This document shows, piece by piece, positions 1 through 64,000 of a stretch of DNA of 64,000 nucleotides. The notes beneath the pieces are model-generated. The model saw only the letters and a list, made by a program, of their open reading frames with translations. It was not told where the DNA came from and searched no databases. Numbering within the stretch: position 1 is the stretch's first letter; each line of letters begins with the position of its first letter. The translations under genes were made by a program, and so were the position numbers. The stretch comes from Escherichia coli (GTDB lineage: Bacteria; Pseudomonadota; Gammaproteobacteria; Enterobacterales; Enterobacteriaceae). The stretch lies in NCBI RefSeq assembly GCF_002854065.1, contig NZ_CP024147.1; one strand, given 5' to 3'.

Positions 1-629
1 AAAAAGAGCCGCCTGCACAGGCTGCTACACAATGAAAAAAGAATCATTCCACAAGCAAGGCACTTATGAGCAAGGTTAGTTGCCCTGGTGCTAACATAAC
101 GGTTAAGGCGGTAAGAACAAGCCACTAGCGGCTAAACGTTTTCCTTCCGAGTTGACAGTTTCCTGCTTGAGAGCTGCTCGTTTGTTAGCCAGAACAGGTT
201 AACGGATAAAATCAGTATATCCATAATAAATAAATAGTTGTTTAGCATTTATTTAAATAATGCCTTCCGAATAATACGCACTAAAATAATAAACAAGCTA
301 GGACTATCCAGTACTGCTAATTGATAGGCGCTCATGAAAACTGGAGAGATAATTGCTTCTGATTAGCCATCAATGCAATTACATCCTGGTCTGGGGATTC
401 CCGGGGGTTAAGTAGCGTGATTAACCATCATAAATATTGATTGAACTCATTTACCTAAAAAGCGCCATTTTGATAGGCTCGACTTAACTCGTTGACCATT
501 TACAGGATTGTAACGTTGGAAATCTTTTTTTAACCCACTGAAAAGTATCTCTTAAATATTTTTCATACATAAAAATTCATGGTCCGTTCAGTACGGATCC
601 GATTTTGTATGGGTTAAAAAAGGTACGTT

Positions 630-1238
630 ATGAAAGTTACATGGACCGTCACGCCTGTGGGGTATCAGCGCATCGCGAAACGATGCCCTTCATGCAACAT
701 TAAACGGGACTTCACGCCGTCAGGTGCATTTCGGGTTAATTCACAAAAGAAGGTGCTGGACGTGTGGAGTATCTATAAATGCACACACTGTGATTACACC
801 TGGAATATCTCCCTGTTTTCGCGTCTGCACGTCAGCAAAATTGACCGCCAGCTTTATCATCGACTAATGACAAACGATGCCGCCACGGTGCAGCACTTTG
901 CATGTGATATCGCGATGCTGAAGCGGAACAATGCAGAGCTATCGGGTCGGCCTGATTTTCACGTTCAGGAGCGCTGGCCGGTAAGCATCACCGCCCACCA
1001 GCGGGTTCGCGTTAGTGTCAGGATCTCCCGTTCATTTCAGGTAAGTCTGCTGTCGATTTTGAAGCAGCAGCTCATGCTGAGCGCTGGTGAGATTCAGAGA
1101 ATGGTGGAAGCAGGGCATATAAGTGGCGTTACACTGAAGTTGCTTAAATCGAGAAAGCTGAAGGCAGCGGAATATCACTTTCAGCTGACTGCGGAAATGT
1201 TATATGCCCGGCGCAGGATCGTTCTGACGCATCGTTAA
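630..1238 (+). CDS. Hypothetical protein with N-terminal CxxC...CxxC zinc-ribbon-like motif
   Basis: 202-aa ORF; CPSC and CTHC pairs near the N-terminus; no recognisable catalytic motif; lies in island cargo next to alpA-like gene. Confidence 0.45.
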   Translation: MKVTWTVTPVGYQRIAKRCPSCNIKRDFTPSGAFRVNSQKKVLDVWSIYKCTHCDYTWNISLFSRLHVSKIDRQLYHRLMTNDAATVQHFACDIAMLKRNNAELSGRPDFHVQERWPVSITAHQRVRVSVRISRSFQVSLLSILKQQLMLSAGEIQRMVEAGHISGVTLKLLKSRKLKAAEYHFQLTAEMLYARRRIVLTHR

Positions 1239-1454
1239 AATATTAAGCTCCCCTGAGGTAATAAACGCCCGTGTGGCAGCGGTTCAACATAATGCCAGAT
1301 AGGCCAGGGATAGGGGAGCTTCAGTTTTTCGGCTTCTGAATTGAGAACTTTAGTGAATGGGGTGATAGAGGATATCGCTTGAATTGTGCCGAGTCTAATG
1401 GTGCTTTAAGGATTGGGATATCGGGAAAGGTGTAGCTTAATTGAATGGGTTGTA

Positions 1455-1667
1455 TCAATGACCGCGTGAATCGGCAATGCGTTGCTGTAACCATAATTCG
1501 ACTTCACTTTTCTTCCAGCGGGAGCACCGGCCCAGCTTAATTGGCTTCGGGAACAGTCCGTCTTTTATCAACTTATAGAACCATTTATCCGTCAGCCCCG
1601 TTAGCTTTGTGATGAAGCGCATATCCACCAGTTGGTCATCAAGCAAAGAAATTTGTTCTGTCATGAT
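1455..1667 (-). CDS. alpA: AlpA-family prophage transcriptional regulator (excisionase-like)
   Basis: About 70 aa from internal Met (MTEQISLLDDQLVDMRFITKLTGLTDKWFYKLIKDG...SRWKKSEVELWL), typical AlpA-type helix-turn-helix pattern; start chosen by length match to family. Confidence 0.65.
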   Translation of the reverse strand: MMTEQISLLDDQLVDMRFITKLTGLTDKWFYKLIKDGLFPKPIKLGRCSRWKKSEVELWLQQRIADSRGH

Positions 1668-1771
1668 GCTGTCTTCCATTGTGGGATTATCCTGAGCTGG
1701 TGGTTGATTGCTCGTTACTACCAGCCCTTCCACATCAATGGATTGATACGTAAAAAAGTGCAGAACGTGAG

Positions 1772-2350
1772 TTATAGTGAGCGAGGACGCCCCAGTCCGC
1801 TGGGCGGCGGTACCTCACTGGCTCCGTAGTGATAGTGACCGTGCTTTTGCTCTTCTTTGGCAAGGTAGCTGATGATGTAGCGCAGGTTATCGATGGCTTC
1901 GGTATCATCGTAGTTCACCGGCTTATCAATACTGACGTCATAAGTAGGTTTGTATTCGCAGCGGTTGTAATAGCCTTCTCGTTGCGTTATTTCCCGCCAT
2001 ATTGTTCCGACTCTCTCAGCTATTGGGTAGGTAGCCTGGTTAAGGTGCCTGTCGAGATAGAACACGATATGAGCATGGCAGCCGTGGTCTACAGAGCTCT
2101 CCAGTACCCAGAAATACCCTGCCAGATTTGTGTGCTGCAGGGTGCGTTCAACCAGCATGCGTACCTCTCGCTCTGTTTCGTTCCATGAATGACGTTTAAA
2201 GCGCTCTGTACCTTTCTGATAGAACAGGTCGAGTCGGAGTGCCTGTATTTGGGAATATCGGTTCAGTAGCTGATTCAGGTGGTCATTGAGTAGAGACAGT
2301 AGAAACCAGTTCATCGTGTATCTGGGGTTAAATGGGTAAGGTGTATGCAT
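1772..2350 (-). CDS. Inovirus Gp2-like / YfjJ-YagK family prophage protein
   Basis: ORF extends to 2539, but Met at 2350 has an AAGGA box about 8 nt upstream; sequence resembles YfjJ/YagK family found next to alpA in CP4-type elements. Confidence 0.55.
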   Translation of the reverse strand: MHTPYPFNPRYTMNWFLLSLLNDHLNQLLNRYSQIQALRLDLFYQKGTERFKRHSWNETEREVRMLVERTLQHTNLAGYFWVLESSVDHGCHAHIVFYLDRHLNQATYPIAERVGTIWREITQREGYYNRCEYKPTYDVSIDKPVNYDDTEAIDNLRYIISYLAKEEQKHGHYHYGASEVPPPSGLGRPRSL

Positions 2351-2755
2351 TGATTTATCCTTTGTCAGGTGGAGTACAAAGGATTGGGATGGGATGTAAT
2401 TTTTAAGAGAAGCAGAGATACAGGGAACTGCGTATCCAGGGGAATACAGGCAGGGTTGCTTGTTGGGGAAGGGGCTATGAACAGAGTGGTATAGAAACAG
2501 GGAGTCCCCCTTAATTATACTAAAAACCCAAATGTTCATATCTGCTGTTGAACGATGCTAATGAGGTGAGCACAGGAGGATTGTAGGGTGAAAACAACAG
2601 GAATAATGCAGTAAAATGTCAGGCTTTTATCACAATTAAATCAGTAGGATATCAGTAAAAAATCAGCCATTCCTCAGCCTGTGACCCACCTCCCTCTACC
2701 TAAAAGATGCTCATGCTAATCTGTGTTCAGGAGCCAGAATTAGAGGGAGGAGACG

Positions 2756-3673
2756 ATGTTGCATTACGATATGATCCGCTATGAAATAATGTACCTAAAA
2801 ACGCTGGACAGGCATTTCAATACAGATCACTCGTTACTGTGCAGTACTTATGATAGGCCCGATGATTTTCGACGCTTGATCTCTCAGATACTTGAACGGC
2901 ATTTTCTTGGCGATCAGGACAGAATCAAAATTGCGCGGAAAACACTTAAAGAATGGGCTGACCTGCAACTGATTGATAAAGAATATTTTGATTGTTTCAA
3001 AGGCACACCAAGAGCATCGTGGTTTGCTCACCATTATATTTTTGAATACCCAGTATTACCTGCAGGGTTGAAACTTGGTGGGTTGGGGAATGACGTCGGT
3101 TGTTCAGGTGGTTTTAATTCTCTTTTAATGAACGATAATATCTTCACAAATCTTGATTTCTCTAATTTGAATATCGACCTGGACGATATAGATTGGGACC
3201 TGATAACAAATCCACAGGCCACTGCTTCGAAAAAAACGAAACGCGTTTTCTCCCGATTTTATCTGAACGCGGGAGCAAGTACCGATCTGTACAACCCCAC
3301 TCCGGTAACTGAGCGTGAACTCATCAATGGTGTGATGAGGTACATTGATGAAGCACCATGCTCACTTGGAGATAAGATCACTTATTTCAAAAAACTGCAT
3401 GAGCGCTGGCTTGAGCAATATGATTTTTTTCTAACAGATTTTGACTGGATGTCACGTGATGATGAAACTCAGTTAGTATATCTCTGGGACTATCTCAAAG
3501 GAAAGGGACGAATAGCGAGCTATCTTCGCCCTTATAATACGTCTATGCGTTATGACATGATTATTGCGGCTATGGATGTGTGGAACGCCCAACCTGAAGA
3601 GAAGCTGGAGTTTATTGAGAAGATGAAACATGCCTGGCAGGCAGCGAAATCTTACCGGAAATCTGCTAAATAG
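2756..3673 (+). CDS. Hypothetical protein (305 aa), island cargo, no recognised domain
   Basis: Long uninterrupted ORF with an acidic, Asp-rich central segment (NLNIDLDDIDWDL); convergent with the 158-aa gene and the Gabija operon. Confidence 0.5.
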   Translation: MLHYDMIRYEIMYLKTLDRHFNTDHSLLCSTYDRPDDFRRLISQILERHFLGDQDRIKIARKTLKEWADLQLIDKEYFDCFKGTPRASWFAHHYIFEYPVLPAGLKLGGLGNDVGCSGGFNSLLMNDNIFTNLDFSNLNIDLDDIDWDLITNPQATASKKTKRVFSRFYLNAGASTDLYNPTPVTERELINGVMRYIDEAPCSLGDKITYFKKLHERWLEQYDFFLTDFDWMSRDDETQLVYLWDYLKGKGRIASYLRPYNTSMRYDMIIAAMDVWNAQPEEKLEFIEKMKHAWQAAKSYRKSAK

Positions 3674-4035
3674 CGTTGTGATCGCAGTGATGTCTTGGTC
3701 TGATTTCTCAATGTAGTCATGAATCTGAGTCGACCCAGGGTCCTCTAACTATCTTTTCCTTGTCCCGTTAGGTACAAGCACATACTGTTAAAGATTAATA
3801 TGGCGGGGTATGGACGTCGGAGCTATGCCTACCTTTTAGATCGTTTGCTTCTGACTCGAAGCTTACAAGCTAGCTGATCTGAAGGTCCACTGTGAGCGAG
3901 GAGCGGACACCACGACTCACCAATAACTTGCTGCCCGCTTACGACCCAAAACCACCTATTGTATGTTAATTAATCTAGCAAACAAATGTTTAGCTTTTTA
4001 TCCGGCGAATGAAGCAAGAGAAATTGAACCCATTG

Positions 4036-4512
4036 CTAAGTATTACTGGGATTATTAAAAGGGATAATACTGGCCAATCCGTCATCTACATCAAGACCAT
4101 AGGCAACTGCTATTTCTGCCACAGAGGTACCACACTTTTTTCGCAGTTTAAAAAGCGCTCGCTCAAGCATAGATACTTGCACAGGATGATCAAATCGGAT
4201 GAACTGAGGGGAGCCAACACTGTCACCGAATTCTTGGCATGCCTTTCTCATTTTCCTTAATTGATTTGCTAAATATGAATCGCTCGGTAAACCTTGTAGG
4301 ATTTTAGTCAATTCAGATCTAATGCTGATAACACTCTGAATGCAATGACTAGTATCCTCCATATCGACAGGATTGAAAAGAACTCGCTTGTCCTCAAGAA
4401 AAATGACGATCTTCTTCGCTTCGTCAGCTTCTATTATTGGAGCATTCCACTGAATCCCGAATATAGGGCAGCTAAGGCCTGTAATATTTTTATAGATTCG
4501 TTCAAATTTCAA
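4036..4512 (-). CDS. Hypothetical protein (158 aa), apparent TTG start with strong Shine-Dalgarno
   Basis: AAGGAG box about 6 nt upstream of TTG at 4512..4510; same strand as and downstream of gajA/gajB; no recognisable motif. Confidence 0.5.
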   Translation of the reverse strand: MKFERIYKNITGLSCPIFGIQWNAPIIEADEAKKIVIFLEDKRVLFNPVDMEDTSHCIQSVISIRSELTKILQGLPSDSYLANQLRKMRKACQEFGDSVGSPQFIRFDHPVQVSMLERALFKLRKKCGTSVAEIAVAYGLDVDDGLASIIPFNNPSNT

Positions 4513-4689
4513 AACTCACTCCTTTGATGGACACATAACGCCTATACAGTCATGATGAGAAACGGACTCGGTTCGAGTAATCTGTTAGATAGCATCACTC
4601 GTAACTACTGTAAAAATAGTTGCTATCATGCTTATTGTCACTATAAATATTACTTAATGTCAGTCAGTTAAGAACGATTATTATCCCCC

Positions 4690-4725
4690 ACAATATAAAA
4701 TGTGTGTGGGGGCTATTTTTTCCAA
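4690..4725 (+). terminator. Putative rho-independent terminator (plus-strand orientation)
   Basis: Stem CCCCCACA/TGTGGGGG with about 10-nt loop followed by CTATTTTTT; lies between the 70-aa and 158-aa minus-strand ORFs. Confidence 0.45.
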
Positions 4726-4738
4726 GAGGTAGGCTTCA

Positions 4739-4951
4739 TCAAAGATAAACTACATGAGAAGAACGCCTTAACTTGCTCAAATGGATTGTGTTACAACAGT
4801 CTTGGTAACGTTTGCTATTGGCACATAGCGGGTCTTCAACCCAGTTAGCTCGCCCATTCTGTGCAAGTAGTGGACAATGAATGAAAAGATATTGGGTCGG
4901 ATTAACCTTGCGAAGGCCATCTAAGTCTGTGACGAACATTTCTTCAAGCAT
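4739..4951 (-). CDS. Small Cys-containing hypothetical protein (70 aa)
   Basis: ATG preceded by GAGGG about 7 nt upstream; four Cys residues; directly downstream of gajB; could be non-coding. Confidence 0.3.
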   Translation of the reverse strand: MLEEMFVTDLDGLRKVNPTQYLFIHCPLLAQNGRANWVEDPLCANSKRYQDCCNTIHLSKLRRSSHVVYL

Positions 4952-5085
4952 CTGAGGCCCTCAGCTCGCACCTAGAATTTTAATTTTGATGCATTTTGCC
5001 TTAGCTTGAGCATTGGAATGTGGCCTGATAACCGGTGTTTTCTTTTACTGGCCGTCCACAGACTCGATGACGCATTTATTCCCGA

Positions 5086-6903
5086 CTACCTTAAACCTGC
5101 CCCTCTCATTCGCTCCTCCAGTTCATCCAGAAATGGGGAACGCCCTAGACGCATAGGGCCGTAGCGACCATCAACAAAACCGGAATACAGCATATGCACC
5201 TCGTCCCGTGCGCGGGTCAGCCCCACATAGAAAAGACGTCGGCTTTCACGCAGCTTCTCTGGCGTCTCATTACGCCACGGCAAATTCCCCAGATCTAAGC
5301 CGACCATGATAACCACGTCATATTCGCAACCTTTGGCTGAGTGAAGTGTCAGCAAATTGAGGTGCTCAGGTGAACCGTCACGACCACCTAGGCTCGTGAT
5401 ATCCAACATCGCTAACGCACCGCCTTCGGCAAGTGCTGCAGTCATGCGATCTAGTTGCTCAGCCTGATCAGAAAGCGTTGGTTCAGTTGCCAGCAGGGAA
5501 TCAACGAGACCGTTGCGCAACGACGCGACAAAATCGGATGCAGAATGTTGGTCGGCACGAAGTGCCCAAAGTAGCCTGGTTAACTCCTGCCCCTTACTCC
5601 GGGCGCATGCATCATCCAGCCTTGCCCGATGAAATGCCAGATAACGGTCTATAAGTCCGCGCAGTTGAGGGCGCCCGATACGCCAACCGCCAGCACACCA
5701 TGCTGCGCAATCCTCCACCCAGCTCGTCAAGGCAACTTTGCGATAAGGTGCTGCGGTATCCACACGAATGTAATCAAAACCGCTAGCTGTCACCGCATCG
5801 GCCACAACATCGCCGGCACGGTAGTCCTTGTACAGAATGGCGATATCACCCAGTGTTCGGCCCGGCTTAGCAGCCAACGCAGCAGGAATAATCTGCTCGA
5901 CAGCATAGACAGCCTGATCCCCCAAGCCATCCGGACACAGCTGGAACGCAATGGTTGTCTGGCGGTTTGGGTCGTTTGCGCGATAACCACGAACCTCACC
6001 CAACACCATCTCCGATGCATTCACGATGTCCGCTCCTGATCTATAGTTCAACTGGAGCCGGACTGTTTCAACGTCTCTCCTGCCTGCCAGTTCTAGTAGT
6101 AACGCACCATCGGCACCAGTGAAACCGTAAATAGATTGGTCTGCATCACCCACTGCAAATAAGCGTACGCCTCCCTCGAAAGCCAGACGTTTGACCATAC
6201 GATGGAGTGCCACGCCCAAATCTTGATATTCATCTACCGCAAGGATCGGAAATTTCGCCTGTACTAGGGGCAGAACCCAATCATGCTCAATTATCAGACG
6301 CTGACCAAATATCACCATATCGTCGTAGTCTATCAGCCCTTGCTGCCGCAATGCAGCTTCGTAGGCCTCGGCCCATGCAGCGAGTTCCTCCTCTGTACGC
6401 CAGGCAACGCTGTTGCGATTCAACACCGAACGGCGATGCCGTCCGAGATCAATAGCCTTATAGGGATGGTTTGCGCCAAAGAGACGGTCACCAGATTGTC
6501 GAAGTAACCGTTCGCTCTCGCGCTGAGACGCTACTGACAGCGGAAATGGGATTGGCAGATCGGCCAGTCGCCCATAGGGCATCAACAGATGGCGCAAGCA
6601 GAACCCATGAACGGTTCCAATAAAGAGATTCGGTGCCTCTCTAAGCCCCAGCGCTTCGAGACGACGGGTTAGCTCGCGTGCGCATTCTTGGCTATATGTG
6701 ATACATGCCGCACCACGTGGAGCTTGAACATCCTCAGCTAGGATTCGTGCCAGCTTCAGCACAAGCGTCTTTGTCTTACCACTCCCCGGGCCCGCGAGCA
6801 CCACGCAGTGTCCCTGGGAGTGATACGCGGATAACTGGCCCGGATTCCCGGCCAGCTCGGCAGCCTGAGCTAAGTAGGCTGCACTGACACTACGTGACGG
6901 CAT
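5086..6903 (-). CDS. gajB: Gabija GajB-like UvrD/PcrA-family helicase
   Basis: Walker A VLAGPGSGKTKT, DEYQD box (LAVDEYQDLG) and further UvrD-like motifs; proposed start MPSRSV overlaps gajA stop by about 14 bp; longest ORF extends to 7005, so start is uncertain. Confidence 0.75.
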   Translation of the reverse strand: MPSRSVSAAYLAQAAELAGNPGQLSAYHSQGHCVVLAGPGSGKTKTLVLKLARILAEDVQAPRGAACITYSQECARELTRRLEALGLREAPNLFIGTVHGFCLRHLLMPYGRLADLPIPFPLSVASQRESERLLRQSGDRLFGANHPYKAIDLGRHRRSVLNRNSVAWRTEEELAAWAEAYEAALRQQGLIDYDDMVIFGQRLIIEHDWVLPLVQAKFPILAVDEYQDLGVALHRMVKRLAFEGGVRLFAVGDADQSIYGFTGADGALLLELAGRRDVETVRLQLNYRSGADIVNASEMVLGEVRGYRANDPNRQTTIAFQLCPDGLGDQAVYAVEQIIPAALAAKPGRTLGDIAILYKDYRAGDVVADAVTASGFDYIRVDTAAPYRKVALTSWVEDCAAWCAGGWRIGRPQLRGLIDRYLAFHRARLDDACARSKGQELTRLLWALRADQHSASDFVASLRNGLVDSLLATEPTLSDQAEQLDRMTAALAEGGALAMLDITSLGGRDGSPEHLNLLTLHSAKGCEYDVVIMVGLDLGNLPWRNETPEKLRESRRLFYVGLTRARDEVHMLYSGFVDGRYGPMRLGRSPFLDELEERMRGAGLR

Positions 6904-8674
6904 CGCAGATATACTCCAGTGCTTCACGAATGTAATCCGGGCATACATCCTCCGACACCGAGGGTGCCAGCGCTTGGGCGAACCGCCCTTTGCCAATTCG
7001 CTCAATCAGTTTCAACAACCGGACATTATCAAGCTGGTCCGTGTCATCCACCCACGCCTGTATCCTGTTCAGAGTAGCTCGTCTAGGAGACAATTCCTGC
7101 TCGATAACCAACTTCATGGCTTCGCCCAGTCCACCGGTAAACAGCTCTGGCTCCAGAGTGGTCTCATTGACGAAGCATCCAAAATCTCCGGCACGTGCAA
7201 TCACCTCCTCGGTAGTCATATCATCATGATCAACATCGCTCTCAAGCACGTCTAAGATATTGATAAATCTCTTACGAACCAGCGGCTCTCCATCCTCCTC
7301 AGGATCGCGGTCTGTCAGAATCACATGTGGAATATTGAGTCCCCGCGGCCCTAGGAGCTTCACATACGGAGTGAAATTTGTTCCACCGATCGAGCACACC
7401 GTGATCCCAAGCATATCTAGGGGAATATTAAGAGCATCAGCGAATGCTGGGACAAGAAAGCGTTCAGCATCCCCTTCCACCAAGATCACCCCACGTGAAA
7501 AGAATATTTCGCCGCGAGTGACATCGATATAGCGCTGCAGATCATCTTCGTCCCGCGGCGTAAACGGTGCGTTTGCCGTTGAAACCGCAATCGTCTTCCC
7601 TCCCTCCGGATCATGGCGCAGCAAAACGATGGATCTGATTGGTGTGACGCTGGCGATATGCGGGGAATGGGTGGTCAGGATCGTTGTCAACGGTGTTCCT
7701 TCATCACCATTGTCTCCGTCAGTCCCTAGGAAATAACGGTAAACCAGGCGCTGTACGTGCGGATGTAGGTGCGCTTCCGGCTCCTCGACTACGAAAAACG
7801 TATGGTCTCGTTCTCCGTCATTAACAAGACGATCAAGTTCGAGGCTTTTTAGGGCAAGAAAAATCAGATTAGCTGTCCCCAGACTGGCATCGCCAATGCC
7901 ACGAATGCCACTATCAAGCAGCAAACGCAGGCTACGTAGCAGCGCATCAACGCGAGTCGGTGCAAGTCCGAGCGATACCGGAACGGCATGTTGCTCACCT
8001 GCGATAGCTATCAACCTTTCGCTAATTCGTTCGGCTGTCGCTGCCACCTCATCATGATCAGCCAGTTCCCGTTGAGCCTCATCAACTTGGGTTTGAATCT
8101 CCTCACGAGTCTCGTCGTCCAGAGATGCGGACAGTTCTTCAATAAGCGGTCTTAAGGGTGAATTACGCCAGCTTGAAAGGTCCTTCTCGGCATCACGCAA
8201 CGCGCCTTGAACATCAATGGGCAACATACGGCGAAAGGCACCACCAATATGCATGTCAGGATCAGCTCCACCGAAGATCACATACTCATAATCTTTTAAC
8301 GATTCAGGAGCTCGATTTAACGCGGTTTTGGGCTGAAAGCGGTAGGTAAGACGGGCCACCATCGGAGGCCCCGGATTTAGGACACAGTCATTCAGATGAG
8401 CCATCAATCGGGGATCGTCAGTGAACTCAGTAAGATCCACTGAAATTTCGATGGTCTCCCCCAGTTTGTCTTCGCCCAATCCATCCCAAAAATGTTCAAA
8501 ACCCAGTTGACGGTCACGCTCAGACAACCCTGGGTCAAGAATCAGCTGCAGGCCGCGAATAAAATTGCTCTTGCCAACCTTGTTTTCACCAACAATAACA
8601 ATACTCTCACCCGTTTCAACATCAACATCGGAGAAGTTGGCGAAATTAATTAACCGGATTCGGGAAATCCGCAT
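6890..8674 (-). CDS. gajA: Gabija GajA-like OLD-family ATPase/TOPRIM nuclease
   Basis: 594 aa; N-terminal ABC ATPase P-loop (VGENKVGKSN); C-terminal TOPRIM-like acidic motifs (ILVEGDAE, ILTDRDPEE); immediately upstream of and overlapping the UvrD-like helicase gene. Confidence 0.8.
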   Translation of the reverse strand: MRISRIRLINFANFSDVDVETGESIVIVGENKVGKSNFIRGLQLILDPGLSERDRQLGFEHFWDGLGEDKLGETIEISVDLTEFTDDPRLMAHLNDCVLNPGPPMVARLTYRFQPKTALNRAPESLKDYEYVIFGGADPDMHIGGAFRRMLPIDVQGALRDAEKDLSSWRNSPLRPLIEELSASLDDETREEIQTQVDEAQRELADHDEVAATAERISERLIAIAGEQHAVPVSLGLAPTRVDALLRSLRLLLDSGIRGIGDASLGTANLIFLALKSLELDRLVNDGERDHTFFVVEEPEAHLHPHVQRLVYRYFLGTDGDNGDEGTPLTTILTTHSPHIASVTPIRSIVLLRHDPEGGKTIAVSTANAPFTPRDEDDLQRYIDVTRGEIFFSRGVILVEGDAERFLVPAFADALNIPLDMLGITVCSIGGTNFTPYVKLLGPRGLNIPHVILTDRDPEEDGEPLVRKRFINILDVLESDVDHDDMTTEEVIARAGDFGCFVNETTLEPELFTGGLGEAMKLVIEQELSPRRATLNRIQAWVDDTDQLDNVRLLKLIERIGKGRFAQALAPSVSEDVCPDYIREALEYICDAVT

Positions 8675-9229
8675 TACTGCCTCCCTATCTTTTTAATTAT
8701 CTTCCCAAAATAAGAGTAGAACTCAAACCACAAGAGACTGCCTGGCACGACCAAATTTGCTGAGGGATACGGTTGCGATCAGAACGGTACTTGGTCATTG
8801 CACATTTTTTACTGTTCAAATCTATGCGTCCAACGAAGGTAACAACCTATCGTAACAGAGAGCTAAAACATGCCTATGATCCATCTCACATAGTGGCTGT
8901 TTGTCGTCACAGTCTTACAATGCACTCTGTGCAATGCATTACTCCCATTGGCCGACCAGACCGATGAACTGGCACGGCGGTGTGCTTCACACACTCTAGC
9001 GATACGGCACAATATCAACAGACACTGACTGGCCTCGTCAAAATAGTACAGTACAGACTTAGCACCGTCTGACTTTGGCGCTAAGCGGAGATCTTTCAGT
9101 CTTGGACTGCACAAAGTCCTTTGCGTTAATCTAAAATTCCAAATAATTTCAGACAGATATTATCTCATTGAATCCCCGCCTTCCTGACTGGATCGCGGGG
9201 TTTTTAATTTTTCACGCTGAGACTTCTGT

Positions 9230-10105
9230 ATGAATAAACCTGACGGCCTTCAGGCCTTTGAACAACCGCTTGCGTCGCTTCCGTGCACACTTCGCCAGCT
9301 TATTCTTGAACGTATCCAGAACCTGACCCATTACGAGCCGGTGATTGGAATCATGGGCAAAAGTGGTACAGGTAAATCCTCTCTCTGCAACGAACTTTTC
9401 CGGGGCGAGGTGTCCCCGGTGAGTGACGTGAATGCCTGTACTCGCGACGTGCTGCGTTTCCGGTTACGCAGTGGGCGTCACAGCCTGGTGATTGTTGATT
9501 TACCGGGCGTGGGCGAAAACGGGCAGCGGGATCAAGAATACCGTGCCCTGTACCGTCGAATCCTGCCGGAGCTGGACCTGGTGCTGTGGGTCATTAAGGC
9601 CGATGATCGGGCACTAACCGTGGACGAGCAGTTCTGGCACGGTGTGATGCAAACTTACAGGCAAAAGGTACTGTTCGTGATTAACCAGGCCGACAAAATC
9701 GAACCCTGCCATGAATGGGATACCCTCACCAGCAAACCTTCACCGCACCAACTGGGAAATCTTAAAGCGAAGCAGGCTGCGATTATGGTGATGTTTAAAC
9801 CGCATCATCCGGTCTGTGTGGTGTCAGCCCGCACTGGATGGGGCATTGAGGAGATGGTGGCAGCCATGATGCGCTGTCTGCCTGACCGCGCCACCAGCCC
9901 GGTGGTGACACAACTGCACAGGAAACTCTGCACAGAGCCGGTAAAGTCGCAGGCTCGTGACAGTTTCGGTGAAGCTGTGGGCCGGGTTTTCGATACCGCA
10001 GAATCATCTTCGTTCCTGTCTACATCGCTGAAAACGGTGATTCGTAGCGTGCGTGATGCGGTGGTGTCGGTCGCACGGGCCGTCTGGGACTGGATATTCT
10101 TCTGA
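9230..10105 (+). CDS. Prophage-associated GTPase, YkfA/YfjP/YeeP family
   Basis: 291 aa; P-loop GKSGTGKSS and DLPG motif; this family is typical of CP4-type islands. Confidence 0.75.
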   Translation: MNKPDGLQAFEQPLASLPCTLRQLILERIQNLTHYEPVIGIMGKSGTGKSSLCNELFRGEVSPVSDVNACTRDVLRFRLRSGRHSLVIVDLPGVGENGQRDQEYRALYRRILPELDLVLWVIKADDRALTVDEQFWHGVMQTYRQKVLFVINQADKIEPCHEWDTLTSKPSPHQLGNLKAKQAAIMVMFKPHHPVCVVSARTGWGIEEMVAAMMRCLPDRATSPVVTQLHRKLCTEPVKSQARDSFGEAVGRVFDTAESSSFLSTSLKTVIRSVRDAVVSVARAVWDWIFF

Positions 10106-10348
10106 TATCGCAATTTTCTCTGCGAATGATGAACTTGTTGTTAATGATGTGTTGATTGTGGACACGTCCTTTCCATTGCGTTTTATCATCAACAAAATCA
10201 GGAGAAGCATCATTATCTGTCAGACGAGCGCTCACAAGGCCGGGCTGCTCATAAAAAATAGTTCCGATGTTGTCCATACCCTGTCCACCCCTTCCTTTAA
10301 AGTAATCATTATTAATTCAGAGAGTTAACTTCTCAGGAGAAATCTTTC

Positions 10349-11065
10349 ATGACGCTTCAGGAGCGGCGACATGACCGGCTTGCCGTCAGGTTGTCGTTGA
10401 TTATCAGCCGCCTGGTGTCCGGTGAAACTCTGTTTATTCGCAAACTGGCAACTGAATTCGGGGTGTCAGAGCGCACGTTACGTCGTGACTTTCGGGAACG
10501 TCTGATGTATCTCGACCTGGATTATTACCAGGGGCAGTGCAGTCTGCGCTCGGATATTCACAGTACGCGGCAGGAAATAGATATTCTGACCTTTGCTCAC
10601 CGTACGGGGCTGGCCGGGGTTTTCCCGGGCTTTGACCGGCGACTGGTCAGCAGCCTGCTGGACTGTGATGATCGACCCTGTCTGGTATGGCATCAGGACA
10701 GACCTCATCCCCCGGCAGGAAAGCTCTCCTTCTACAGGCTGGTCAGAGCTATTTCTGAATGTCAGCGCATCACCATTCTGACTGAAGGGGAGCGTCATGA
10801 GGCCGTTGCACCTTACCGGCTAATCGCTCTGGACGGTTACTGGTATCTGGTCGCTGAACATAACAGGCAATTACGTGTCTTCCGGCTGGATGAGATTCAT
10901 CTGGTAAGGCCATCGCGGGAAACATTTATTCGCAGTGAGCTTCTCTATCAGCTGTCGGAGGATAAACATTTTATCTCTGCCTTACCTCATTTCCGTTTTA
11001 TTCAGCAGTCGCTGAATTCATTTTCTCCCTCAGAAAGTCGGGGGCAATCCGGACAAACTGATTAG
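10349..11065 (+). CDS. WYL-domain transcriptional regulator, YfjR-like
   Basis: 238 aa; N-terminal HTH ([16 protein letters not shown]), C-terminal YWYL-containing segment ([11 protein letters not shown]). Confidence 0.7.
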
Positions 11066-11100
11066 AGATGGTCTCCATAATTAAATGTAAGGTTAATCTA

Positions 11101-11553
11101 ATGAAAGAATTGAAATTGTTGTCTTTACTGCCAGTCATATTGTTCCCCTTACTTATCGCAGGTAATGCTCACGCAGCACGTCCTTATAGCGGATTCCTGC
11201 CTGCAGCAGTGAATAATAAGAGTGGGAATATATTCTGGTGTGATGCCCACCGCCAGGTCAGAAAACTGTGTACAGCGACGGAAGTGGATTCAATGGGATG
11301 GTTTATTGTTGTTCGCTCGAAACCTTCCAGAGATTGTCCGGGGGGCCTTTGGGGGTGGATCACTCCCAGTAAAGACGATGTAGCAACAGGGTATACCATT
11401 ACGCCAGGTAAAGAATTCAATCTCACCATGAAGGATATGTGCAGTCCCGATATGAAAGTAACGTTCCGCCCGAATAAAAAGGACCCTCGTTATGACGATC
11501 TCGTCGGGATTTATGCAGGGAAAGAAGCTTTTCGCTACAAACAAATAAAATAA
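11101..11553 (+). CDS. Secreted or periplasmic hypothetical protein
   Basis: Signal-peptide-like N-terminus MKELKLLSLLPVILFPLLIAGNAHA; start taken at internal Met. Confidence 0.5.
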   Translation: MKELKLLSLLPVILFPLLIAGNAHAARPYSGFLPAAVNNKSGNIFWCDAHRQVRKLCTATEVDSMGWFIVVRSKPSRDCPGGLWGWITPSKDDVATGYTITPGKEFNLTMKDMCSPDMKVTFRPNKKDPRYDDLVGIYAGKEAFRYKQIK

Positions 11554-11624
11554 TCCAACTGTTTTTTCGTTACTTTATTGTTTTAAACAACAAAAGCCTT
11601 ATTACATGATTTGAGGACAACATT

Positions 11625-12098
11625 ATGCGACTGCCTTACGTAATATTTACATTAGCTATGCTGGCTTCTGTATCAACAGCACAGGCTATTCCCAATATGT
11701 GGACGAGTGGTTTTGGGATGGGCGTGACCGAATATATTATTACCAGCCCGGAGAAGGTGGTGTTTAATCTGAACTGTACTGGCAATCCGGATGCGCAGAA
11801 TATTCTGCAACACGGTGTTGATCTCACCCTGCCTGATGGAACATCAGTAAGCTCTCATGACGACGGAACGGAAATCACGGTCGTCATGGATAACAGTCAG
11901 TATCCGTTACCGTCATTCCTCGGCTGGCGAAACGGTGACAATGCCTGGGTGTCATTTATTGACGCCCTGAGCCAGTCTGCGAATTTTGATGTTTACGTCA
12001 ACGATAAAAAAGTCGGCACCTTCAGTCCGGGGCTGAAGAATACGCAGAAAGAGCTGTCTGACCTCAGTGAGTGCCGGACCACACACTACAGCGATTAG
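11625..12098 (+). CDS. Secreted or periplasmic hypothetical protein
   Basis: 157 aa; signal peptide MRLPYVIFTLAMLASVSTAQA; followed by a clear intrinsic terminator. Confidence 0.55.
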   Translation: MRLPYVIFTLAMLASVSTAQAIPNMWTSGFGMGVTEYIITSPEKVVFNLNCTGNPDAQNILQHGVDLTLPDGTSVSSHDDGTEITVVMDNSQYPLPSFLGWRNGDNAWVSFIDALSQSANFDVYVNDKKVGTFSPGLKNTQKELSDLSECRTTHYSD

Positions 12099-12153
12099 TT
12101 ACTTACATTTCAGACCTCTCCAGCCCGCTACGCACCAACACCAGATAGCAACA

Positions 12154-12190
12154 GGCCATGCTCCTTCGGGAACATGGCCTTTTTTGTTTT
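12154..12190 (+). terminator. Rho-independent terminator
   Basis: GGCCATGCTCCTTCGGGAACATGGCC hairpin followed by a T-run. Confidence 0.6.
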
Positions 12191-12218
12191 TATTTGATTA
12201 TCAGATAAGGAGTTAGCT

Positions 12219-13040
12219 ATGCGACTAGCCAGCCGCTTTGGCCGTATAAACCAGATACGCCGTGACCGGCCTCTGACCCACGAAGAGCTGATGAGTCATG
12301 TACCCAGCGTGTTCGGGAGTGACAAGCATGAATCTCGTTCAGACAGGTACACCTACATCCCGACCATCACCATCCTCGAAAGCCTGCAGCGGGAAGGCTT
12401 TGAGCCGTTCTTTGCCTGCCAGACAAAAGTTCGCGACCAGAGCAAGCGGGAGCACACCAAGCACATGCTTCGACTGCGTCGCTCCGGGCAACTGACCGGG
12501 CATCAGGTGCCGGAAATCATTCTACTTAACAGCCATGACGGCTCATCAAGCTACCAGATGCTGCCGGGCCTGTTTCGTGGCGTCTGTACCAACGGCCTGG
12601 TCTGCGGTCAGTCATTCGGAGAAGTGCGGGTACCGCATAAAGGGAATGTTGTCGAGAAGGTGATTGAAGGGGCTTACGAAGTGCTCGGTGTGTTTGACCG
12701 GGTGGAGGAGAAGCGCGATGCAATGCAGTCACTGGCACTGCCAGAACCAGCCCGTAACGCCCTGGCGAATGCCGCGCTGAAGTATCGCTTTGGTGAAGAC
12801 CACCAGCCGGTCACGGTATCGCAGTTGCTGACCCCACGTCGCCGGGAGGACTACAGCGATGACCTGTGGACCGTATACCAGCGCGTGCAGGAGAACCTGA
12901 TGAAAGGAGGTCTGTCAGGGCGAACCGCTCAGGGGAAAAGCAGCCGCACCCGTGCTGTTATCGGCATTGACGGCGATGTGAAACTCAATCGCGCCCTGTG
13001 GATTATGGCAGAAAACATGCTCGAATTTTTCGGGCGTTAA
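12219..13040 (+). CDS. DUF932-family protein (YfjQ/YafZ-like)
   Basis: 273 aa, the same length as the K-12 prophage paralogs; sequence resembles that family. Confidence 0.65.
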   Translation: MRLASRFGRINQIRRDRPLTHEELMSHVPSVFGSDKHESRSDRYTYIPTITILESLQREGFEPFFACQTKVRDQSKREHTKHMLRLRRSGQLTGHQVPEIILLNSHDGSSSYQMLPGLFRGVCTNGLVCGQSFGEVRVPHKGNVVEKVIEGAYEVLGVFDRVEEKRDAMQSLALPEPARNALANAALKYRFGEDHQPVTVSQLLTPRRREDYSDDLWTVYQRVQENLMKGGLSGRTAQGKSSRTRAVIGIDGDVKLNRALWIMAENMLEFFGR

Positions 13041-13070
13041 ACAACCGTTCCGGCATAAGGAGATAGTTTA

Positions 13071-13511
13071 ATGGATACCCACAACCCTGAGTTTGCTGAG
13101 CAGGCAGCAATTACTGCCTCGGTAGTCCCTGACGAGTTACGTATCGGCTTCTGGCCAAAGCGCTTTGGATCTATCCCACAATGGATAACCCTTGAGCCCC
13201 AAATATTTGGCTGGATGGATCGTCTGTGCGCTGATTACAGCGGCGGCGCCTGGAGCTTTTACACACTCAGCAACGGCGGCGCATTTATGGCTCCGGAGCC
13301 CGACGGTGAGAAGTGGACGTTGTTCAACCCGATGAATGGAAACGATGCGGAGATGAGCGGAGAGGCTGCCGGTATAGCGGCCTGCCTGATGGCATACAGC
13401 CACCACGCTTGTCGCACCGAATGTGACGCGATGACTGAGCACTATTATCGCTTACGTGACTACGCGCTAAACCATCCGGAATGCAGCGCCATTATGTATC
13501 TAATCGACTGA
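13071..13511 (+). CDS. Antirestriction protein, ArdB/KlcA family (YfjX/YafX-like)
   Basis: 146 aa; resembles the CP4-type antirestriction paralogs; position between DUF932 and RadC-like genes matches that module. Confidence 0.7.
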   Translation: MDTHNPEFAEQAAITASVVPDELRIGFWPKRFGSIPQWITLEPQIFGWMDRLCADYSGGAWSFYTLSNGGAFMAPEPDGEKWTLFNPMNGNDAEMSGEAAGIAACLMAYSHHACRTECDAMTEHYYRLRDYALNHPECSAIMYLID

Positions 13512-13523
13512 GGAATACCTGAC

Positions 13524-14066
13524 ATGAATATCGCATTATCCCCGGTATCATCGCAGCCTGAACTCTTTCCGCTGGCGGTTATGGCCCAGCATAGTTGCCT
13601 GCTCCCCGCGACCTCCGGATTGACACCTTATGCCCAACGGACCATTCGACGTGCTATCAACCTGCTGGATAAATATCTGCGCCAGCCCGGCATGTCCTTT
13701 ACCTCAAGCACGGCTGCCCGTGACTGGCTTCGGTTACAGCTGGCAGGACAAGAACGGGAAGTGTTTATGGTGCTCTATCTCGATAACCAGCACCGTTTAC
13801 TGGAGAGTGAAACGCTATTTGCCGGTTCGGTTAACCATGTCCAGGTCCATCCCCGTGAGGTGGTGAAGTCAGCGCTTCGCTTCAATGCTGCTGCTGTTGT
13901 GCTGGCGCATAACCATCCATCCGGTGATCCGGAGCCCAGCCAATGTGACCGCAACATTACGGGCAGGCTTAAAGAAGCGCTGGCACTGGTTGATGTGAAC
14001 ACTCTCGATCATCTGGTTATCGGTTCAGATGGAATTGTGTCGTTTGCAGAGCGAGGCTGGATATGA
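13524..14066 (+). CDS. RadC-like JAB-domain protein (YeeS/YfjY/YkfG family)
   Basis: HNHPSGDPEPS JAMM-like motif; start may be the internal Met at about 13581. Confidence 0.75.
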   Translation: MNIALSPVSSQPELFPLAVMAQHSCLLPATSGLTPYAQRTIRRAINLLDKYLRQPGMSFTSSTAARDWLRLQLAGQEREVFMVLYLDNQHRLLESETLFAGSVNHVQVHPREVVKSALRFNAAAVVLAHNHPSGDPEPSQCDRNITGRLKEALALVDVNTLDHLVIGSDGIVSFAERGWI

Positions 14067-14076
14067 GGGCACTTCA

Positions 14077-14418
14077 ATGAAATCTACTGACTCAGAGAAC
14101 GATTCATTTCTCAAGTGGGGTCTGAATCGTAATGTGACACCTTGCTTTGGCGCTCGTCTGGTACAGGAGGGAAACCGGCTGCACTATCTGGCTGACCGGG
14201 CCAGTATCACCGGTAAGTTCAGCGAAGCAGAATGTCTTAAGCTGGATATGGCATTCCCGCATTTTATTAGCCAGATGGAATCGATGCTGACTACTGGTGA
14301 AATGAATCCTCGCCATGCCCACTGTGTCACCCTGTACCACAATGGTTTCACCTGCGAAGCCGATACCCTTGGCAGTTGCGGCTACGTATACATCGCCGTT
14401 TACTCCACCCATCGTTAA
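14077..14418 (+). CDS. CbeA/YeeU/YfjZ-family antitoxin (type IV TA)
   Basis: 113 aa from internal Met; [23 protein letters not shown] is close to the YeeU sequence. Confidence 0.8.
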
Positions 14419-14438
14419 CTACTTTCACAAGAGCAAAT

Positions 14439-14780
14439 ATGAAAACTCTACCTGCAACAAATCCGCAGGCGGCGAAGCTATGTCTGTCGCCCGTGGCTGT
14501 CTGGCAAATGCTGCTTGCACGCCTGCTGGAACAACATTATGGCCTGACACTCAACGACACGCCATTCAGTGATGAAACGGTAATTCAGCAACATATCGAT
14601 GCCGGTATATCTTTGGCCGATGCCGTTAATTTTCTGGTGGAAAAGTACGGGCTGGTTCGTATTGATCGCAGGGGATTCGACTGGCAAGAACAGTCCCCAT
14701 ATCTGCGGGCAGTCGATATTCTGCGGGCGCGACAGGCAACTGGTTTATTGAAAAGAAATCGTATTAGCGCGGCACGGTGA
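14439..14780 (+). CDS. CbtA/YeeV/YkfI-family toxin (type IV TA)
   Basis: 113 aa from internal Met; directly follows the cognate antitoxin; sequence resembles the YeeV/YpjF family. Confidence 0.8.
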
Positions 14781-14783
14781 ATA

Positions 14784-15017
14784 TTGGGAATAGCCTTCCT
14801 GATTCACACTGCAGCTTTCCTTACTTATTTAATTTACTCATTCCAAAAAGCACCTGCCGATGCTGGTTGGTGCTTTTACTTATATGGACGAAATATCATG
14901 CAAATAGAAGCTGTAATTTTAACTGGGCACATTATCGCAAGTACAATCCGGGAATGCTGGGCCGTCGTTGTTGATGGTTTTGACGCATGCGGCGAACAAG
15001 CTTATGATCCAGCTTAA
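14784..15017 (+). CDS. Small hypothetical protein following the toxin (YeeW-like position)
   Basis: 77-aa ORF starting 4 bp after the toxin stop; coding status uncertain. Confidence 0.3.
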   Translation: MGIAFLIHTAAFLTYLIYSFQKAPADAGWCFYLYGRNIMQIEAVILTGHIIASTIRECWAVVVDGFDACGEQAYDPA

Positions 15018-15043
15018 TTTCTTTTCCTCATGAAGGGACGGGT

Positions 15044-16051
15044 ATGGGCAACAGAATGTGGATGATTCGCGGTGACGGCGGCAAGCTCTATGACGATTTT
15101 CGCGATAAGCAAATTGTAGGCATCGGTTGGTCTCAGCTGGCTCCATTAGTCAAACCCGGCCTGTCCCGAGCCCAGTTACTCGCCTTATACCAGGAGGCAG
15201 ATCCCTTAACAAAGCTGGGAACAGCCCGTTCTGGTGCATCGCAGGTCTGGCGTTTTGTGAATGAGATCCAAAAGGGTGATTGGGTTATTACCTATTCGCC
15301 AGCCAACCGTACTTATTTGCTAGGCAAAGTCACATCCGACTTCCAATATCATCCTGAATGGGTGGAAGAGGGGATGGGGATCGCTCGGCAGGTTAAATGG
15401 AATACTCAAGAAATCGACCGCGATAGACTGTCTGTTGCTACCAAAAACACATTGGGTTCTACGCTGACGGTTTTTCAGCTTCCAGAATATGCGCTAGAAG
15501 AGCTTTTGCAGGATAAGAAACCCACTATAGATGTAATTACTCAGAATCCAGTTGCAATGGATGAAGATGAGGTCGTTTCTGATCCGCTTCGCGATATGGA
15601 AATGCTGGCGTTTGAGGGTATCAAAGATCGTATTAACTCTCTTGATTGGGACGAGATGCAAAATCTTGTTGCCGGAGTTTTACGCAGTATGGGCTATAAA
15701 ACGCAGGTTTCACCTGCGGGAGCCGATCGGGGTAAAGACATCATTGCTTCACCTGATGGGTTCGGTTTTGAAAATCCGCGTATTATCGTTGAGGTAAAGC
15801 ACCGCAGGGAACAGATGGGAAGCCAACAGATACGCAGCTTTATCGGCGGTCGCCATAAAGACGATCGCGGGCTTTATGTCAGTACAGGGGGTTTTACGAA
15901 AGATGCTCGATATGAAGCCGACCGTTCGACGATACCACTGACGCTCTGGACACTTGATGATCTCGTCCGTGCGCTTATTGAGAACTACGAACAAGTTGAT
16001 ATCGAGACTAAACTTTTGGTGCCTCTGAAGAAAACTTTCCTGCCTGCCTGA
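15044..16051 (+). CDS. Mrr-cat (PD-(D/E)xK) restriction-endonuclease-like protein with an uncharacterised N-terminal domain
   Basis: C-terminal half matches the Mrr catalytic core pattern (GADRGKDIIA...IIVEVKHRRE...QQIRSFIGG...GLYVSTGGFTKDA); N-terminal ~160 aa does not look like the K-12 Mrr N-terminal domain. Confidence 0.65.
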   Translation: MGNRMWMIRGDGGKLYDDFRDKQIVGIGWSQLAPLVKPGLSRAQLLALYQEADPLTKLGTARSGASQVWRFVNEIQKGDWVITYSPANRTYLLGKVTSDFQYHPEWVEEGMGIARQVKWNTQEIDRDRLSVATKNTLGSTLTVFQLPEYALEELLQDKKPTIDVITQNPVAMDEDEVVSDPLRDMEMLAFEGIKDRINSLDWDEMQNLVAGVLRSMGYKTQVSPAGADRGKDIIASPDGFGFENPRIIVEVKHRREQMGSQQIRSFIGGRHKDDRGLYVSTGGFTKDARYEADRSTIPLTLWTLDDLVRALIENYEQVDIETKLLVPLKKTFLPA

Positions 16052-16211
16052 ATCTTGCTTTGATAGCCATATCGGTGTTCTACTGGTATGGCTTTATACC
16101 CACTTGCAATGTCTATTTTTTATACGGACTTTAACTTGTGGGTACAAGTGTGGGTATAACTATTTATTCCTATTTATAAACTGCATTGATATCAGTCTGT
16201 TAGGTGTGAAA

Positions 16212-16248
16212 TTCGAGTCCGGCCTTCGCACCTTCGCACCTTCGCACC
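16212..16248 (+). repeat. Degenerate tRNA 3' end repeat (leuX-like), probable island attR
   Basis: TTCGAGTCCGGCCTTCGCACC resembles the T-arm/acceptor 3' end of tRNA-Leu (leuX); TTCGCACC is triplicated and ends in CCA; no full tRNA is present. Confidence 0.55.
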
Positions 16249-16450
16249 ATCGGAACATCAATAGACATCAACGGACGTTTTTTTATGACTGAAATCCGCG
16301 CCACACAAGGCTTTTCGCTATTTTTCGCTCAACCTAAGTCAACCTACATCAACTTACTGATGTGGATACAGCTACAGCTGCGGCTATACCCCGATTCGAT
16401 AATGTTTGTACCCACACAAAACCCTTGAAAGGCTACAAGGCTGAAATTGT

Positions 16451-16669
16451 CTAAACCATAGAGATGATTTTTATGATCCAGTCTTTCTCTTGTTGAGATA
16501 GTTCCAGTTTGCTCACTCGTGTTAAGAAGGTATTGATCACCTGAACATCCGAATTGGTGAGCCTATTTAATAGAGCGGGTGGTATACCTTTACTAACAAT
16601 CGCTTTGCGGTGACTTTCGTAGTTTTTATTACTCATTGTTGATCCTAAAAAATCATTGTATGGCGGCAT
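16451..16669 (-). CDS. Small hypothetical protein (72 aa)
   Basis: ORF only; no recognisable motif. Confidence 0.3.
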   Translation of the reverse strand: MPPYNDFLGSTMSNKNYESHRKAIVSKGIPPALLNRLTNSDVQVINTFLTRVSKLELSQQEKDWIIKIISMV

Positions 16670-17014
16670 TGATCGTTTCCAGCAACCTTTACTTACTCAC
16701 TTCGAACTGCATCCTCGTAGACTGTTCCACTACAATAATCGAAAAGGCGCGGATGTCCATTCAGGTATCCCGCTAATACGTATAGCAATAACAATGGCTT
16801 ATGCGGCGCGCGCTGTTCACCCTTGTGCCAGATTTTTATATTGGCAATTGCCTGCTGTAGCGATTTACTGGAAGCTATTGATATCCCTGGCAGTGAAATA
16901 ATTGCGATCATGCTCGCAAATTTTCTGCTGTTCAAGCCTGCAAGTGAAGATATATTACCTTGATCTCATTTGTTTTTTTGCTGCCTGTTCTGAGAACGTA
17001 TAAGGACATTCTCC

Positions 17015-17665
17015 ATGAATAAACTCCCTGATCATCTTCCGCGGCGGTATATCATCGAAGCTATCCATTTATGGGATGCGGGAGAAACTCATCAGTTCCA
17101 GCCTGCGCGGTTGTATGAGATTGAATATCATGGCCGACGTTACCCCTCGAAGGCGATTGCTGGCATCGCAGCGACATTGATGACGGGGACGCAATTTACC
17201 CCTGCGGATTTCACCGGCGGAATAAAATCTAAATGTGTCAAGCTACTCATAGAGCAGGGATTTCATATTCATCTGGATAAAGCCGCTGCGGCTCCCATAG
17301 CCGACGTTCTGTTCCCGGATGAGTTGCCGTCGCAGGAGACATACCTTGAAGGTGCGGCGATAAAGGTGACAGTAAACCGCTATGAACGCGATAAAAAGGC
17401 CCGAGATAAAGCGGTCGAACATCATGGATGCCAGTGCAACGTATGCGGTGTTGATCTGGTGAAGATCTATGGTGATATCGCTGAAGGCTTTATCCATGTG
17501 CATCACCTGGTGCCGCTGTCAGCCATTAAAGAGGATTACCAGCTGGATCCAGTTAATGATTTGCTGCCTGTGTACCCTAATTGCCATGCGATGTTGCACC
17601 GACGCAAACCACCGTTTACGCCGGAGCAGTTAAAAGCGCTGATGGATGCGAATAAATCAAATTAA
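17015..17665 (+). CDS. HNH endonuclease-domain protein (McrA-like, putative type IV restriction nuclease)
   Basis: C-terminal HNH signature HHLVPLS...DLLPVYPNCHAMLH with upstream CQCNVCG zinc-binding pair; N-terminal ~110 aa uncharacterised. Confidence 0.65.
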   Translation: MNKLPDHLPRRYIIEAIHLWDAGETHQFQPARLYEIEYHGRRYPSKAIAGIAATLMTGTQFTPADFTGGIKSKCVKLLIEQGFHIHLDKAAAAPIADVLFPDELPSQETYLEGAAIKVTVNRYERDKKARDKAVEHHGCQCNVCGVDLVKIYGDIAEGFIHVHHLVPLSAIKEDYQLDPVNDLLPVYPNCHAMLHRRKPPFTPEQLKALMDANKSN

Positions 17666-17672
17666 TGAACGC

Positions 17673-18653
17673 TCACCTTTCGCGCCAAAACTGCAAAATT
17701 GCTTCTACAAACTTGTCAGAAATAATCCCCCGACGGGCTGCCGTGCTGAAATGACTGCTTCGCAGTGCCGTCGTCCAGTTCTCCGGTGACCGGTACGCTG
17801 AACCGTAATATCCCGTGCTTAAATCGTCCGGGTCTTCATCAGGCGCGTTCGTCAGTCCTCTTTCACCTTGTTGCTGGAAGTCGACGAAAATAATATTGGC
17901 TAAAACATTATTTTGATAATTGCCATAAATAACTTCATACGCATGAGGGAAATTTTCTTTCCAGTACCAGGTGGTATCGCCGCAAAACCACGGTGCGTCA
18001 GTAATATTATTAAGCTGAGAATGGTATTGTTTTAGATCCCTACGAAAGGCTTCAACCATATGATTAAAGTGTTGAGGGTGTGACGCGTAGTCACTGGTCA
18101 TTAAGTCAAATTCGCCTTGCATCCAGCATACGCCGAGGAATTTGTTATGCGGATTTTTTGCCAGTGCGGCTCGCGTTCTGCTGACTAAATCCTGGTATAG
18201 CGGAGTATCCGTTCCCCAACGACAAGCATCATGGCTGGCTCCGTGCCGTTCTGAATATGTTCCTTCGCTGCCCGCGGTAAAAGCCGATCCGCCACGGCAA
18301 CACGGAACGATGAGAACCCCTGCATTATCAGGAATAAAGGGCAGTAATTTCCGTGCTATATGCAGTGCCTGGCCAACGGTGCCGTACTGTGTTTGATGAT
18401 TCGTTGCCAGAGGATGGTGATAACCCTGCATATCCTGAACATCGTGTGGGCAGTGAGTCAGTGGAATAATGTCGTTAAAGTGACATGACGGGCCTCCGGG
18501 ATGCGTATGCGCAAATCTCGCTAATTGTTTAATTCTGGGATGAGGCGCATCTTCCCTGTCCGGTAATGGCAGTCCTTCGCCATACGCCATGGCATTAGAC
18601 TGACCAGCAACGGTAAGAATATAGTAATAATCAGGCGATATTATTGCGTTCAT
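17673..18653 (-). CDS. nanS: NanS, 9-O-acetyl-N-acetylneuraminate esterase
   Basis: Matches K-12 NanS (YjhS) from MNAIISPDYYY; conserved position in the nanCMS operon. Confidence 0.85.
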   Translation of the reverse strand: MNAIISPDYYYILTVAGQSNAMAYGEGLPLPDREDAPHPRIKQLARFAHTHPGGPSCHFNDIIPLTHCPHDVQDMQGYHHPLATNHQTQYGTVGQALHIARKLLPFIPDNAGVLIVPCCRGGSAFTAGSEGTYSERHGASHDACRWGTDTPLYQDLVSRTRAALAKNPHNKFLGVCWMQGEFDLMTSDYASHPQHFNHMVEAFRRDLKQYHSQLNNITDAPWFCGDTTWYWKENFPHAYEVIYGNYQNNVLANIIFVDFQQQGERGLTNAPDEDPDDLSTGYYGSAYRSPENWTTALRSSHFSTAARRGIISDKFVEAILQFWRER

Positions 18654-18717
18654 ATAAATTTCGCGTAATTGAAATGACAAATTGATAGCAGGGCCCCTTT
18701 ACCGGGGCCCTGAAGCG

Positions 18718-41768: not shown

Positions 41769-42448
41769 GCTTGCGCTCCTTGCGTTGGGTTGCGACGTTC
41801 TTCGAAGTTAAGCCAGACGCGCAAAATGTTGGCTCCGACAAATTTAAACACCAGGATGACTGCTAAAGGTACGATTACGGACGTGCCCAGAAAGGCAAAC
41901 ACCGCGACGCCGGAAGAGAAGTAGTTGGTGATAATGGCGCTACCGCTGGTTTGATATGCGGCGAAAATCACTTTATCGCGTTCGGTAATTTCACCTTCCT
42001 GCGCCAGCTCTTTGGTCATACCTGCGGCGGCATCGGTGTTTTGCAGGTTAGCGATCAGCGCCAGCGAGCAGATCCCTGGAATGCCCAACAACGGTTTTAG
42101 CACTGGCGTCATTAACTGCTGCGCGGCGCGTGATCCGCCAAGACCATCGGTAATTGAAATAATCCCCAGAGAGAGAATGACTGACGGTGCCAGCTCCAGC
42201 GCAAAGAGAAAGCCATCTTTAGCCCCCGCGCCACCCGCGCCGCGAAACGAGGTGGTGGCTCCGTTCGCACCAGGCAGTTGCCCAAACGATCCGTTCAGAA
42301 CGGAAAAATCAAAAACGCGCCACCAACTGTCTGTCCCGGAAAAAACACCGGAAAAAAAGATTATGGTGAGAAAAAAAGCCAGATACCCTTTAATGCCCAC
42401 TTTTTCTGTCGCCAGCTCCCCGGCTACAGCATCCCCTTGTTGTGTCAT
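41765..42448 (-). CDS. yjiH: YjiH inner-membrane protein (SpmA-like)
   Basis: 227 aa from internal Met; longest ORF extends to 42577. Confidence 0.8.
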   Translation of the reverse strand: MTQQGDAVAGELATEKVGIKGYLAFFLTIIFFSGVFSGTDSWWRVFDFSVLNGSFGQLPGANGATTSFRGAGGAGAKDGFLFALELAPSVILSLGIISITDGLGGSRAAQQLMTPVLKPLLGIPGICSLALIANLQNTDAAAGMTKELAQEGEITERDKVIFAAYQTSGSAIITNYFSSGVAVFAFLGTSVIVPLAVILVFKFVGANILRVWLNFEERRNPTQGAQA

Positions 42449-42696
42449 AACAATCCCCATTGTTTTTTGTGTTTGTGTGTTGCTTGAGCCAGGAAAATTC
42501 CTGGAGCTGAAAAACCTTATCAGCCATGTGGGTATGGGGAAAATGCAAGTATGTTTCTGACTATGCGTTTTTTGCATAGCGGTAAAATTACGCTGTGTGG
42601 AAAAGGTTCTACGCAGGATTGAGTTGCAGAAAATTCATAAACCCAGTGACAATGACATAGTAAATAAAAAACAGATAATCCAGGGACGAAAACGCG

Positions 42697-43251
42697 ATGG
42701 CAAAGTACAACGAAAAAGAGCTGGCGGATACGAGCAAGTTTTTAAGTTTTGTCCTCCGACACAAACCGGAGGCGATTGGTATCGTACTGGACCGTGAAGG
42801 ATGGGCGGATATCGATAAGCTCATACTTTGTGCCCAAAAAGCGGGCAAGCGGTTAACCCGTGCATTGCTGGATACCGTGGTTGCCACCAGCGATAAAAAG
42901 CGTTTTAGTTATTCCAGTGATGGTAGGTGCATCCGCGCGGTTCAGGGGCATTCGACTTCGCAGGTCGCTATTTCCTTTGCCGAAAAAACACCGCCACAGT
43001 TTCTCTACCACGGTACGGCAAGCCGTTTCCTTGACGAGATAAAAAAACAGGGGCTGATTGCAGGTGAGCGTCACTACGTACATCTCTCTGCTGATGAAGC
43101 AACGGCACGCAAAGTGGGAGCAAGACACGGATCGCCGGTTATTTTAACCGTCAAAGCACAGGAAATGGCGAAACGAGGCCTCCCTTTCTGGCAAGCGGAA
43201 AACGGGGTCTGGCTGACATCAACGGTTGCGGTCGAATTTCTTGAGTGGTAA
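42697..43251 (+). CDS. kptA: KptA RNA 2'-phosphotransferase (Tpt1 family)
   Basis: 184 aa, matches KptA. Confidence 0.9.
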
Positions 43252-43263
43252 GGGAAACACTCC

Positions 43264-44442
43264 TCATGAAGTGACCACTTGCAGCTTAAATAATTGTACT
43301 GTGCTGATAAGCGCAGCAATAAACAACGCCGCCGCGCCGCAGAGAGTGGCGCCGGCAAGCGCCGATGTTCCATTGCCGAGCATACTGGTCAGCGCCGGGC
43401 CGAGGATTTGTCCAATGCCGTAAATGAGCGTCACAAAGCCTAAAAGATTGAGATTTCCCGGTACGCTCAGTTGGCGGGCGATAGTCATCACCAGAGATGT
43501 CGTGCCCATAAAGGTACCGCCAAAACCAAGACTGCTGATGATAAGCAAGAGAGGCGAGTCGCTGGCGAGAGTAAGCAGCACACAGATAGCCTGCACCAGC
43601 AAATTCGCCGTCAGGCAGGGCAAAGCCCACCAACGTTTTGCTGCCCATAGCCAGCCAAAGCAACCAGGCACAATTGATAAGCCGACTAACGTCCAGAGAT
43701 GGGCGGTTAACAATGGTGAGCCTGCATCTTTCGCCATGAGCGGCAGGTAAGTCGCGACGATGATATAACCAAATCCCGCCAGGCCGTACAGAATAGCCAG
43801 TAACCACCAGCTCATTATCTGTTGCTCCGTTTTTGCCAATGGCATTGGTGTGATGGCGTGTTTTTTCGAGGGCATTAAAAGCGTAAGTGCAATCAGCATC
43901 ATGCCAGAAAGCGCCCCGGCGCCTTGCCATAACGTTTGCGAGGAGAGGTCAAAATGCAGGCCTGCCAGAACATATTCATTGCCCAGTGCGATGCCAATGC
44001 CAACGCCAGAAAACAAAGCTGCCAGCACAAAAGGATGGCGCGTGTGCTGCATAATCAGCGTCGAACCAAAAATCAGCATACCGGCGCTGGCGACACCTGC
44101 CAGGACGCGAATCAATAACACCAGAATAAATGGCAGCAACCATGCCATTGCGAGGATCAACAACCCGCTCGCCAGGGCAGAAGCCAACAGAAATGGGCGC
44201 AGGCGCGATGGCTGGTGAAATGCGCCAAACGAAAATAGCAGACTGCCAGCCAGATACCCCGCATAGTTGCCGCTGGCAATCCACGAGAGCTGGCTAAATG
44301 AAAACGATCCTTCCGCCATCATGACGGGCAACATAGGCGTATAAAGGAAGCGGCCTAAACCCATACCTAAGGTCAGAACCAGCATCCCGAAAAGCGCGGT
44401 GCTGAAAGAAAAGCGTTCTACGGGATGCGAGGGCGAAGGCAT
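43264..44442 (-). CDS. yjiJ: YjiJ MFS-type transporter
   Basis: 392 aa polytopic membrane protein. Confidence 0.85.
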
Positions 44443-44509
44443 GTTTAACCTTGTTTGTCATTTTTGTTGTTAACAAGTTAATAACAAAAAGGTGAAACAT
44501 GCCAGCCTG

Positions 44510-47617
<3,108 letters not shown>

Positions 47618-47732
47618 GATTTTCCTTCCCCGTACCACGGGAGATAATGAAAAGAGGCCACATTATTACCATTCTTTTAGTGTGGTTTATTTGATCTCTC
47701 TCGCGGTTAGCCACTTAGTTTTTCATGGATTT

Positions 47733-49013
47733 CTATAAATTGCCGAGGGGGAACAAGGCCGGGAGCTGCGACAGCAAATACAAAATAAGTCCAATACAAC
47801 CGCCAACCAGCGTACCGTTGACACGGATAAACTGGAGATCTTTGCCGATATTTAACTCGATTTGCCGCGACATGTCCCGTGCGTCCCAGCTTTTTACCGT
47901 GTCGCTGATATGGCGAGTCAGGAATGCGGAAAACTCAGGCGCAATGCGGTGTGCGGCTTGTTCCAGATGACCATTTAACGACGCCCGCAAGGCATCATCG
48001 GCAATTAACGTTTCGCCAAACCATTGACCAGCCCGCGCGATACGTTCTTTCACACGAGAATCTTCACTGTTGATATCCGCTTTCAGCCATTCCCGTAAAT
48101 CCCCCCACAATTCACTGAGATAGCGGTTAAAAGCTTCATCTTCTTTCAGATAGCTTTTTACGGCATCGGCTCGCGCCGCCATTTCCGGATCGTTTTTCAG
48201 TTTCTCGATCAGGGCGAAGGTAGCGCGATCAAACGCATGGCGGATCTGATGCGCACGATCGCGGCTGATATCATCAAGCAAAGAATTCACCGCGTCAGAA
48301 ACCAACTCCGCGCTATGTTCGCCCAGCCATTCAGTGGGCAAAATTTTGGCTTTCAGTGGATGCTCGCTCTCCAGCCAGCGAACAATTTGCTGGGCAATAA
48401 ACTTGCGCGATTTATCGCGCTGGAGAAGGGCGATCAACTGTGCGATCAGCGTATCCAGCAGCACCTGATGACGATCGTTTTTAGTCATACTCTCCAGCAT
48501 CAACGCACTGGTGCCAGAAAGATCGACTTTATCAATCGCCCGGTGGACCGCGCGCTTAAGCAGGCGCTGAATACGCGCATCATCGGTTAGTTCAAGAAAA
48601 CCGCTCATGATCTGCAACAGATGCTGACCAACGCGGCGGGCGTTTTCTGGCTGACTAAACCAGTTGCCAATCAACAACGCCGGTTCGTGACGTCGAATCA
48701 ATGCCACCAGCGATTGGGTATCGAGAAATTTTTCCTGCACGAACTGGCCGAGATTTTCGCCAATCCGGTCTTTATTACGCGGAATAATCGCCGTATGACG
48801 AGAAATGATCGGAATCGGCACGCGGCGAAACAGCGCCACCACCGCAAACCAGTCCGCCAGCGCGCCGACCATCGCCGCTTCAGCAATCGCCTTCACGCCG
48901 CTCACCCAAAAATTGGGCGGCAAAAACAGCGTAACGACAAAGGTAGCAGCGGCGATAAGCAGTAAAGAGAGCGCCAACATTTTGGCGCGTCTGAGTTCAA
49001 TGAGTTTATTCAT
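47733..49013 (-). CDS. yjiN: YjiN (DUF445 membrane-associated protein)
   Basis: 426 aa from [22 protein letters not shown]. Confidence 0.85.
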
Positions 49014-49053
49014 AATGTTAAGAATAGAGCCTGACGGCAGGATCGCGCAAAAA

Positions 49054-50286
49054 TCACCGCTCCTCCGCCAGCTCGGCAGCCTGATGTTGGCGCACGCGAT
49101 TAAGCAATCCGGCCAGGGTGAAAACGACGATAACGCCTGCCACAACGGCTAACAGATGAAACGGCAAGCGACCGCTGTTAAACCACAGCCAGCGGCCGAT
49201 TTCGACCGAGACAGACATCACCATCAGGATCACCATATTCAGCGATGCGGAGACGGTCCCTTTCGGTAAGTTATTGGAAAACAGCGTAAAGCGGAATAAG
49301 GTCGGGAAAATCAAACCAATCCCGAAAGCATACAGACTGGTGCCCAGCACCGACCACAGCCAGACGTGCGGTGACAGCAGATTGCCGATAATCAACAGCG
49401 CGAGGCCAACCAGTTGAAGGGGTACGGCACGCCAGATAAAGCGCGGTTCGGTCGGATCTTTAACGAAACGCGCCACGATGGCATTCGCGACAATCACCGC
49501 GCCGAACACCGGAACCTGTGTCCAGGCGAACTGCGAAGTTGTTAAGCCGCCCGCGTCGATCAGGATCACCGGCGAGACAGCCACCCAACTCATCATGGGG
49601 ATATAGCTTAAAGAGATGGTTGCTGCGCCAAAGAGGAACAGCCGATTGCAAAAGACATTACGAAAATCGCGCAAGACGCTTTTGGCGCTAAATGGAACCG
49701 CGCCGCGCTTCACCGTCTCTGGCATCGCCAGCAGTAAGCCAACAAATGAGATAAAACCCATAACCGCAATGATGGCAAAAAGGACTTTCCAGTGCACAAA
49801 GTGCATCAGAGCTGCGCCGGAAAGCGGGCCAATAATCGGCGCAATCAGTACGATGGAGGTGATAATCGCCATCAACTTGATCCCTTTTGTCTGTCCGAAC
49901 GCCTCCTGCACCGTGACATAACCAACGGTGGCAATAAAACAGATACTGGTGCCCTGAATTGCACGCGCGATAAGAAACTGTGTCATAGACGTTGTGAACA
50001 TTGTCGCAGCGCAGGCAAGGGTAAATATTAGCGCCCCGGTAATCAGCACCGGCCTGCGGCCAACCCTGTCGGAAAGCGGCCCCAGCAGCCACTGCAATGC
50101 CATGCCTCCAGCGAGATAGAGACTGACGGCAGCCGGGGCCAGACTGACATCGGCATTAAAATCACGGACCACATTAATGATCCCTGGCTGGATCAGGTCC
50201 GTCGACAGATACGCAGCAAAGTCATACAAAATCAACGCCATCGGGAAAAACAGCGTGGCGGCATGGCGGGCAAAAAAACGTGGCAT
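49054..50286 (-). CDS. mdtM: MdtM (YjiO) multidrug MFS efflux transporter
   Basis: 410 aa from [14 protein letters not shown]. Confidence 0.9.
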
Positions 50287-50600
50287 AACAAACAACTCCT
50301 TGTCCGGAGAACCCCAATGGGGAAAACGAAATTCAATACCGTCGGTAATGACGAAAGGCAGGCGAGAAGGACAAATGTACTGAATTTCATGTAATCAACC
50401 ACACTGCCTGCGAATACACAGACAGAGAAATACCTTCTGACTCCAGGTCAGAATGTATAACGATTACAAATAGTCATCAGCACATTACACCTCTTTAATT
50501 GATGGCTTGCATAGAAAATATACACCTTAAGTGTAATTAAAATTTGGTAATGCTGCCAACTTACTGATTTAGTGTATGATGGTGATTTTAAGGTGCTTGC

Positions 50601-50876
50601 GTGGCTTCCATTTCCATCAGATGTCCTTCCTGCTCCACTACTGAAGGCGTGGTGCGTAACGGCAAAAGCACTGCCGGACATCAGCGCTATCTCTGCTCTC
50701 ATTGCCGTAAAACATGGCAACTACAGTTCACTTACACCGCCTCTCAGCCCGGTACGCACCAGAAAATCATTGATATGGCCATGAATGGCGTCGGATGTCG
50801 CGCCAGTGCACGCATTATGGGCGTTGGCCTCAACACGGTTTTACGTCACTTAAAAAACTCAGGCCGCAGTCGGTAA
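50601..50876 (+). CDS. insA: IS1 InsA (variant copy)
   Basis: 91 aa. Confidence 0.85.
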
Positions 50877-51298
50877 CCTCGCGCATACAACCGGGCAGTG
50901 ATGTGATTGTCTGCGCTGAAATGGACGAACAGTGGGGCTACGTCGGTGCTAAATCACGTCAGCGCTGGCTGTTTTACGCGTATGACAGGATACGGAGGAC
51001 GGTTGTGGCGCACGTCTTCGGTGAACGCACTCTGGCCACACTGGAGCGTCTTCTGAGCCTGCTGTCGGCCTTTGAGGTCGTAGTATAGATGACGGATGGC
51101 TGGCCGCTGTATGAATCACGCCTGAAGGGAAAGCTGCACGTTATCAGCAAGCGTTACACTCAGCGCATTGAGCGACATAACCTGAATCTGAGACAACATC
51201 TGGCAAGGCTGGGACGGAAGTCACTGTCGTTCTCAAAATCGGTGGAGCTGCATGACAAGGTCATCGGGCATTATCTGAACATAAAACACTATCAGTAA
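50795..51298 (+). pseudogene. insB: IS1 insB with in-frame TAG (TGG to TAG) splitting the ORF
   Basis: ORF breaks at 51086..51088 (VVV-stop, then MTDGWPLY) where the fimH copy reads [12 protein letters not shown]. Confidence 0.8.
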
Positions 51299-51496
51299 GT
51301 TGGAGTCATTACCCGACAGCGAGGTGTTTAGTGTGCCATGTCAGGCGAGAAATTCTATTGGATGAATCAAGTCCAACTTACTCATTGTCAATTTCATGGT
51401 TGATTATTCGAAACGTGATGCTATTTCCAACATCAACGCTATAATTGCAGAATAATTGTAGATACATTTTTGTATATACAATTAGGGATGGCAATT

Positions 51497-51784
51497 ATGC
51501 CAATGGAGTTTGAATGGGATGAAAACAAGGCCAAAAGTAATCGGGTGAAACATGGCATCCGCTTTGAAGATGCGGTGTTATTGTTTGATGATCCACAACA
51601 TTTGTCACAGCAAGAACGCATAGAAAACGGTGAGTATCGCTGGCAGACAATCGGCCTGGTTTACGGCATCGTGGTTATTCTGGTTGCGCATACCATCCGT
51701 TTCGAAAGCGGAAATGAAATTATTCGAATCATCAGTGCACGAAAAGCAGATCGTAAAGAGAGGAATCGCTATGAGCATGGTTAA
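51497..51784 (+). CDS. BrnT-like (DUF497) toxin
   Basis: MPMEFEWDENKAKSNRVKHGIRFEDAVLLFDD matches the BrnT/DUF497 N-terminal pattern; overlaps downstream gene. Confidence 0.7.
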   Translation: MPMEFEWDENKAKSNRVKHGIRFEDAVLLFDDPQHLSQQERIENGEYRWQTIGLVYGIVVILVAHTIRFESGNEIIRIISARKADRKERNRYEHG

Positions 51785-52073
51785 ACATAAACGAGGGACC
51801 TCCTCTACACTCGATGTGCAGCATGAGGCCGAACTGAAGGCGCTGACGAATAAATCCGACGAAGATATTGATTACAGTGATATCCCACCTTCCAGCGATG
51901 AGCAATGGTCTAACGCCGAACGCGGTAAGTTTTATCGGCCATTGAAAACTCAGGCTTCGGTGCGTATTGATGCTGATGTGATGGAATGGTTGAAGCGACC
52001 AGGTAAAGGCTATCAAACTCGCCTGAACGCAATTTTACGTGAAGCGATGCTGCGCGATCAGAACAAAAAATAA
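51771..52073 (+). CDS. BrnA-like antitoxin (ribbon-helix-helix C-terminus)
   Basis: About 100 aa from Met at 51771; C-terminal KTQASVRIDADVMEWLKRPGKGYQTRLNAILREAM resembles BrnA; overlaps the toxin gene by about 14 bp. Confidence 0.65.
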   Translation: MSMVKHKRGTSSTLDVQHEAELKALTNKSDEDIDYSDIPPSSDEQWSNAERGKFYRPLKTQASVRIDADVMEWLKRPGKGYQTRLNAILREAMLRDQNKK

Positions 52074-52106
52074 TTCAGGCCGCCACATGGCGGCCATCAT
52101 CCAAAA

Positions 52107-53063
52107 TTACTTCCTCAACCCCGCAAACGCTGCCCGAATCTCTTCCTCCGGCAACTGAATCCCGATAAACACCATTGTGCTATGCGGTTTTTCATCGCCC
52201 CACGGGCGGTCCCAGTCGGCGCTGTAGAGGCGCTGGACGCCCTGGAACAGCAGGCGGTTAGGTTCGCCGTCAATCCACAGCATCCCTTTGTAACGCAGCA
52301 GTTTATCTGCCGATTCCAGAAGCAGGTTTTCCATCACCCGGGAAACTTCGCTGATATCTACCGGGTAATCCAGTTCCACCACAATCGACGAAATATCGTT
52401 TTGTTTATCCGCGATAAAGTGGAAACGCGGTTTGGTGCTGACGACGTTCTCTTCCAGCATAAAACCGTTGGTGTTGAACAGCAGGCCCAGGTCGATGTCG
52501 CCGTGGGTGACGGTGTAGACCGGTGCACGGGCGTTGATGCGCGCCAGGCGTTCACGCAGTTTTTCTGCTTCGCCTGCGACGTCGGTTTTGGTCAGCAGAA
52601 TACGGTCGGCGTAGCCAACCTGGGACTGGGCGATGGTGAACTGGTTCATCTGCTCGTCGGCATGTACCGCATCCACCAGCGCAATCACACCGTCCAGCAG
52701 GTAACGCTGGCATAAAATCTCATGGGAGAAAAAGGTCTGAATAATCGGGCCGGGATCGGCCATGCCGGTGCATTCAATGACCAGACGGTCAAACTGAATA
52801 TTGCCCTTGTCGAGATTATCCAGCAGGTCGAGTAGTGCGTCTTCCAGCTCGTTGGAGCGCGAACAGCAGATGCAGCCGTTGGTCAGCGTTTTGATCTGCG
52901 TGGCGCGGTCGCCAATTAGTTGATCATCAACGGAGACTTCGCCGAATTCGTTTTCAATCACGGCAATCTTGTAGCCGTGTTGTTCGTTAAGAATATGGCG
53001 CAGCAGGGTGGTTTTTCCCGCGCCTAAAAAACCGGTGAGTAGGGTAACTGCAATCGGGTTCAT
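52107..53063 (-). CDS. yjiA: YjiA, CobW/P47K-family GTPase (zinc chaperone-like)
   Basis: 318 aa from MNPIAVTLLTGFLGAGKTTLL; CxCC motif GCICCS. Confidence 0.9.
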   Translation of the reverse strand: MNPIAVTLLTGFLGAGKTTLLRHILNEQHGYKIAVIENEFGEVSVDDQLIGDRATQIKTLTNGCICCSRSNELEDALLDLLDNLDKGNIQFDRLVIECTGMADPGPIIQTFFSHEILCQRYLLDGVIALVDAVHADEQMNQFTIAQSQVGYADRILLTKTDVAGEAEKLRERLARINARAPVYTVTHGDIDLGLLFNTNGFMLEENVVSTKPRFHFIADKQNDISSIVVELDYPVDISEVSRVMENLLLESADKLLRYKGMLWIDGEPNRLLFQGVQRLYSADWDRPWGDEKPHSTMVFIGIQLPEEEIRAAFAGLRK

Positions 53064-53073
53064 GCTCTCTCCA

Positions 53074-53277
53074 TTAACAACAGCGCATACCGCCTTTACC
53101 ATCGCCGCCGTAGCGCGCGTTCTGGCGTTCGCGGAAGAATTCTTCATAGCTCATGTACGGCTTGTCGGGATGGTTGGTCTTCATATGCTCGACGTAGTTG
53201 TCGTAGTCTGGAATGCCAATCAACATCTTTGCCGCCTGGCCGAGATATTTTTTTGCCTGTCCTAAGTTACCAAACAT
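53074..53277 (-). CDS. yjiX: YjiX (DUF466) small protein
   Basis: 67 aa, matches YjiX; cotranscribed with btsT. Confidence 0.85.
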
Positions 53278-53326
53278 AGTTCACTCTGATAAGAACAAAG
53301 CCCCGCCGAAGCGGGGCTAAACACGG

Positions 53327-55477
53327 TTAGTGGTGCGAAGAGATCTTCACGCCGCCTTCCGGGATTGGAACGTACGGTGTTTCTTTGTCAGTACGTTTGT
53401 CGCTGTTACGCACCGCAAGCCAGGTTTTGAAACCGTAGAAGATGATGCTGTACACCACAATCAGGAACAGAATACTCAGGCCCGCGTTGGTGTAGTTGTT
53501 CACAACGATGTGGTTCATGTTGGCAATCTGCTGCGCCGTCAGGTCAGTACCGTTAGCAATCTTCTCTTTGTACTGGCTTGCCATGTAGAAGAAGCCTTCC
53601 ATCTGCGGGTTGGTGCTGAACAGTTTCAGACCCAGCGCCCAGGTGGTGCAGATAAGCAGCCATACAGCCGGAACAACAGTTACCCAGATGTATTGGGTGC
53701 GCTTCATCTTAATCAGCACAACGGTGCCCAGTACCAGCGCTACGGCTGCCAGCATCTGGTTGGAGATACCGAACAGCGGCCACAGGCTCTTAACGCCGCC
53801 CAGCGGATCGACCACGCCCTGATACAGCAGGTAGCCCCACAGACCCACACAGCCCGCAGTACCGATGATACCGGCAACCAGAGAGTCGGTTTTTTTCAGG
53901 AATGGGATGAAGTTACCCAGCAGGTCTTGCAGCATAAAGCGGCCAGAACGGGTACCCGCATCCAGCGCGGTCAGGATGAACAGGGCTTCGAACAGAATAC
54001 CGAAGTGATACCAGAAGCCCATGTCAGCCATCGGCAGCACTTTGTGGAACACATGAGCGATACCTACCGCCAGCGTCGGCGCACCACCTGCACGGTTCAG
54101 GACAGAAGGCTCACCAATGTCTTTCGCGGTTTGCAGGATCTGCTCTGGCGAAATCACGAAGCCCCAGGAGCTGACGGTCGCCGCCGCGTGTGCGGTAACG
54201 TCTTTCAGCTGCGCCATGATGATCGGCGCGTTCTCGCCACCCATTTCATGCAGGTTAGGCATGGTGATGCCAAGGCCCGCAGGCGGGGTATTCATCGCGA
54301 AGTAAAGACCCGGTTCGATGATGGACGCAGCAACCAGCGCCATAATCGCCACGAAGGACTCCATCAGCATTGCGCCGTAGCCAATGAAACGCGCGTCGGT
54401 TTCGTTAGCCAGCAGTTTCGGCGTCGTACCGGAAGAGATCAGCGCGTGGAAGCCAGATACCGCACCACAGGCGATGGTGATGAACAGGAACGGGAACAGA
54501 GCGCCTTTCCACAGCGGGCCAGTACCGTCAATGTACTGGGTCATCGCAGGCATTTTCAGTTCCGGGTTCAGCACCACGATACCCAGCGCCAGGCCGACGA
54601 TAACGCCGATTTTCAGGAAGGTTGCCAGATAGTCGCGCGGTGCGAGGATCAGCCACACCGGCAGCAGTGCGGAAACAAACGCATAGCCAATCAGCGCGAA
54701 GGTAATGGTGGTGTCTTTAAAGGTCAGTGCCGGACCCCAGTACGGATCGTGAGCAATCACGCCACCGAAGTAGATAGAGGCAACCAGCAGCACGATACCA
54801 ATGACAGAGACTTCACCCACACGCCCCGGACGGATAAAGCGCATGTAGATACCCATAAACAGCGCAATCGGTACGGTTGAGCAAACGGTGAAGACACCCC
54901 ACGGACTTTCGGCCAGGGCTTTAACCACAATCAGCGCCAGGACGGCGAGGATGATGATCATGATTAAGAAACAGCCAAACAGCGCGATAGTCCCCGGTAC
55001 TGGTCCCATCTCTTCTTTGATCATCTCACCAAGAGATGCGCCATTACGGCGAGAGGAGATAAACAGCACCATAAAGTCCTGAACCGCACCGGCCAGCACG
55101 ACCCCCGCCAGCAGCCACAGCGTGCCAGGCAGGTAGCCCATCTGCGCGGCGAGAACCGGACCCACCAGCGGACCAGCACCGGCGATAGCGGCGAAGTGGT
55201 GACCAAACAACACGTAACGGTTGGTCGGAACGTAGTTCAGACCGTCGTTGTTAATAACCGCAGGCGTCGCGCGCGTGGGGTCGAGTTTCATCACCTTCTG
55301 GGCGATGTACAGACTGTAGTAGCGATACGCCACCAGATACACCGACACAGAGGCGACCACGATCCACAGGGCGCTGACGTGCTCCCCCCGACGTAATGCA
55401 ACTACCGCGAGGCAGAATGCACCGATGATTCCGAGAATCACCCAGGGTATGTGCTTGAATATCTTTTTAGTATCCAT
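53327..55477 (-). CDS. btsT: BtsT (YjiY) pyruvate/H+ symporter, CstA family
   Basis: 716 aa from MDTKKIFKHIPWVILG. Confidence 0.9.
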   Translation of the reverse strand: MDTKKIFKHIPWVILGIIGAFCLAVVALRRGEHVSALWIVVASVSVYLVAYRYYSLYIAQKVMKLDPTRATPAVINNDGLNYVPTNRYVLFGHHFAAIAGAGPLVGPVLAAQMGYLPGTLWLLAGVVLAGAVQDFMVLFISSRRNGASLGEMIKEEMGPVPGTIALFGCFLIMIIILAVLALIVVKALAESPWGVFTVCSTVPIALFMGIYMRFIRPGRVGEVSVIGIVLLVASIYFGGVIAHDPYWGPALTFKDTTITFALIGYAFVSALLPVWLILAPRDYLATFLKIGVIVGLALGIVVLNPELKMPAMTQYIDGTGPLWKGALFPFLFITIACGAVSGFHALISSGTTPKLLANETDARFIGYGAMLMESFVAIMALVAASIIEPGLYFAMNTPPAGLGITMPNLHEMGGENAPIIMAQLKDVTAHAAATVSSWGFVISPEQILQTAKDIGEPSVLNRAGGAPTLAVGIAHVFHKVLPMADMGFWYHFGILFEALFILTALDAGTRSGRFMLQDLLGNFIPFLKKTDSLVAGIIGTAGCVGLWGYLLYQGVVDPLGGVKSLWPLFGISNQMLAAVALVLGTVVLIKMKRTQYIWVTVVPAVWLLICTTWALGLKLFSTNPQMEGFFYMASQYKEKIANGTDLTAQQIANMNHIVVNNYTNAGLSILFLIVVYSIIFYGFKTWLAVRNSDKRTDKETPYVPIPEGGVKISSHH

Positions 55478-55853
55478 AGTAAAACCTGGCATGTATTGAT
55501 TAATAGTTGGCCGAAGCCGTTCTAGGTTTGCGTTGCGTTTGAGGAGGTAAATTGACCGCTATCCTGTAGTGATGTTGCCAGAGTTACGCGCGCGTAAAGT
55601 AAGGTAAATAACTGAGTGGTTATTTTAGGGATGTAAGCGGTCAGTTTTGCGGTTGAGCGGCAAAGGCGTCGTTTAAGTGACGATAAATATGTGATTCATA
55701 TCACATATTTATATTGTGAGTAATTTATGTAAATAATGGCTTTTTAAATTCAGAGTGTGAATAAAATTACTCGGCGTAATCTCCGCGGGATATTCATAAA
55801 GTTTTTCCTTTCCTGGCCGAAAATCTTGCATCGGTCCACAGGAAAGAGAAACC

Positions 55854-64000: not shown

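Follow-up and report, generated by a model that had tools for sequence, protein, structure and literature searches.

A DUF1062 protein with a putative zinc ribbon, a divergent S4-like tail and a candidate attenuator leader in an Escherichia coli genomic island

In translational attenuation, as known from ermC, cat86 and cmlA, the 3' end of a short upstream open reading frame (ORF) masks the Shine-Dalgarno (SD) sequence of the next gene, and when a ribosome arrests on the leader the helix comes apart and the downstream gene is translated. Genes wired with such SD-masking leader ORFs classically respond to ribosome-targeting antibiotics or to translation trouble. Control by the gene product itself is found for ribosomal protein S4 and other ribosomal proteins, which repress their own mRNAs. 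Among proteins with S4 domains, the stand-alone Hsp15 and RqcP act on the large subunit, where they bind tRNA or rRNA, and in pseudouridine synthases, TlyA and TyrRS the S4 domain does the targeting. The locus described here has a predicted leader of the attenuator type and encodes a basic protein with an S4-like tail.

The window analyzed is a stretch of 64,000 nucleotides of E. coli DNA. It contains, as claimed in an earlier note on this DNA, an ATG-initiated ORF at 630–1238 on the plus strand that encodes 202 residues. The note called the product an orphan, a description that does not hold. The domain search that it recommended assigns the protein to Pfam DUF1062 (PF06353; residues 36–167, 147.8 bits against a cut-off of 23, E=4e-43), and RefSeq already names the identical protein in E. 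coli genomes "DUF1062 domain-containing protein". The gene is a bona fide, already annotated family member and is known as an object. At face value, this zinc-ribbon ORF beside alpA is an ordinary entry in a catalogued DUF. The DUF1062 annotation comes without function, fold or regulation, and no functional study of the family was found in the literature searched, where it has just two mentions, both in tables. The domain reading and the leader presented below are additions made here. The features of the locus are listed in Table 1.

Table 1. Features of the DUF1062 locus in the window, and Firmicutes loci with an upstream CD3324-family gene.
Feature	Position	Strand	Remarks
Cassette left edge and conserved upstream block	422..486	+	Similarity to other E. 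coli contexts begins here
Extended -10-like element, TGnTAGGCT	471-479	+	T471, G472, T474, A475, C478 and T479 invariant in 16 enterobacterial loci
SD-like AGGA of the mini-ORF	504..507	+	GG 505-506 invariant in 16 loci
Candidate mini-ORF, TTG GAA ATC TTT TTT TAA (LEIFF*)	516..533	+	Five codons; UAA stop invariant
P1, 5' strand (CUUUU-U-UUAACCCA)	524..537	+	Mini-ORF end; predicted anti-SD strand; pairs with 610-623
P2 hairpin (UGAAAAGUAU / AUAUUUUUCA)	539..565 (539-548/556-565)	+	Stems conserved, 7-nt loop variable
P3 hairpin (GGUCCGU/ACGGAUC)	581-599 (581-587/593-599)	+	Variable loop, followed by U-rich tail GAUUUUGUA to 609
P1, 3' strand (UGGGUUAAAAAAGG)	610..623	+	Holds the DUF1062 SD, AAGG 620-623, 6 nt before AUG 630
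DUF1062 CDS, residues 1-67	630..830	+	Five-stranded beta domain with C19, C22, C51 and C54; pLDDT 95-98
DUF1062 CDS, residues 68-135	831..1034	+	Three short helices (near-invariant N82-D83) and a beta hairpin
DUF1062 CDS, residues 136-202 and stop	1035..1238	+	Divergent S4-like (alpha-L) domain and basic tail
Inverted repeat, 18 nt	1237-1254 / 1312-1329	.	83% complementary, 57-nt spacer, T run at end
alpA-family HTH gene	1455..1664	-	Pfam Phage_AlpA 4.3e-8; neighbour only, outside the unit
CD3324-family loci	~5.4-5.9 kb in each locus		L037, L038, L041, L047, L050, L053, L055-L057, L060
CD3324-family loci, continued	~5.4-5.9 kb in each locus		L061, L066, L073, L074, L078, L079, L081, L085

The region is present in 13 of 5,426 complete E. 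coli genomes. Relatives of the protein comprise 301 matches among clusters at 90% identity and 804 clusters at 50% identity (E≤1e-3), and a search with a 17-sequence alignment found at least 597 loci in species-representative genomes (one genome per species). They are distributed over Proteobacteria, Firmicutes, Actinobacteria and Bacteroidetes, the taxa in representative genomes being Enterobacterales, Pseudomonas, Rhizobiales, Clostridia, Negativicutes, Bacilli, Enterococcus, Eggerthellaceae and Bacteroidales; further carriers are Streptomyces, Agrobacterium and Klebsiella plasmids. None of the longer members was found fused to another domain.

The two CxxC pairs noted previously correspond to C19-P-S-C22 and C51-T-H-C54, and these positions are conserved in the family. 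Across an alignment of 118 diverse full-length homologues, C51, C54 and W46 never vary, and 117 sequences retain C19 and C22. The outcome that the note named as refuting its observation, an ORF without conservation or homologues without the Cys ligands, is not what was found. Residues kept in at least 97% of the members are C19, C22, R35, N37, D44 and R65. The window protein has every one of these family-wide residues, as well as one extra cysteine at residue 92. Near-invariance extends to W5, F34, Y49, W58, N59, N82 and D83, in addition to R35, N37, D44 and R65. Most of the invariant polar and aromatic positions fall within the N-terminal domain. The Pfam model, compared with the window protein, leaves out the first CxxC (residues 19–22) and the end of the S4-like tail.

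The AlphaFold2 model, obtained from a 118-sequence alignment, has a pLDDT of 94.2 and a pTM of 0.83. It includes a zinc-ribbon-like beta domain, in line with the zinc ribbon named in the earlier note. No close solved relative of the model was found. Strands E15-19, E24-39, E42-51 and E57-67 are modeled at pLDDT >95, and two CxxC knuckles, kept across homologues, are located on beta hairpins in the pattern of a four-Cys zinc ribbon. The N-terminal domain is a putative zinc ribbon of this kind, which would bind zinc through the four cysteines. Its best matches, weak and all non-significant, are zinc ribbons of the TFIIS/RPB9 and eL42/L44e types. It shares with them two CxxC knuckles bracketing long beta hairpins and an aromatic residue after the second knuckle (IYKCxxCxxTW), but differs in a longer spacer of 28 residues between the knuckles and in having no acidic hairpin tip. 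A search of the PDB with the window sequence returned noise only (TDP2), and NCBIfam gave nothing beyond a sub-threshold match to the VdcD zinc ribbon.

Residues 136–193 of the model form a helix-helix-strand...strand unit. The consensus of this tail in the 118 members is RLDxLLxxxLxLSRxxxxxLxxxGxI. Pfam S4 (PF01479) matches 16 of the 118 (best E 1.3e-5), and the window protein has no S4 HMM match at E≤0.1. Designed repeat proteins aside, a profile of the tail retrieves only RsuA, uS4, RluD and YabO/RqcP, at E values of 0.04–1.2. The two hallmark arginines of the S4 motif (RLD...SR) are replaced in the window lineage by S139 and A152; of the 118 members, 100 have R/K at the first of these positions and 84 have R at the second. 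Since these arginines are replaced and the S4 evidence is weak, we label the tail as divergent S4-like, a reading that is consistent but weak, and do not file the protein as a member of the S4 family. Overall, we have high confidence in the assignment to DUF1062 and in the description as a zinc ribbon with a divergent S4-like tail.

The window protein contains 33 K+R against 13 D+E (pI 10.4). The basic character previously ascribed to the C-terminal half is present there, but is not confined to it, as the pI values of the three thirds are 9.8, 10.8 and 10.7. The protein appears to be a strongly basic factor of the RNA-binding type.

Similarity to other contexts begins at 422–427 and ends near 1259, shortly past the stop codon; therefore, the unit that moves is a cassette of ~840 bp. 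In our best reading, window positions ~422–1259 form a self-contained cassette, consisting of a promoter region, a structured leader of ~140 nt, the gene for the 202-residue protein and a terminator-like repeat. The extended -10-like element, which a consensus promoter scan of the window did not report, would be the promoter and would place the transcription start near 486–487. The inverted repeat between the DUF1062 gene and alpA, which converge, may terminate transcription from both sides. In E. coli 19KM1766N (L004, 5401–8000), a MerR-family gene and an IS256 element are inserted exactly at the left junction of the cassette (window ~423–427), and window positions 1–427 match the far side of the insert at 84% identity. 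The edge of the cassette thus acts like a site of insertion or recombination.

The gene was previously described as divergent from or adjacent to alpA. The two genes are adjacent, but they are arranged tail to tail with a gap of 216 nt and thus converge. In the 13 E. coli genomes, the DUF1062 gene always lies just left of an alpA-YagK/YfjJ module in a CP4-type island. Outside E. coli, alpA and yagK homologues occur within 6 kb in just 3 of 83 loci, all of them in the lineage with at least 81% identity, and most homologues are found in ordinary chromosomal contexts. The adjacency is restricted to the island lineage and is incidental. On these counts the linkage to alpA is rejected, and, with the genes convergent and the linkage not conserved across homologues, the idea of an AlpA-associated island regulator is not supported. 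Proximity in the island is the sole likeness to AlpA regulators (Phage_AlpA, PF05930), to which the protein has no relationship in sequence or fold. As a whole, the earlier interpretation as a nucleic-acid-targeting factor or regulator is partly supported.

Downstream neighbours are heterogeneous across the family, and no conserved downstream partner was found. In E. coli, Enterobacter, Klebsiella and a Klebsiella plasmid, a small VOC-family gene, an MdtM-type MFS transporter and DUF1349 recur on either side of the DUF1062 gene. The VOC gene, often accompanied by the MdtM-type MFS, DUF1349 and GNAT genes, precedes DUF1062 in the island lineage and follows it in Klebsiella (L001, 7624–11261; L008; L015; L021-L024; L086). 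In some E. coli and Enterobacter strains, a YbaK/EbsC gene is located between DUF1062 and alpA (L005, 8955–9482; L008, 6747–7274). YbaK/EbsC is an aminoacyl-tRNA editing protein of the Cys-tRNA-Pro deacylase family. Its position beside a family whose Gram-positive leaders may sense Pro-Pro (see below) is intriguing and may be a coincidence. The VOC and MdtM-type neighbours and the occasional YbaK would fit a setting of xenobiotics or translation fidelity, but are no proof of one.

Elsewhere in the window, a complete Gabija system occupies 5086–8674 on the minus strand, in the variable slot of the island and 4 kb from the DUF1062 gene. It consists of GajA, an ATP-dependent OLD-type nuclease of 594 aa (E=6e-234), and an overlapping GajB, a UvrD-like helicase of 639 aa (E=2e-258). 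The variable slot of the CP4-type island holds differing defence genes in differing strains; in other copies it contains a reverse transcriptase with a PRTase-like gene, DUF2971, or a 3'-5' exonuclease. A 305-aa protein at 2756–3673 (plus strand), without a match in Pfam, NCBIfam or PADLOC, adjoins YagK/YfjJ in every island copy examined and is followed in the window by a DUF6650 protein (4036–4512, minus strand).

The leader of ~140 nt (window ~487–629) is better conserved than the coding sequence. Across 16 enterobacterial loci whose proteins are 57–93% identical, the ~200 nt upstream of the start codon exceed the gene in conservation: positions -125 to -1 are 76–98% identical to the window, compared with 64–94% for the coding sequence and 41–89% for third codon positions. 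Identity falls to ~50% further upstream or downstream of the leader and gene. The RNAalifold consensus comprises three helices, P1, P2 and P3. The leader of the window folds at -36.7 kcal/mol, with a z-score of -3.75 relative to shuffled sequences. No Rfam family covers this leader or those of 10 Gram-positive loci.

A pattern derived from the leader recovered 54 metagenome loci. A DUF1062-type ORF comes next in ~34 of the 39 distinct metagenome leaders with enough flanking sequence, the others appearing disrupted or having an unresolved start; in readable loci, the motif occurs solely ahead of such ORFs. In the 58 leaders compiled, 98.8% of cells pair, against 35–63% when the partners are slid, P2 and part of P1 being elements of the search pattern, such that their conservation in metagenome sequences is partly by construction. 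Four compensatory pairs were seen overall. They are clearest in P3, where C-G changes to U-A in 6 of the 58 sequences; P1, which is almost invariant and paired in 98.9% of cells, contributes just one (A-U to G-C). P3 and its U-rich tail were also reported by a terminator scan and resemble an intrinsic terminator or a pause site.

One element of attenuator anatomy, a short SD-preceded candidate ORF directly upstream of the DUF1062 gene, is conserved in the 58 enterobacterial leaders. In each of the 16 enterobacterial loci, the AGGA is followed 5–9 nt downstream by an in-frame GTG or TTG start. The mini-ORF reads (V)LEIF[FSYC]* in other lineages. Where the TTG start is lost (to TTA or CTG, still Leu), which happened in roughly two events, a GTG is found directly upstream every time. 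The conservation of these signals is indirect evidence that the mini-ORF may be translated. In its last codon (F/S/Y/C), the middle base is free to vary; RNA constraint dominates at this codon, because the variable base is the bulged nucleotide 529 of P1. In the free leader, the SD (616–624) has a predicted unpaired probability of 0.07, and imposing a ribosome footprint on the mini-ORF (513–545) raises it to 0.51.

Three further candidate elements of the leader region were rejected. An ORF at 579–617 (MVRSVRIRFCMG*) has ACG in place of its ATG in the Klebsiella lineage, and its sequence is that of the P3 hairpin. A hairpin (AGGAUU/AAUCUU) with a U-run, considered as a terminator ahead of the mini-ORF, is not conserved in other lineages. 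An extension of P1 that pairs 508–516 with 623–632, including the start codon, is part of the minimum-energy fold of the window, yet is not conserved.

We clustered the neighbours of 75 loci and examined the leaders of distant homologues. In 18 Firmicutes loci, the gene immediately 5' of DUF1062 on the same strand encodes a small HTH protein of the CD3324 family (Mor-like; NF040785, PF08765; Table 1). The spacer between it and DUF1062 measures 100–300 nt and contains, in order, a terminator hairpin, a promoter-like motif, and a strong SD with a short ORF. The motif is conserved as ..GTTTAAGGT.. about 17 nt ..TACAAT, and is also found as ..RAGTRTTWAGGTWKR.. then TACAAT, 3' of the CD3324 terminator. 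The CD3324 protein may be a dedicated activator of the DUF1062 promoter. A literature search on CD3324 and its neighbours, and on zinc ribbons combined with S4, found no functional study.

The short ORFs in the Firmicutes spacers encode MKKVCDNPPVTFPIKF*, LKKILDYIPPFHNFLLV* or MRKSEKNPPIITFLF*. The Gram-positive leader peptide (MKKxCDNPPF...) is conserved at the amino-acid level with synonymous codon changes: Pro-Pro is retained although its codons differ (CCA, CCG, CCT, CCC), and flanking residues change conservatively. An SD-preceded ORF with PP[FVIY] precedes 27 of 52 Gram-positive DUF1062 genes, versus 9 of 427 other genes in the same loci. Its carriers include Enterococcus (MRMVIPPYLGQ*), Negativicutes and Eggerthellaceae (MKKLNNSVVPPVPAFLFE...). 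Other mini-ORFs, MIR* in Bacillus and Heyndrickxia and MTSFL* in Bariatricus, are each accompanied by an anti-SD:SD hairpin. All 26 Gram-positive leaders that were folded have a hairpin as their minimum-energy structure; its 5' arm (CCUUCCU-like) falls within the 3' part of the leader ORF or immediately behind it, and its 3' arm is the DUF1062 SD. A metric of SD pairing did not discriminate at a threshold of ≥6 of 13 nt (81% versus 67% of controls), but did so with a cut-off of ≥10. As we read the predicted folds, the arm segment closest to the Pro-Pro codons would be the one that pairs with the SD, and unwinding of the helix by a stalled ribosome would begin there.

No leader was seen in the Pseudomonas and Photorhabdus homologues. 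In its place, two Photorhabdus loci (L027, L029) have, ~130–200 nt upstream of the start, a tandem heptamer array, (CTGTTCT)n, and, beside a TTGACC box, an inverted repeat of 10 bp (AGATCTGATG...CATCA..CAGATCT).

These observations suggest how the gene could be controlled. In the resting leader RNA, the DUF1062 ribosome-binding site would be paired with the 3' end of the mini-ORF (V)LEIFF*; a ribosome lingering on the mini-ORF would open P1 and allow DUF1062 to be translated. The homologues in Firmicutes and Actinobacteria appear to follow the same design, with a Pro-Pro leader peptide and an anti-SD:SD hairpin. Peptide-bond formation at Pro-Pro is intrinsically slow and depends on EF-P; therefore, such a peptide is a plausible sensor of peptidyl-transferase trouble. 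DUF1062 synthesis appears to be coupled to ribosome behaviour, because three unrelated leader types converge on the attenuator anatomy, and we consider leader-mediated control of DUF1062 to be probable. Given the same design in distant homologues, we infer that ribosome stalling, for instance in response to an antibiotic, poor peptide-bond formation or termination trouble, leads to synthesis of the protein. Once made, it may be a protection or rescue factor that targets the translation machinery, namely the rRNA of the ribosome or the tRNA on it. A stall-induced factor of the translation machinery is the most economical reading of such a very basic zinc-ribbon/S4-like product, given the precedent of Hsp15 and RqcP. 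The whole chain, from attenuation similar to that of erm and cat to an RNA-binding protein made when ribosomes stall, is a realistic possibility that falls somewhat short of probable, and the ribosome as the target of DUF1062 is a tentative proposal.

Autogenous control is an alternative that draws on the same leader. The three-helix structure could be the binding site of the DUF1062 protein itself, with another structured RNA, which need not be the ribosome, as its target and the mini-ORF incidental. The protein has an S4-like domain, high conservation is seen in the unpaired junction nucleotides as well as in the helices, and both the free variation of the last mini-ORF "codon" at the bulged base and the exclusive position of the motif ahead of DUF1062-type ORFs in the readable loci are readily accommodated. 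The Gram-positive leaders fit less well, since they carry a simple anti-SD hairpin only and their peptide is preserved through synonymous changes, for which ribosome sensing is a better explanation. Autogenous control is rather unlikely; the two modes are not mutually exclusive.

The weak resemblance of the N-terminal domain to TFIIS/RPB9, CarD and Fin raises the question of whether the protein is a transcription-associated factor, with a zinc ribbon like these RNA-polymerase-binding modules and, in Clostridia, the Mor-like CD3324 neighbour as its partner. However, none of these similarities reaches significance, and the beta folds concerned are small and common. Downstream of the CD3324 gene come its own terminator and the promoter-like motif, as would be expected of an activator rather than a protein partner, and the S4-like tail and the control by leader peptides point to RNA and translation. 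We regard a role in transcription as improbable.

The invariant polar residues R35, N37, D44, Y49, N59, R65, N82 and D83 could alternatively make up a catalytic site for modification or cleavage of rRNA or tRNA, guided by the S4-like tail as in the enzymes mentioned above. This is quite improbable: no known catalytic fold or cofactor-binding motif was matched, and the domain is small (~135 residues), with many aromatic and basic side chains, as is more usual for a binding surface.

Anti-phage defence or island maintenance together with AlpA or the neighbouring defence genes, as the proximity of Gabija and the defence genes occupying the variable slot in other strains might suggest, is highly improbable, since the cassette lies outside that slot, PADLOC yielded only DrmA at noise level (E=0.0024, 13.7 bits) and PHROGs nothing, two of the three phage-collection records that carry DUF1062 are bacterial contigs, and, as described above, alpA/yagK adjacency is rare and most homologues reside in ordinary chromosomal contexts.

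Stall-induced synthesis of a translation-machinery factor is our preferred reading. What is absent from the annotation and the literature searched is the combination of a zinc ribbon with an S4-like tail, and the control by a leader ORF. A leader ORF that would mask the DUF1062 ribosome-binding site occurs in at least three phyla. This wiring makes DUF1062 a testable candidate for a translation-stress or resistance factor. It occurs in gut Clostridia and enterococci, and in Klebsiella, Salmonella and E. coli islands and plasmids. The leader peptides with Pro-Pro could, in turn, be a novel natural device for sensing impaired peptide-bond formation. More broadly, DUF1062 could represent an unrecognized class of stall-induced ribosome-binding factors, serving in antibiotic protection, in rescue, or as helpers at Pro-Pro or termination stalls, with dedicated leader peptides as sensors. 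This generalization is doubtful at present; if true, the class would be spread across Firmicutes and Actinobacteria and, by means of the mobile ~840-bp cassette, in enterobacterial islands and plasmids.

Compared with known systems, the locus resembles ermC, cat86 and cmlA in having a short SD-preceded ORF whose 3' part is predicted to base-pair with the downstream SD. The leader peptides of DUF1062 ((V)LEIFF*, and MKKxCDNPPF with its Pro-Pro pair) are unrelated to the known erm and cat peptides. The enterobacterial leader is a three-helix junction, in contrast to the simple hairpin of the ermC/cat86/cmlA type. Unlike those genes, the one regulated here is no known resistance determinant, and its attenuation is a prediction from sequence. 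With respect to the protein, its closest known counterparts include stand-alone S4 ribosome factors (Hsp15/HslR and RqcP/YabO) and the S4 domains of uS4, RsuA/RluD and TlyA.

What the first reader, a model, noticed from the sequence alone, without database searches (positions are those of the whole stretch)
2756..3673. 305-aa orphan protein with an Asp-rich central segment, convergent on the Gabija cluster
A long clean ORF in island cargo with no motif I can assign. It lies between the Gp2/YfjJ-like gene and the Gabija-associated orphans. It has an acidic, repeat-like core (NLNIDLDDIDWDL) and a basic C-terminus. It could be a defense or anti-defense effector, or a component of a multi-gene system with its neighbours.
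Basis: inference. Interest (0 to 1): 0.6.

Follow-up and report, generated by a model that had tools for sequence, protein, structure and literature searches.

The report
Island backbone gene beside defence hotspot
The 305-residue protein is a real, conserved but uncharacterised housekeeping gene of a CP4-57-like E. coli genomic island, not a Gabija partner: it borders the slot where the island swaps defence systems, and it belongs to an unnamed family of probable DNA-binding regulators but lacks their DNA-binding tail.

Summary
The ORF (2756-3673, +, 305 aa) is real. It has a strong Shine-Dalgarno and is under purifying selection (dN/dS 0.09-0.30). It is intact in all 15 of 5,426 complete E. 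coli genomes that carry it. The "Asp-rich core" exists but lies in a disordered, poorly conserved linker between two well-folded all-helical domains, and those domains are internal duplicates (hhalign 98%).

There is no hit in Pfam, NCBIfam, PADLOC, PHROGs or PDB sequences. An exhaustive profile search finds an unnamed gammaproteobacterial superfamily (185 clusters). In the alignment, 118 of 133 members add a C-terminal ribbon-helix-helix. The query's subfamily stops just before it, and no separate RHH ORF exists in these islands.

In all 17 distinct contexts examined the gene is transcribed divergently from an AlpA/YfjJ(Gp2-like) module. In the 15 Enterobacterales islands the YeeP/YfjP-type GTPase is the next backbone gene downstream. 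The interval before the GTPase is empty in four islands (Yersinia, Buttiauxella, Citrobacter) and holds swapped cargo elsewhere: two Gabija alleles, RT+PRTase, FRG, DUF2971.

So it is an island backbone gene flanking a defence hotspot. It is probably a regulator-derived protein of the island's control region. The Gabija and effector readings are not supported. Function remains inferred.

The parts
2756..3673 (+). CDS of the 305-aa protein (RefSeq WP_001756917.1, 'hypothetical protein')
2756..3055 (+). N-terminal helical domain (aa 1-100, six helices, pLDDT >90). Residues 30-101 are an internal duplicate of residues 181-250
3056..3280 (+). Variable, mostly disordered linker (aa 101-175). It holds the Asp-rich stretch NDNIFTNLDFSNLNIDLDDIDWDLITN (aa 126-152)
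3281..3670 (+). C-terminal helical domain (aa 176-305, five helices). It is the most conserved part (PEEKLEFIEKMKHAWQ) and ends in a basic helix. In 118 of 133 relatives a ribbon-helix-helix follows here; in this protein it does not
2741..2750 (+). Shine-Dalgarno region (TAGAGGGAGG). A 10-nt complementary stretch at 2689-2698 could pair with it, but the pairing is not conserved
2641..2677 (+). Phased array of four TCAG/ATCAG motifs at an 11-12 bp period, with degenerate copies from about 2607. It lies 79-115 nt upstream of the start codon. Candidate protein-binding or bent-DNA site
2507..2539 (.). 33-nt block that is invariant, bar one position in one E. coli strain, between E. coli, Buttiauxella and Yersinia in the divergent intergenic region. 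It holds overlapping -10-like hexamers (TATACT on +, TATAAT on -). Inferred divergent promoter/control site
1772..2350 (-). YagK/YfjJ (inovirus Gp2-like) gene, transcribed divergently from the 305-aa gene
1455..1664 (-). AlpA-family HTH regulator, downstream of the YfjJ-like gene
4036..4512 (-). DUF6650 gene (PHROG 29952). This is cargo and is found alone in P2-like prophages elsewhere
5086..6903 (-). GajB helicase of Gabija (cargo)
6890..8674 (-). GajA ATPase-nuclease of Gabija (cargo)
9230..10105 (+). YeeP/YfjP-type GTPase (MMR_HSR1). It is the next backbone gene and lies directly after the 305-aa gene in cargo-free islands

Best explanation
The gene is a backbone (maintenance/control) gene of a CP4-57/CP4-44-like chromosomal integrative island of Enterobacterales. 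It sits at the island's divergent control region. To the left run the YfjJ (Gp2-like rolling-circle-initiator-like) and AlpA genes. To the right run this gene and then the YeeP-type GTPase, DUF932, WYL regulator, antirestriction, RadC and CbeA/CbtA genes. The interval between this gene and the GTPase gene is a cargo slot, and here it happens to hold DUF6650 plus Gabija. The protein is built from two homologous helical bundles joined by a disordered acidic linker, and it ends in a conserved basic helix. It is a derived, truncated member of an unnamed superfamily whose typical members continue into a ribbon-helix-helix DNA-binding domain. By position, those members look like the element's own transcription regulator for the divergent AlpA/YfjJ promoter, analogous to CopG controlling the Rep gene of rolling-circle plasmids. 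Inferred mechanism for this RHH-less form: it keeps the oligomerisation or partner-binding module and the basic helix. It would act in control of the island's early genes through protein contacts, or through weak DNA contacts at the conserved intergenic sites, rather than as a stand-alone sequence-specific repressor. Shown: gene reality, selection, domain architecture, family membership, absence of the RHH, constant synteny, variable cargo. Inferred: any regulatory activity and its targets.
For: The gene is real and under selection. Synteny is constant in 17 distinct contexts. These are 8 E. coli arrangements, Buttiauxella, Yersinia enterocolitica, Y. rochesterensis, two Budvicia islands, two Citrobacter-type islands and two metagenomic contigs. 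In all of them the gene diverges from an AlpA/YfjJ operon. In the 15 Enterobacterales islands the GTPase is the next backbone gene. In four islands the gap to the GTPase is only about 80-115 bp. Cargo varies between lineages, and K-12 CP4-57 has AbpAB and RnlAB in the equivalent yfjJ-yfjP interval. The superfamily has 185 clusters at E<=1e-3. The RHH tail is present in 118 of 133 aligned members, with sub-threshold-to-significant Pfam hits to RepB-RCR_reg, RHH_1, MatP_C and RHH_7. The best PDB sequence matches of the family profile are MatP (E 0.003) and CopG (E 0.05). The AlphaFold model has pLDDT 84 and pTM 0.78 and shows two helical domains plus a disordered linker. Internal duplication is supported by hhalign at 98% probability, E 2e-13. 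There is no separate family-type RHH ORF in ten RHH-less islands. There is no match in 72,556 plasmids or 50,697 phages. Conserved non-coding elements lie in the control region: a near-invariant 33-nt block, and a phased TCAG array that is unique in each locus (0 expected in shuffles) and present in 8 of 10 RHH-less loci.
Confidence: 0.45

Rival explanations
1. Defence or anti-defence effector, or an accessory subunit of the neighbouring Gabija/DUF6650 genes. In this reading the acidic linker would act as a DNA mimic or phage-sensing element.
For: The gene lies directly beside a defence slot, and 9 of the 15 E. coli carriers appear to have Gabija there (two alleles; 19KM1766N is assigned by similarity to C51, not inspected). 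The rightward backbone also carries an antirestriction gene, so an 'establishment/anti-defence' role for the leading genes is conceivable. The stretch at residues 126-152 is acidic.
Against: There is no PADLOC hit. The gene is present without Gabija in about 6 of 15 E. coli genomes and in every non-E. coli island examined. Gabija is a complete two-gene system by PADLOC. DUF6650 occurs alone in prophages. The acidic stretch is disordered, fast-evolving (dN/dS up to 1.1) and absent from Budvicia and distant relatives. Overall pI is 5.9, unlike strongly acidic DNA mimics.
Confidence: 0.12
2. Partner or regulator (GAP/GEF/adaptor-like) of the downstream YeeP/YfjP-type GTPase, forming a two-gene module at the head of the rightward operon.
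For: The GTPase is the next backbone gene in all 15 Enterobacterales islands examined. It is on the same strand, and the gap is only about 80-115 bp where no cargo is present. One submitter named the Budvicia homologue 'Rho GTPase-activating protein'. Two arginines (R8, R86) are nearly invariant across the superfamily.
Confidence: 0.15
3. MatP-like DNA organiser or replication/transfer accessory factor. In this reading the helical bundle plus basic helix binds the phased repeats in the intergenic region and assists the Gp2-like YfjJ protein at an origin, as relaxosome or RCR accessory proteins do.
Confidence: 0.13
4. Decaying remnant: a truncated regulator gene that lost its DNA-binding domain and now has no function.
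For: The RHH is missing relative to 89% of aligned relatives. The gene is rare in E. coli (15 of 5,426 genomes). K-12-type islands do without it.
Against: The truncated form is a coherent clade across at least eight genera, always full length. dN/dS is 0.07-0.24 in the C-domain and 0.087 against Yersinia at saturated dS. The start, Shine-Dalgarno and upstream elements are conserved. None of the 15 E. coli copies is disrupted.
Confidence: 0.05

Closest known systems
CopG/RepB-RCR_reg-type ribbon-helix-helix regulators of mobile elements (Pfam PF01402, PF10723)
   Same: Relatives of the query end in a strand-helix-helix segment that scores against these families. Like CopG next to RepB, they are encoded beside a rolling-circle-initiator-like gene (YfjJ/Gp2-like) at a divergent promoter region.
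   Different: The query has no RHH at all. Even the relatives carry about 250 extra N-terminal residues (two helical bundles) that known CopG-like proteins lack, and their RHH is C-terminal.
MatP (macrodomain Ter protein; PDB 4d8j, 3vea, 7nyw)
   Different: The similarity is carried mostly by the RHH, which the query lacks. There is no Pfam MatP hit, no C-terminal coiled coil, a duplicated N-terminal bundle, an island-borne gene, and no MatP hit for the RHH-bearing relative's model.
Death-fold domains (PYD/CARD/DED) and the DUF416/YjaG helical bundle (PDB 4n1j, 4jqw, 2q9r)
   Different: Z stays below 8, sequence identity is 3-14%, and there is no sequence-profile support. Helical bundles match at this level by topology alone.
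Backbone genes of E. coli K-12 cryptic islands CP4-57, CP4-6 and CP4-44 (alpA, yfjJ/yagK, yfjP/ykfA/yeeP, yfjQ, yfjR, yfjX, yfjY, yfjZ-ypjF)
   Same: The neighbours are the same set of genes. There is the same kind of variable defence cargo between the YfjJ module and the GTPase (AbpAB and RnlAB in CP4-57).
   Different: K-12 islands have no homologue of this gene. YfjH (318 aa) and YagM (284 aa), the uncharacterised proteins of similar size in those islands, show no similarity. Here the YfjJ-AlpA pair is inverted relative to the GTPase operon.

Membership tests
Gabija system (GajA/GajB plus any accessory gene) | Obligate co-occurrence with gajA and gajB | tested here: not met
   The gene occurs without Gabija in E. 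coli W284, SE11, FDAARGOS_1373, R2 and PapM-32-1, and in Yersinia, Buttiauxella, Budvicia and Citrobacter islands.
Gabija system (GajA/GajB plus any accessory gene) | Match to a defence-system protein model | tested here: not met
   PADLOC gives 0 families at E<=1 for the protein, whereas its neighbours score GajA 3.7e-233 and GajB 2.3e-258.
Ribbon-helix-helix (CopG/Arc/MetJ) DNA-binding regulators | A strand-helix-helix DNA-binding motif in the protein | tested here: not met
   The protein ends 11 residues after the conserved Trp294. Pfam finds nothing even at E<=10. 118 of 133 relatives have an extension of at least 45 residues with RHH hits. There is no separate RHH ORF in the island.
Ribbon-helix-helix (CopG/Arc/MetJ) DNA-binding regulators | Sequence-specific operator binding and repression | not testable with these tools
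   This needs EMSA, ChIP or reporter assays.
MatP family | MatP N-terminal four-helix bundle (Pfam PF06303) | tested here: not met
   None of 45 family members gives a PF06303 hit. hhalign of the helical part alone aligns 11 columns at 17% probability.
MatP family | Fold similarity to solved MatP | tested here: inconclusive
MatP family | RHH plus C-terminal coiled coil | tested here: not met
   Both are absent from the query.
Death-fold superfamily (PYD/CARD/DED, bacterial death-like domains) | Six-helix death-fold bundle with significant structural match | tested here: inconclusive
Unnamed gammaproteobacterial superfamily (two helical bundles, with or without a C-terminal RHH) found here | Profile match over both helical domains with the near-invariant residues R8, R86, D198, W231, Y246, P259, D274 and W294 | tested here: met
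   The query is the seed. 185 clusters match at E<=1e-3. Foldseek finds about 57 AFDB50 proteins at E<=1e-3, all but one annotated 'uncharacterized' and the named ones all Gammaproteobacteria.
Unnamed gammaproteobacterial superfamily (two helical bundles, with or without a C-terminal RHH) found here | Gene placed divergently from an AlpA-containing operon of an integrative element | tested here: met
   This holds in 17 of 17 distinct contexts, including distant RHH-bearing members.
CP4-57/CP4-44-like island backbone | Conserved position relative to backbone genes regardless of cargo | tested here: met
   The position is always between the YfjJ/AlpA module and the YeeP-type GTPase, while the cargo differs between lineages (same calls as above).
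RhoGAP (the name given by one submitter to the Budvicia homologue) | RhoGAP domain (Pfam PF00620) or fold | tested here: not met

The most novel reading that the evidence does not exclude
The RHH-less protein is a non-DNA-binding 'decoy' or adaptor derived from an island master regulator. Its two death-fold-like bundles would oligomerise with RHH-bearing paralogues of rival CP4-like islands, or with the downstream YeeP-type GTPase. That would give a new kind of inter-element interference or establishment switch, one that also gates the adjacent defence-cargo slot.
Probability: 0.07. Interest if true: 0.7.

Novelty: new variant of a known kind. Interest (0 to 1): 0.33.

Why it matters
It removes a false lead, because this gene should not be scored as part of Gabija or as a candidate defence gene by guilt-by-association. 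It also gives a practical landmark. The pair 'this gene ... YeeP-type GTPase' brackets a slot in enterobacterial CP4-like islands that holds Gabija, an RT+PRTase pair, and FRG and DUF2971 proteins in different strains, so it can be used to mine new defence cargo. Finally, it defines an unnamed and uncharacterised superfamily: at least 185 clusters at 50% identity, made of two duplicated helical bundles plus a C-terminal RHH. This family appears to be the resident control protein of AlpA/YfjJ-type integrative elements in Gammaproteobacteria, elements whose regulation and mobility are poorly understood.

Tried and rejected
1. Direct family assignment failed. Pfam, NCBIfam, PADLOC, PHROGs and PDB sequence searches with the single protein all returned nothing.

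2. I tested identity with the similar-sized K-12 island proteins YfjH and YagM. hhalign probability was below 0.3% with both a narrow and a wide profile, so this was rejected.

5. The 'RhoGAP' submitter annotation has no support.

6. An anti-Shine-Dalgarno hairpin (2689-2698 pairing with 2741-2750) is predicted in the window sequence. It has z = -1.0 against shuffles and no conserved consensus structure (-0.4 kcal/mol), so it was rejected as a conserved riboregulator.

7. I looked for a split or frameshifted RHH. No family-type RHH ORF was found in six-frame translations of ten RHH-less islands.

8. I looked for a second family member in the 64-kb window and found none.

9. tblastn found nothing on plasmids or in phage genomes.

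10. Literature searches found no description of this gene or family. They found only general descriptions of AlpA/Gp2-like islands.

Full report
OBSERVATION

The window holds an ATG-initiated ORF at exactly 2756-3673 on the + strand, 305 codons. AGGGAGGAG lies 6 nt upstream of the start. The quoted peptide NLNIDLDDIDWDL and the basic C-terminus are present.

The window is E. coli chromosome. The 2.2-kb region is 100% identical to strains 744, VTB96935v and XJ23PTE1, where RefSeq annotates the same CDS as 'hypothetical protein' WP_001756917.1.

The ORF is a real gene. Full-length 305-aa orthologues exist in Citrobacter, Klebsiella, Morganella, Yersinia and Buttiauxella, and longer ones in Budvicia. 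Nei-Gojobori dN/dS is 0.18-0.30 against five other E. coli alleles and 0.087 against Yersinia. The C-terminal domain is the most constrained (0.07-0.24) and the linker the least (0.23-1.1). All 15 copies in 5,426 complete E. coli genomes are intact, single-copy and chromosomal. tblastn finds nothing in 72,556 plasmids or 50,697 phage genomes.

ANATOMY OF THE PROTEIN

An alignment of the subfamily shows three parts: a conserved N-terminal block (about residues 1-100), a variable middle (about 101-175) and a very conserved C-terminal block (about 176-305). The motif PEEKLEFIEKMKHAWQ is invariant in the C-terminal block.

AlphaFold2, run on a 133-sequence alignment, gives a confident model with pLDDT 84.4 and pTM 0.78. 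It has six helices in residues 4-97 and five helices in residues 186-304. Residues 108-139 and 160-171 fall below pLDDT 50.

Whole-protein pI is 5.9.

A profile-profile comparison of the N-terminal slice against the C-terminal slice of the family alignment gives 98% probability, E 2e-13, over 69 columns. Residues 30-101 align with residues 181-250. The protein is therefore an internal duplication of one helical unit.

The nearly invariant residues of the wider family are R8, R86, D198, W231, Y246, P259, D274 and W294. This does not resemble any catalytic signature I recognise (inference).

FAMILY

The single protein hits nothing in Pfam, NCBIfam, PADLOC, PHROGs or PDB sequences. The word-indexed search found only 27 clusters, all Enterobacterales.

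The exhaustive profile search found 185 representative clusters at E<=1e-3. Most are 280-330 residues long and align to query residues about 180-300. Foldseek against AFDB50 independently recovers about 57 proteins at E<=1e-3. All but one are annotated 'uncharacterized', and every named source organism is a gammaproteobacterium (Enterobacterales, Vibrio, Moritella, Acinetobacter, Moraxella and others). The exception is named 'CopG family transcriptional regulator'.

In the 133-sequence alignment, 118 members continue for at least 45 residues past the conserved Trp. The extension is a basic linker followed by a strand-helix-helix pattern (…KMKKAWSQKKHRD…KKAYNIxMSxDVKxKLDxLAKxxxKKINETLExLIxxEY). 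The 12 members of the query's subfamily, plus three others, stop at the basic tail.

Pfam scans of 45 members hit RepB-RCR_reg, RHH_1, MatP_C and RHH_7 on that extension. One member each reaches E<=1e-3 for RepB-RCR_reg and RHH_1; 7 and 5 members respectively reach E<=0.1. NCBIfam and PHROG scans give only sub-threshold RHH-type hits.

Six-frame searches with an HMM of the tail find it in every RHH-bearing locus. They find it in none of ten RHH-less islands. The domain is genuinely absent from those islands, not split off or frameshifted.

STRUCTURAL AND REMOTE-HOMOLOGY LEADS

I therefore keep MatP as an architectural resemblance for the relatives (bundle, basic helix, RHH), not as family membership for this protein.

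GENOMIC CONTEXT

I examined 17 distinct contexts.

In E. coli the left neighbours never change. They are an AlpA-type HTH gene and a YagK/YfjJ (inovirus Gp2-like) gene, both transcribed away from the 305-aa gene.

To the right, the next conserved gene is always a YeeP/YfjP-type GTPase. It is followed by a WYL regulator, DUF932, antirestriction, RadC and CbeA/CbtA genes.

What lies between the 305-aa gene and the GTPase differs between strains:
- DUF6650 plus Gabija: this window and five other records.
- A different Gabija allele without DUF6650: C51 and GPEC617.
- Reverse transcriptase plus phosphoribosyltransferase-like protein: PapM-32-1.
- An FRG-domain protein: R2.
- DUF2971 and two hypotheticals: SE11.
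- Three hypotheticals: W284.
- An ATPase fragment: FDAARGOS_1373.

In Yersinia enterocolitica, Y. rochesterensis, Buttiauxella and Citrobacter arsenatis the GTPase gene follows directly, after about 80-115 bp. Budvicia has two tiny genes in between.

RHH-bearing relatives occupy the same slot in Citrobacter and Budvicia islands. More distant ones sit divergently from an x-AlpA-YfjJ operon, and one of them lies next to the integrase.

In K-12 CP4-57 the equivalent interval between yfjJ and yfjP holds AbpAB and RnlAB. K-12 islands have no homologue of this gene. YfjH and YagM are unrelated to it.

PADLOC confirms that the neighbours here are a complete GajA/GajB pair. DUF6650 also occurs on its own in a P2-like prophage tail-region slot in more than 20 other E. 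coli genomes.

The conclusion is that the gene is island backbone and forms one border of a defence-cargo hotspot. Its proximity to Gabija is positional.

CONTROL REGION

The 405-bp divergent intergenic region contains a 33-nt block (2507-2539) that is invariant, bar one position in one E. coli strain, between E. coli, Buttiauxella and Yersinia, although the flanks have diverged. The block carries overlapping -10-like hexamers on the two strands.

Between 79 and 115 nt upstream of the start codon lies an array of four TCAG/ATCAG motifs at an 11-12 bp period (2641-2677), with degenerate copies further upstream. It is the only such array in the 64-kb window. None appeared in 200 shuffles. It recurs at the same place in 8 of 10 RHH-less loci, with seven copies in Budvicia, but not in RHH-bearing loci.

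These are candidate regulatory sites. Which protein binds them, if any, is unknown.

A predicted hairpin that would sequester the Shine-Dalgarno is not conserved and is no more stable than shuffles.

MECHANISM

Shown:
- A selected, two-bundle helical protein with a basic C-terminal helix.
- Membership of a superfamily whose typical members carry an RHH.
- Fixed position at the divergent control region of an AlpA/YfjJ-type integrative island.
- Independence from the cargo.

Inferred:
- The ancestral family protein is the element's own RHH regulator of the divergent AlpA/YfjJ promoter. This would be analogous to CopG controlling the initiator gene of rolling-circle plasmids (established knowledge of pMV158-type CopG/RepB).
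- The RHH-less subfamily keeps the oligomerisation or partner-binding module. It would act through protein contacts or weak DNA contacts in control of the island's early genes.

I give this 0.45. The narrower statement 'backbone gene, not a Gabija component' I hold at about 0.9.

Rivals are a partner of the adjacent GTPase (0.15), a MatP-like or replication accessory factor (0.13), a defence or anti-defence effector (0.12) and a decaying remnant (0.05).

NOVELTY AND SCORE

Neither the gene nor its superfamily is named in Pfam, NCBIfam, PHROGs or PADLOC, and I found no paper describing it. A 2025 paper describes Pseudomonas islands with the same AlpA, Gp2-like and RadC core and variable defence cargo, but not this protein (PMC12595487).

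The kind of thing, a mobile-element control protein beside a cargo hotspot, is familiar. The two-bundle architecture and the RHH-less derivative are new variants of it.

The practical value is as a landmark for a defence hotspot, and as a warning against guilt-by-association. Interest is 0.33.

Noticed in passing
window 2641-2677 (degenerate copies from about 2607); L006 9835-9904: There is a phased array of TCAG/ATCAG motifs at an 11-12 bp period upstream of the gene, with 4 copies here and 7 in Budvicia. It is unique in each 15-64 kb locus, none is expected in shuffles, and it is kept in 8 of 10 RHH-less islands but absent from RHH-bearing ones. It could be an operator array or phased A-tract bent DNA.
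   Followed up: partly
window 2507-2539: A 33-nt block (CCCTTAATTATACTAAAAACCCAAATGTTCAT) is invariant, bar one position in one E. coli strain, across E. coli, Buttiauxella and Yersinia in otherwise diverged intergenic DNA. It has overlapping -10-like hexamers on opposite strands, so it is a possible divergent promoter switch.
   Followed up: partly
window 4036-4512 (-); L029 6024-6500: The DUF6650 gene (PHROG 29952, function unknown) next to Gabija here also sits alone in a P2-like prophage between tail-sheath and tail-fibre-assembly genes in more than 20 other E. coli genomes. It behaves as an independent moron or candidate defence gene, not as a Gabija accessory.
   Followed up: partly
window 3674-9229 and the equivalent intervals in L002, L003, L021, L022, L023, L027, L028: The interval between the 305-aa gene and the YeeP-type GTPase gene is a cargo hotspot. 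It holds two Gabija alleles, RT plus a PRTase-like protein, an FRG protein, DUF2971 and several unannotated genes in different strains. K-12 CP4-57 has AbpAB and RnlAB in the equivalent place. The unannotated cargo genes are candidates for new defence systems.
   Followed up: partly
window 15044-16051 (+): The gene annotated 'restriction endonuclease' just beyond the CbtA toxin matches the PADLOC candidate system PDC-S02 (E 1.8e-81). A tyrosine recombinase gene follows at about 16.4 kb, so a second defence-type cargo site may exist at the other end of the island.
   Followed up: no
window 630-1238 (+): A DUF1062 protein is constant on the far side of AlpA in all E. coli carriers. It has a weak zinc-ribbon-type hit to VdcD (E 2e-5, below cut-off) and a weak PADLOC DrmA hit (E 0.002). 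Whether it belongs to the island or to the chromosome was not resolved.
   Followed up: no
L017/L018 1-7993; L009 3888-8280; L013 534-7979: A second cargo site lies beyond AlpA in related islands. It holds dynamin-like GTPase pairs with DUF6361 and a helicase (Yersinia), a 1,269-aa SIR2 protein with a deaminase-like gene (Buttiauxella), and KAP NTPase, PLD and a large helicase (metagenome).
   Followed up: no
P0027 (Budvicia aquatica homologue, L006 10001-11089): One submitter names this homologue 'Rho GTPase-activating protein'. No Pfam or fold evidence supports the name, although the gene does sit upstream of a GTPase gene.
   Followed up: yes

What the first reader, a model, noticed from the sequence alone, without database searches (positions are those of the whole stretch)
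5086..8674. Gabija-type defense operon (OLD-family ATPase/TOPRIM nuclease plus UvrD-like helicase) in island cargo
The 594-aa protein has an ABC-ATPase P-loop (VGENKVGKSN) and C-terminal TOPRIM-like acidic motifs (ILVEGDAE, ILTDRDPEE), which is the OLD-family architecture. Its stop overlaps the start of a UvrD/PcrA-like helicase (AGPGSGKTKT, DEYQD). An OLD-class nuclease paired with a UvrD-like helicase is the defining arrangement of the Gabija anti-phage system. The helicase here is about 605 aa, longer than the roughly 500 aa I remember for characterised GajB, so it may carry an extra segment.
Basis: partly seen in the sequence, partly recalled or inferred. Interest (0 to 1): 0.55.

Follow-up and report, generated by a model that had tools for sequence, protein, structure and literature searches.

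The report
Intact Gabija anti-phage operon (gajA-gajB)

Summary
On the minus strand, gajA (8674..6890, 594 aa) and gajB (6903..5086, 605 aa) overlap by 14 nt.

PADLOC GajA and GajB profiles match end to end (E 5.8e-234 and 4.6e-238). All seven catalytic residues defined in the crystallised Class 2 OLD nuclease of B. pseudomallei sit at identical positions. GajA residues 374-593 are 75% identical to the X. campestris OLD crystal construct.

GajB has every SF1 helicase motif checked. The high-confidence AlphaFold model superposes best on Rep, PcrA and UvrD.

The "extra segment" idea is not borne out. About 600 aa is the norm for this clade, and B. cereus GajB is the trimmed outlier.

The pair moves as a 3.9-kb module between enterobacterial islands and occurs in 20 of 5,426 complete E. 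coli genomes. Here it lies in a leuX-linked CP4-type island. A P. aeruginosa orthologue (79% and 85% identity) sits in the PAPI-1-type ICE hotspot. It is probably the same clade as the tested PA14 Gabija.

The finding is ordinary: a correct call of a known system.

The parts
6890..8674 (-). gajA: a Class 2 OLD-family nuclease of 594 aa. Residues 1-373 (window 7556-8674) form the N-terminal ABC-type ATPase region. It carries Walker A 29-36 (K35), Walker B VVEEPE 295-300 and the H-loop TTHSPH 334-339 (H336).
   Evidence: ORF and translation. PADLOC GajA PDLC00070, E 5.8e-234, residues 1-593 against profile positions 1-595 of 596. Pfam AAA_15, AAA_21 and OLD-like_TOPRIM. Motif positions. The alignment to B. 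cereus GajA maps H320 to H336.
6893..7555 (-). GajA C-terminal catalytic region (residues 374-594): a Toprim domain with the helical insert specific to Class 2 OLD proteins. Metal A ligands are E400, D455 and D457. Metal B ligands are E404, T506 and E508. The catalytic lysine is K562.
   Evidence: phmmer against XccOLD CTR 6njv, E 2.6e-104, and BpOLD CTR 6nk8, E 6.4e-86. Identity is 74.7% and 61.8%. The BpOLD alignment is ungapped, and all seven residues sit at the same numbers. Those residues are defined in PMC6755086. B. cereus GajA E379, D432 and D434 align to E400, D455 and D457.
5086..6903 (-). gajB: a UvrD/PcrA/Rep-like SF1 helicase of 605 aa. It has a Q-motif-like NPGQ at 20-23, motif I AGPGSGKT at 37-44 (K43), motif II DEYQD at 224-228, GDADQSIY at 252-259, NYRS at 286-289, TLHSAKG at 519-525 and YVGLTRA at 559-565.
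6890..6903 (-). 14-nt overlap between the gajB start codon (ATG, 6903-6901) and the gajA stop codon (TAG, 6892-6890). It implies one transcript and probably translational coupling.
   Evidence: Sequence. The P. aeruginosa orthologous pair has the same 14-nt overlap, at L005 6001-6014.
8680..8685 (-). Shine-Dalgarno sequence GGGAGG, 5 nt upstream of the gajA ATG.
   Evidence: Sequence upstream of gajA.
4988..8916 (-). The 3.9-kb module shared between different enterobacterial islands: gajAB with 242 bp upstream and 98 bp downstream. The upstream part presumably holds the promoter, which was not located.
   Evidence: blastn of the window against other E. coli contexts. L003 and L004 match window 4988-8916 at 91-92% identity. 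L002 matches 4813-9070 at 94%. The flanking genes differ between contexts. The consensus promoter scan found nothing convincing in 8675-8916.

Best explanation
This is an intact Gabija system, also called a Class 2 OLD system. It is a two-gene operon. GajA is an ABC-ATPase/Toprim nuclease that cuts DNA by two-metal catalysis. GajB is a UvrD-like SF1 motor.

Shown here:
- Both genes are full length.
- All the catalytic and nucleotide-binding residues checked are present.
- The gene pairing and the 14-nt overlap are conserved.
- The pair travels as a module among genomic islands and ICEs.

Inferred by homology:
- The two proteins assemble into a GajA4:GajB4 complex that attacks incoming phage DNA.
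- For this clade (X. campestris, B. pseudomallei, P. aeruginosa ICE), the most likely mode is the one reported for P. aeruginosa PA14 Gabija. The complex acts directly and non-abortively on linear DNA ends that RecBCD is kept away from. This blocks phage genome circularisation and replication. RecBCD activity protects host DNA.
- The GajA ATPase acts as a regulatory or nucleotide-sensing switch, and GajB supplies ATP-driven engagement of DNA ends.
For: Identity as Gabija:
- PADLOC GajA and GajB match full length, and the Pfam architecture fits.
- The GajA C-terminal region is 75% identical to the crystallised XccOLD and 62% to BpOLD.
- E400, E404, D455, D457, T506, E508 and K562 are conserved in place.
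- The Walker A, Walker B, H-loop and Toprim motifs align with B. cereus GajA K35, H320, E379, D432 and D434.
- The GajB motifs are present, and its confident model is UvrD/Rep/PcrA-like.

Pairing:
- The same OLD-then-helicase arrangement occurs in P. aeruginosa (79% and 85% identity, ungapped, same overlap).
- It also occurs next to helicase homologues of only 33% and 29% identity.

Defence context and mobility:
- The pair lies in a leuX CP4-type island alongside a type I RM system and an Mrr-like PDC-S02 gene.
- The same module occurs in other islands next to Hachiman, an HNH-Dcm pair and ABC-three-component genes.
- It is present in only 20 of 5,426 complete E. coli genomes, always as a pair.
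- The module is 52% GC against 44% for the left flank.

Mechanism, from the literature:
- A 4:4 complex degrades phage DNA (PMC10781630).
- Two-metal catalysis, with BpOLD and XccOLD nuclease activity non-specific and unaffected by ATP concentration (PMC6755086; PMC10568477).
- PA14 Gabija is non-abortive, blocks circularisation and is excluded by RecBCD (PMC12407980).
- The P. aeruginosa orthologues lie between TraG and a helicase, which is PAPI-1 GI-Hotspot 2, where Gabija is common.
Against: - No experiment exists for this E. coli locus, so neither expression nor protection is shown.
- I could not obtain the PA14_60070/60080 sequences, so the link to the PA14 study rests on context (ICE hotspot) and on a DESQ tetrapeptide present in the P. 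aeruginosa orthologues. That DESQ sits at residue 430 in a variable stretch, not at motif II, where these proteins have DEYQD.
- No convincing promoter was found upstream.
Confidence: 0.9

Rival explanations
1. The system is the same, but it works by the B. cereus paradigm. GajA is held off by cellular NTPs. When phage replication depletes nucleotides, GajA nicks DNA at specific sites. GajB then hydrolyses (d)ATP and (d)GTP, which leads to abortive infection.
For: This is the model derived from the only biochemically dissected Gabija (summarised). The ATPase H-loop histidine implicated in nucleotide sensing (H320 in B. cereus, H317 in ECOR49) is conserved here as H336.
Against: The close relatives BpOLD and XccOLD cut DNA non-specifically and are unaffected by ATP concentration in vitro (PMC10568477). 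The probable closest tested relative, PA14 Gabija, was reported as non-abortive and acts before replication. GajB here keeps the N-terminal NPGQ element that B. cereus GajB lacks, and it is structurally closer to Rep, PcrA and UvrD.
Confidence: 0.25
2. The pair is an element-maintenance or inter-MGE conflict module. It would act against plasmids or ICEs, or stabilise the island, with phage defence secondary or absent.
For: The module is always on mobile islands or ICEs. PA14 Gabija also restricts plasmids that carry end-binding proteins (abstract of PMC12407980). E. coli plasmid Gabija lies in plasmid leading regions.
Against: Every tested Gabija protects against phages. No replication or partition genes are linked to the module, whose neighbours differ between contexts.
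Confidence: 0.05
3. The pair is a silent or decaying remnant: intact-looking genes that are not expressed or no longer functional in this degenerate island.
For: No consensus promoter was detected upstream. The native upstream region of PA14 Gabija is repressive. In strain 744, the complete genome closest to the window, the region to the left (mostly beyond the window's left end) carries several pseudogene fragments.
Against: Alignments to orthologues of 79% and 85% identity are ungapped and full length. All the catalytic residues checked are kept. The Shine-Dalgarno sequence is strong. All 20 E. coli copies are complete pairs. Exactly these protein sequences occur on more than 600 contigs.
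Confidence: 0.05
4. It is a housekeeping DNA-repair helicase (UvrD, Rep or PcrA) next to an unrelated stand-alone (Class 1) OLD nuclease.
For: The helicase fold is closest to Rep, PcrA and UvrD.
Against: NCBIfam scores for pcrA, uvrD and rep are 157-179 bits against cut-offs of 911-1144. The overlapping reading frames and the pairing are conserved down to 29% identity. GajA has the Class 2-specific helical insert and its T506, E508 and K562 residues. Distribution is sporadic, at 0.4% of E. coli genomes.
Confidence: 0.01

Closest known systems
Class 2 OLD nucleases of Xanthomonas campestris pv. campestris and Burkholderia pseudomallei (PDB 6NJV, 6NK8; Schiltz et al. 2019, PMC6755086)
   Same: The length is the same (594-595 aa). 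The alignment to BpOLD is ungapped. The C-terminal region is 74.7% (Xcc) and 61.8% (Bp) identical. The Toprim domain with its helical insert is shared, and all seven active-site residues sit at the same numbers. Both are paired with a UvrD-like helicase by definition of the class.
   Different: Those proteins were studied only in vitro and without their helicase partner, and no phage phenotype is known for them. The host and genomic context differ.
Gabija of P. aeruginosa PA14 (PA14_60070/60080, PAPI-1; Hong et al. 2025 preprint, PMC12407980)
   Same: P. aeruginosa ICE-borne orthologues are 79% (GajA) and 85% (GajB) identical to this pair. They have identical lengths within one residue and the same 14-nt overlap. 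They lie between TraG and a helicase, which is PAPI-1 GI-Hotspot 2. If PA14's system is one of these, its mechanism (non-abortive, blocks circularisation, RecBCD protects) is the best guide.
   Different: I could not retrieve the PA14 sequences, so identity with the tested system is likely but unverified. The host, phage panel and RecBCD/Chi context differ. The upstream regulatory DNA is not homologous: only the coding regions align, at 72% nucleotide identity.
Gabija of Bacillus cereus VD045 (GajA/GajB; PDB 8SM3, 8J4T, 8JQB and others)
   Same: The two-gene architecture, the domain order and the key residues are shared: K35, H-loop His, Toprim Glu, the DxD motif and the SF1 motifs.
E. coli ECOR49 / plasmid-borne Gabija linked to tmn (Wu et al., bioRxiv 10.1101/2022.08.21.504612)
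   Same: It is in the same species, is the same system type and was tested against coliphages. It gave 10^5-fold protection against lambda.
   Different: It is a different clade. No plasmid record carries this module apart from one mislabelled Klebsiella chromosome. All 20 E. coli copies of this clade are chromosomal.

Membership tests
Gabija / Class 2 OLD system | [quoted passage not shown] | tested here: met
   PADLOC GajA PDLC00070, E 5.8e-234, full length. Pfam AAA_15, AAA_21 and OLD-like_TOPRIM. T. scotoductus OLD 6p74 matches residues 165-458.
Gabija / Class 2 OLD system | Class 2-specific helical insert in the Toprim region, with two-metal ligands E400, E404, D455, D457, T506 and E508 and the catalytic K562 (BpOLD numbering) | tested here: met
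   The alignment to the BpOLD C-terminal region is ungapped and all seven residues are at identical positions. Identity is 74.7% to the XccOLD and 61.8% to the BpOLD C-terminal region.
Gabija / Class 2 OLD system | GajA ATPase motifs: Walker A lysine, Walker B and H-loop histidine | tested here: met
   GENKVGKS at 29-36 (K35), VVEEPE at 295-300 and TTHSPH at 334-339 (H336). These align to B. cereus GajA EEPE and H320.
Gabija / Class 2 OLD system | GajB: a UvrD/PcrA/Rep-like SF1 helicase encoded immediately downstream in the same operon | tested here: met
Gabija / Class 2 OLD system | The OLD-helicase pairing is conserved across relatives | tested here: met
   P. aeruginosa orthologues. Helicase homologues at 33% and 29% identity again directly follow an AAA_15 plus OLD-like_TOPRIM gene. 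A third contig was too short to tell. All 20 E. coli copies are pairs.
Gabija / Class 2 OLD system | GajA4:GajB4 supramolecular complex | not testable with these tools
   Known for B. cereus (PMC10781630; PMC10681800). No multimer prediction or biochemistry was available here.
Gabija / Class 2 OLD system | Both genes are required for protection against phage | not testable with these tools
   Shown for the B. cereus, ECOR49 and PA14 systems, but not for this locus.
Class 1 OLD (stand-alone, P2 Old-like) | A single old gene with no helicase partner and a Toprim domain without the helical insert | tested here: not met
   The helicase partner overlaps the gene. The helical-insert residues T506, E508 and K562 are present.
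Class 3 OLD (retron effector, Eco8-type) | An adjacent reverse transcriptase and msr/msd ncRNA, and a match to the retron effector model | tested here: not met
   NCBIfam retron_eff_Eco8 scores 44 bits against a cut-off of 250. There is no Rfam hit in 3600-9400. No annotated neighbour within the island is a reverse transcriptase; the ones that were searched gave no such match.
Housekeeping UvrD / Rep / PcrA | Reaches the NCBIfam equivalog cut-off | tested here: not met
   pcrA scores 179 against 911, uvrD 157 against 1144 and rep 158 against 951 bits.

The most novel reading that the evidence does not exclude
The proteobacterial clade to which this system belongs (XccOLD, BpOLD, P. aeruginosa ICE, enterobacterial islands) may work differently from the B. 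cereus paradigm.

Its GajB keeps an adenine-binding N-terminal element of the kind found in UvrD and Rep, and it is structurally closer to bona fide unwinding enzymes. It could therefore be a true translocase or helicase that loads at free DNA ends in competition with RecBCD.

The E. coli member would let this be tested in the organism where RecBCD, Chi and lambda Red/Gam genetics are best developed.
Probability: 0.3. Interest if true: 0.35.

Novelty: already known. Interest (0 to 1): 0.15.

Why it matters
The practical value is modest. The finding shows that the first-stage reader can recognise a defence operon from motifs alone. It also adds one annotated Gabija to a leuX defence island.

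RefSeq names these proteins only "ATP-dependent nuclease" and "ATP-dependent helicase". No NCBIfam model reaches its cut-off for them, so a specific label is a small annotation gain.

Biologically, this clade is strikingly conserved and mobile. GajB is 75-94% identical among the 120 closest 90%-identity clusters, whose named members span alpha-, beta- and gammaproteobacteria. Its nuclease has crystal structures, but its in vivo behaviour in E. coli is untested. A native E. coli member could be useful for RecBCD-related mechanism studies.

Tried and rejected
1. The first AlphaFold run on GajB used a shallow alignment of homologues at least 74% identical (A1). It gave pLDDT 53 and was discarded. 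A 113-sequence alignment of diverse representatives (A2) gave pLDDT 94.
2. I tried to fetch plasmid CP083423.1, the reference tmn-Gabija plasmid, to measure identity to the tested E. coli plasmid Gabija. It is not in the collections.
3. I looked for PA14 GajA/GajB sequences or mutated residue numbers in Hong et al. and its supplements. None are given.
4. The consensus promoter and terminator scan of 3600-9400 found no convincing minus-strand promoter in the conserved 242 bp upstream of gajA. The only minus-strand hit near the start lies inside the coding sequence.
5. An Rfam scan of 3600-9400 at E up to 0.1 found nothing.
6. A 14-nt inverted repeat (4922-4935 and 8904-8917) roughly brackets the module. 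About two such pairs are expected by chance in 4.9 kb (my estimate), and the left arm lies outside the 4988 boundary, so I rejected it as a mobility signal.
7. I looked for a third conserved gene. DUF6650, the 70-aa ORF and the 305-aa ORF have no PADLOC or NCBIfam hit and do not accompany the module in other contexts.
8. The phage collection has no match to the module, even in distant mode.
9. I considered a discrete extra domain in GajB and rejected it. The model shows the usual 1A/1B/2A/2B layout. By my rough comparison with the published B. cereus subdomain boundaries, the roughly 110 extra residues are spread over all subdomains.
Full report
OBSERVATION

The finding's coordinates (5086-8674) are exactly the span of two long minus-strand ORFs. 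gajA runs 8674..6890 and encodes 594 aa. It starts at the first start codon after an upstream stop, so it cannot be longer. A GGGAGG Shine-Dalgarno sequence lies 5 nt before its ATG.

The maximal downstream ORF begins at a TTG at 7005. The ATG at 6903 gives 605 aa, which agrees with the RefSeq annotation and with homologue lengths of 603-607 aa. This ATG overlaps the gajA TAG stop by 14 nt.

WHAT IT IS

PADLOC profiles give full-length matches. GajA matches PDLC00070 at E 5.8e-234 (residues 1-593 against profile positions 1-595 of 596). GajB matches PDLC00117 at E 4.6e-238 (residues 5-600 against 2-601 of 604), and also PDLC00108. Pfam shows AAA_15, AAA_21 and OLD-like_TOPRIM for GajA, and UvrD-helicase, AAA_19 and UvrD_C for GajB.

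Against the PDB, GajA residues 374-593 match the crystallised C-terminal regions of the Class 2 OLD nucleases of X. campestris (6NJV, E 2.6e-104) and B. pseudomallei (6NK8, E 6.4e-86). Identity is 74.7% and 61.8%.

Schiltz et al. (PMC6755086) defined the catalytic machinery of the class as E400, D455 and D457 (metal A), E404, T506 and E508 (metal B), and K562. The alignment to BpOLD is ungapped, and all seven residues occur at the same numbers here.

The characterised B. cereus GajA is only distantly similar (E about 1e-11, residues 292-459). Even so, its Walker B, H-loop H320, Toprim E379 and DxD D432/D434 align to VVEEPE, H336, E400 and D455/D457. The Walker A lysine is K35.

GajB carries a Q-motif-like NPGQ at 20-23, identical to Rep's N-terminal NPGQ in the phmmer alignment. 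It also carries AGPGSGKT, DEYQD, GDADQSIY, NYRS, TLHSAKG and YVGLTRA.

NCBIfam equivalogs for PcrA, UvrD and Rep score 157-179 bits against cut-offs of 911-1144. The retron Eco8 effector model scores 44 against 250. So this is neither a housekeeping helicase nor a retron OLD.

THE "EXTRA SEGMENT" QUESTION

The 120 closest clusters are 75-94% identical. Apart from a few truncated entries they are 603-607 aa long. Their named members come from gamma-, beta- and alphaproteobacteria.

In a search of 1.84 billion 50%-identity representatives, 2,475 proteins match at E of 1e-30 or better. Of the best 150, 107 are 570-640 aa long (median 598). All 107 have DEYQD, and the matches are single full-length stretches.

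A first AlphaFold model from a shallow alignment was poor (pLDDT 53) and I did not use it. A 113-sequence alignment of diverse homologues gave pLDDT 94.3 and pTM 0.92.

Oh et al. (PMC10681800) report that B. cereus GajB lacks UvrD's N-terminal adenine-binding element, gating helix, GIG motif and separation pin, and that it does not unwind DNA. So the 605-aa protein is the normal-sized form and B. cereus GajB is the reduced one.

By my rough comparison of subdomain boundaries, the difference of about 110 residues is spread over all four subdomains. It includes the N-terminal NPGQ helix. There is no added domain.

CONTEXT

The window is E. coli chromosome. Positions 4500-9300 are 100% identical to strain 744, and positions 1-16232 are 99.9% identical and colinear with it.

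In strain 17MR471 the whole island is readable. The gene order is:
- leuX tRNA-Leu and an integrase;
- type I R-M genes hsdS, hsdM and hsdR;
- a WYL protein, then a hypothetical, a TIR-domain protein and another hypothetical;
- zinc-ribbon genes, an AlpA-like HTH regulator and YfjJ;
- a 305-aa hypothetical and DUF6650;
- gajB and gajA;
- a GTPase-family protein, an HTH regulator, two hypotheticals, DUF932, an antirestriction protein, RadC and the YeeU/CbtA pair;
- an Mrr-like restriction endonuclease, an HNH endonuclease, then nanS', nanM, nanC and fimB.

This is a CP4-type island, with Gabija in its variable cargo slot.

The same pair, at 91-96% nucleotide identity, occurs in other places. 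One is a CP4-type island at tRNA-Thr beside proA, next to an HNH-Dcm pair and an AAA ATPase pair. Another lies near tRNA-Asn beside cobT and ldtA, next to Hachiman or ABC-three-component genes. Homology between these contexts is confined to window 4988-8916. The unit that moves is therefore the two genes with 242 bp upstream and 98 bp downstream.

Twenty of 5,426 complete E. coli genomes carry the module. All copies are complete pairs, and all are chromosomal. Exactly these protein sequences occur on more than 600 contigs, and the named copies are mostly from Klebsiella and other Enterobacterales. The module is 52% GC against 44% for the left flank.

No neighbour matches a Gabija-associated family, and none is conserved with the module. 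No Rfam family, phage record or plasmid record matches, apart from one Klebsiella chromosome filed as a plasmid.

RELATIVES THAT HAVE BEEN TESTED

P. aeruginosa carries an orthologous pair of 594 and 606 aa. GajA is 79.1% and GajB 84.8% identical, both alignments are ungapped, and the 14-nt overlap is the same. In three of the four loci shown, the pair lies in an ICE between TraG and a helicase.

That position corresponds to GI-Hotspot 2 of PAPI-1-type islands, where Gabija is among the commonest cargo (PMC12629846). PA14's Gabija (PA14_60070/60080) lies in PAPI-1 (bioRxiv 10.1101/621433). Hong et al. showed it to need both genes and their active sites, to be non-abortive and to block phage genome circularisation. 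It is licensed by phage end-binding proteins that exclude RecBCD, and its native upstream DNA represses it (PMC12407980).

I could not obtain the PA14 sequences. The paper's "DESQ" motif occurs in the P. aeruginosa orthologues, but at residue 430 in a variable stretch, while motif II is DEYQD. I therefore rate identity of clade as likely (about 0.8) but not shown.

The E. coli ECOR49 Gabija, which is plasmid-type and linked to tmn, belongs to another clade.

MECHANISM

Shown here: the genes are intact, the catalytic residues are intact, and the operon structure and pairing are conserved.

From the literature on relatives: the Toprim site cuts DNA by two-metal catalysis. GajA and GajB form a 4:4 complex that degrades phage DNA.

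My commitment for this clade is direct, end-directed attack on incoming linear DNA that RecBCD does not occupy, as in PA14. The alternative is the B. cereus model of nucleotide depletion, sequence-specific nicking and abortive infection. Three points favour the first. BpOLD and XccOLD are non-specific and unaffected by ATP concentration in vitro. The probable PA14 orthology points the same way. GajB is also more UvrD/Rep-like.

VERDICT

The extra-segment speculation is not supported. This is a known system type, detected by existing tools, with crystal structures of close homologues. I rate the novelty as "already known" and the interest as low.

Noticed in passing
window 15044-16051 (+): A 335-aa Mrr-like "restriction endonuclease" at the right end of the island matches the PADLOC candidate family PDC-S02 over its full length (E 1.8e-81). 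It has no NCBIfam model. It is probably a second, uncharacterised defence gene in the same island.
   Followed up: partly
window 2756-3673 (+) and 4036-4512 (-): A 305-aa ORF has no Pfam, PADLOC or NCBIfam hit at all. A DUF6650 gene sits beside it. Both lie between YfjJ and Gabija in the island's cargo slot. They do not travel with the Gabija module. They are unexplained cargo and possible defence candidates.
   Followed up: partly
window about 16232: The window is colinear with strain 744 only up to 16232. At that point strain 744 carries an additional integrase, IS1 and Hachiman (HamA plus a DEAD/DEAH helicase) insertion that the window lacks. The window continues into an HNH endonuclease, nanS', nanM, nanC and fimB. 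This looks like a nested integration hotspot.
   Followed up: partly
window 30226-30999 and 50546-51313: Two IS1-like copies, 96% and 93% identical to the IS1 of strain 744, lie further along the window.
   Followed up: no
L005-L007 (P. aeruginosa), 4230-7821: An orthologous gajAB pair (79% and 85% identity, same 14-nt overlap) sits between TraG and a 759-aa helicase in a PAPI-1/pKLC102-type ICE. In L008 the same pair is next to TrbI, CagX, VirB8 and TrbL genes instead. GajB is unusually conserved for a defence gene: 75-94% identity among its 120 closest clusters, whose named members span alpha-, beta- and gammaproteobacteria.
   Followed up: partly
window 4922-4935 and 8904-8917: A 14-nt inverted repeat (13 of 14 complementary) roughly brackets the mobile module. 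About two such pairs are expected by chance in this stretch (my estimate), so it is probably not meaningful.
   Followed up: yes
window 5086-8674: No NCBIfam model reaches its cut-off for either protein. RefSeq therefore names them only "ATP-dependent nuclease" and "ATP-dependent helicase". In other strains the gajA start is called 11 or 41 codons further upstream, giving 605 or 635 aa.
   Followed up: partly
L009 11921-15087 (left of the window, same island): A WYL-domain gene is followed by a hypothetical, a TIR-domain protein and another hypothetical, next to a type I R-M system. This may be another defence module in the island. It lies outside the window.
   Followed up: no

Follow-up and report, generated by a model that had tools for sequence, protein, structure and literature searches.

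Within the 64,000-nucleotide stretch of Escherichia coli DNA analysed here (contig NZ_CP024147.1; referred to below as the window), five co-directional genes lie at positions 12219–14780 of the plus strand (Table 1). All five are intact open reading frames, and each matches its named Pfam family well above the curated cut-off, which bears out the original prediction of a block composed, in order, of DUF932, ArdB/KlcA, RadC-like, CbeA and CbtA genes. A 100% identical copy carries RefSeq annotation for all five genes. The block had been given the span 12219–15017, of which the start is exact, whilst the end overshoots the cbtA stop codon (14780) by 237 nt. This tail (14781–15017) contains no gene, only a terminator and, ahead of the Mrr-like gene that follows, a promoter-like site (TTGACG-17-TATGAT at 14980–15008). 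A 77-aa open reading frame at 14784–15017 was discounted: searches of Pfam, NCBIfam and PHROG gave no match, it shows no similarity to YeeW, it carries no RefSeq annotation, and it runs across the terminator hairpin.

Table 1. Genes and flanking hairpins in and around the five-gene block (window coordinates).
Feature	Position	Strand	Support
Gabija system (gajB 5086–6903, gajA 6890–8674)	5086–8674	-	PADLOC GajA E 5.8e-234, GajB E 1.9e-258
YfjP/YkfA-like GTPase	9230–10105	+	54–56% identical to K-12 counterparts; Pfam MMR_HSR1
YfjR-like WYL regulator	10349–11065	+	59% identical to K-12 counterpart; Pfam WYL
Small secreted protein	11101–11553	+	23% identical to K-12 counterpart
YfjT/YkfB (IrmA-family) small secreted protein	11625–12098	+	52–53% identical to K-12 counterparts
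GC-rich hairpin and T-run, terminator-like; 5' operon boundary	12153–12195	+	fold -23.7 kcal/mol, z -4.9
DUF932 protein (YfjQ/YafZ family), 273 aa	12219–13040	+	PF06067 E 8.8e-50
ArdB/KlcA-family antirestriction protein, 146 aa	13071–13511	+	PF03230 E 2.5e-37
RadC-like JAB-domain protein (YfjY/LfgB, YkfG, YeeS family), 180 aa	13524–14066	+	PF04002 E 1e-44
YeeU/CbeA-family antitoxin, 113 aa	14077–14418	+	PF06154 E 2.6e-54
CbtA-family toxin, 113 aa	14439–14780	+	PF06755 E 3.2e-62
Intrinsic-terminator-like hairpin and U-run after cbtA; 3' operon boundary	14846–14881	+	fold -19.2 kcal/mol, z -4.4
Mrr-type restriction endonuclease (PADLOC candidate system PDC-S02)	15044–16051	+	PF04471 E 1.9e-24; PDC-S02 full length E 1.8e-81

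The intergenic gaps along the block measure 30, 12, 10 and 20 nt, the last of these setting the CbtA toxin gene directly 3' of the CbeA antitoxin gene. Because gaps this small (10–30 nt) are combined with a strong terminator hairpin on each side, we read the block as a single operon. The downstream hairpin was more stable than any of 200 shuffled sequences. A promoter scan from the upstream terminator to the DUF932 gene found no sigma-70-like site for the operon, and a scan against Rfam yielded nothing in the window at the gathering threshold and nothing in 11900–15100 at E <= 1. Comparison with relatives gave dN/dS values of 0.05–0.07 for the DUF932 and ArdB genes, in line with purifying selection, alongside values of 0.23–0.5 for the RadC-like, antitoxin and toxin genes that rest on few substitutions. 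The dS values were uneven (0.3–0.4 as against 0.03–0.09), a pattern suggestive of recombination breakpoints.

The product of the first gene matches the PF06067 profile over its full length (residues 36–261 against profile positions 1–227 of 227) and is 77–78% identical to YfjQ and YafZ of strain K-12. The second gene encodes a member of the ArdB/KlcA family, with a PF03230 score of 127 bits against a cut-off of 25, and is closely related to proteins of solved structure, namely ArdB of CFT073 (PDB 2wj9, E 1.1e-71) and KlcA (PDB 2kmg, E 6.2e-23). It is 70% identical to YfjX and 68% identical to YafX; these two proteins and ArdB of CFT073 have been shown to act against type I restriction in vivo, and ArdB was found to be active in vivo but inactive in vitro against EcoKI (PMC2836571). 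By homology to these tested proteins, the ArdB protein of the block would be expected to block type I restriction in vivo, through a mechanism that is probably indirect rather than one of DNA mimicry. The third protein scores above the cut-off of the RadC family model TIGR00608 and matches PDB 2qlc (E 5.8e-23), and its metal-binding motif is intact, with H129-N-H-P-S-G134 and D142 invariant across the K-12 paralogs. It is 59% identical to LfgB (YfjY) and 56% identical to YeeS, and is predicted to be a metal-dependent hydrolase of the JAB type. The activity of RadC-like proteins is disputed, having been described both as that of a protease, in that LfgB, its paralog in K-12, reportedly degrades the antitoxin MqsA (PMC10846083), and as nucleic-acid processing (PMC5512222). 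None of the PADLOC models matches the DUF932, ArdB or RadC-like protein of the block.

The last two genes encode a toxin–antitoxin pair, with the antitoxin gene upstream. The antitoxin resembles the solved structures of YfjZ (PDB 2ea9, E 3.6e-58) and YeeU (PDB 2h28, E 1.7e-43) and is 83, 77 and 63% identical to YfjZ, YafW and CbeA, respectively; the corresponding values for the toxin are 82% to YpjF, 78% to YkfI and 62% to CbtA. Toxicity and FtsZ binding have been reported for the YpjF/YfjZ and YkfI/YafW systems (PMC5371832; PMC5624674). Residue F65, which contacts FtsZ and is needed for FtsZ binding by the CbtA-family toxin (PMC5624674), is invariant in the alignment, and position 15 is a cysteine as in YpjF and YkfI. 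As judged by its tested homologs, the toxin would bind FtsZ and MreB and so bring cell division and elongation to a stop, and the YeeU-family antitoxin would neutralize it. From the 82% identity to YpjF and the 83% identity to YfjZ we infer a type IV mode of action, in which the toxin inhibits FtsZ and MreB and is counteracted by the antitoxin without being sequestered. Both the antirestriction label and the type IV toxin–antitoxin label of the original prediction are upheld by the Pfam and PDB matches and the K-12 identities.

The expected relationship to K-12 paralogs is also borne out by protein comparison, with 56–83% identity to YfjQ/YafZ, YfjX/YafX, YfjY/YkfG/YeeS, YfjZ/YafW/CbeA and YpjF/YkfI/CbtA. 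The block had further been described as recurring in CP4-6, CP4-44 and CP4-57: paralogous genes are indeed present in these elements, but none of the three holds the five genes as a contiguous block, and in all three K-12 elements a DUF987 gene separates the RadC and antitoxin genes, where only a 10-nt gap is found here. One close relative is CP4-57 (yfjQ plus lfgABCDE, i.e. yfjX-yfjY-ypjJ-yfjZ-ypjF), which has all five families, the highest toxin–antitoxin identities (83 and 82%), a common backbone of GTPase, WYL regulator and YfjT-like protein, and a defence cargo slot 5' of the GTPase that is filled by AbpAB rather than Gabija. It differs in that yfjQ (DUF932) lies beside the GTPase gene about 6.4 kb from yfjX, in the presence of ypjJ (DUF987), and in its integration at ssrA instead of leuX. 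CP4-6 (yafZ plus yafX-ykfG-ykfH-yafW-ykfI) likewise has all five families at 56–78% identity, but its DUF932 gene is beside the GTPase gene and about 2 kb from the antirestriction gene, it carries DUF905 (ykfF) and DUF987 (ykfH), and it is integrated at thrW. CP4-44 (yeeS-yeeT-cbeA-cbtA) shares the RadC-like protein and the founding type IV toxin–antitoxin pair (56, 63 and 62% identity), but homologs of DUF932 and ArdB are missing from the whole of its 17 kb, and it carries DUF987 (yeeT) and yeeW. Searches of the window by tblastn with DUF987, DUF905, DUF5983, DUF957, YeeW, YpjK, YfjW and YeeR gave no significant match, the best of four DUF987 queries reaching E 0.087 over 27 residues. The present copy is a minimal variant without the small DUF905, DUF987, DUF5983 and DUF957 genes.

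The contiguous order DUF932, antirestriction, RadC, YeeU and CbtA, with a WYL regulator upstream, is found on Klebsiella IncFIB/IncHI1B plasmids (e.g. NZ_CP021699.1), where the module is about 70% identical to the block at the DNA level but has additional DUF905, DUF987, DUF5983 and DUF957 genes and two small hypothetical genes. More generally, anti-defence islands in the leading region of conjugative plasmids have been described as combining antirestriction genes (KlcA/ArdB) with toxin–antitoxin and small uncharacterized genes (PMC11541004), and an IncFIA plasmid has a DUF932 gene together with ssb, DUF905, psiB and hok beside traM and other tra genes. The block differs from such islands in being chromosomal and integrated at a tRNA gene, and in having no oriT, ssb, psiB or relaxase gene; no single-stranded-DNA promoter was identified in it. 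At least part of the block is matched in 5198 of 5426 complete E. coli genomes (about 96%), at a median of four places per genome, and by at least 5000 plasmid records, 4345 of them conjugative, mostly through DUF932. Many E. coli genomes also share the five-gene order.

The surroundings of the block are those of a genomic island. Its DNA is present and annotated at 100% identity in RefSeq E. coli genomes, within a composite island at leuX, so that the earlier judgement that it is not novel stands: this is an ordinary, already annotated operon of E. coli genomic islands and leaves current understanding unchanged. In the identical copy of E. coli VTB96935v the order is leuX (tRNA-Leu), integrase, about 34 kb of cargo, the module, and then nanS/nanM/fim, which puts the module at the integrase-distal end of a tRNA-integrated island whose tRNA gene and integrase fall outside the window. 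A search with the 3' end of leuX, with up to three mismatches, found no direct repeat marking the right end of the island in the window. The block had been placed between Gabija and an Mrr-like nuclease. Both neighbours are real, but Gabija is not adjacent: the GTPase, the WYL regulator and the two small secreted proteins intervene, and these four genes (9230–12098) belong to the conserved island backbone. The gajA and gajB genes are full length, adjacent and overlapping, and constitute cargo in a variable slot upstream of the GTPase gene. Strains PAR and 90-3040 carry the same module at the same locus with different upstream cargo, the slot being occupied by Dsr1 in PAR and, in the equivalent place of K-12 CP4-57, by AbpAB. 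Immediately 3' of cbtA comes the Mrr-type gene, both in the source strain and in the two relatives that were compared; the interval from the module to the island end holds further cargo (Mrr-like, HNH). The module can thus be retained as a landmark that defines the island type, as had been proposed, and it marks 9–15 kb as conserved CP4-type backbone, as distinct from swappable defence cargo.

Taken by homology, the block is most probably one operon that forms a conserved accessory module of CP4-type tRNA-integrated islands, and that provides counter-restriction and toxin–antitoxin retention. Such a module would sit integrase-distally in the CP4-type islands of Enterobacteriaceae, here in the composite island at leuX; counter-restriction would help the island to establish in a new host, and toxin–antitoxin addiction would then retain it. 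Leading regions of conjugative plasmids, in which a DUF932 gene also occurs, combine anti-defence with toxin–antitoxin genes and offer a possible parallel. An element that carries defence systems would then also carry a counter-defence gene against type I restriction. The cbtA gene of strain PAR is a pseudogene with an internal stop, so addiction is not always maintained.

An alternative, appreciably less probable but the best placed of its rivals, derives the module from a phage, as the ‘moron’ operon of a phage satellite: a helper phage would mobilize the island, and in the course of that cycle the module would manipulate the defences and physiology of the host. The module has been so described, as an operon lying integrase-distally in mobile elements that carry defence systems (PMC12458937), PHROGs families exist for DUF932, the antirestriction protein and RadC, and an AlpA-family regulator and a YagK/YfjJ-domain protein are encoded upstream of the module. 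Close DUF932 relatives are encoded on 93 IMG/VR predicted viral contigs, 37 of which have the other module genes, and 16 of 37 enterobacterial IMG/VR loci share the gene order of the block; the module is, however, often at the contig end, as would be expected if a prophage call had taken in an adjacent island. Cultured phages gave three weak partial matches in 50,697 records, none to a complete phage, no phage structural genes were found in the 20 kb around the block, and capsid, terminase, primase and packaging genes are absent from this part of the window, whilst conjugative plasmids provide the strongest outside link. The term prophage, under which the K-12 copies had been cited, is a historical name; the near-absence of the module from cultured phage genomes argues against a bona fide phage-derived module.

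It is rather unlikely that the operon is a domesticated host stress-response unit, in which the RadC-like protease would degrade a host regulator (MqsA in K-12) and so derepress RpoS, with the toxin–antitoxin pair tuning oxidative-stress tolerance and biofilm formation. In K-12, lfgABCDE (yfjXY ypjJ yfjZF) has been reported to be induced by H2O2 and repressed by MqsA, itself the target of LfgB (PMC10846083), and toxin and antitoxin deletions give stress and biofilm phenotypes (PMC5371832). These phenotypes all come from one laboratory strain, however, the RadC-like protein is only 59% identical to LfgB, and a module that is multicopy, mobile, mosaic and plasmid-borne suits a selfish element better than a fixed host role. 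Least probable by some distance is a decaying remnant without current function, for although the island is composite, gene fragments (among them partial SBD-HNH and partial nanS) lie nearby, cbtA is interrupted in PAR and the block lacks several of the accessory genes seen in fuller modules, the five reading frames are all intact, the JAB motif and toxin F65 are conserved, dN/dS is well below 1, and the Shine-Dalgarno sequences and flanking terminators have been kept.

The preferred reading, that of an accessory island module, leaves one small new point, a conserved and covarying hairpin just 5' of DUF932. The hairpin at 12153–12195 ends about 25 nt before the Shine-Dalgarno sequence of this gene; 28 of 32 enterobacterial DUF932 genes are preceded by such a hairpin, against a frequency of 2.9% in background windows. 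It lies 25–49 nt from the start codon and shows compensatory changes in seven of its eight pairs. It may be speculated, with a low probability, that the DUF932-led operon is a gated establishment cassette common to CP4-type islands and conjugative plasmids, in which DUF932 would be an anti-defence or establishment factor and the hairpin a regulated antitermination switch, read-through possibly being helped by the AlpA-family protein of the island. If so, ArdB and the toxin would be made only on entry or induction. An AF2 model of the DUF932 protein (pLDDT 93) found no solved structural relative; Cys123, Asn125, His140 and Glu225 of this protein are invariant.

Five closely packed, intact ORFs encode a DUF932 protein, an antirestriction protein, a RadC-like protein, an antitoxin and a toxin (see table). 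The original prediction had named these families (DUF932, ArdB/KlcA, RadC-like, CbeA and CbtA), and the assignments are borne out by Pfam matches that lie well over the curated cut-off for all five proteins, together with matches to solved structures; the five-gene observation is therefore real. For the antirestriction protein the matches are E. coli CFT073 ArdB (2wj9, E 1.1e-71) and KlcA (2kmg, E 6.2e-23), the antitoxin matches YfjZ (2ea9, E 3.6e-58) and also YeeU (2h28), and the RadC-like protein matches the RadC homolog 2qlc (E 5.8e-23) and retains an intact JAB metal-binding motif (H129-N-H-P-S-G134 plus D142). The toxin conserves F65, which CbtA, YpjF and YkfI need in order to bind FtsZ (PMC5624674).

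Features of the block and its surroundings (window coordinates unless a locus is named), with percent identity by alignment to the K-12 paralogs
Feature	Coordinates	Strand	Details	CP4-57	CP4-6	CP4-44
DUF932 protein	12219-13040	+	273 aa; DUF932 (PF06067), E 8.8e-50	YfjQ 77%	YafZ 78%	none
Antirestriction (ArdB) protein	13071-13511	+	146 aa; Antirestrict (PF03230), E 2.5e-37	YfjX/LfgA 70%	YafX 68%	none
RadC-like protein	13524-14066	+	180 aa; RadC (PF04002), E 1e-44	YfjY/LfgB 59%	YkfG 56%	YeeS 56%
Antitoxin	14077-14418	+	113 aa; CbeA_antitoxin (PF06154), E 2.6e-54	YfjZ 83%	YafW 77%	CbeA 63%
Toxin (cbtA)	14439-14780	+	113 aa; CbtA_toxin (PF06755), E 3.2e-62	YpjF 82%	YkfI 78%	CbtA 62%
Hairpin and T-run before DUF932	12153-12195	+	-23.7 kcal/mol, z -4.9			
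Hairpin and U-run after cbtA (RNA fold)	14846-14881		-19.2 kcal/mol, z -4.4			
Promoter-like site	14980-15008		TTGACG-17-TATGAT			
AlpA-family gene	1455-1664					
Four backbone genes	9230-12098		homologs of YfjP/YkfA, YfjR, YfjS/YafY (weak), YfjT/YkfB			
Two small proteins	11101-12098	+	between WYL regulator and DUF932			
Cargo slot, window	2756-8674		Gabija, DUF6650			
Cargo slot, strain PAR	L008 1190-10706		Dsr1, GIY-YIG and TOPRIM genes			
Cargo slot, K-12 CP4-57	L002 8352-14356		AbpAB, RnlAB			
Mrr-type nuclease and second variable slot	15044-17665 region		150-nt SBD-HNH gene fragment; HNH protein at 17015-17665			
Penicillin G acylase gene	~52218-54758	+	between yjiS and yjiA			

The genes are separated by gaps of only 30, 12, 10 and 20 nt, and a strong hairpin with a T-run immediately precedes the Shine-Dalgarno sequence of DUF932. 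These short gaps, with terminator-like structures on both sides, make the five genes one compact unit, which is predicted to be a single operon. The start proposed for the module, 12219, is exactly that of the DUF932 ORF, but the proposed end, 15017, overshoots the cbtA stop by 237 nt. In this tail a stable hairpin runs into a U-run, and a good promoter-like site then precedes the Mrr-like gene (start 15044); we read the tail as a probable operon terminator followed by the promoter of the next gene. A 77-aa ORF in the tail was rejected as a gene: it spans the hairpin and the promoter-like site, is not annotated by RefSeq, has no match in Pfam, NCBIfam or PHROGs and shows no similarity to YeeW.

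Paralogs are found in all three of the K-12 elements in which the block had been said to recur (tblastn E-values from 1e-44 to 1e-146), although CP4-44 lacks homologs of DUF932 and ArdB. Nor does the block hold together there as a five-gene unit. The DUF932 gene adjoins a GTPase gene in both CP4-57 and CP4-6, at ~6.4 kb and ~2 kb respectively from the antirestriction gene, and in all three elements a DUF987 gene lies between the RadC and antitoxin genes, where the window copy has a 10-nt gap. No homologs of DUF987, DUF905, DUF5983, DUF957 or YeeW were found by tblastn anywhere in the window, and its copy is a minimal five-gene version of the module. Where the module is contiguous elsewhere, its usual order is DUF932, antirestriction, RadC/JAB, DUF987, YeeU, CbtA. 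Among 37 enterobacterial loci from IMG/VR, DUF932 lies directly upstream of ArdB, as in the window, in 16, and 15 follow K-12 in placing DUF932 after the GTPase and before the WYL regulator; three lack ArdB and the last three are arranged differently or incompletely. A sensitive DNA search detected some or all of the block in 5198 of 5426 complete E. coli genomes, at a median of four places per genome (maximum 17), 16,844 chromosomal and 3,475 on plasmids. Four RefSeq records, belonging to three strains, match the window variant at 100% identity, and at least 80% of it is covered in 37 genomes at megablast level. The block is an ordinary, annotated and near-ubiquitous island module that was already known; any residual novelty is confined to what DUF932 does and to the conserved hairpin upstream of its gene.

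Of 32 distinct regions upstream of enterobacterial-type DUF932 genes, 28 contain a terminator-like hairpin with a T-run; among background windows the share is 2.9% (Fisher p 4e-38). The hairpin ends 25-49 nt ahead of the start codon, travels with DUF932 regardless of the upstream gene and shows compensatory changes in seven of eight consensus pairs, so its structure is conserved; it matches no Rfam family. In the distant environmental DUF932 group (~50% identity) just 1 of 34 regions has it. A promoter scan found no promoter between the hairpin and the Shine-Dalgarno sequence, nor room for one, which means that DUF932 expression has to involve read-through. In Pseudomonas, AlpA-family proteins act as antiterminators (PMC7969949, PMC9371919), and it is speculation to tie the AlpA-family protein encoded in the window to read-through of this hairpin.

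The homologs suggest how the operon might act. In vivo, ArdB, YfjX and YafX relieve restriction by all four type I families, yet they fail to inhibit EcoKI in vitro, which points to indirect action (PMC2836571). YpjF and YkfI are toxic, bind FtsZ and produce lemon-shaped cells, and are neutralised by YfjZ and YafW (PMC5371832, PMC5624674). LfgB (YfjY) has been reported to degrade MqsA, and repression by MqsA has been reported for the CP4-57 operon yfjXY-ypjJ-yfjZF (PMC10846083); in an alternative view, RadC domains process nucleic acids (PMC5512222). By homology, the operon would counter restriction when the island enters a new host, and the toxin-antitoxin pair may afterwards favour retention of the island.

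Relative to strains PAR and 90-3040, dN/dS is 0.05-0.07 for DUF932 and ArdB and 0.23-0.50 for the RadC, antitoxin and toxin genes, the latter from just 7-12 substitutions each. In the same comparisons, dS is 0.29-0.39 for DUF932, ArdB and the Mrr-like gene and 0.03-0.09 for RadC, antitoxin and toxin. This unevenness along 12219-16051 indicates recombination within the module and would put the breakpoints near 13.5 kb and at about 14.8-15.0 kb. The PAR cbtA ortholog (L008 16221-16562) carries an internal stop beside an intact antitoxin, a case of toxin decay in this lineage.

The label 'cryptic prophage' is historical. A recent preprint describes such modules as operons occupying the end opposite the integrase in integrated elements that carry defence genes, and proposes a satellite lifestyle (PMC12458937). 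The present data make this the less likely reading and point more towards conjugative elements. A search of 50,697 cultured phage records gave just three weak, partial matches to the block, and no complete phage was among them. Matching plasmid records number at least 5000, including 4345 from conjugative plasmids, and nearly all match through the DUF932 gene. On an IncFIA plasmid DUF932 is accompanied by ssb, DUF905, psiB and hok and adjoins a transglycosylase gene and traM, a region that we take to be the leading region, as in F-like plasmids. Antirestriction and toxin-antitoxin genes are enriched in leading regions (PMC11541004). Large Klebsiella IncFIB/HI1B plasmids also carry the whole module, along with extra small genes. 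A separate DUF932 group, ~50% identical, occurs in environmental viral contigs from IMG/VR (L048-L090), with no ArdB, RadC or toxin-antitoxin pair found nearby.

In E. coli VTB96935v an identical copy lies within a composite island at tRNA-Leu (leuX), composed in order of an integrase, a type I restriction-modification system, a prokaryotic Argonaute with a nuclease, K-12 KpLE2-like genes, the window part, and a nanS remnant, nanM, nanC and the fim operon. The window part runs from DUF1062 through the AlpA-family regulator, a YagK/YfjJ-domain protein, Gabija (GajA E 5.8e-234; GajB E 1.9e-258), a GTPase, a WYL regulator and two small, putatively secreted proteins to the five block genes, an Mrr-type nuclease (full-length match to PADLOC PDC-S02, E 1.8e-81) and an HNH protein. 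Both neighbours between which the original prediction had set the block are thus present, but four backbone genes separate it from Gabija; with these homologs of K-12 genes, the conserved backbone comprises nine genes. At the same locus PAR and 90-3040 keep the backbone and the Mrr-like gene with different cargo: in PAR Gabija is replaced by Dsr1 and other genes, and 90-3040 has different upstream genes. This constant backbone with swapped cargo, seen also in CP4-57, supports the view that the block defines the island type and its defence context.

The slot between the YagK/YfjJ-domain and GTPase genes holds strain-variable defence cargo. In the source strain, as in the two relatives compared, the PDC-S02 nuclease gene comes immediately after cbtA on its 3' side, and beyond it is a second variable slot, which in PAR holds a type I system, DUF4942, McrBC and an SBD-HNH enzyme and in the window just a gene fragment and the HNH protein. 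The two small proteins upstream of DUF932 have N-termini that look signal-peptide-like by eye and no Pfam match; the second shares 52-53% identity with YfjT/YkfB, and the protein corresponding to it in 90-3040 is annotated as an IrmA family protein. Nearer the integrase, outside the window, the leuX island (NZ_CP178662.1 4025281-4039988; L005 8282-22989) carries a prokaryotic Argonaute with a PD-(D/E)XK nuclease, as well as a type I restriction-modification system with an AAA ATPase; the island therefore encodes a type I system plus an anti-type I ArdB. The source strain's type I restriction genes lie in this island, outside the window, and its yjiS-yjiA interval, which we take to be the site of the mcrBC-hsdSMR-mrr restriction cluster in K-12, holds a penicillin G acylase gene.

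Follow-up and report, generated by a model that had tools for sequence, protein, structure and literature searches.

A DUF8426-Mrr_cat protein encoded at the edge of a leuX-associated island in Escherichia coli is a probable single-chain, modification-dependent restriction endonuclease

The gene at 15044–16051 of the window (the whole 64,000-nucleotide stretch of E. coli DNA analyzed here) encodes a protein in which an N-terminal domain assigned through its homologues to the PF28530 family, with a predicted EVE/YTH-like fold of the PUA superfamily, is joined by a linker to a C-terminal Mrr_cat nuclease domain (Table 1). Taking family matches, predicted structure, and comparative analysis together, we consider its product likely to be a restriction endonuclease of the modification-dependent (type IV) kind that stands alone and consists of a single chain. 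Proteins of this architecture class are already recognized; what is new here is a functional prediction for an uncharacterized and widespread family. A full-text literature search returned no paper on PF28530, DUF8426, WP_001757896, or EVE-Mrr-type names.

Table 1. Features of the DUF8426-Mrr_cat gene and of the surrounding island, in window coordinates
Feature	Coordinates	Strand	Basis or remark
GajB	5086–~6903	-	PADLOC; RefSeq label only "ATP-dependent helicase"
GajA	6890–8674	-	PADLOC; RefSeq label only "ATP-dependent nuclease"
YeeU/CbeA antitoxin	14077–14418	+	RefSeq annotation of identical DNA, transferred by offset
CbtA toxin	14439–14780	+	RefSeq annotation of identical DNA, transferred by offset
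Candidate own promoter, TTGACG-17-TATGAT	14980–15008	+	Consensus scan
Shine-Dalgarno-like motif, GAAGGGA	15032–15038	+	Direct reading; 5 nt 5′ of the ATG
Complete CDS, 335 aa, DUF8426 + Mrr_cat "restriction endonuclease"	15044–16051	+	ORF list; RefSeq-identical genes
N-terminal domain DUF8426 (PF28530), predicted modified-base reader, aa 1–158	15044–15517	+	EVE/YTH-like PUA-superfamily fold (predicted)
Linker, aa ~159–197	15518–15634	+	Low pLDDT; variable length and sequence in alignment
Mrr_cat PD-(D/E)xK nuclease domain, aa 198–310	15635–15973	+	Pfam PF04471
Catalytic D232	15737–15739	+	Conservation; alignment to MspJI and K-12 Mrr
Catalytic E250	15791–15793	+	Conservation; alignment to MspJI and K-12 Mrr
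Catalytic K252	15797–15799	+	Conservation; alignment to MspJI and K-12 Mrr
leuX 3′-end-derived attR-like repeat	16212–16249	+	TTCGAGTCCGGCCTTCG + CACCTTCG CACCTTCG + CACCA

The open reading frame starts with ATG, and the N terminus of the encoded protein reads MGNRMWMIRGDGGKLYDDFRDKQIVGIGWSQ. RefSeq holds the identical gene as WP_001757896.1, labeled only "restriction endonuclease"; an NCBIfam search with the protein gave no match, and GC content shows no sharp signal at the gene. The candidate promoter is a positional suggestion only, the count of sigma-70-like sites in the region not exceeding that in shuffled sequence.

The C-terminal half matches Mrr_cat over nearly the whole model (E 3.6e-24, model positions 2–114 of 115). 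The three residues assigned to catalysis are all present: in an alignment of 38 homologues, reaching down to ~36% identity, Lys252 is invariant, Asp228 and Asp232 are conserved in at least 90% of sequences, and Glu250 is exchanged for glutamine alone, the residue likewise found in Mrr and MspJI. Pairwise alignments show that the G-x-D…(E/Q)-x-K arrangement is common to K-12 Mrr and MspJI. An earlier note on this DNA, made from the letters alone, had assigned this half to the Mrr catalytic PD-(D/E)xK type, and the assignment is borne out both by the family match and by the conserved D/E/K residues, whose possible absence was checked.

The same note had held that the N-terminal ~160 residues do not resemble the N terminus of K-12 Mrr, and on this point too it was right. 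No match to Mrr_N (PF14338) was found in the window protein by Pfam even at E ≤ 10, whereas K-12 Mrr (from NC_000913.3) scores E 9.3e-20 for this model in the same kind of scan. A direct search for an alignment between the two proteins by BLASTP found none in the N-terminal domain; the catalytic part alone aligns (residues 234–325, 31% identity over 94 aa). The N terminus had no Pfam match at all in the library searched, which lacks PF28530, but precomputed annotations place this family, named DUF8426 at the homologue loci, at the N terminus of all 120 homologues among the matches listed, including one that is 99% identical to the window protein (P0001). PHROGs matches the domain only to a family of unknown function, phrog_10226. 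Searches of PDB sequences with the protein and with family profiles gave no credible match to the N-terminal domain; two weak matches, to an ADP-ribosyltransferase fragment at E 0.18 and to "Rhobin9" at E 0.0065 along a helical stretch, were rejected as spurious, since both miss the β-barrel core.

Structure prediction, which the earlier note had suggested as a check on this domain, yields an EVE/YTH-type fold of the PUA superfamily. The AlphaFold2 model of the full-length protein, built from an 80-sequence alignment, has a mean pLDDT of 91.6 and is of low confidence only at residues ~160–180, which places the linker there: an acidic segment (pLDDT 59–60 for residues 161–180) is followed by a helix that runs into the nuclease domain. 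The predicted N-terminal fold is a PUA-type β-barrel and not a winged helix. In fold comparisons it scores highest with the EVE protein PH1033 (11.6) and the EVE-HNH modification-dependent endonuclease VcaM4I (11.0), followed by the YTH domains of YTHDC2, YTHDC1, MRB1, YTHDF1, and CPSF30 (9.2–10.5), ASCH (8.1), THYN1 bound to 5mC DNA (7.8), and the N-terminal readers of archaeal McrB (6.3–7.2). At the sequence level neither Pfam EVE (PF01878) nor YTH (PF04146) matches the window protein; when all members of the alignment were scanned, EVE was the top Pfam family, but at marginal E-values, with 3 of the 68 reaching E ≤ 0.1 and a lowest value of 3e-3. The family alignment shows conserved aromatic (Trp6, Phe71, Tyr84, Tyr91, Trp119), basic (Arg9, Arg89, Arg115, Arg126), and polar (Asp127, Asn135) residues in the domain, a set such as would be expected of a nucleic-acid-binding domain with a base pocket.

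Comparison of the whole protein with known structures and families points in the same direction. A Foldseek search of the PDB with the full model returns MspJI first (E 2e-7) and then AspBHI (E 2e-4), in alignments of ~290–355 columns that span both domains. The protein also matches the PADLOC candidate system PDC-S02 from end to end (model PDLC04819, E 1.8e-81, residues 1–335 against model positions 1–330 of 334). DUF8426 itself is found with other effectors: it is fused to GmrSD_N and a Schlafen/AlbA_2 (SLFN_AlbA_2) domain in a 1,176-residue metagenomic protein (P0256; locus L012 524–4054), at the N terminus of McrB/YdiS-like Methanobrevibacter proteins of 850–895 residues (AFDB A0A166AJL7 and A0A315XR55; TM 0.87–0.90, 32–34% identity), and inside the PADLOC "REase_II" model of 857 positions. 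Among the comparative arguments for a reader domain that targets restriction, the strongest is this attachment of DUF8426 to three type IV effector modules that are unrelated to one another. The view that such a reader-nuclease fusion is typical of modification-dependent type IV enzymes, advanced from the sequence in the earlier note, gains support from the predicted PUA reader fold, the Mrr_cat domain, and the match to MspJI and AspBHI, while remaining an interpretation. A further apparent fusion is found in one NCBI genome, where a 531-residue protein (P0002) carries a ~195-residue AAA_11 (PF13086) helicase-like fragment in frame before a 99%-identical copy of the window protein; this more probably reflects read-through gene calling following a rearrangement than a genuine fusion.

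By megablast the gene is present in 42 of 5,426 complete E. coli genomes, always chromosomal, in single copy, and at 90–100% identity. The exact protein occurs on 914 contigs, and its 90%-identity cluster numbers 1,262 members from Klebsiella, Enterobacter, Citrobacter, Salmonella, Yersinia, and E. coli. Searched against 1.84 billion cluster representatives, residues 1–165 match 1,671 clusters at E ≤ 1e-3, most of which consist of ~330-residue proteins with the same two-domain layout. Homologues in Pseudomonas, Burkholderia, and Xanthomonas keep 63–65% identity, which implies purifying selection.

The genomic neighborhoods of the homologues vary. The Pseudomonas alkylphenolica gene lies directly upstream of a P4-type integrase, that of Xanthomonas translucens is flanked by a ParE toxin and a type I restriction-modification (R-M) system, that of Rahnella lies downstream of RadC, CbeA, CbtA, and DUF4942, and that of Zobellella has HipA on one side and, on the other, a cluster containing both SIR2 and a type I R-M system; on metagenomic contigs the neighbors are a type I R-M system and a DpnI-like fragment. 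No conserved partner gene was found across the seven contexts compared, which marks it as a single-gene system. There is no adjacent DNA methyltransferase gene in the window or in the identical E. coli loci, and the methyltransferases near homologues are all parts of complete type I systems. The gene is located ~270–350 bp upstream of, and co-oriented with, the tyrosine integrase of the next element in two distant genera (L005 8001–10518 in P. alkylphenolica and L001 18001–20619 in E. coli strain 744), and the DUF8426-Mrr_cat gene appears repeatedly to occupy the final cargo position where islands adjoin.

In the window the gene follows genes for DUF932, an antirestriction protein, RadC, the YeeU/CbeA antitoxin, and the CbtA toxin; the RefSeq annotation of identical DNA agrees with the earlier placement of the gene directly after a CbtA/CbeA-type toxin-antitoxin pair. 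A functional pairing with CbtA/YeeU was rejected, the pair being absent beside the Pseudomonas, Xanthomonas, Zobellella, and metagenomic homologues. The attR-like repeat, ~160 bp downstream of the gene, is a copy of the last ~22 nt of the tRNA-Leu gene leuX: a 17-mer within it is identical to the 3′ end of K-12 leuX (acceptor/T-arm), with 0 chance matches expected, and it contains a tandem expansion of the 8-bp unit CACCTTCG relative to the tRNA 3′ end. ARAGORN finds no tRNA genes in the window. Homology with E. coli strain 744 is lost at 16232, within the repeat; exactly at this break, strain 744 has a second, integrase-led island with Hachimoji-like HamA/helicase genes and IS elements. The leuX-identical repeat, together with the break and its integrase, indicates that the earlier description of the gene as lying just inside a tRNA-derived attR-like repeat at the island edge is correct.

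The same island carries a complete Gabija pair ~6–10 kb upstream (GajA, E 3.7e-233; GajB, E 2.3e-258). Near-identical DNA in NZ_CP178662.1 has an argonaute/piwi family gene ~8 kb upstream of the position of the window start (L002 1–403), which suggests that the wider leuX-side region, beyond the left end of the window, is rich in defense genes. Immediately outside the island, 16693–16935 (minus strand) is a remnant that in other DNA carries the label of a truncated "phosphorothioated DNA-binding restriction endonuclease"; 17015–17665 (plus strand) encodes an intact 216-residue HNH endonuclease with weak PADLOC matches to type IV mREases (E 1e-4). The two may be a decayed second modification-dependent nuclease locus. 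Beyond them, at 17673–18680 (minus strand), a NanS-like sialate O-acetylesterase ORF of 335 residues is intact in the window but annotated as a truncated pseudogene in NZ_CP178662.1, which is 99% identical.

Base flipping is established for VcaM4I, THYN1, SRA, and YTH proteins. By analogy, the DUF8426 module, of EVE/YTH type by its predicted fold, would bind DNA and probably flip a modified base into a pocket formed by the aromatic and polar residues conserved in the family. Some 25–35 residues of flexible linker would tether it to the nuclease domain with Asp232, Glu250, and Lys252, and this tethered domain may cut the DNA nearby, as in MspJI, AspBHI, and VcaM4I. The hosts are Enterobacterales, which are Dam+ and mostly Dcm+, and the enzyme must therefore spare G6mATC and C5mCWGG. 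The type I m6A methyltransferases beside several homologues imply that type I sites are spared as well, which makes a simple m6A target unlikely. If all these sites are spared, the target is expected to be another modification, or another sequence context, on phages or incoming mobile DNA, the candidate modifications being 5hmC, with or without glycosylation, 4mC, and hypermodified bases. A bolder version, possible but unlikely in our judgment, is that DUF8426 forms a distinct EVE/YTH-like branch that reads a modification outside the characterized type IV repertoire, such as a hypermodified pyrimidine, a deazapurine, or a particular glycosylated hmC, any of which would be compatible with hosts carrying Dam, Dcm, and type I m6A methylation.

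The predicted fold also admits a different substrate. RNA binding is possible for YTH and EVE domains, and the reader might sense modified or structured RNA, or a phage-induced nucleic acid, with the nuclease acting as an abortive-infection or toxic effector. We regard this as improbable, since the characterized members of Mrr_cat are DNA endonucleases, DUF8426 is also fused to the DNA-acting GmrSD and McrB-like effectors, and the closest whole-protein structural matches, MspJI and AspBHI, are DNA enzymes. The idea that the protein is an EcoKMrr orthologue that has diverged, with the winged-helix reader and the m6A/m5C specificity of the canonical enzyme, has scarcely any standing: the two proteins have Mrr_cat in common, and some databases label members "Mrr restriction system protein (EcoKMrr)", but the identity of the N-terminal domain with that of EcoKMrr is refuted by the Pfam scan at E ≤ 10, by a BLASTP alignment confined to the catalytic region, and by the predicted PUA-type β-barrel.

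The gene might instead be an inactive or decaying passenger at the island edge, in which case its product would be a relic or a sensor whose nuclease is dead. Databases do contain truncated copies, and the window protein has a secondary Pfam match (E 6.7e-5) to NA-iREase1, a family described as "inactive restriction endonuclease"; this match carries no weight, however, because the active K-12 Mrr gives it too. A PDC-S02 gene picked at random from a cold-seep metagenome failed to protect E. coli B against T4, T5, or T7 (PMC12881386), which also speaks against the preferred reading, but that gene may or may not have carried DUF8426; no other functional test of PDC-S02 was found in the literature. 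Against decay stand the intact ORF, the conservation of the catalytic D/E/K residues across phyla, the occurrence of the identical protein on 914 contigs, the spread of its 90% cluster across Enterobacterales, and the purifying selection implied by the identity kept in Pseudomonas, Burkholderia, and Xanthomonas, so that we give this reading very little credence and retain that of an active modification-dependent restriction endonuclease.

If that reading is right, it would provide a function for DUF8426, a family that bacteria and archaea carry in ~1,670 clusters at 50% identity, a mechanism for PDC-S02, which is common in genome surveys, and a second defense module beside Gabija in a leuX-associated island that moves among Enterobacterales. 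MspJI, AbaSI, and VcaM4I serve as tools for mapping DNA modification. If DUF8426 reads a novel modification, the ~330-residue DUF8426-Mrr_cat proteins would be a widespread new specificity class and possibly a source of epigenomic reagents. As the protein is small, single-chain, and without a cofactor subunit, its specificity should be easy to test.

Among known systems, the EcoKMrr type IV enzyme of K-12 has an Mrr_cat nuclease homologous to that of the window protein, but its reader is the winged-helix Mrr_N, in contrast to the EVE/YTH-like DUF8426; homologues of the window protein often adjoin type I R-M loci, as K-12 mrr adjoins hsdRMS. The VcaM4I/TspA15I group (PDB 6YEX; PMC6765204) consists of 5hmC/5mC-dependent EVE-HNH enzymes, whose nuclease is HNH and not PD-(D/E)xK; the VcaM4I reader is only ~10% identical to DUF8426, and the Pfam EVE model does not match the window protein. 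Fusions of PUA-superfamily domains to nucleases are modification dependent by experiment, although the sole PUA-PD-(D/E)XK case in that study is YenY4I, where a DUF3427 domain is present in addition (Lutz et al., 2019; PMC6765204). The window protein belongs by architecture with the EVE-/YTH-like-PD(D/E)XK fusions, cataloged in "a substantial variety" as putative type IV enzymes together with rare GmrSD and McrB fusions of such readers (Bell, Wolf and Koonin, 2020; PMC7641849), and it has the same predicted function; DUF8426 is too divergent for the Pfam EVE model. PDC-S02 is a candidate system that brings together Mrr_cat proteins whose N-termini are of several kinds. The closest likeness is to MspJI and AspBHI (PDB 4F0P and 4OC8), which have the same domain order, with a base-flipping reader of the PUA superfamily at the N terminus and an Mrr-like PD-(D/E/Q)xK nuclease at the C terminus, and which, like the window protein, are single-chain and without a methyltransferase; for the nuclease part, MspJI also ranks first among PDB sequences. 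The two enzymes are nevertheless just 13–16% identical to the window protein in sequence, MspJI is longer (~450 versus 335 residues), and its reader is SRA-like whereas that of the window protein is closer to EVE/YTH. MspJI cuts at 5mC and 5hmC in CNNR and would thus attack the Dcm sites present in the hosts of the window protein.

Follow-up and report, generated by a model that had tools for sequence, protein, structure and literature searches.

What does a broken copy of a tRNA 3′ end mark when it stands at the far side of a genomic island: the end of that island, or the edge of all foreign DNA at the site? The question is raised by a short motif in a stretch of the Escherichia coli chromosome (64,000 nucleotides of contig NZ_CP024147.1, called the window throughout) that belongs to the leuX–fim region, with an HNH endonuclease gene, nanS, nanM, nanC, fimB, and fimE downstream of the motif. 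leuX is a classic hotspot for islands. An initial annotation took the motif to be a degenerate tRNA-Leu 3′ end, resembling that of leuX, in which an 8-bp unit occurs three times in tandem before CCA, and interpreted it as an attR left by site-specific integration at a tRNA gene and as the probable right boundary of an island, in which case everything upstream in the window would be island DNA. Read directly, positions 16212-16249 consist of TTCGAGTCCGGCC, three copies of TTCGCACC, and a final A. Tandem Repeats Finder reported the repeat at 16223-16252 (period 8, 3.8 copies, 95% matches), and the triplication is thus confirmed, with the A that completes CCA at 16249 and an imperfect fourth unit, CCATCGGA, after the array. 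The first 17 nt of the motif (TTCGAGTCCGGCCTTCG) agree at 17 of 17 positions with the T-loop, T-stem, and acceptor strand of leuX, so the annotation had named the right tRNA. After this match leuX reads GCACCA and the motif reads CACC; the motif is without one G, and CACCA follows the 17-nt match after a one-base deletion. A search with the full 85-nt sequence identified the source as tRNA-Leu(CAA) adjoining ahr, which is leuX, and ruled out leuZ. Within the 64-kb window the 12-mer GTCCGGCCTTCG occurs once, against 0.21 occurrences expected even with one mismatch allowed. ARAGORN called no intact tRNA gene in the window, no Rfam family matched at the motif, and no second leuX 3′ copy that might form a true outer boundary was present in the 64 kb.

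The DNA to the left of the motif can be followed beyond the window in a sister strain, NZ_CP178662, which is 100% identical to window positions 1-16248 (16,248 nt). In that strain ahr, leuX, and a P4-family tyrosine integrase gene are located about 22 kb to the left of the window start. The intact leuX has the same orientation as the motif and lies, with the adjacent integrase gene, about 38 kb upstream of it and outside the window; the island from leuX to the motif measures about 38.4 kb and ends at the motif. Because leuX and the integrase gene sit there in a strain of 100% identity, the window DNA upstream of the motif is island DNA, and leuX and an integrase gene would be expected at the same place in the window's own strain, as read across from its sister. 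The proposal of a site-specific integration at a tRNA gene is supported in the same way, by the discovery of tRNA and integrase at the other end of the island. The integrase of NZ_CP178662 contains arm-binding, central, and catalytic domains (Pfam PF13356, PF22022, and PF00589, respectively), all three of which it has in common with P4 Int, and the two proteins are 58% identical. The features of the window are collected in Table 1. They include a complete Gabija anti-phage system at 5086-8674, which makes the island a defence island. The Mrr-type nuclease at 15044-16051 is a full-length match to the PADLOC candidate defence family PDC-S02. Outside the window, the half of the island nearer to leuX encodes in NZ_CP178662 (L003, 4025281-4039705) a type I restriction-modification system, an AAA ATPase, and a prokaryotic argonaute adjoining a PD-(D/E)XK nuclease.

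Table 1. Features of the window to the left of, at, and to the right of the leuX-derived motif.
Feature	Position	Strand	Basis or remark
Right-hand 16.2 kb of leuX-integrated island	1-16211	+	100% identity to NZ_CP178662, annotation, Pfam, PADLOC
GajB (Gabija)	5086-6903	-	very strong PADLOC match
GajA (Gabija)	6890-8674	-	very strong PADLOC match
GTPase, usual island-end module	9230-10105		annotation/Pfam
DUF932, island-end module	12219-13040		annotation/Pfam
Antirestriction, island-end module	13071-13511		annotation/Pfam
RadC, island-end module	13524-14066		annotation/Pfam
YeeU/CbtA, island-end module			annotation/Pfam
Mrr-type nuclease, last island gene	15044-16051		Pfam Mrr_cat
Candidate arm-type integrase binding site GTGGGTATA, inverted	16095-16103	-	distal (P) arm of island
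Candidate direct arm-type site GTGGGTACA	16138-16146	+	left of core
Candidate direct arm-type site GTGGGTATA	16150-16158	+	left of core
Left part of core, TTCGAGTCCGGCC	16212-16224	+	equals leuX T-loop and T-stem 3′ strand
Three tandem TTCGCACC and final A	16225-16249	+	single-G leuX acceptor 3′ strand and CCA, 8 bp repeated
Fossil integrase-side (P′) arm of older island, same integrase family	16250-16440	+	homology to stretch from leuX to int ATG
Degenerate leuX terminator hairpin and T-run	~16264-16287		in fossil arm
10-bp tandem repeat, TCAACCTAAG TCAACCTACA TCAACTTAC	16329-16357		in fossil arm
Degenerate direct arm site GTGGATACA	16362-16370		in fossil arm
Degenerate direct arm site GCGGCTATA	16380-16388		in fossil arm
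Inverted arm site	16407-16415		in fossil arm
Remnant cargo of older island or variable region	16441-17672	.	annotation of homologous loci; extent varies among genomes
Restriction-endonuclease pseudogene fragment (phosphorothioate-DNA-binding)	~16729-16878	-	annotation of homologous loci
HNH endonuclease gene	17015-17665	+	annotation of homologous loci; weak Pfam HNH match below curated cut-off
nanS, first gene of K-12-shared segment (nanS-nanM-nanC-fimB...)	17673-18680	-	homology and annotation

To the right of the motif, conserved backbone does not follow directly; a fossil arm and remnant cargo occupy 16250-17672. The fossil arm (16250-16440, about 190 bp) is approximately 80% identical to the stretch of NZ_CP178662 that runs from the leuX CCA to the integrase start codon and takes in the leuX terminator hairpin, a T-run, and repeats just before the ATG. 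A terminator scan made no call at the decayed leuX terminator of the fossil arm, and no integrase ORF appears among the window ORFs or in the annotation between 16250 and nanS. The 10-bp repeats in the arm may be bound by an accessory factor, for instance an excisionase. TCAACC repeats also occur at the homologous position behind leuX. When E. coli genomes were searched with an artificial probe of eight units, the fossil arm was found in 882 of 5,426 (887 records), or about one sixth. leuX followed by a related arm was found in 306 genomes, and in the single one examined (H167/L020) an intact integrase gene comes after the arm. The stretch to the right of the motif is full in 861 genomes and cut back to varying extents in many others. 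K-12 holds merely small patches of 16441-17672, and its homology is continuous (97.8%) from about window position 17670, the 3′ end of nanS. nanS itself is an intact ORF of 335 codons in the window and in L006; in most related genomes examined (compare L002, L005, and L007-L012), the annotation gives it as a truncated pseudogene preceded by a small ORF. Because homology to an island arm lies immediately right of the motif and homology to K-12 only begins near 17670, the motif is the point at which one island abuts what is left of an older one, and the variable region continues beyond it. The right boundary proposed in the initial annotation therefore stands as the end of the leuX island and falls as the edge of foreign or variable DNA.

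The arms on both sides of the motif resemble the attachment site of phage P4, for which the record X51522 annotates a 20-bp attP core, GAGTCCGGCCTTCGGCACCA, with a pair of direct arm repeats away from the integrase, a second pair toward it, and an inverted repeat at the start of int. Exact matches to GYGGGTAYA number four in the 64 kb, and all of them fall within 320 bp of the core (16095-16415); in the sister strain (L003) there are three in 46 kb, all just before the int ATG. The two direct candidate sites at 16138-16158 are 56-76 bp to the left of the core, in positions that parallel the left-arm repeats of P4 attP, and the right-hand arm has its two direct sites and the inverted site as at the P4 int start. 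The core is thus flanked by repeated candidate arm-type sites in the P4 arrangement, and because of this layout the junction can be described as an attP-like composite of a distal arm, a core, and the integrase-side arm of an older island. The two share the leuX core region. They differ in the arm repeat, which is GYGGGTAYA here and GGGGGCAYA in P4, in the core, which has one G in the junction and two in P4, in the array, which only the junction possesses, and in the right arm, which in the junction is decayed and without an integrase gene. A search of a phage collection returned no relative of the fossil arm and no P4-like free attP except that of P4 itself.

The place where the parts of the composite meet is sharply defined when genomes are compared. 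At least five different island ends (...aaaTTCGA, ...atgTTCGA, ...atgTTTGA, ...atgTGCGA, and ...gcggtGCGGCC) join one and the same right flank, and they turn identical only from GAGTCCGGCC (16214) or GGCC onward. The island family of the window, in turn, sits before five different right flanks: the fossil arm itself, an arm of P4 type that has an integrase gene, a K-12-like one in which the integrase is a pseudogene, and two others. Between the window and NZ_CP178662, identity is 100% on the left and 97.2% on the right, with the switch at the core. In none of the 5,426 genomes is leuX joined directly to the fossil-arm flank, either as an empty site or as an intermediate state, and the comparison with island-free strains that had been suggested at the outset found no island-free leuX site with this flank. 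An excision product (the 5′ part of leuX, the array, and the fossil arm) was not found either; the best matches were leuX followed by a related arm, and the top match among them, H167, turned out to be an active island whose integrase is intact. The joint is instead demonstrated in another way, since different islands occupy one flank and one island occupies different flanks. In strain XJ23PTE1, a search for the place where the second island ends met no additional core copy within 48 kb, in a region that is IS-rearranged.

These observations can be weighed against two simpler accounts. A chance resemblance or an assembly artefact has a negligible probability: nothing beyond the short length of the motif speaks for it, and it would have to explain an exact 17-nt match plus CACCA, a 12-mer that is unique within the window, and an equal structure in 882 independent complete genomes. 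A simple attR beside the backbone, in which the motif would be the host's displaced leuX 3′ end with conserved chromosome directly to its right, agrees with the orientation, the leuX identity, and the island and integrase upstream. It is nevertheless highly improbable, given that homology to the integrase-side arm of an island, with arm-type sites of its own, fills the next 190 bp, that the following 1.2 kb vary among genomes up to the start of K-12 homology, and that no genome in the collection has leuX directly followed by 16250-17672. We regard as quite probable a composite attachment-site junction made of three parts: the distal arm of the newer island, a leuX core with a single G and the array, and the arm stump of an older island. 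The junction is therefore the attR of the new island with the former attL arm of the old island directly to its right. Of this account, the observed parts are the anatomy, the abrupt change of sequence at the core, the homologies, and the polymorphism, and from them we infer which side carries the single G, where strands are exchanged, and that slippage gave rise to the array. The leuX gene and the integrase that the composite calls for were seen in the sister strain, outside the window.

The missing G turned out to be a recurrent property of displaced leuX ends. Each displaced copy that was read is without one G relative to leuX, whatever arm comes next. PAI II of strain 536, a leuX island of E. 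coli with 18-bp direct repeats, offers a parallel, as leuX identity in its attR breaks at the corresponding position, where two bases are missing; the identity that remains is 18 bp, equal to the published repeat length. A scan of one genome per species for the single-G core found at least 120 loci in about 100 Enterobacterales species, a result that gives no ratio of single-G to GG forms among displaced copies because the searched pattern was the single-G form. None of these copies lies within a tRNA gene, and all have one unit. By our own arithmetic, about 9 chance matches to an 18-mer are expected in the scanned collection, and the stray non-enterobacterial matches may be of this kind. Among the sequences read individually, as opposed to the scan with its single-G pattern, the GG form was seen only in true leuX genes and in the free attP of P4. 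The single-G cores sit behind a few recurring island-end sequences, that of the window among them, and their right flanks differ widely, with several following the host genus (one, for example, is common to several Serratia species). Given that it is found behind recurring island ends in about 100 species, the single G is probably carried by the elements and not a product of decay. Not every element carries it, since the free attP of phage P4 has GG. The most economical interpretation of the sequences is that elements bring the single-G core with them and that strand exchange would occur at or to the right of that G. The account of crossover sublocations that Williams gave in 2002 reportedly agrees with an exchange at this place. 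The third crossover subsite of Islander, at the junction between the T and acceptor stems, also agrees with the element-borne model (PMC4383910).

Some single-G copies are longer than the core. Five loci (L072, L093, L106, L111, and L081) contain displaced leuX from the anticodon loop or variable arm onward, about 35-50 nt in length, in the single-G form. Two species among those with longer copies have a left arm in common and different right flanks. In L125 and L062 the single-G core is followed by YTACAGTTTCACC... in place of A; because of this replacement, CCA is incomplete there and identity with other junctions ends at CACC, a break that could help to place the right limit of the exchanged segment. 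A full-length leuX with a single G is present in 3 of 5,424 E. coli genomes, L017 (NZ_CP074701), L018 (NZ_CP172819), and L019 (NZ_CP077477), where ARAGORN and the RefSeq annotation still call it a tRNA. The right flanks of these genes match junctions elsewhere, L017 and L018 those of E66 and L143 and L019 those of L142 and L145. In Salmonella Infantis the same arm family is found behind a GG leuX. The genomes with a single-G leuX can be read in two ways, as what remained after an island was lost by recombination within the 17 identical base pairs left of the missing G, or as states that precede integration.

The number of 8-bp units varies among E. coli genomes. Sixty evenly spaced records were sampled from the 887 that the eight-unit probe had found. 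Three units were commonest (41 of 60 records), followed by two units in six records, four units in four, and seven, five, and one unit in one record each; the remaining six rows were partial arm alignments that begin beyond the array and give no count. The record with one unit (L013) sits on a K-12-like arm and not on the fossil arm. At least three units are present in 698 records, and the counts of seven, five, and two, along with two diverged units, were verified by reading the sequences. Counts of 1, 2, 3, 4, 5, and 7 units have thus been seen in E. coli. The count goes with the SNPs of the right flank, whatever island stands on the left. Arrays with the GACATC/T7 flank (haplotype A/T7) have two, three, or four units, those with the GACGTC/T8 flank (haplotype G/T8) have four, five, or seven, and four units are found on both. 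Because several counts occur on each flank haplotype, the number must have changed repeatedly within each, yet slowly enough to stay linked. Arrays are restricted to the fossil-arm flank; E. coli junctions on other flanks have one unit, as do all 120 junctions from other species. Only the fossil-arm flank continues with CCATCGGA, which is an imperfect copy (6 of 8 positions) of CCTTCGCA. Variant units occur in L009 and L012, and the diverged allele of L012 holds a hybrid unit, ATCGCACC.

The likeliest origin of the array, judging from its sequence context, would be replication slippage seeded by the proto-repeat CCATCGGA. The initial annotation had offered two explanations of the triplication, repeated slippage and successive recombination scars. 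The former gains support because the count spans one to seven units and changes on two flank haplotypes, and the latter does not, because the count follows the right flank and the other junctions examined have one unit. A broader proposal is that the integrase made the units, each as a recombination scar or through misregistered strand exchange between repeated CACC segments. Eight base pairs approximate the size of a tyrosine-recombinase overlap, the unit sits where attL/attR identity stops, and variants cluster at exactly that spot (GGCACCA, GCACCA, GACCA, and arrays). This proposal is very unlikely all the same, as NZ_CP178662 has one island yet four units, junctions from other species (120 of 120) and E. 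coli junctions on other flanks show a single unit, arrays are confined to the flank with the proto-repeat, and conservative site-specific recombination neither adds nor removes bases. The single G also has a competing explanation, in which it would be the defective tRNA end of the previous occupant of the site and crossover would occur to the left of the G, in the T-loop or at the T/acceptor junction. Each incoming island would then exchange a bad leuX 3′ end for a good one, creating selection for insertion and against excision. The full-length single-G leuX genes with exactly the flanks of junctions (L017/L018 and L019) are in keeping with this explanation, and it draws further on the GG of P4 attP and on the linkage of unit count to the right flank, although these last two points fit an element-borne G equally well. 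We judge it unlikely: such leuX genes occur in only three E. coli genomes, the same one-base deletion would have been needed independently on many flanks in about 100 species when it is linked instead to a few island ends, and the Salmonella Infantis arm family stands behind a GG leuX. On parsimony, the element-borne model is favored.

The composite junction would have arisen in the following manner. An older island of the same integrase family would have taken leuX first and later lost its integrase gene, so that an integrase-side arm stump of about 190 bp stayed behind. The defence island of about 38 kb would then have been inserted at leuX by its P4-family tyrosine integrase, bringing a distal arm with three candidate arm-type sites. 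Between the two arms would lie a central 19-bp leuX-like core, GAGTCCGGCCTTCG-CACCA, without one tRNA G and with its last 8 bp, TTCGCACC, present three times. Strand exchange most likely took place at or to the right of the single G, within the CACCA that ends the tRNA gene; an exchange there would leave the host GG in leuX, and the copy with a single G would always fall at the distal island end. The array would probably have arisen in the resident right flank by slippage between CCTTCGCA and the adjacent imperfect CCATCGGA, followed by gains and losses of units. Some observations sit less easily with this history. The three E. coli single-G leuX genes with junction flanks also fit a crossover to the left of the G, the five longer single-G leuX copies fit poorly if the anticodon loop is where their elements cross over, the attP of P4 has GG, and a leuX-then-flank intermediate is absent from the 5,426 genomes. 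A more far-reaching version of the element-borne model, which we consider distinctly unlikely, would make the single-G core a conserved element-borne half-site of leuX-targeting P4-family integrases, with exchange in the last bases of the tRNA gene and TTCGCACC as the overlap segment. If it were true, the array would offer alternative exchange registers, and misregistered exchange by the integrase in addition to slippage could change the count. The rare leuX alleles with a single G would record losses of islands, natural junction variation would map the crossover point of the whole integrase family, and the "displaced tRNA fragments" that delimit islands would be in part element sequence and not host sequence.

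The junction is an ordinary kind of feature whose unusual detail is the variable, tripled 8-bp unit. Precedents exist for displaced tRNA fragments, for islands in tandem, and for att sites of the P4 type (Islander, PMC4383910; P4, X51522). As in the attR of Islander and of leuX islands (PMC4383910), a leuX 3′ fragment in the orientation of the gene marks the distal end and the integrase adjoins leuX; in contrast to the usual leuX attR, the fragment is followed by the arm of another island and not by chromosome. Compared with the 120 junctions from other species, only the E. coli junction has the tandem array. The arrangement also resembles the "tandems" of Islander, in that two elements stand in series at leuX with a tRNA-fragment junction between them, and in other strains a complete second element with an integrase is found behind the island end of the window. 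In the window itself, however, the second element is a remnant of about 1.4 kb, and because it is without an integrase it departs from the tandem rule that each element have its own tRNA fragment and integrase. The array is similar to slipped-strand VNTRs in its 8-bp unit, its one to seven copies, its changes on more than one haplotype, and its occasional variant units. It differs from them in its location, a dead attachment site where it is not known to switch any gene or promoter, and in being stable enough to track haplotypes. In the literature searched, no description of the core copy-number polymorphism or of the consistency of the single-G core was found, nor any mapping of the strand-exchange position of P4-family integrases.

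For the delimitation of islands, the motif bounds one island, the Gabija-carrying defence island, and not the variable region. An island caller that takes the first tRNA fragment as its stop would therefore overlook both the fossil arm and the cargo remnant. The junction also illustrates turnover at the leuX hotspot, where islands have been swapped at a single core and an old arm has persisted in 882 of 5,426 E. coli genomes. The fossil-arm flank could be typed by its 8-bp array, and a single-G core that stays the same across many genera suggests where P4-family integrases may exchange strands. A further occupant of the hotspot was noted in E. coli E66 (L015), where a P4-like satellite prophage (psu, delta, sid, and alpha; 16843-27790), interrupted by IS100, is located between leuX and an older integrase remnant. 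The distal end of this satellite is common to 14 genomes, all of one lineage.

What the first reader, a model, noticed from the sequence alone, without database searches (positions are those of the whole stretch)
17015..17665. HNH endonuclease with an uncharacterised N-terminal domain between the island boundary and nanS
The 216-aa protein has a clear HNH motif (HHLVPLS...NCHAMLH) with a CQCNVCG zinc knuckle, and an unassigned N-terminal ~110 aa. It lies outside the attR-like repeat and next to the nan operon, a locus I do not recall being occupied by such a gene in K-12. It may be a McrA-like type IV restriction enzyme or a homing-type nuclease.
Basis: partly seen in the sequence, partly recalled or inferred. 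Interest (0 to 1): 0.5.

Follow-up and report, generated by a model that had tools for sequence, protein, structure and literature searches.

The report
ScoMcrA-head/HNH restriction-type nuclease, decaying copy
The gene is real and encodes a small two-domain DNA-cutting enzyme, probably one of the enzymes bacteria use to destroy chemically marked foreign DNA, but this copy has lost a conserved zinc-binding residue and its neighbouring partner gene, so it is an ordinary, probably fading, defence gene.

Summary
The 216-aa ORF at 17015-17665 (+) is real; RefSeq calls it 'HNH endonuclease' (WP_001037966.1). Its N-terminal domain is not unassigned. It is Pfam ScoMcrA_N (PF26345), the 'head' domain of the Streptomyces type IV enzyme ScoMcrA, whose function is unknown. 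A disordered linker joins it to a McrA-type HNH nuclease.

The head domain and this HNH module each recombine with typical type IV restriction parts (EVE, SRA, DUF3427, McrB-like AAA_5, Mrr_N, DpnI-type winged helix). No methyltransferase lies beside the gene. A modification-dependent restriction role is therefore the best reading. A homing nuclease is unlikely.

The gene lies about 765 bp outside a leuX 3'-end copy, directly against nanS, and K-12 lacks it. In other E. coli, Citrobacter and Klebsiella aerogenes it pairs divergently with an intact, EcoWI-like phosphorothioate-dependent SBD-HNH enzyme. Here that partner is cut to about 54 codons and has no start codon.

The window allele also carries C187Y in the structural zinc site, where 105 of 108 homologues have Cys. 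About 1,900 E. coli genomes keep only a 3' stub of the gene, in most cases from a 583-bp deletion between 12-bp repeats.

Verdict: new member of a known kind, probably impaired here; modest interest.

The parts
17015..17665 (+). ScoMcrA_N-HNH gene (216 aa; identical to RefSeq WP_001037966.1 'HNH endonuclease')
   Evidence: ORF. RefSeq annotation. Homologue family carries PF26345 plus PF01844. dN/dS is 0.09-0.36.
17002..17006 (+). Shine-Dalgarno-like AAGGA, 8 nt upstream of the ATG
   Evidence: Read directly from the sequence.
17027..17284 (+). ScoMcrA_N 'head' domain (about aa 5-90; predicted helix-strand-strand-helix-helix-strand)
17285..17341 (+). Linker (about aa 91-109), part of a low-confidence stretch of the model that extends to about aa 121
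   Evidence: AlphaFold2 pLDDT is below 50 at aa 93-103 and 115-121. Length and sequence vary in the family alignment.
17342..17614 (+). McrA-type HNH (beta-beta-alpha-Me) module, about aa 110-200, including the VNRYERD pre-helix
   Evidence: Pfam HNH at aa 141-197. Aligns to EcoKMcrA 6ghc and to the ScoMcrA HNH domain. The same module is fused to other N-terminal domains in 62 proteins.
17435..17446 (+). First CxxC of the structural zinc site (C141, C144)
   Evidence: Invariant in alignments A1 and A3. Aligns to EcoKMcrA C207/C210 by my residue count on the alignment; role of the motif from PMC6182155.
17501..17506 (+). H163-H164 (metal ligand and nucleophile-activating His)
   Evidence: Invariant. 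Aligns to EcoKMcrA H228/H229.
17573..17575 (+). Codon 187, TAC (Tyr), where the family has TGC (Cys), the first Cys of the second CxxC
   Evidence: 105 of 108 homologues have Cys. All 6 other E. coli loci sampled (5 distinct alleles) have Cys. Aligns to EcoKMcrA C248.
17582..17599 (+). C190, H191 and H195 (zinc ligand plus two active-site metal ligands)
   Evidence: Invariant. Aligns to EcoKMcrA C251, H252 and H256.
16714..16878 (-). Remnant of the divergently transcribed SBD-HNH (phosphorothioated-DNA-binding restriction endonuclease): codons 1 to about 54 only, with the start codon changed from ATG to ATA
   Evidence: NCBIfam NF045808, profile positions 2-45, E 1.7e-16. tblastn and hmmsearch hits. 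Annotated as a pseudogene in RefSeq. Start-codon change shown.
16977..16988 (+). Upstream copy of the 12-bp direct repeat TTTGCTGCCTGT
   Evidence: Only two copies in the window, against 0.01 expected. This is the deletion junction in the stub-carrying genomes.
17560..17571 (+). Intragenic copy of the 12-bp direct repeat; recombination with the upstream copy removes 583 bp (the start codon and codons 1-182)
   Evidence: A 3' stub beginning here is common among E. coli genomes.
16212..16250 (+). Copy of the leuX tRNA 3' end (attR-like island boundary), with CACCTTCG triplicated
   Evidence: Alignment to K-12 leuX. Many genomes begin to match the window at this point.
17673..18653 (-). nanS (sialate O-acetylesterase), convergent neighbour; conserved chromosome resumes here
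   Evidence: RefSeq annotation in L002. The K-12 match starts at about 17670.

Best explanation
The gene encodes a two-domain nuclease. An N-terminal ScoMcrA-head-like domain (ScoMcrA_N) is tethered by a flexible linker to a McrA-type HNH domain.

In its intact form it is most likely a stand-alone, modification-dependent (type IV-like) restriction endonuclease. On this reading the head domain docks the enzyme on DNA carrying a mark that E. coli does not make itself. The HNH domain, probably acting as a dimer like EcoKMcrA and ScoMcrA, then cuts nearby.

Together with the divergently transcribed EcoWI-like SBD-HNH (phosphorothioate-dependent) gene, it forms a two-gene cassette. The cassette sits between the right end of the leuX-anchored defence island and nanS.

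In this window the cassette is decaying. SBD-HNH is reduced to about 54 codons and has no start codon. The head-HNH allele carries C187Y in the structural zinc site, so this copy is probably weakened or inactive.

Shown: the domain identities, the conserved residues, the pairing, the population pattern and the substitution. Inferred: that the head domain is the DNA or modification reader, dependence on modification, dimeric cleavage, and loss of activity from C187Y.

For: Catalytic residues: H163, H164, H191 and H195 are invariant and align to EcoKMcrA H228, H229, H252 and H256.

Module shuffling typical of type IV enzymes: this HNH module is also fused to EVE, DpnI_C winged helix, DUF3427, AlbA_2 and Mrr_N. 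The head domain is also fused to HNH, HNH_2, EVE, AAA_5 (McrB-like), NOV_C, nSTAND3, SAD_SRA, MrcB_N and AspBHI_N.

No adjacent methyltransferase in the window.

Defence context: the leuX hotspot #37 (PMC12707154); type I R-M, Mrr_N-HNH or Zorya II beside homologues.

Pairing with an intact SBD-HNH: E. coli, Citrobacter and K. aerogenes.

Selection: dN/dS is 0.09-0.36.

Decay in this copy: C187Y is derived. The SBD remnant is truncated and has lost its start codon. Many genomes carry the 583-bp deletion.
Against: No biochemical or genetic data on any ScoMcrA_N-HNH protein were found. The ScoMcrA paper says the head domain has unknown function.

PADLOC and NCBIfam give only sub-threshold hits.

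The ORF and its ribosome-binding site are intact, and the Y187 allele is present in about 652 genomes. C187Y therefore need not abolish function. Some HNH enzymes work without a Cys4 zinc site (my own knowledge, not tested here).
Confidence: 0.55

Rival explanations
1. Split ScoMcrA. On this reading head-HNH is not an independent enzyme. It is an obligate partner, for example a heterodimer through the HNH domains, of the neighbouring SBD-HNH. Together they would reproduce the head+SBD+HNH content of ScoMcrA and restrict phosphorothioated DNA. With SBD-HNH destroyed, the gene in this window would be an orphan subunit.
For: Divergent adjacency (136-180 bp) recurs in E. coli, three Citrobacter species and K. 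aerogenes. On an E. coli integrative element the two genes lie within 4 kb. ScoMcrA carries both domains in one chain, and both its head and its HNH align to this family.
Against: Most lineages with head-HNH have no SBD gene within 6 kb: Raoultella, K. pneumoniae, Atlantibacter, Pseudescherichia, Enterobacter, Pantoea and distant phyla.

EcoWI-type SBD-HNH works alone in vitro and in vivo as a homodimer (PMC7461809).

E. coli lineages commonly keep only one of the two genes. Roughly 1,000 or more genomes have SBD-HNH only and roughly 800-900 have head-HNH only, against 326 with both.

The two proteins use different HNH families, HNH_2 and HNH.
Confidence: 0.12
2. The head domain is not a reader of DNA modification. 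The protein would be a nuclease effector regulated in another way, for example by a partner protein or a signal, as with the Cap5 HNH effectors. The head would act only as a generic DNA-binding or oligomerisation module.
For: The head domain is also fused to STAND and AAA+ NTPases, a ZorC-like protein and a phosphoesterase. In many proteins it accompanies a bona fide reader such as EVE, SRA or SBD rather than replacing it. In ScoMcrA it is flexibly attached and was not needed to explain binding of phosphorothioated or 5mC DNA. There is a weak PADLOC hit to IetA.
Against: In the 210-aa proteins the head is the only domain besides the nuclease. In otherwise near-identical HNH-module proteins the same slot is filled by known readers: Mrr_N, the DpnI winged helix or EVE. 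No conserved partner gene was found, and the downstream small ORFs are unrelated to one another.
Confidence: 0.15
3. Selfish or homing-type HNH endonuclease.
For: Phage HNH families match the HNH core (phrog_8048, E 3e-7). Presence varies between strains.
Against: The PHROG matches cover only aa 124-205, and no homing-type DNA-binding modules are present.

The gene occupies the same chromosomal site next to nanS in all E. coli and is not inside another gene, an intron or a prophage.

The presence/absence pattern is explained by deletions, not by insertion.

Its domain partners are restriction-type.
Confidence: 0.03
4. Fully inert relic. The ORF is open only because too little time has passed, and the protein is not made or has no activity or role.
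For: C187Y hits a ligand conserved in 97% of homologues. The partner gene is destroyed. The gene has been deleted in about 1,900 genomes and is absent from others. Frameshifted and truncated variants exist (P0002, P0003, P0006, P0056). No sigma-70-like promoter was detected upstream by the simple scan.
Against: The reading frame and Shine-Dalgarno sequence are intact. The window allele differs from its nearest C187 allele by only 3 nonsynonymous against 8 synonymous changes. An identical allele is kept in about 650 genomes. The promoter scan is crude.
Confidence: 0.15

Closest known systems
ScoMcrA (Streptomyces coelicolor Sco4631; PDB 5ZMM), a type IV enzyme with head-SBD-SRA-HNH architecture
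   Different: The window protein lacks the SBD and SRA reader domains that account for ScoMcrA's known specificities (216 aa against 562). Identity in the head is about 26-34%. The function of the shared head domain is unknown.
EcoKMcrA (E. coli K-12 McrA; PDB 6GHC)
   Same: Same HNH type. Two CxxC motifs surround a structural zinc, and the H228/H229/H252/H256 equivalents are conserved in the family. Both are single-chain, methyltransferase-less enzymes in Dam+ Dcm+ hosts.
   Different: The N-terminal NEco reader domain is absent, and only the HNH part aligns (6ghc aa 177-271). The window allele has Tyr at the position of C248.
EcoWI / SprMcrA-type SBD-HNH phosphorothioate-dependent endonucleases (NCBIfam NF045808)
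   Same: This is the family of the truncated neighbour gene. Its intact orthologue is the divergent partner in other strains, including KO11FL, which I believe to be an E. coli W derivative (my knowledge). Both are small reader-plus-HNH single-chain enzymes.
   Different: The finding's protein has no SBD (NF045808 score 17.4 against a cutoff of 180) and uses Pfam HNH, not HNH_2. Identity of the E. coli neighbour with EcoWI itself is inferred only from the strain name and mass: 33.3 kDa calculated against 33.4 kDa reported.
[quoted passage not shown]
   Same: Same design: a small reader, a linker and an HNH domain, about 210-380 aa, with no methyltransferase. The very HNH module of this protein is found fused to EVE, the DpnI-type winged helix, DUF3427 and Mrr_N in other bacteria.
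   Different: It shows no significant similarity to PUA/EVE, SRA or canonical winged-helix readers.

Membership tests
ScoMcrA_N-HNH architecture (Pfam PF26345 + PF01844) | N-terminal domain homologous to the ScoMcrA head domain | tested here: met
ScoMcrA_N-HNH architecture (Pfam PF26345 + PF01844) | C-terminal HNH with catalytic His residues and active-site metal ligands | tested here: met
   H163, H164, H191 and H195 are invariant and align to EcoKMcrA H228, H229, H252 and H256.
ScoMcrA_N-HNH architecture (Pfam PF26345 + PF01844) | Cys4 structural zinc site (two CxxC motifs) | tested here: not met
   C141, C144 and C190 are present, but residue 187 is Tyr. 105 of 108 homologues and all other E. 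coli alleles sampled have Cys.
Type IV (modification-dependent) restriction enzymes | Nuclease fused to, or associated with, a DNA-modification reader; shares modules with known type IV enzymes | tested here: inconclusive
   The architecture and the module partners (EVE, SRA, DUF3427, McrB-like AAA_5, MrcB_N, Mrr_N, DpnI_C) fit. That ScoMcrA_N reads a modification has not been shown.
Type IV (modification-dependent) restriction enzymes | No cognate methyltransferase | tested here: met
   The window neighbours are the SBD-HNH remnant and nanS. No methyltransferase is directly paired with the gene in the homologue loci. Where a type I R-M system is nearby it is a separate system.
Type IV (modification-dependent) restriction enzymes | Cleaves only modified DNA and restricts modified phage or plasmid | not testable with these tools
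   This needs enzyme and plating assays. No report was found in the paper library.
EcoKMcrA family | NEco N-terminal 5mC/5hmC-binding domain | tested here: not met
   Only the HNH region of 6ghc aligns (chain aa 177-271). The N-terminal domain instead matches the ScoMcrA head.
SBD-HNH phosphorothioate-dependent endonucleases (NF045808; PF26340) | Sulfur-binding domain | tested here: not met
   NF045808 score is 17.4 bits against a cutoff of 180. PF26340 is not recorded for this family, whereas it is for the neighbour gene.
HNH homing endonucleases | Located in an intron, intein or phage genome, with homing-type DNA-binding modules | tested here: not met
   The gene has a fixed intergenic chromosomal site next to nanS. 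PHROG hits are restricted to the HNH core.

The most novel reading that the evidence does not exclude
ScoMcrA_N may be a reader of a DNA modification not yet identified. If so, the 210-aa head-HNH proteins are a distinct, uncharacterised class of stand-alone type IV restriction enzymes, with about 3,700 clusters (at 50% identity) carrying the domain.

The enterobacterial head-HNH/SBD-HNH cassette would then be a two-specificity 'split ScoMcrA' guarding the edge of the leuX defence hotspot. Repeated loss of either half, including the same 583-bp microhomology deletion on two allelic backgrounds, would reflect conflict with modification systems that arrive at that hotspot.
Probability: 0.3. Interest if true: 0.55.

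Novelty: new member of a known kind. Interest (0 to 1): 0.3.

Why it matters
The ScoMcrA head domain has had no known function since the 2018 structure paper, yet it is widespread in defence-type proteins. The head-HNH proteins are the minimal natural context in which that function could be read out, because the head is the only domain besides the nuclease.

E. coli offers matched natural alleles (C187 and Y187) and strains with both genes, either gene, or neither. A direct test is therefore cheap.

For this window itself the result is mostly annotation. The gene is a decaying type IV-like cassette at a known defence hotspot, not a new system.

Tried and rejected
1. An inversion of one ancestral SBD-HNH gene. 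The minus-strand fragment matches NF045808 positions 2-45 and the plus-strand ORF weakly matches positions 106-185. I rejected this because strains exist with both genes intact and divergent, and the plus-strand ORF is a separate family.

2. A conserved small partner ORF downstream. A 70-aa ORF was seen in both Pantoea and Sulfurimonadaceae. The sequences are unrelated.

4. Allele counting with a 41-mer centred on the SNP. This was confounded because the 3' stubs also contain the site. I redid it with a 41-mer shifted upstream. Diverged alleles are still undercounted.

5. Confirming the attR-like repeat by searching E. coli genomes. No tRNA features lay under the matches. I confirmed it instead by direct alignment to K-12 leuX.

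6. Looking for the EcoWI accession or sequence in the papers and their supplements. It is not given.

7. The promoter and terminator scan around the gene was uninformative.

8. A regex-based classification of head-domain architectures was uninformative beyond showing that the domain is mostly N-terminal.

Full report
**Observation**

The ORF is present exactly as described: 17015-17665 on the plus strand, 216 aa, ATG start. An AAGGA at 17002-17006 lies 8 nt upstream. The quoted motifs are there: CQCNVCG at aa 139-145, HHLVPLS at 163-169 and NCHAMLH at 189-195.

In RefSeq E. coli genomes the identical protein is WP_001037966.1, annotated only as 'HNH endonuclease'.

It is a real gene. About 1,054 homologues were found, from 99% down to about 42% identity, mostly 205-230 aa. 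Pairwise dN/dS among intact E. coli alleles is 0.09-0.36.

**Position**

Window 16212-16250 is a copy of the 3' end of tRNA-Leu leuX (TTCGAGTCCGGCCTTCG...GCACCA) with CACCTTCG triplicated. Many genomes begin to match the window at exactly this point.

The gene therefore lies about 765 bp outside the island's attR-like repeat. Its stop codon is 7 bp from the stop of the convergent nanS gene.

K-12 matches only from about 17670 onward, so it lacks the gene.

**What the protein is**

The Pfam copy used by profile_search sees only a weak HNH match (aa 141-197, E 0.006). The precomputed annotations for the homologues give PF26345 plus PF01844. The tool names PF26345 as ScoMcrA_N.

Independent checks agree:
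- A profile of 35 family members hits ScoMcrA (PDB 5ZMM) at E 4.5e-12. The N-terminal domain aligns to ScoMcrA aa 4-95 (i-E 4e-7), and the C-terminal region aligns to the ScoMcrA HNH and to EcoKMcrA (6GHC).
- An AlphaFold2 model (mean pLDDT 82.7) shows two confident domains. Between them is a stretch with pLDDT below 50 at aa 93-103 and 115-121.
- Foldseek against the PDB puts the ScoMcrA head first (rmsd 2.1 A over 85 columns). After it come only HNH domains such as Cap5 and TagI.

The ScoMcrA structure paper describes this head domain as small, flexibly attached and of unknown function (PMC6224610). The protein is in effect ScoMcrA without its SBD and SRA reader domains.

**Catalytic and metal residues**

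In the family alignments C141, C144, H163, H164, N189, C190, H191 and H195 are invariant, and C187 is nearly so.

I counted residues along the phmmer alignment to 6ghc_A, assuming the PDB chain carries 10 extra N-terminal residues. This maps C141/C144 to EcoKMcrA C207/C210, H163/H164 to H228/H229, and residue 187/C190 to C248/C251. H191 and H195 map to H252 and H256.

The EcoKMcrA paper states that the two CxxC motifs coordinate the structural Zn2+. It also states that H228, H252 and H256 bind the active-site metal (PMC6182155).

The window allele has Tyr at 187 (TAC at 17573-17575). Among 108 homologues with the xPNCH motif, 105 have Cys. The only two with Tyr are the E. coli cluster of the window allele and its truncated form.

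Six other E. coli loci, carrying five distinct alleles, all have Cys187. Relative to all of them the window allele has three derived changes: V111L, C187Y and E205Q.

The catalytic histidines are therefore intact, but one structural zinc ligand is lost.

**Why a type IV-like restriction role is the best reading**

(a) The HNH module (about aa 100-216, including VNRYERD...PNCHAMLH) occurs at 47-60% identity in other phyla behind quite different N-terminal domains. Pfam recognises EVE, the DpnI-type winged helix (DpnI_C), DUF3427 and AlbA_2 among them. A Klebsiella aerogenes neighbour gene carries the same module behind Mrr_N. These are the known or suspected reader modules of modification-dependent endonucleases (PMC6765204, PMC11037411).

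(b) The head domain is widespread, with 3,705 clusters (50% identity) at E<=1e-3. In 102 sampled proteins it is combined with the following:
- HNH (36) and HNH_2 (19)
- EVE (13)
- McrB-like AAA_5 (7) and NOV_C (7)
- nSTAND3 (6)
- DUF3427 (3), SAD_SRA (2) and MrcB_N (2)
- AspBHI_N (1) and Mrr_N (1)

AFDB50 neighbours carry the matching descriptions, including 'ScoMcrA-like N-terminal head domain-containing protein'.

(c) No methyltransferase is adjacent, either here or directly paired with the gene in the homologue loci.

(d) The context is defensive. The leuX-anchored 'hotspot #37' is described as the most occupied E. coli defence island (PMC12707154). An Mrr-like PDC-S02 candidate lies just inside the island at 15044-16051. 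Homologues sit beside type I R-M genes, Mrr_N-HNH or Zorya II.

(e) The hosts are Dam+ Dcm+ enterobacteria. Any target mark would therefore have to be something other than G6mATC or C5mCWGG (inference).

No experimental work on this architecture was found.

**The neighbour and the cassette**

On the minus strand, 16714-16878 is the first ~54 codons of a phosphorothioated-DNA-binding restriction endonuclease, the SBD-HNH family that includes EcoWI and SprMcrA (NF045808 positions 2-45, E 1.7e-16). In the window its start codon has also changed from ATG to ATA.

Other E. coli strains have the intact 290-aa gene divergently paired, 136 bp away, with an intact head-HNH gene: CH4796, GPEC464, GPEC60-33-648 and STEC379.

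The same divergent pair occurs in three Citrobacter species and in K. aerogenes. In K. aerogenes it sits next to an Mrr_N-HNH and a type I R-M system.

A 57%-identical E. coli paralogue on an integrative element has an SBD-HNH 4 kb away.

Most other lineages with head-HNH have no SBD gene nearby. EcoWI-type enzymes work alone (PMC7461809). I therefore read the pair as two independent type IV-like enzymes that travel together, not as an obligate heteromer. I keep the 'split ScoMcrA' idea as a rival.

KO11FL, which I believe derives from E. coli W (my own knowledge), carries the intact SBD-HNH here. Its calculated mass is 33.3 kDa, against 33.4 kDa reported for EcoWI. This suggests, but does not prove, that this locus encodes EcoWI.

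**Population picture (5,426 complete E. coli genomes)**

- 3,150 genomes have some part of the gene, and 1,238 have at least 80% of it.
- 326 genomes have at least 80% of the intact pair.
- From an evenly spaced sample of the hits, roughly 1,000 genomes have an intact SBD-HNH with head-HNH reduced to a 3' stub. UTI89, E24377A and KO11FL are examples.
- By the same sample, roughly 800-900 are like the window, with intact head-HNH and truncated SBD-HNH.
- O157 and O145 strains keep only SBD-HNH. K-12-like genomes have neither gene.

The common stub arises from a 583-bp deletion between two copies of TTTGCTGCCTGT, at 16977-16988 and 17560-17571. These are the only two copies in the window, against 0.01 expected.

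A 41-mer that requires upstream gene context finds the Y187 allele in 652 genomes and the otherwise identical C187 version in 96. The remaining full-length copies are diverged alleles, and every one sampled has Cys.

Frameshifted and truncated variants also exist.

**Rivals**

- Obligate partner of SBD-HNH: 0.12.
- Head is not a reader, so the nuclease is regulated in another way: 0.15.
- Inert relic: 0.15.
- Homing nuclease: 0.03. This is disfavoured by the fixed intergenic site, a polymorphism driven by deletion, and PHROG hits limited to the HNH core.

**Verdict**

The gene is a member of a catalogued but experimentally uncharacterised architecture, ScoMcrA_N-HNH. It belongs to the known kind of modular type IV-like HNH restriction enzymes.

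This copy is probably compromised by C187Y and has lost its partner gene. The general interest lies in the unknown function of the head domain, for which these minimal proteins and the natural E. coli alleles offer a simple test.

Noticed in passing
window 15044-16051 (+): A 335-aa protein just inside the leuX island's right end matches the PADLOC candidate defence family PDC-S02 over its full length (E 1.8e-81). It has an Mrr-like C-terminal nuclease region and is annotated 'restriction endonuclease' in RefSeq.
   Followed up: partly
window 16451-16669 (-): A 72-aa ORF lies between the attR-like repeat and the SBD-HNH remnant. It matches phage family phrog_25874 (unknown function) at E 6.5e-47. 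It is not annotated in the RefSeq loci I inspected.
   Followed up: no
window 16212-16250: The leuX 3'-end copy at the island boundary has the octamer CACCTTCG triplicated relative to the tRNA gene.
   Followed up: partly
window 16977-16988 and 17560-17571: Two copies of the 12-bp direct repeat TTTGCTGCCTGT flank the 583 bp that is missing in the very common 3'-stub form of the gene. The same junction is found on both Y187 (L102) and C187 (UTI89, L005) backgrounds.
   Followed up: yes
window 16876-16878 (-): The start codon of the SBD-HNH remnant is ATA in the window, where intact alleles have ATG.
   Followed up: yes
E. coli genomes, query L088:492-2151 positions 606-853: About 1,700 genomes, several of K-12-like size, match only a 248-bp piece of the SBD-HNH gene at about 90% identity. 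The piece is annotated as a partial phosphorothioated-DNA-binding restriction endonuclease. I did not establish whether it sits at this locus or at a second, paralogous one.
   Followed up: no
L094-L096 (Klebsiella aerogenes) 4260-6636: Three small reader-HNH genes stand side by side next to a type I R-M system: Mrr_N-HNH, SBD-HNH and ScoMcrA_N-HNH. The Mrr_N-HNH carries nearly the same HNH module as the finding's protein.
   Followed up: partly
L104 (E. coli KO11FL) 1-2373: In KO11FL the intact SBD-HNH (290 aa, 33.3 kDa) lies next to a McrB family gene, and head-HNH is reduced to the stub. This is probably the source locus of the characterised enzyme EcoWI, but no accession was available to confirm it.
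   Followed up: partly
L004 / L086 (E. coli CH4796, GPEC464) downstream of the pair: In these strains nanS and part of nanM are replaced by a type II Zorya system (zorA2, zorB2, zorE) directly downstream of the intact pair. The variable defence region therefore extends past the cassette into the nan genes.
   Followed up: no
L098 / L099 (Sulfurimonadaceae MAG) 3985-5342: Upstream of a distant head-HNH homologue lies a 315-aa HNH_2 protein, co-oriented with a NUDIX gene. Its N-terminal region looks PUA/EVE-like by eye. This may be another modification-related pair.
   Followed up: no

Follow-up and report, generated by a model that had tools for sequence, protein, structure and literature searches.

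A widespread restriction-less allele of the Escherichia coli immigration control region, probably derived from an IS1F-associated deletion that left brnTA in place

The interval between mdtM and yjiA, which in Escherichia coli K-12 holds ytiE, rpnD, yjiR, yjiS, yjiT, yjiV, mcrCB, symE/symR, hsdSMR and mrr, is occupied in the DNA analysed here by an IS1 and an overlapping two-gene module, as the initial annotation proposed and as the ORF list, the raw sequence and the comparison with K-12 confirmed. This raises the question of how an immigration control region (ICR), a cassette-like hypervariable island with yjiN/mdtM and yjiA as its anchors (PMC12707154), came to be without its restriction genes. 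The best explanation, which we hold to be highly probable, is that a widespread restriction-less ICR allele arose by an IS1F-associated deletion of ~11.3 kb that left brnTA in place.

The whole stretch analysed (64,000 nucleotides, hereafter the window) carries mdtM on the minus strand at 49054-50286, an ORF whose PGAP name was taken from the 99.9%-identical sequence L001, with coordinates obtained via alignment. The conserved framework DNA upstream of mdtM (50287-50545, from blastn endpoints) is followed on the plus strand by an IS1F-type insertion sequence of 768 bp (50546-51313), the complete and intact 183-bp upstream region of brnTA (51314-51496, delimited by comparison with other loci), and the genes brnT (51497-51784) and brnA (51771-52073). 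yjiA, the right framework gene of the ICR, lies on the minus strand at 52107-53063 (PGAP and K-12 alignment). Between the convergent brnA and yjiA there is a GC-rich hairpin of seven G-C pairs (52078-52095), which, judged by its match to a terminator-like consensus alone, is likely a bidirectional terminator. Homology to K-12 ends at position 50546 on the left and starts again at 52107 on the right. Annotation and alignments thus place the variable segment between the mdtM and yjiA anchors, as in the definition of the ICR, and the same two neighbours are found in the PGAP annotation of near-identical genomes.

None of the restriction or modification genes by which an ICR is also recognised (type I hsd, mcrBC, mrr, gmrSD) is present between these anchors. 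A tblastn search with K-12 and B2-type ICR proteins (E<=1e-3) found no hsd, mcr or mrr homologue in the 64-kb window, which bears out the initial view that the classical restriction systems are missing from the locus; intact restriction genes just outside the interval, which a different gene order might have placed there, were looked for and are absent too. The Gabija system, the Mrr-like gene and the HNH gene that had been noted elsewhere are all located upstream in the window. The locus is a restriction-less null allele of the ICR, encoding no restriction or modification function. Null alleles of this kind are common, because a type I system is present in only 36% of enterobacterial ICRs (PMC12707154).

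The insertion sequence has 23-nt imperfect terminal inverted repeats (50546-50568 and 51291-51313, 87% complementary) and an A6C programmed -1 frameshift motif at 50852-50858, which links the insA and insB frames. The insA ORF (50601-50876, plus strand, 91 aa, GTG start) occupies the same position within the element as K-12 insA7, and the insB frame (50795-51298, plus strand), delimited by translation against IS1A, is interrupted by a TAG codon. The NCBIfam model transpos_IS1 matches both ORF fragments, each of which alone falls below the 100-bit whole-protein cut-off. The element had been described as a divergent IS1; it is simply an IS1F, 99.1% identical to that of K-12 and 90.9% identical to IS1A. 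The reported TGG-to-TAG nonsense change in insB is real: TAG stands at 51086-51088, where IS1A has TGG, and the PGAP annotation treats the element as a pseudogene (internal stop). From these reading frames, full-length InsAB' transposase cannot be made from this copy.

The same TAG base is found in K-12 IS1F and in L001, L003, L005 and L007, with TGG in L006. The K-12 copy, the insA7/insB7 pseudogene adjoining fecIR, is also 768 bp long and differs in lying at another chromosomal site, whereas the window copy would be the scar of a ~11.3-kb deletion and has no target duplication. By these comparisons the nonsense codon belongs to the IS1F lineage and is not private decay, and this lineage-wide codon is the reason why IS1F is without a transposase of its own. 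The TAG is common to IS1F copies at other loci, and is therefore uninformative on decay at the ICR site. IS1F copies with the common nonsense codon lie at several loci, namely fecIR, hemY-aslA and the ICR, and one would formerly have lain at yghX.

A simple IS1 insertion is expected to leave a duplication of ~9 bp. The left flank of the element reads ...GTAATTAAAATTT and the right flank CGACAGCGAGGTG... (short tags …TAAAATTT and CGACAGCGA…), and the junction print-out contains no direct repeat of 8-14 bp. The absence of a target-site duplication, already noted from the sequence, therefore held on re-inspection of both junctions. Strain Ec-91 served as the positive control: an independent IS1 in its copy of the region is flanked by a clean duplication of 9 bp, TTGAATGGG. 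The missing duplication is no argument against identity as an IS1, because the deletion would be its cause.

The breakpoints were located by comparing the junction with other E. coli, using as references for the missing segment IS-free E. coli in which brnTA adjoins yjiA (L004, L015). Window positions 49000-50546 align to 7185-8731 of L004 and 1077-2623 of L015, and positions 51314-53500 align to 20001-22187 and 14001-16187, respectively, non-adjacent to the left block. The left blastn endpoint (window 50546, corresponding to 4791 of L002, 8731 of L004 and 2623 of L015) is exactly the left end of the IS1, base 50546 (G) being common to the flank and the element. The IS1 stands exactly in place of 11,269 bp of L004 and 11,377 bp of L015. 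The missing ~11.3 kb contains rpn/yjiP, yjiR, yjiS, symE, a type I hsdR-S-M system and an Mrr-like nuclease gene, and PADLOC recognised in the parental-type cassette the R, S and M subunits of a type I system, together with a PDC-S02 protein that is Mrr-like. In B2 and other E. coli (L004, L015, L016) these genes form the cassette rpn-yjiR-yjiS-symE-hsdR-hsdS-hsdM-Mrr-like-brnT-brnA, with framework, brnTA and upstream DNA like those of the window (97-98.6% identity). This B2-type cassette is the presumed parent, from which the window allele differs in having 11.3 kb swapped for IS1F. The comparison backs the IS1-mediated deletion or rearrangement that had been suggested, and these alignments support an IS1-associated deletion as the origin of the arrangement in the window.

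The right-hand junction, between IS1 and the DNA upstream of brnT, is present in 1,111 of 5,426 complete E. coli genomes (~20%). The left junction exists in two forms, the exact junction of the window in 449 of these genomes and a second allele in 663, in which 273 bp of the distant yghW-yghX locus abut the IS1. The two forms sum to 1,112 against the 1,111 right junctions, which argues for one old right-hand junction. The presumed insertion point of IS1F in yghX would have the flank sequence …GGAATCCG|. The yghW-yghX allele is beyond the reach of a simple adjacent deletion, which indicates that recombination involving IS1 also acted at the element. The allele is thus real but ordinary, with all three of its genes annotated by PGAP and about one-fifth of complete genomes carrying it. 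VTB96935v, the genome closest to the left part of the window, was rejected as a single complete genome matching all of it, having a different ICR with pac.

The ancestral ICR, as reconstructed from present-day relatives, would have comprised mdtM, rpn(yjiP), yjiR, yjiS, symE, hsdR-hsdS-hsdM, the Mrr-like nuclease gene, brnT, brnA and yjiA. IS1F would have occupied a site 14 bp ahead of the Mrr-like gene's start codon, within a divergent promoter region common to that gene and brnTA; the precursor junction on the start side of the Mrr-like gene would read …CTTAACGACAGCGA|GGTAATGCTGCC. An IS1-associated deletion would then have extended from the left end of the element to ~250 bp upstream of mdtM, removing roughly 11.3 kb and leaving a single IS1 without a target duplication. 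In classical IS1-promoted adjacent deletions, such as those of the gal region, one end of the IS1 stays fixed and the opposite flank is lost without a duplication. The event in the window resembles these deletions in all three respects, and differs from them in being ancient, in being fixed in many lineages with a transposase gene that is now defective, and in that recombination between two IS1 copies is also conceivable. Since the IS1F lineage has no working transposase, a transposase-catalysed deletion would require that the element had once been intact or that it was helped in trans. Inheritance from an ancestor or homologous replacement of this region is the most likely way in which the strain gained the allele, given that about 1,100 complete genomes share the junction.

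Synthetic junction queries against the 5,426 complete genomes recovered neither of two precursors, one with IS1F at the brnT-upstream site together with the CGACAGCGA duplication and restriction genes, and one with IS1F at the mdtM-upstream site (…TAAAATTT|G) and an intact downstream ICR. Ec-91, the sole partial match, was rejected as an unrelated, recent IS1 insertion inside brnT. As neither precursor turned up, the order of events is a reconstruction. The exact breakpoints and the shared right junction are observed; the mechanism may have been an adjacent deletion catalysed by transposase or else recombination with another IS1 copy.

The latter route would be a RecA-dependent recombination between two IS1F copies in direct repeat, located upstream of mdtM and of brnT, respectively, leaving one hybrid IS1 with flanks that derive from two separate insertion sites. 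We regard it as a serious possibility, though with somewhat less than an even chance of being correct. It yields the same end product, one IS1 without a duplication, and calls for no transposase, which fits the lineage-wide nonsense codon in insB; the yghW'-yghX' sister allele, moreover, is most easily explained by intra-IS1 recombination with DNA bearing IS1F in yghX. IS1F would, however, have had to insert twice, independently and in the same orientation, and an IS1 at either site beside an otherwise intact ICR or its restriction genes was seen in 0 of 5,426 genomes.

What the deletion left beside yjiA is a pair of genes that overlap by 14 nt, with the toxin gene first, the order listed for the BrnT/BrnA family (PMC11980606). 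Among the toxin-antitoxin systems recorded for the ICR is brnAT (PMC12707154). BrnT (95 aa, intact; PGAP 'BrnT family toxin') matches Pfam BrnT_toxin PF04365, formerly DUF497, over model positions 1-77 of 77 (E=4.7e-24), and BrnA (100 aa; PGAP 'BrnA antitoxin family protein') matches the ribbon-helix-helix family BrnA_antitoxin PF14384 over positions 1-68 of 68 (E=3.1e-17), so that the DUF497 and ribbon-helix-helix identities first assigned to the pair stand. The two proteins are ~85% identical to a solved toxin-antitoxin complex, PDB 7VD7 (BrnT to 7VD7_A, E=4e-52; BrnA to 7VD7_B, E=4.9e-16), for which the literature search found no citing paper. BrnT also matches Brucella BrnT (3U97, E=1.6e-4), and its residues D8, E9, K11, R48 and E88 align with D6, E7, K9, R41 and E78, which are needed for the RNase activity of the Brucella toxin (PMC5086665). 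The E. coli pair thus shares with Brucella BrnTA and 7VD7 the Pfam families, toxin-first overlapping genes, the D/E/K/R/E residues and a C-terminal ribbon-helix-helix antitoxin, but the similarity to the Brucella toxin is weak and the E. coli pair is known here from its sequence.

By homology, brnTA is predicted to be a type II toxin-antitoxin module, with BrnT belonging to the RelE/BECR-fold ribonuclease family. By analogy with the Brucella system, BrnT would be a small ribonuclease that blocks translation, and BrnA would bind and neutralise it and probably repress the operon through its ribbon-helix-helix domain at an upstream palindrome. A palindrome with 14-nt arms at 51453-51484, upstream of brnT, is a candidate BrnA operator. 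The promoter scan of the plus strand gave no match to the sigma-70 consensus for brnTA, and Rfam had no matches in the window. A 14-mer resembling an IS1 end also lies within the brnTA upstream region, at 51373-51386.

Could the pair instead be a decaying, functionless remnant, carried along as a passenger of the deletion? No NCBIfam model matches brnT or brnA, and neither do the PADLOC defence-protein models, even at E<=1; truncated copies of brnTA occur in some genomes, Ec-91 included; and brnT differs between the window and the B2 allele by five non-synonymous and two synonymous codons, too few to show purifying selection. Against decay, both ORFs remain unbroken in each of the alleles examined, with complete Pfam coverage, all five catalytic residues are retained, at least 80% of the module is kept in 1,780 genomes, and the 183-bp upstream region has no mismatch to the IS1-bearing L001, L003, L006 and L007 (three mismatches to the IS-free L004). 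A closely similar protein pair has, moreover, been crystallised as a toxin-antitoxin complex. A remnant is accordingly quite improbable. It is also unlikely, if slightly less so, that BrnTA is a functional core that outlasted the loss of the restriction genes, or, as a separate reading, that a transposase-dead IS1F is mobilised in trans at several loci. BrnTA could be an addiction module, holding the ICR in place at its yjiA-proximal end and restricting the reach of deletions, or it could be a stand-alone abortive-infection defence, a phage-triggered RNase absent from defence catalogues.

The allele of the window can be set beside other restriction-poor forms of the island. Sibley and Raleigh reportedly described the ICR of E. 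coli C in 2004 as an 'empty site'. In E. coli C, W and Crooks/ATCC 8739 the same locus is without functional hsdRMS, mcrBC and mrr (PMC3032704). E. coli C keeps rpn-yjiR-yjiS and has in addition an hsdR fragment and a DUF262 gene; Crooks/ATCC 8739 has an IS3 inside its type I system and GmrSD/DUF262 genes; and W-type alleles carry the penicillin G acylase gene (pac). IS1F and brnTA are absent from all three. The window allele, unlike that of E. coli C, has lost even the 'framework' genes yjiP, yjiR and yjiS, and its identification with the E. coli C 'empty site' or with the IS-altered ICR of Crooks/ATCC 8739 was ruled out by both locus sequences. The breakpoint alignments also effectively refute a plain IS1 insertion into an ancestrally empty mdtM-brnTA-yjiA locus, with an eroded duplication and restriction cassettes as later insertions, an account that nothing specific favours beyond the possibility in principle of duplication decay and that we consider extremely improbable: in IS-free relatives the two flanks correspond to sites separated by 11.3 kb, and homology stops exactly at both IS1 ends, the 13 bases on each side are without similarity while the flanking DNA is 96-98% conserved, and an IS-free genome joining both flanks was not seen among the matches inspected.

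The IS1F-associated deletion of the ICR has several implications. For users of this strain, the classical ICR gives no EcoKI-type, McrBC or Mrr restriction, which is relevant to transformation and phage work. If true, the presence of nonsense-bearing IS1F copies at several loci would mean that a transposase-dead IS1 is routinely mobilised in trans. That brnTA persists unbroken where the deletion ends is a modest pointer to a possible defence or island-stabilising role. The locus illustrates, cleanly and in nature, how an IS1-associated deletion would have removed a whole cassette of type I and type IV restriction genes together with yjiP, yjiR and yjiS, and the resulting restriction-less allele has since reached about one-fifth of the E. 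coli that have been sequenced.

The immigration control region (ICR) between mdtM and yjiA is the textbook case of a hypervariable E. coli defence island, and in K-12 it carries ytiE, rpnD, yjiR, yjiS, yjiT, yjiV, mcrCB, symE/symR, hsdSMR and mrr. In the window, homology to K-12 stops at 50546 and restarts at 52107. Reading of the window placed mdtM (49054-50286, minus strand) next to 259 bp of mdtM-upstream DNA (50287-50545), a 768-bp IS1 (50546-51313, plus strand), a 183-bp spacer (51314-51496), brnT (51497-51784, plus strand), brnA (51771-52073, plus strand, overlapping brnT by 14 nt), a GC-rich hairpin (52078-52095) and yjiA (52107-53063, minus strand). The PGAP annotation of genomes 99.6-99.9% identical here gives mdtM, an 'IS1 family transposase' (pseudogene, internal stop), a 'BrnT family toxin', a 'BrnA antitoxin family protein' and yjiA, and together with the window reading and the K-12 comparison it confirms the coordinates and description of the mdtM-yjiA interval in the initial annotation.

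All four IS1F-free examples inspected share one common cassette, consisting of mdtM, rpn, yjiR, yjiS, symE, hsdR, hsdS, hsdM, a 'restriction endonuclease', brnT, brnA and yjiA. PADLOC assigned the 'restriction endonuclease' to the Mrr-like PDC-S02 / type IV nucleases, and hsdR, hsdS and hsdM to the R, S and M subunits of type I systems. In strain R12, yjiN and rpn lie without mdtM between them, and mdtM is therefore not a universal anchor of the ICR. Aligned to IS1F-free loci, the window forms two blocks with ends exactly at both IS1 ends, the element replacing 11,269 bp of one such locus (L004) and 11,377 bp of another (L015); the left breakpoint lies ~207 bp upstream of rpn and the right breakpoint 14 bp upstream of the Mrr-like gene start codon. 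This structure is what would be expected of IS1-associated deletion, a classical mechanism, and the break of both alignments at the IS1 ends supports the earlier proposal of an IS1-mediated event. The lack of a target-site duplication also held on re-inspection, as the flanks (…GTAATTAAAATTT-IS1-CGACAGCGAGGTG…) share no repeat. A simple insertion in this region looks different: in strain Ec-91 an unrelated IS1 (L008 14356-15123), which shares 93% identity with that of the window, interrupts the 5' end of brnT ~200 bp further to the right and is flanked by a clean 9-bp duplication (TTGAATGGG), the type I / Mrr-like / brnTA cassette being intact otherwise.

A 14-mer 59 bp right of the IS1 (CCAACTTACTCATT, 51373-51386), found in IS-free alleles too, matches the IS1 left inverted repeat core at 13/14 positions; it may be due to chance, with ~0.5 such pairs expected in the region, or may act as a target determinant (IS1-end-like or IHF-like).

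The element has 23-nt terminal inverted repeats, with insA at 50601-50876 and an A6C frameshift motif at 50852-50858. It had been called a divergent IS1 but is simply IS1F (99.1% identity to the K-12 IS1F, only 90.9% to IS1A). The reported TGG-to-TAG nonsense change relative to IS1A is present at 51086-51088, where it ends the insB frame. The same TAG occurs in the K-12 IS1F near fecIR (L011 1973-2740), whose insB7 is annotated as a pseudogene, in the IS1F between hemY and aslA of strain NT1F10 (L005 12007-12774) and in the ICR IS1F copies of four other genomes examined. Its presence at other loci as well as in ICR copies marks it as a trait of the IS1F lineage rather than decay at this site, and indicates that a transposase-defective IS1 lineage occupies several sites, either by mobilisation in trans or by spread of the mutation through conversion. 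The ICR copy of L006, a locus of the sister allele, has TGG and three more IS1A-type bases across positions 542-636, a pattern resembling a patch of gene conversion. In the 30 best-matching complete genomes the ICR IS1 aligns over one base less than the 768 bp of the window (1,900 of 1,901), the missing base being IS position 465 in both copies checked (L001 and L003), and no complete genome was identical to the window over 50250-52150 (top match 99.8%).

Among 5,426 complete E. coli genomes, brnTA adjoins yjiA in 2,112, and the right junction, between the IS1 end and the brnT upstream region, is present in 1,111. The left junction of the window was found in 449 and an alternative left junction in 663, giving a total of 1,112; that a single right junction pairs with two left ones marks the IS1-brnT side as the older, fixed one. 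A 273-bp stretch copied from the distant yghW-yghX locus (L006 7110-7382, and L007), comprising the yghW 5' end, the intergenic region and the yghX 3' end, precedes the IS1 of the alternative allele. This copy joins mdtM in frame at codon 9 through a 7-bp microhomology (CGGCATG), so that mdtM acquires the yghW N-terminus and upstream region. The chimera, which belongs to the sister allele and lies outside the window, possibly arose through homology-facilitated illegitimate recombination with DNA bearing IS1F in yghX.

The deletion may have involved either transposase-catalysed adjacent deletion by IS1F or recombination between two IS1F copies, which stand about equal; the dead IS1F transposase and the yghX-derived sister allele both give real weight to recombination. 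Searches of the 5,426 complete genomes with synthetic junctions recovered no duplication-bearing precursor for either junction site, and the last step is therefore not confidently assignable to either route.

The retained pair has the BrnT/BrnA-like (DUF497 and ribbon-helix-helix) identity first assigned to it: BrnT matches Pfam BrnT_toxin (PF04365, formerly DUF497) over the full model (4.7e-24), BrnA matches BrnA_antitoxin (PF14384, 3.1e-17), and the pair is ~85% identical to both chains of 7VD7, a toxin-antitoxin complex of solved structure. No PADLOC or NCBIfam model matched either protein. BrnT shows distant similarity to its Brucella counterpart (PDB 3U97), in which D6, E7, K9, R41 and E78 are reported as needed for RNase activity (PMC5086665); these align with D8, E9, K11, R48 and E88 of the window protein. 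By analogy, E. coli BrnT would be a translation-blocking ribonuclease, with BrnA neutralising and co-repressing it. Both ORFs are intact across all alleles examined, and no base of the 183-bp upstream region varies across the four IS1-bearing comparison loci, with three differences from the IS-free form. A near-perfect palindrome with 14-nt arms (TAATTGTAGATACA / TGTATATACAATTA, 51453-51484), 13 bp before the brnT start codon, is a plausible candidate operator for the ribbon-helix-helix antitoxin BrnA.

Searches of the 64-kb window by tblastn with all K-12 and B2-type ICR proteins gave no match, including just outside the compared interval, in agreement with the earlier view that the classical restriction systems of this locus appear to be absent. 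The other systems proposed to sit elsewhere were located in an island forming the first 17.7 kb. It encodes a complete Gabija system (5086-8674; GajA, 6890-8674, and GajB, 5086-6903/7005, both minus strand; PADLOC E-values 6e-234 and 2e-258 for the pair), and its 9230-17665 part holds a YeeP-like GTPase, an antirestriction gene, radC, a YeeU/CbtA toxin-antitoxin pair, an Mrr-like PDC-S02 nuclease gene (15044-16051), a remnant of a phosphorothioate-dependent nuclease and an HNH endonuclease (17015-17665). The complete genome best matching window 1-22000, VTB96935v (99.1%), has a different ICR with rpn, yjiR, yjiS, penicillin G acylase and yjiA, which shows independent assortment of these two neighbouring islands.

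A 2025 review of 8,424 enterobacterial ICRs found type I systems in only 36%, and named brnAT, symE/symR and rpn as toxin-antitoxin systems accompanying type I families (PMC12707154). E. coli C, W and Crooks are known to have restriction-less ICRs (PMC3032704). The window does not carry the E. coli C or Crooks allele, which was ruled out by gene content: the former has rpn, yjiR, yjiS, an hsdR fragment and a DUF262 gene, and the latter an IS3-disrupted type I system with GmrSD/DUF262 genes. No paper explicitly describing the IS1F-brnTA allele or its origin was found, yet every component is annotated in >1,000 RefSeq genomes, among them that of the 2008 reference strain E24377A. The ICR of the window is a common null allele, annotated before, at a locus where just such variation is well known, and fresh leads are limited to a possible role of brnTA in defence or stabilisation, the spread of the transposase-dead IS1F and the yghW-mdtM chimera of the sister allele.
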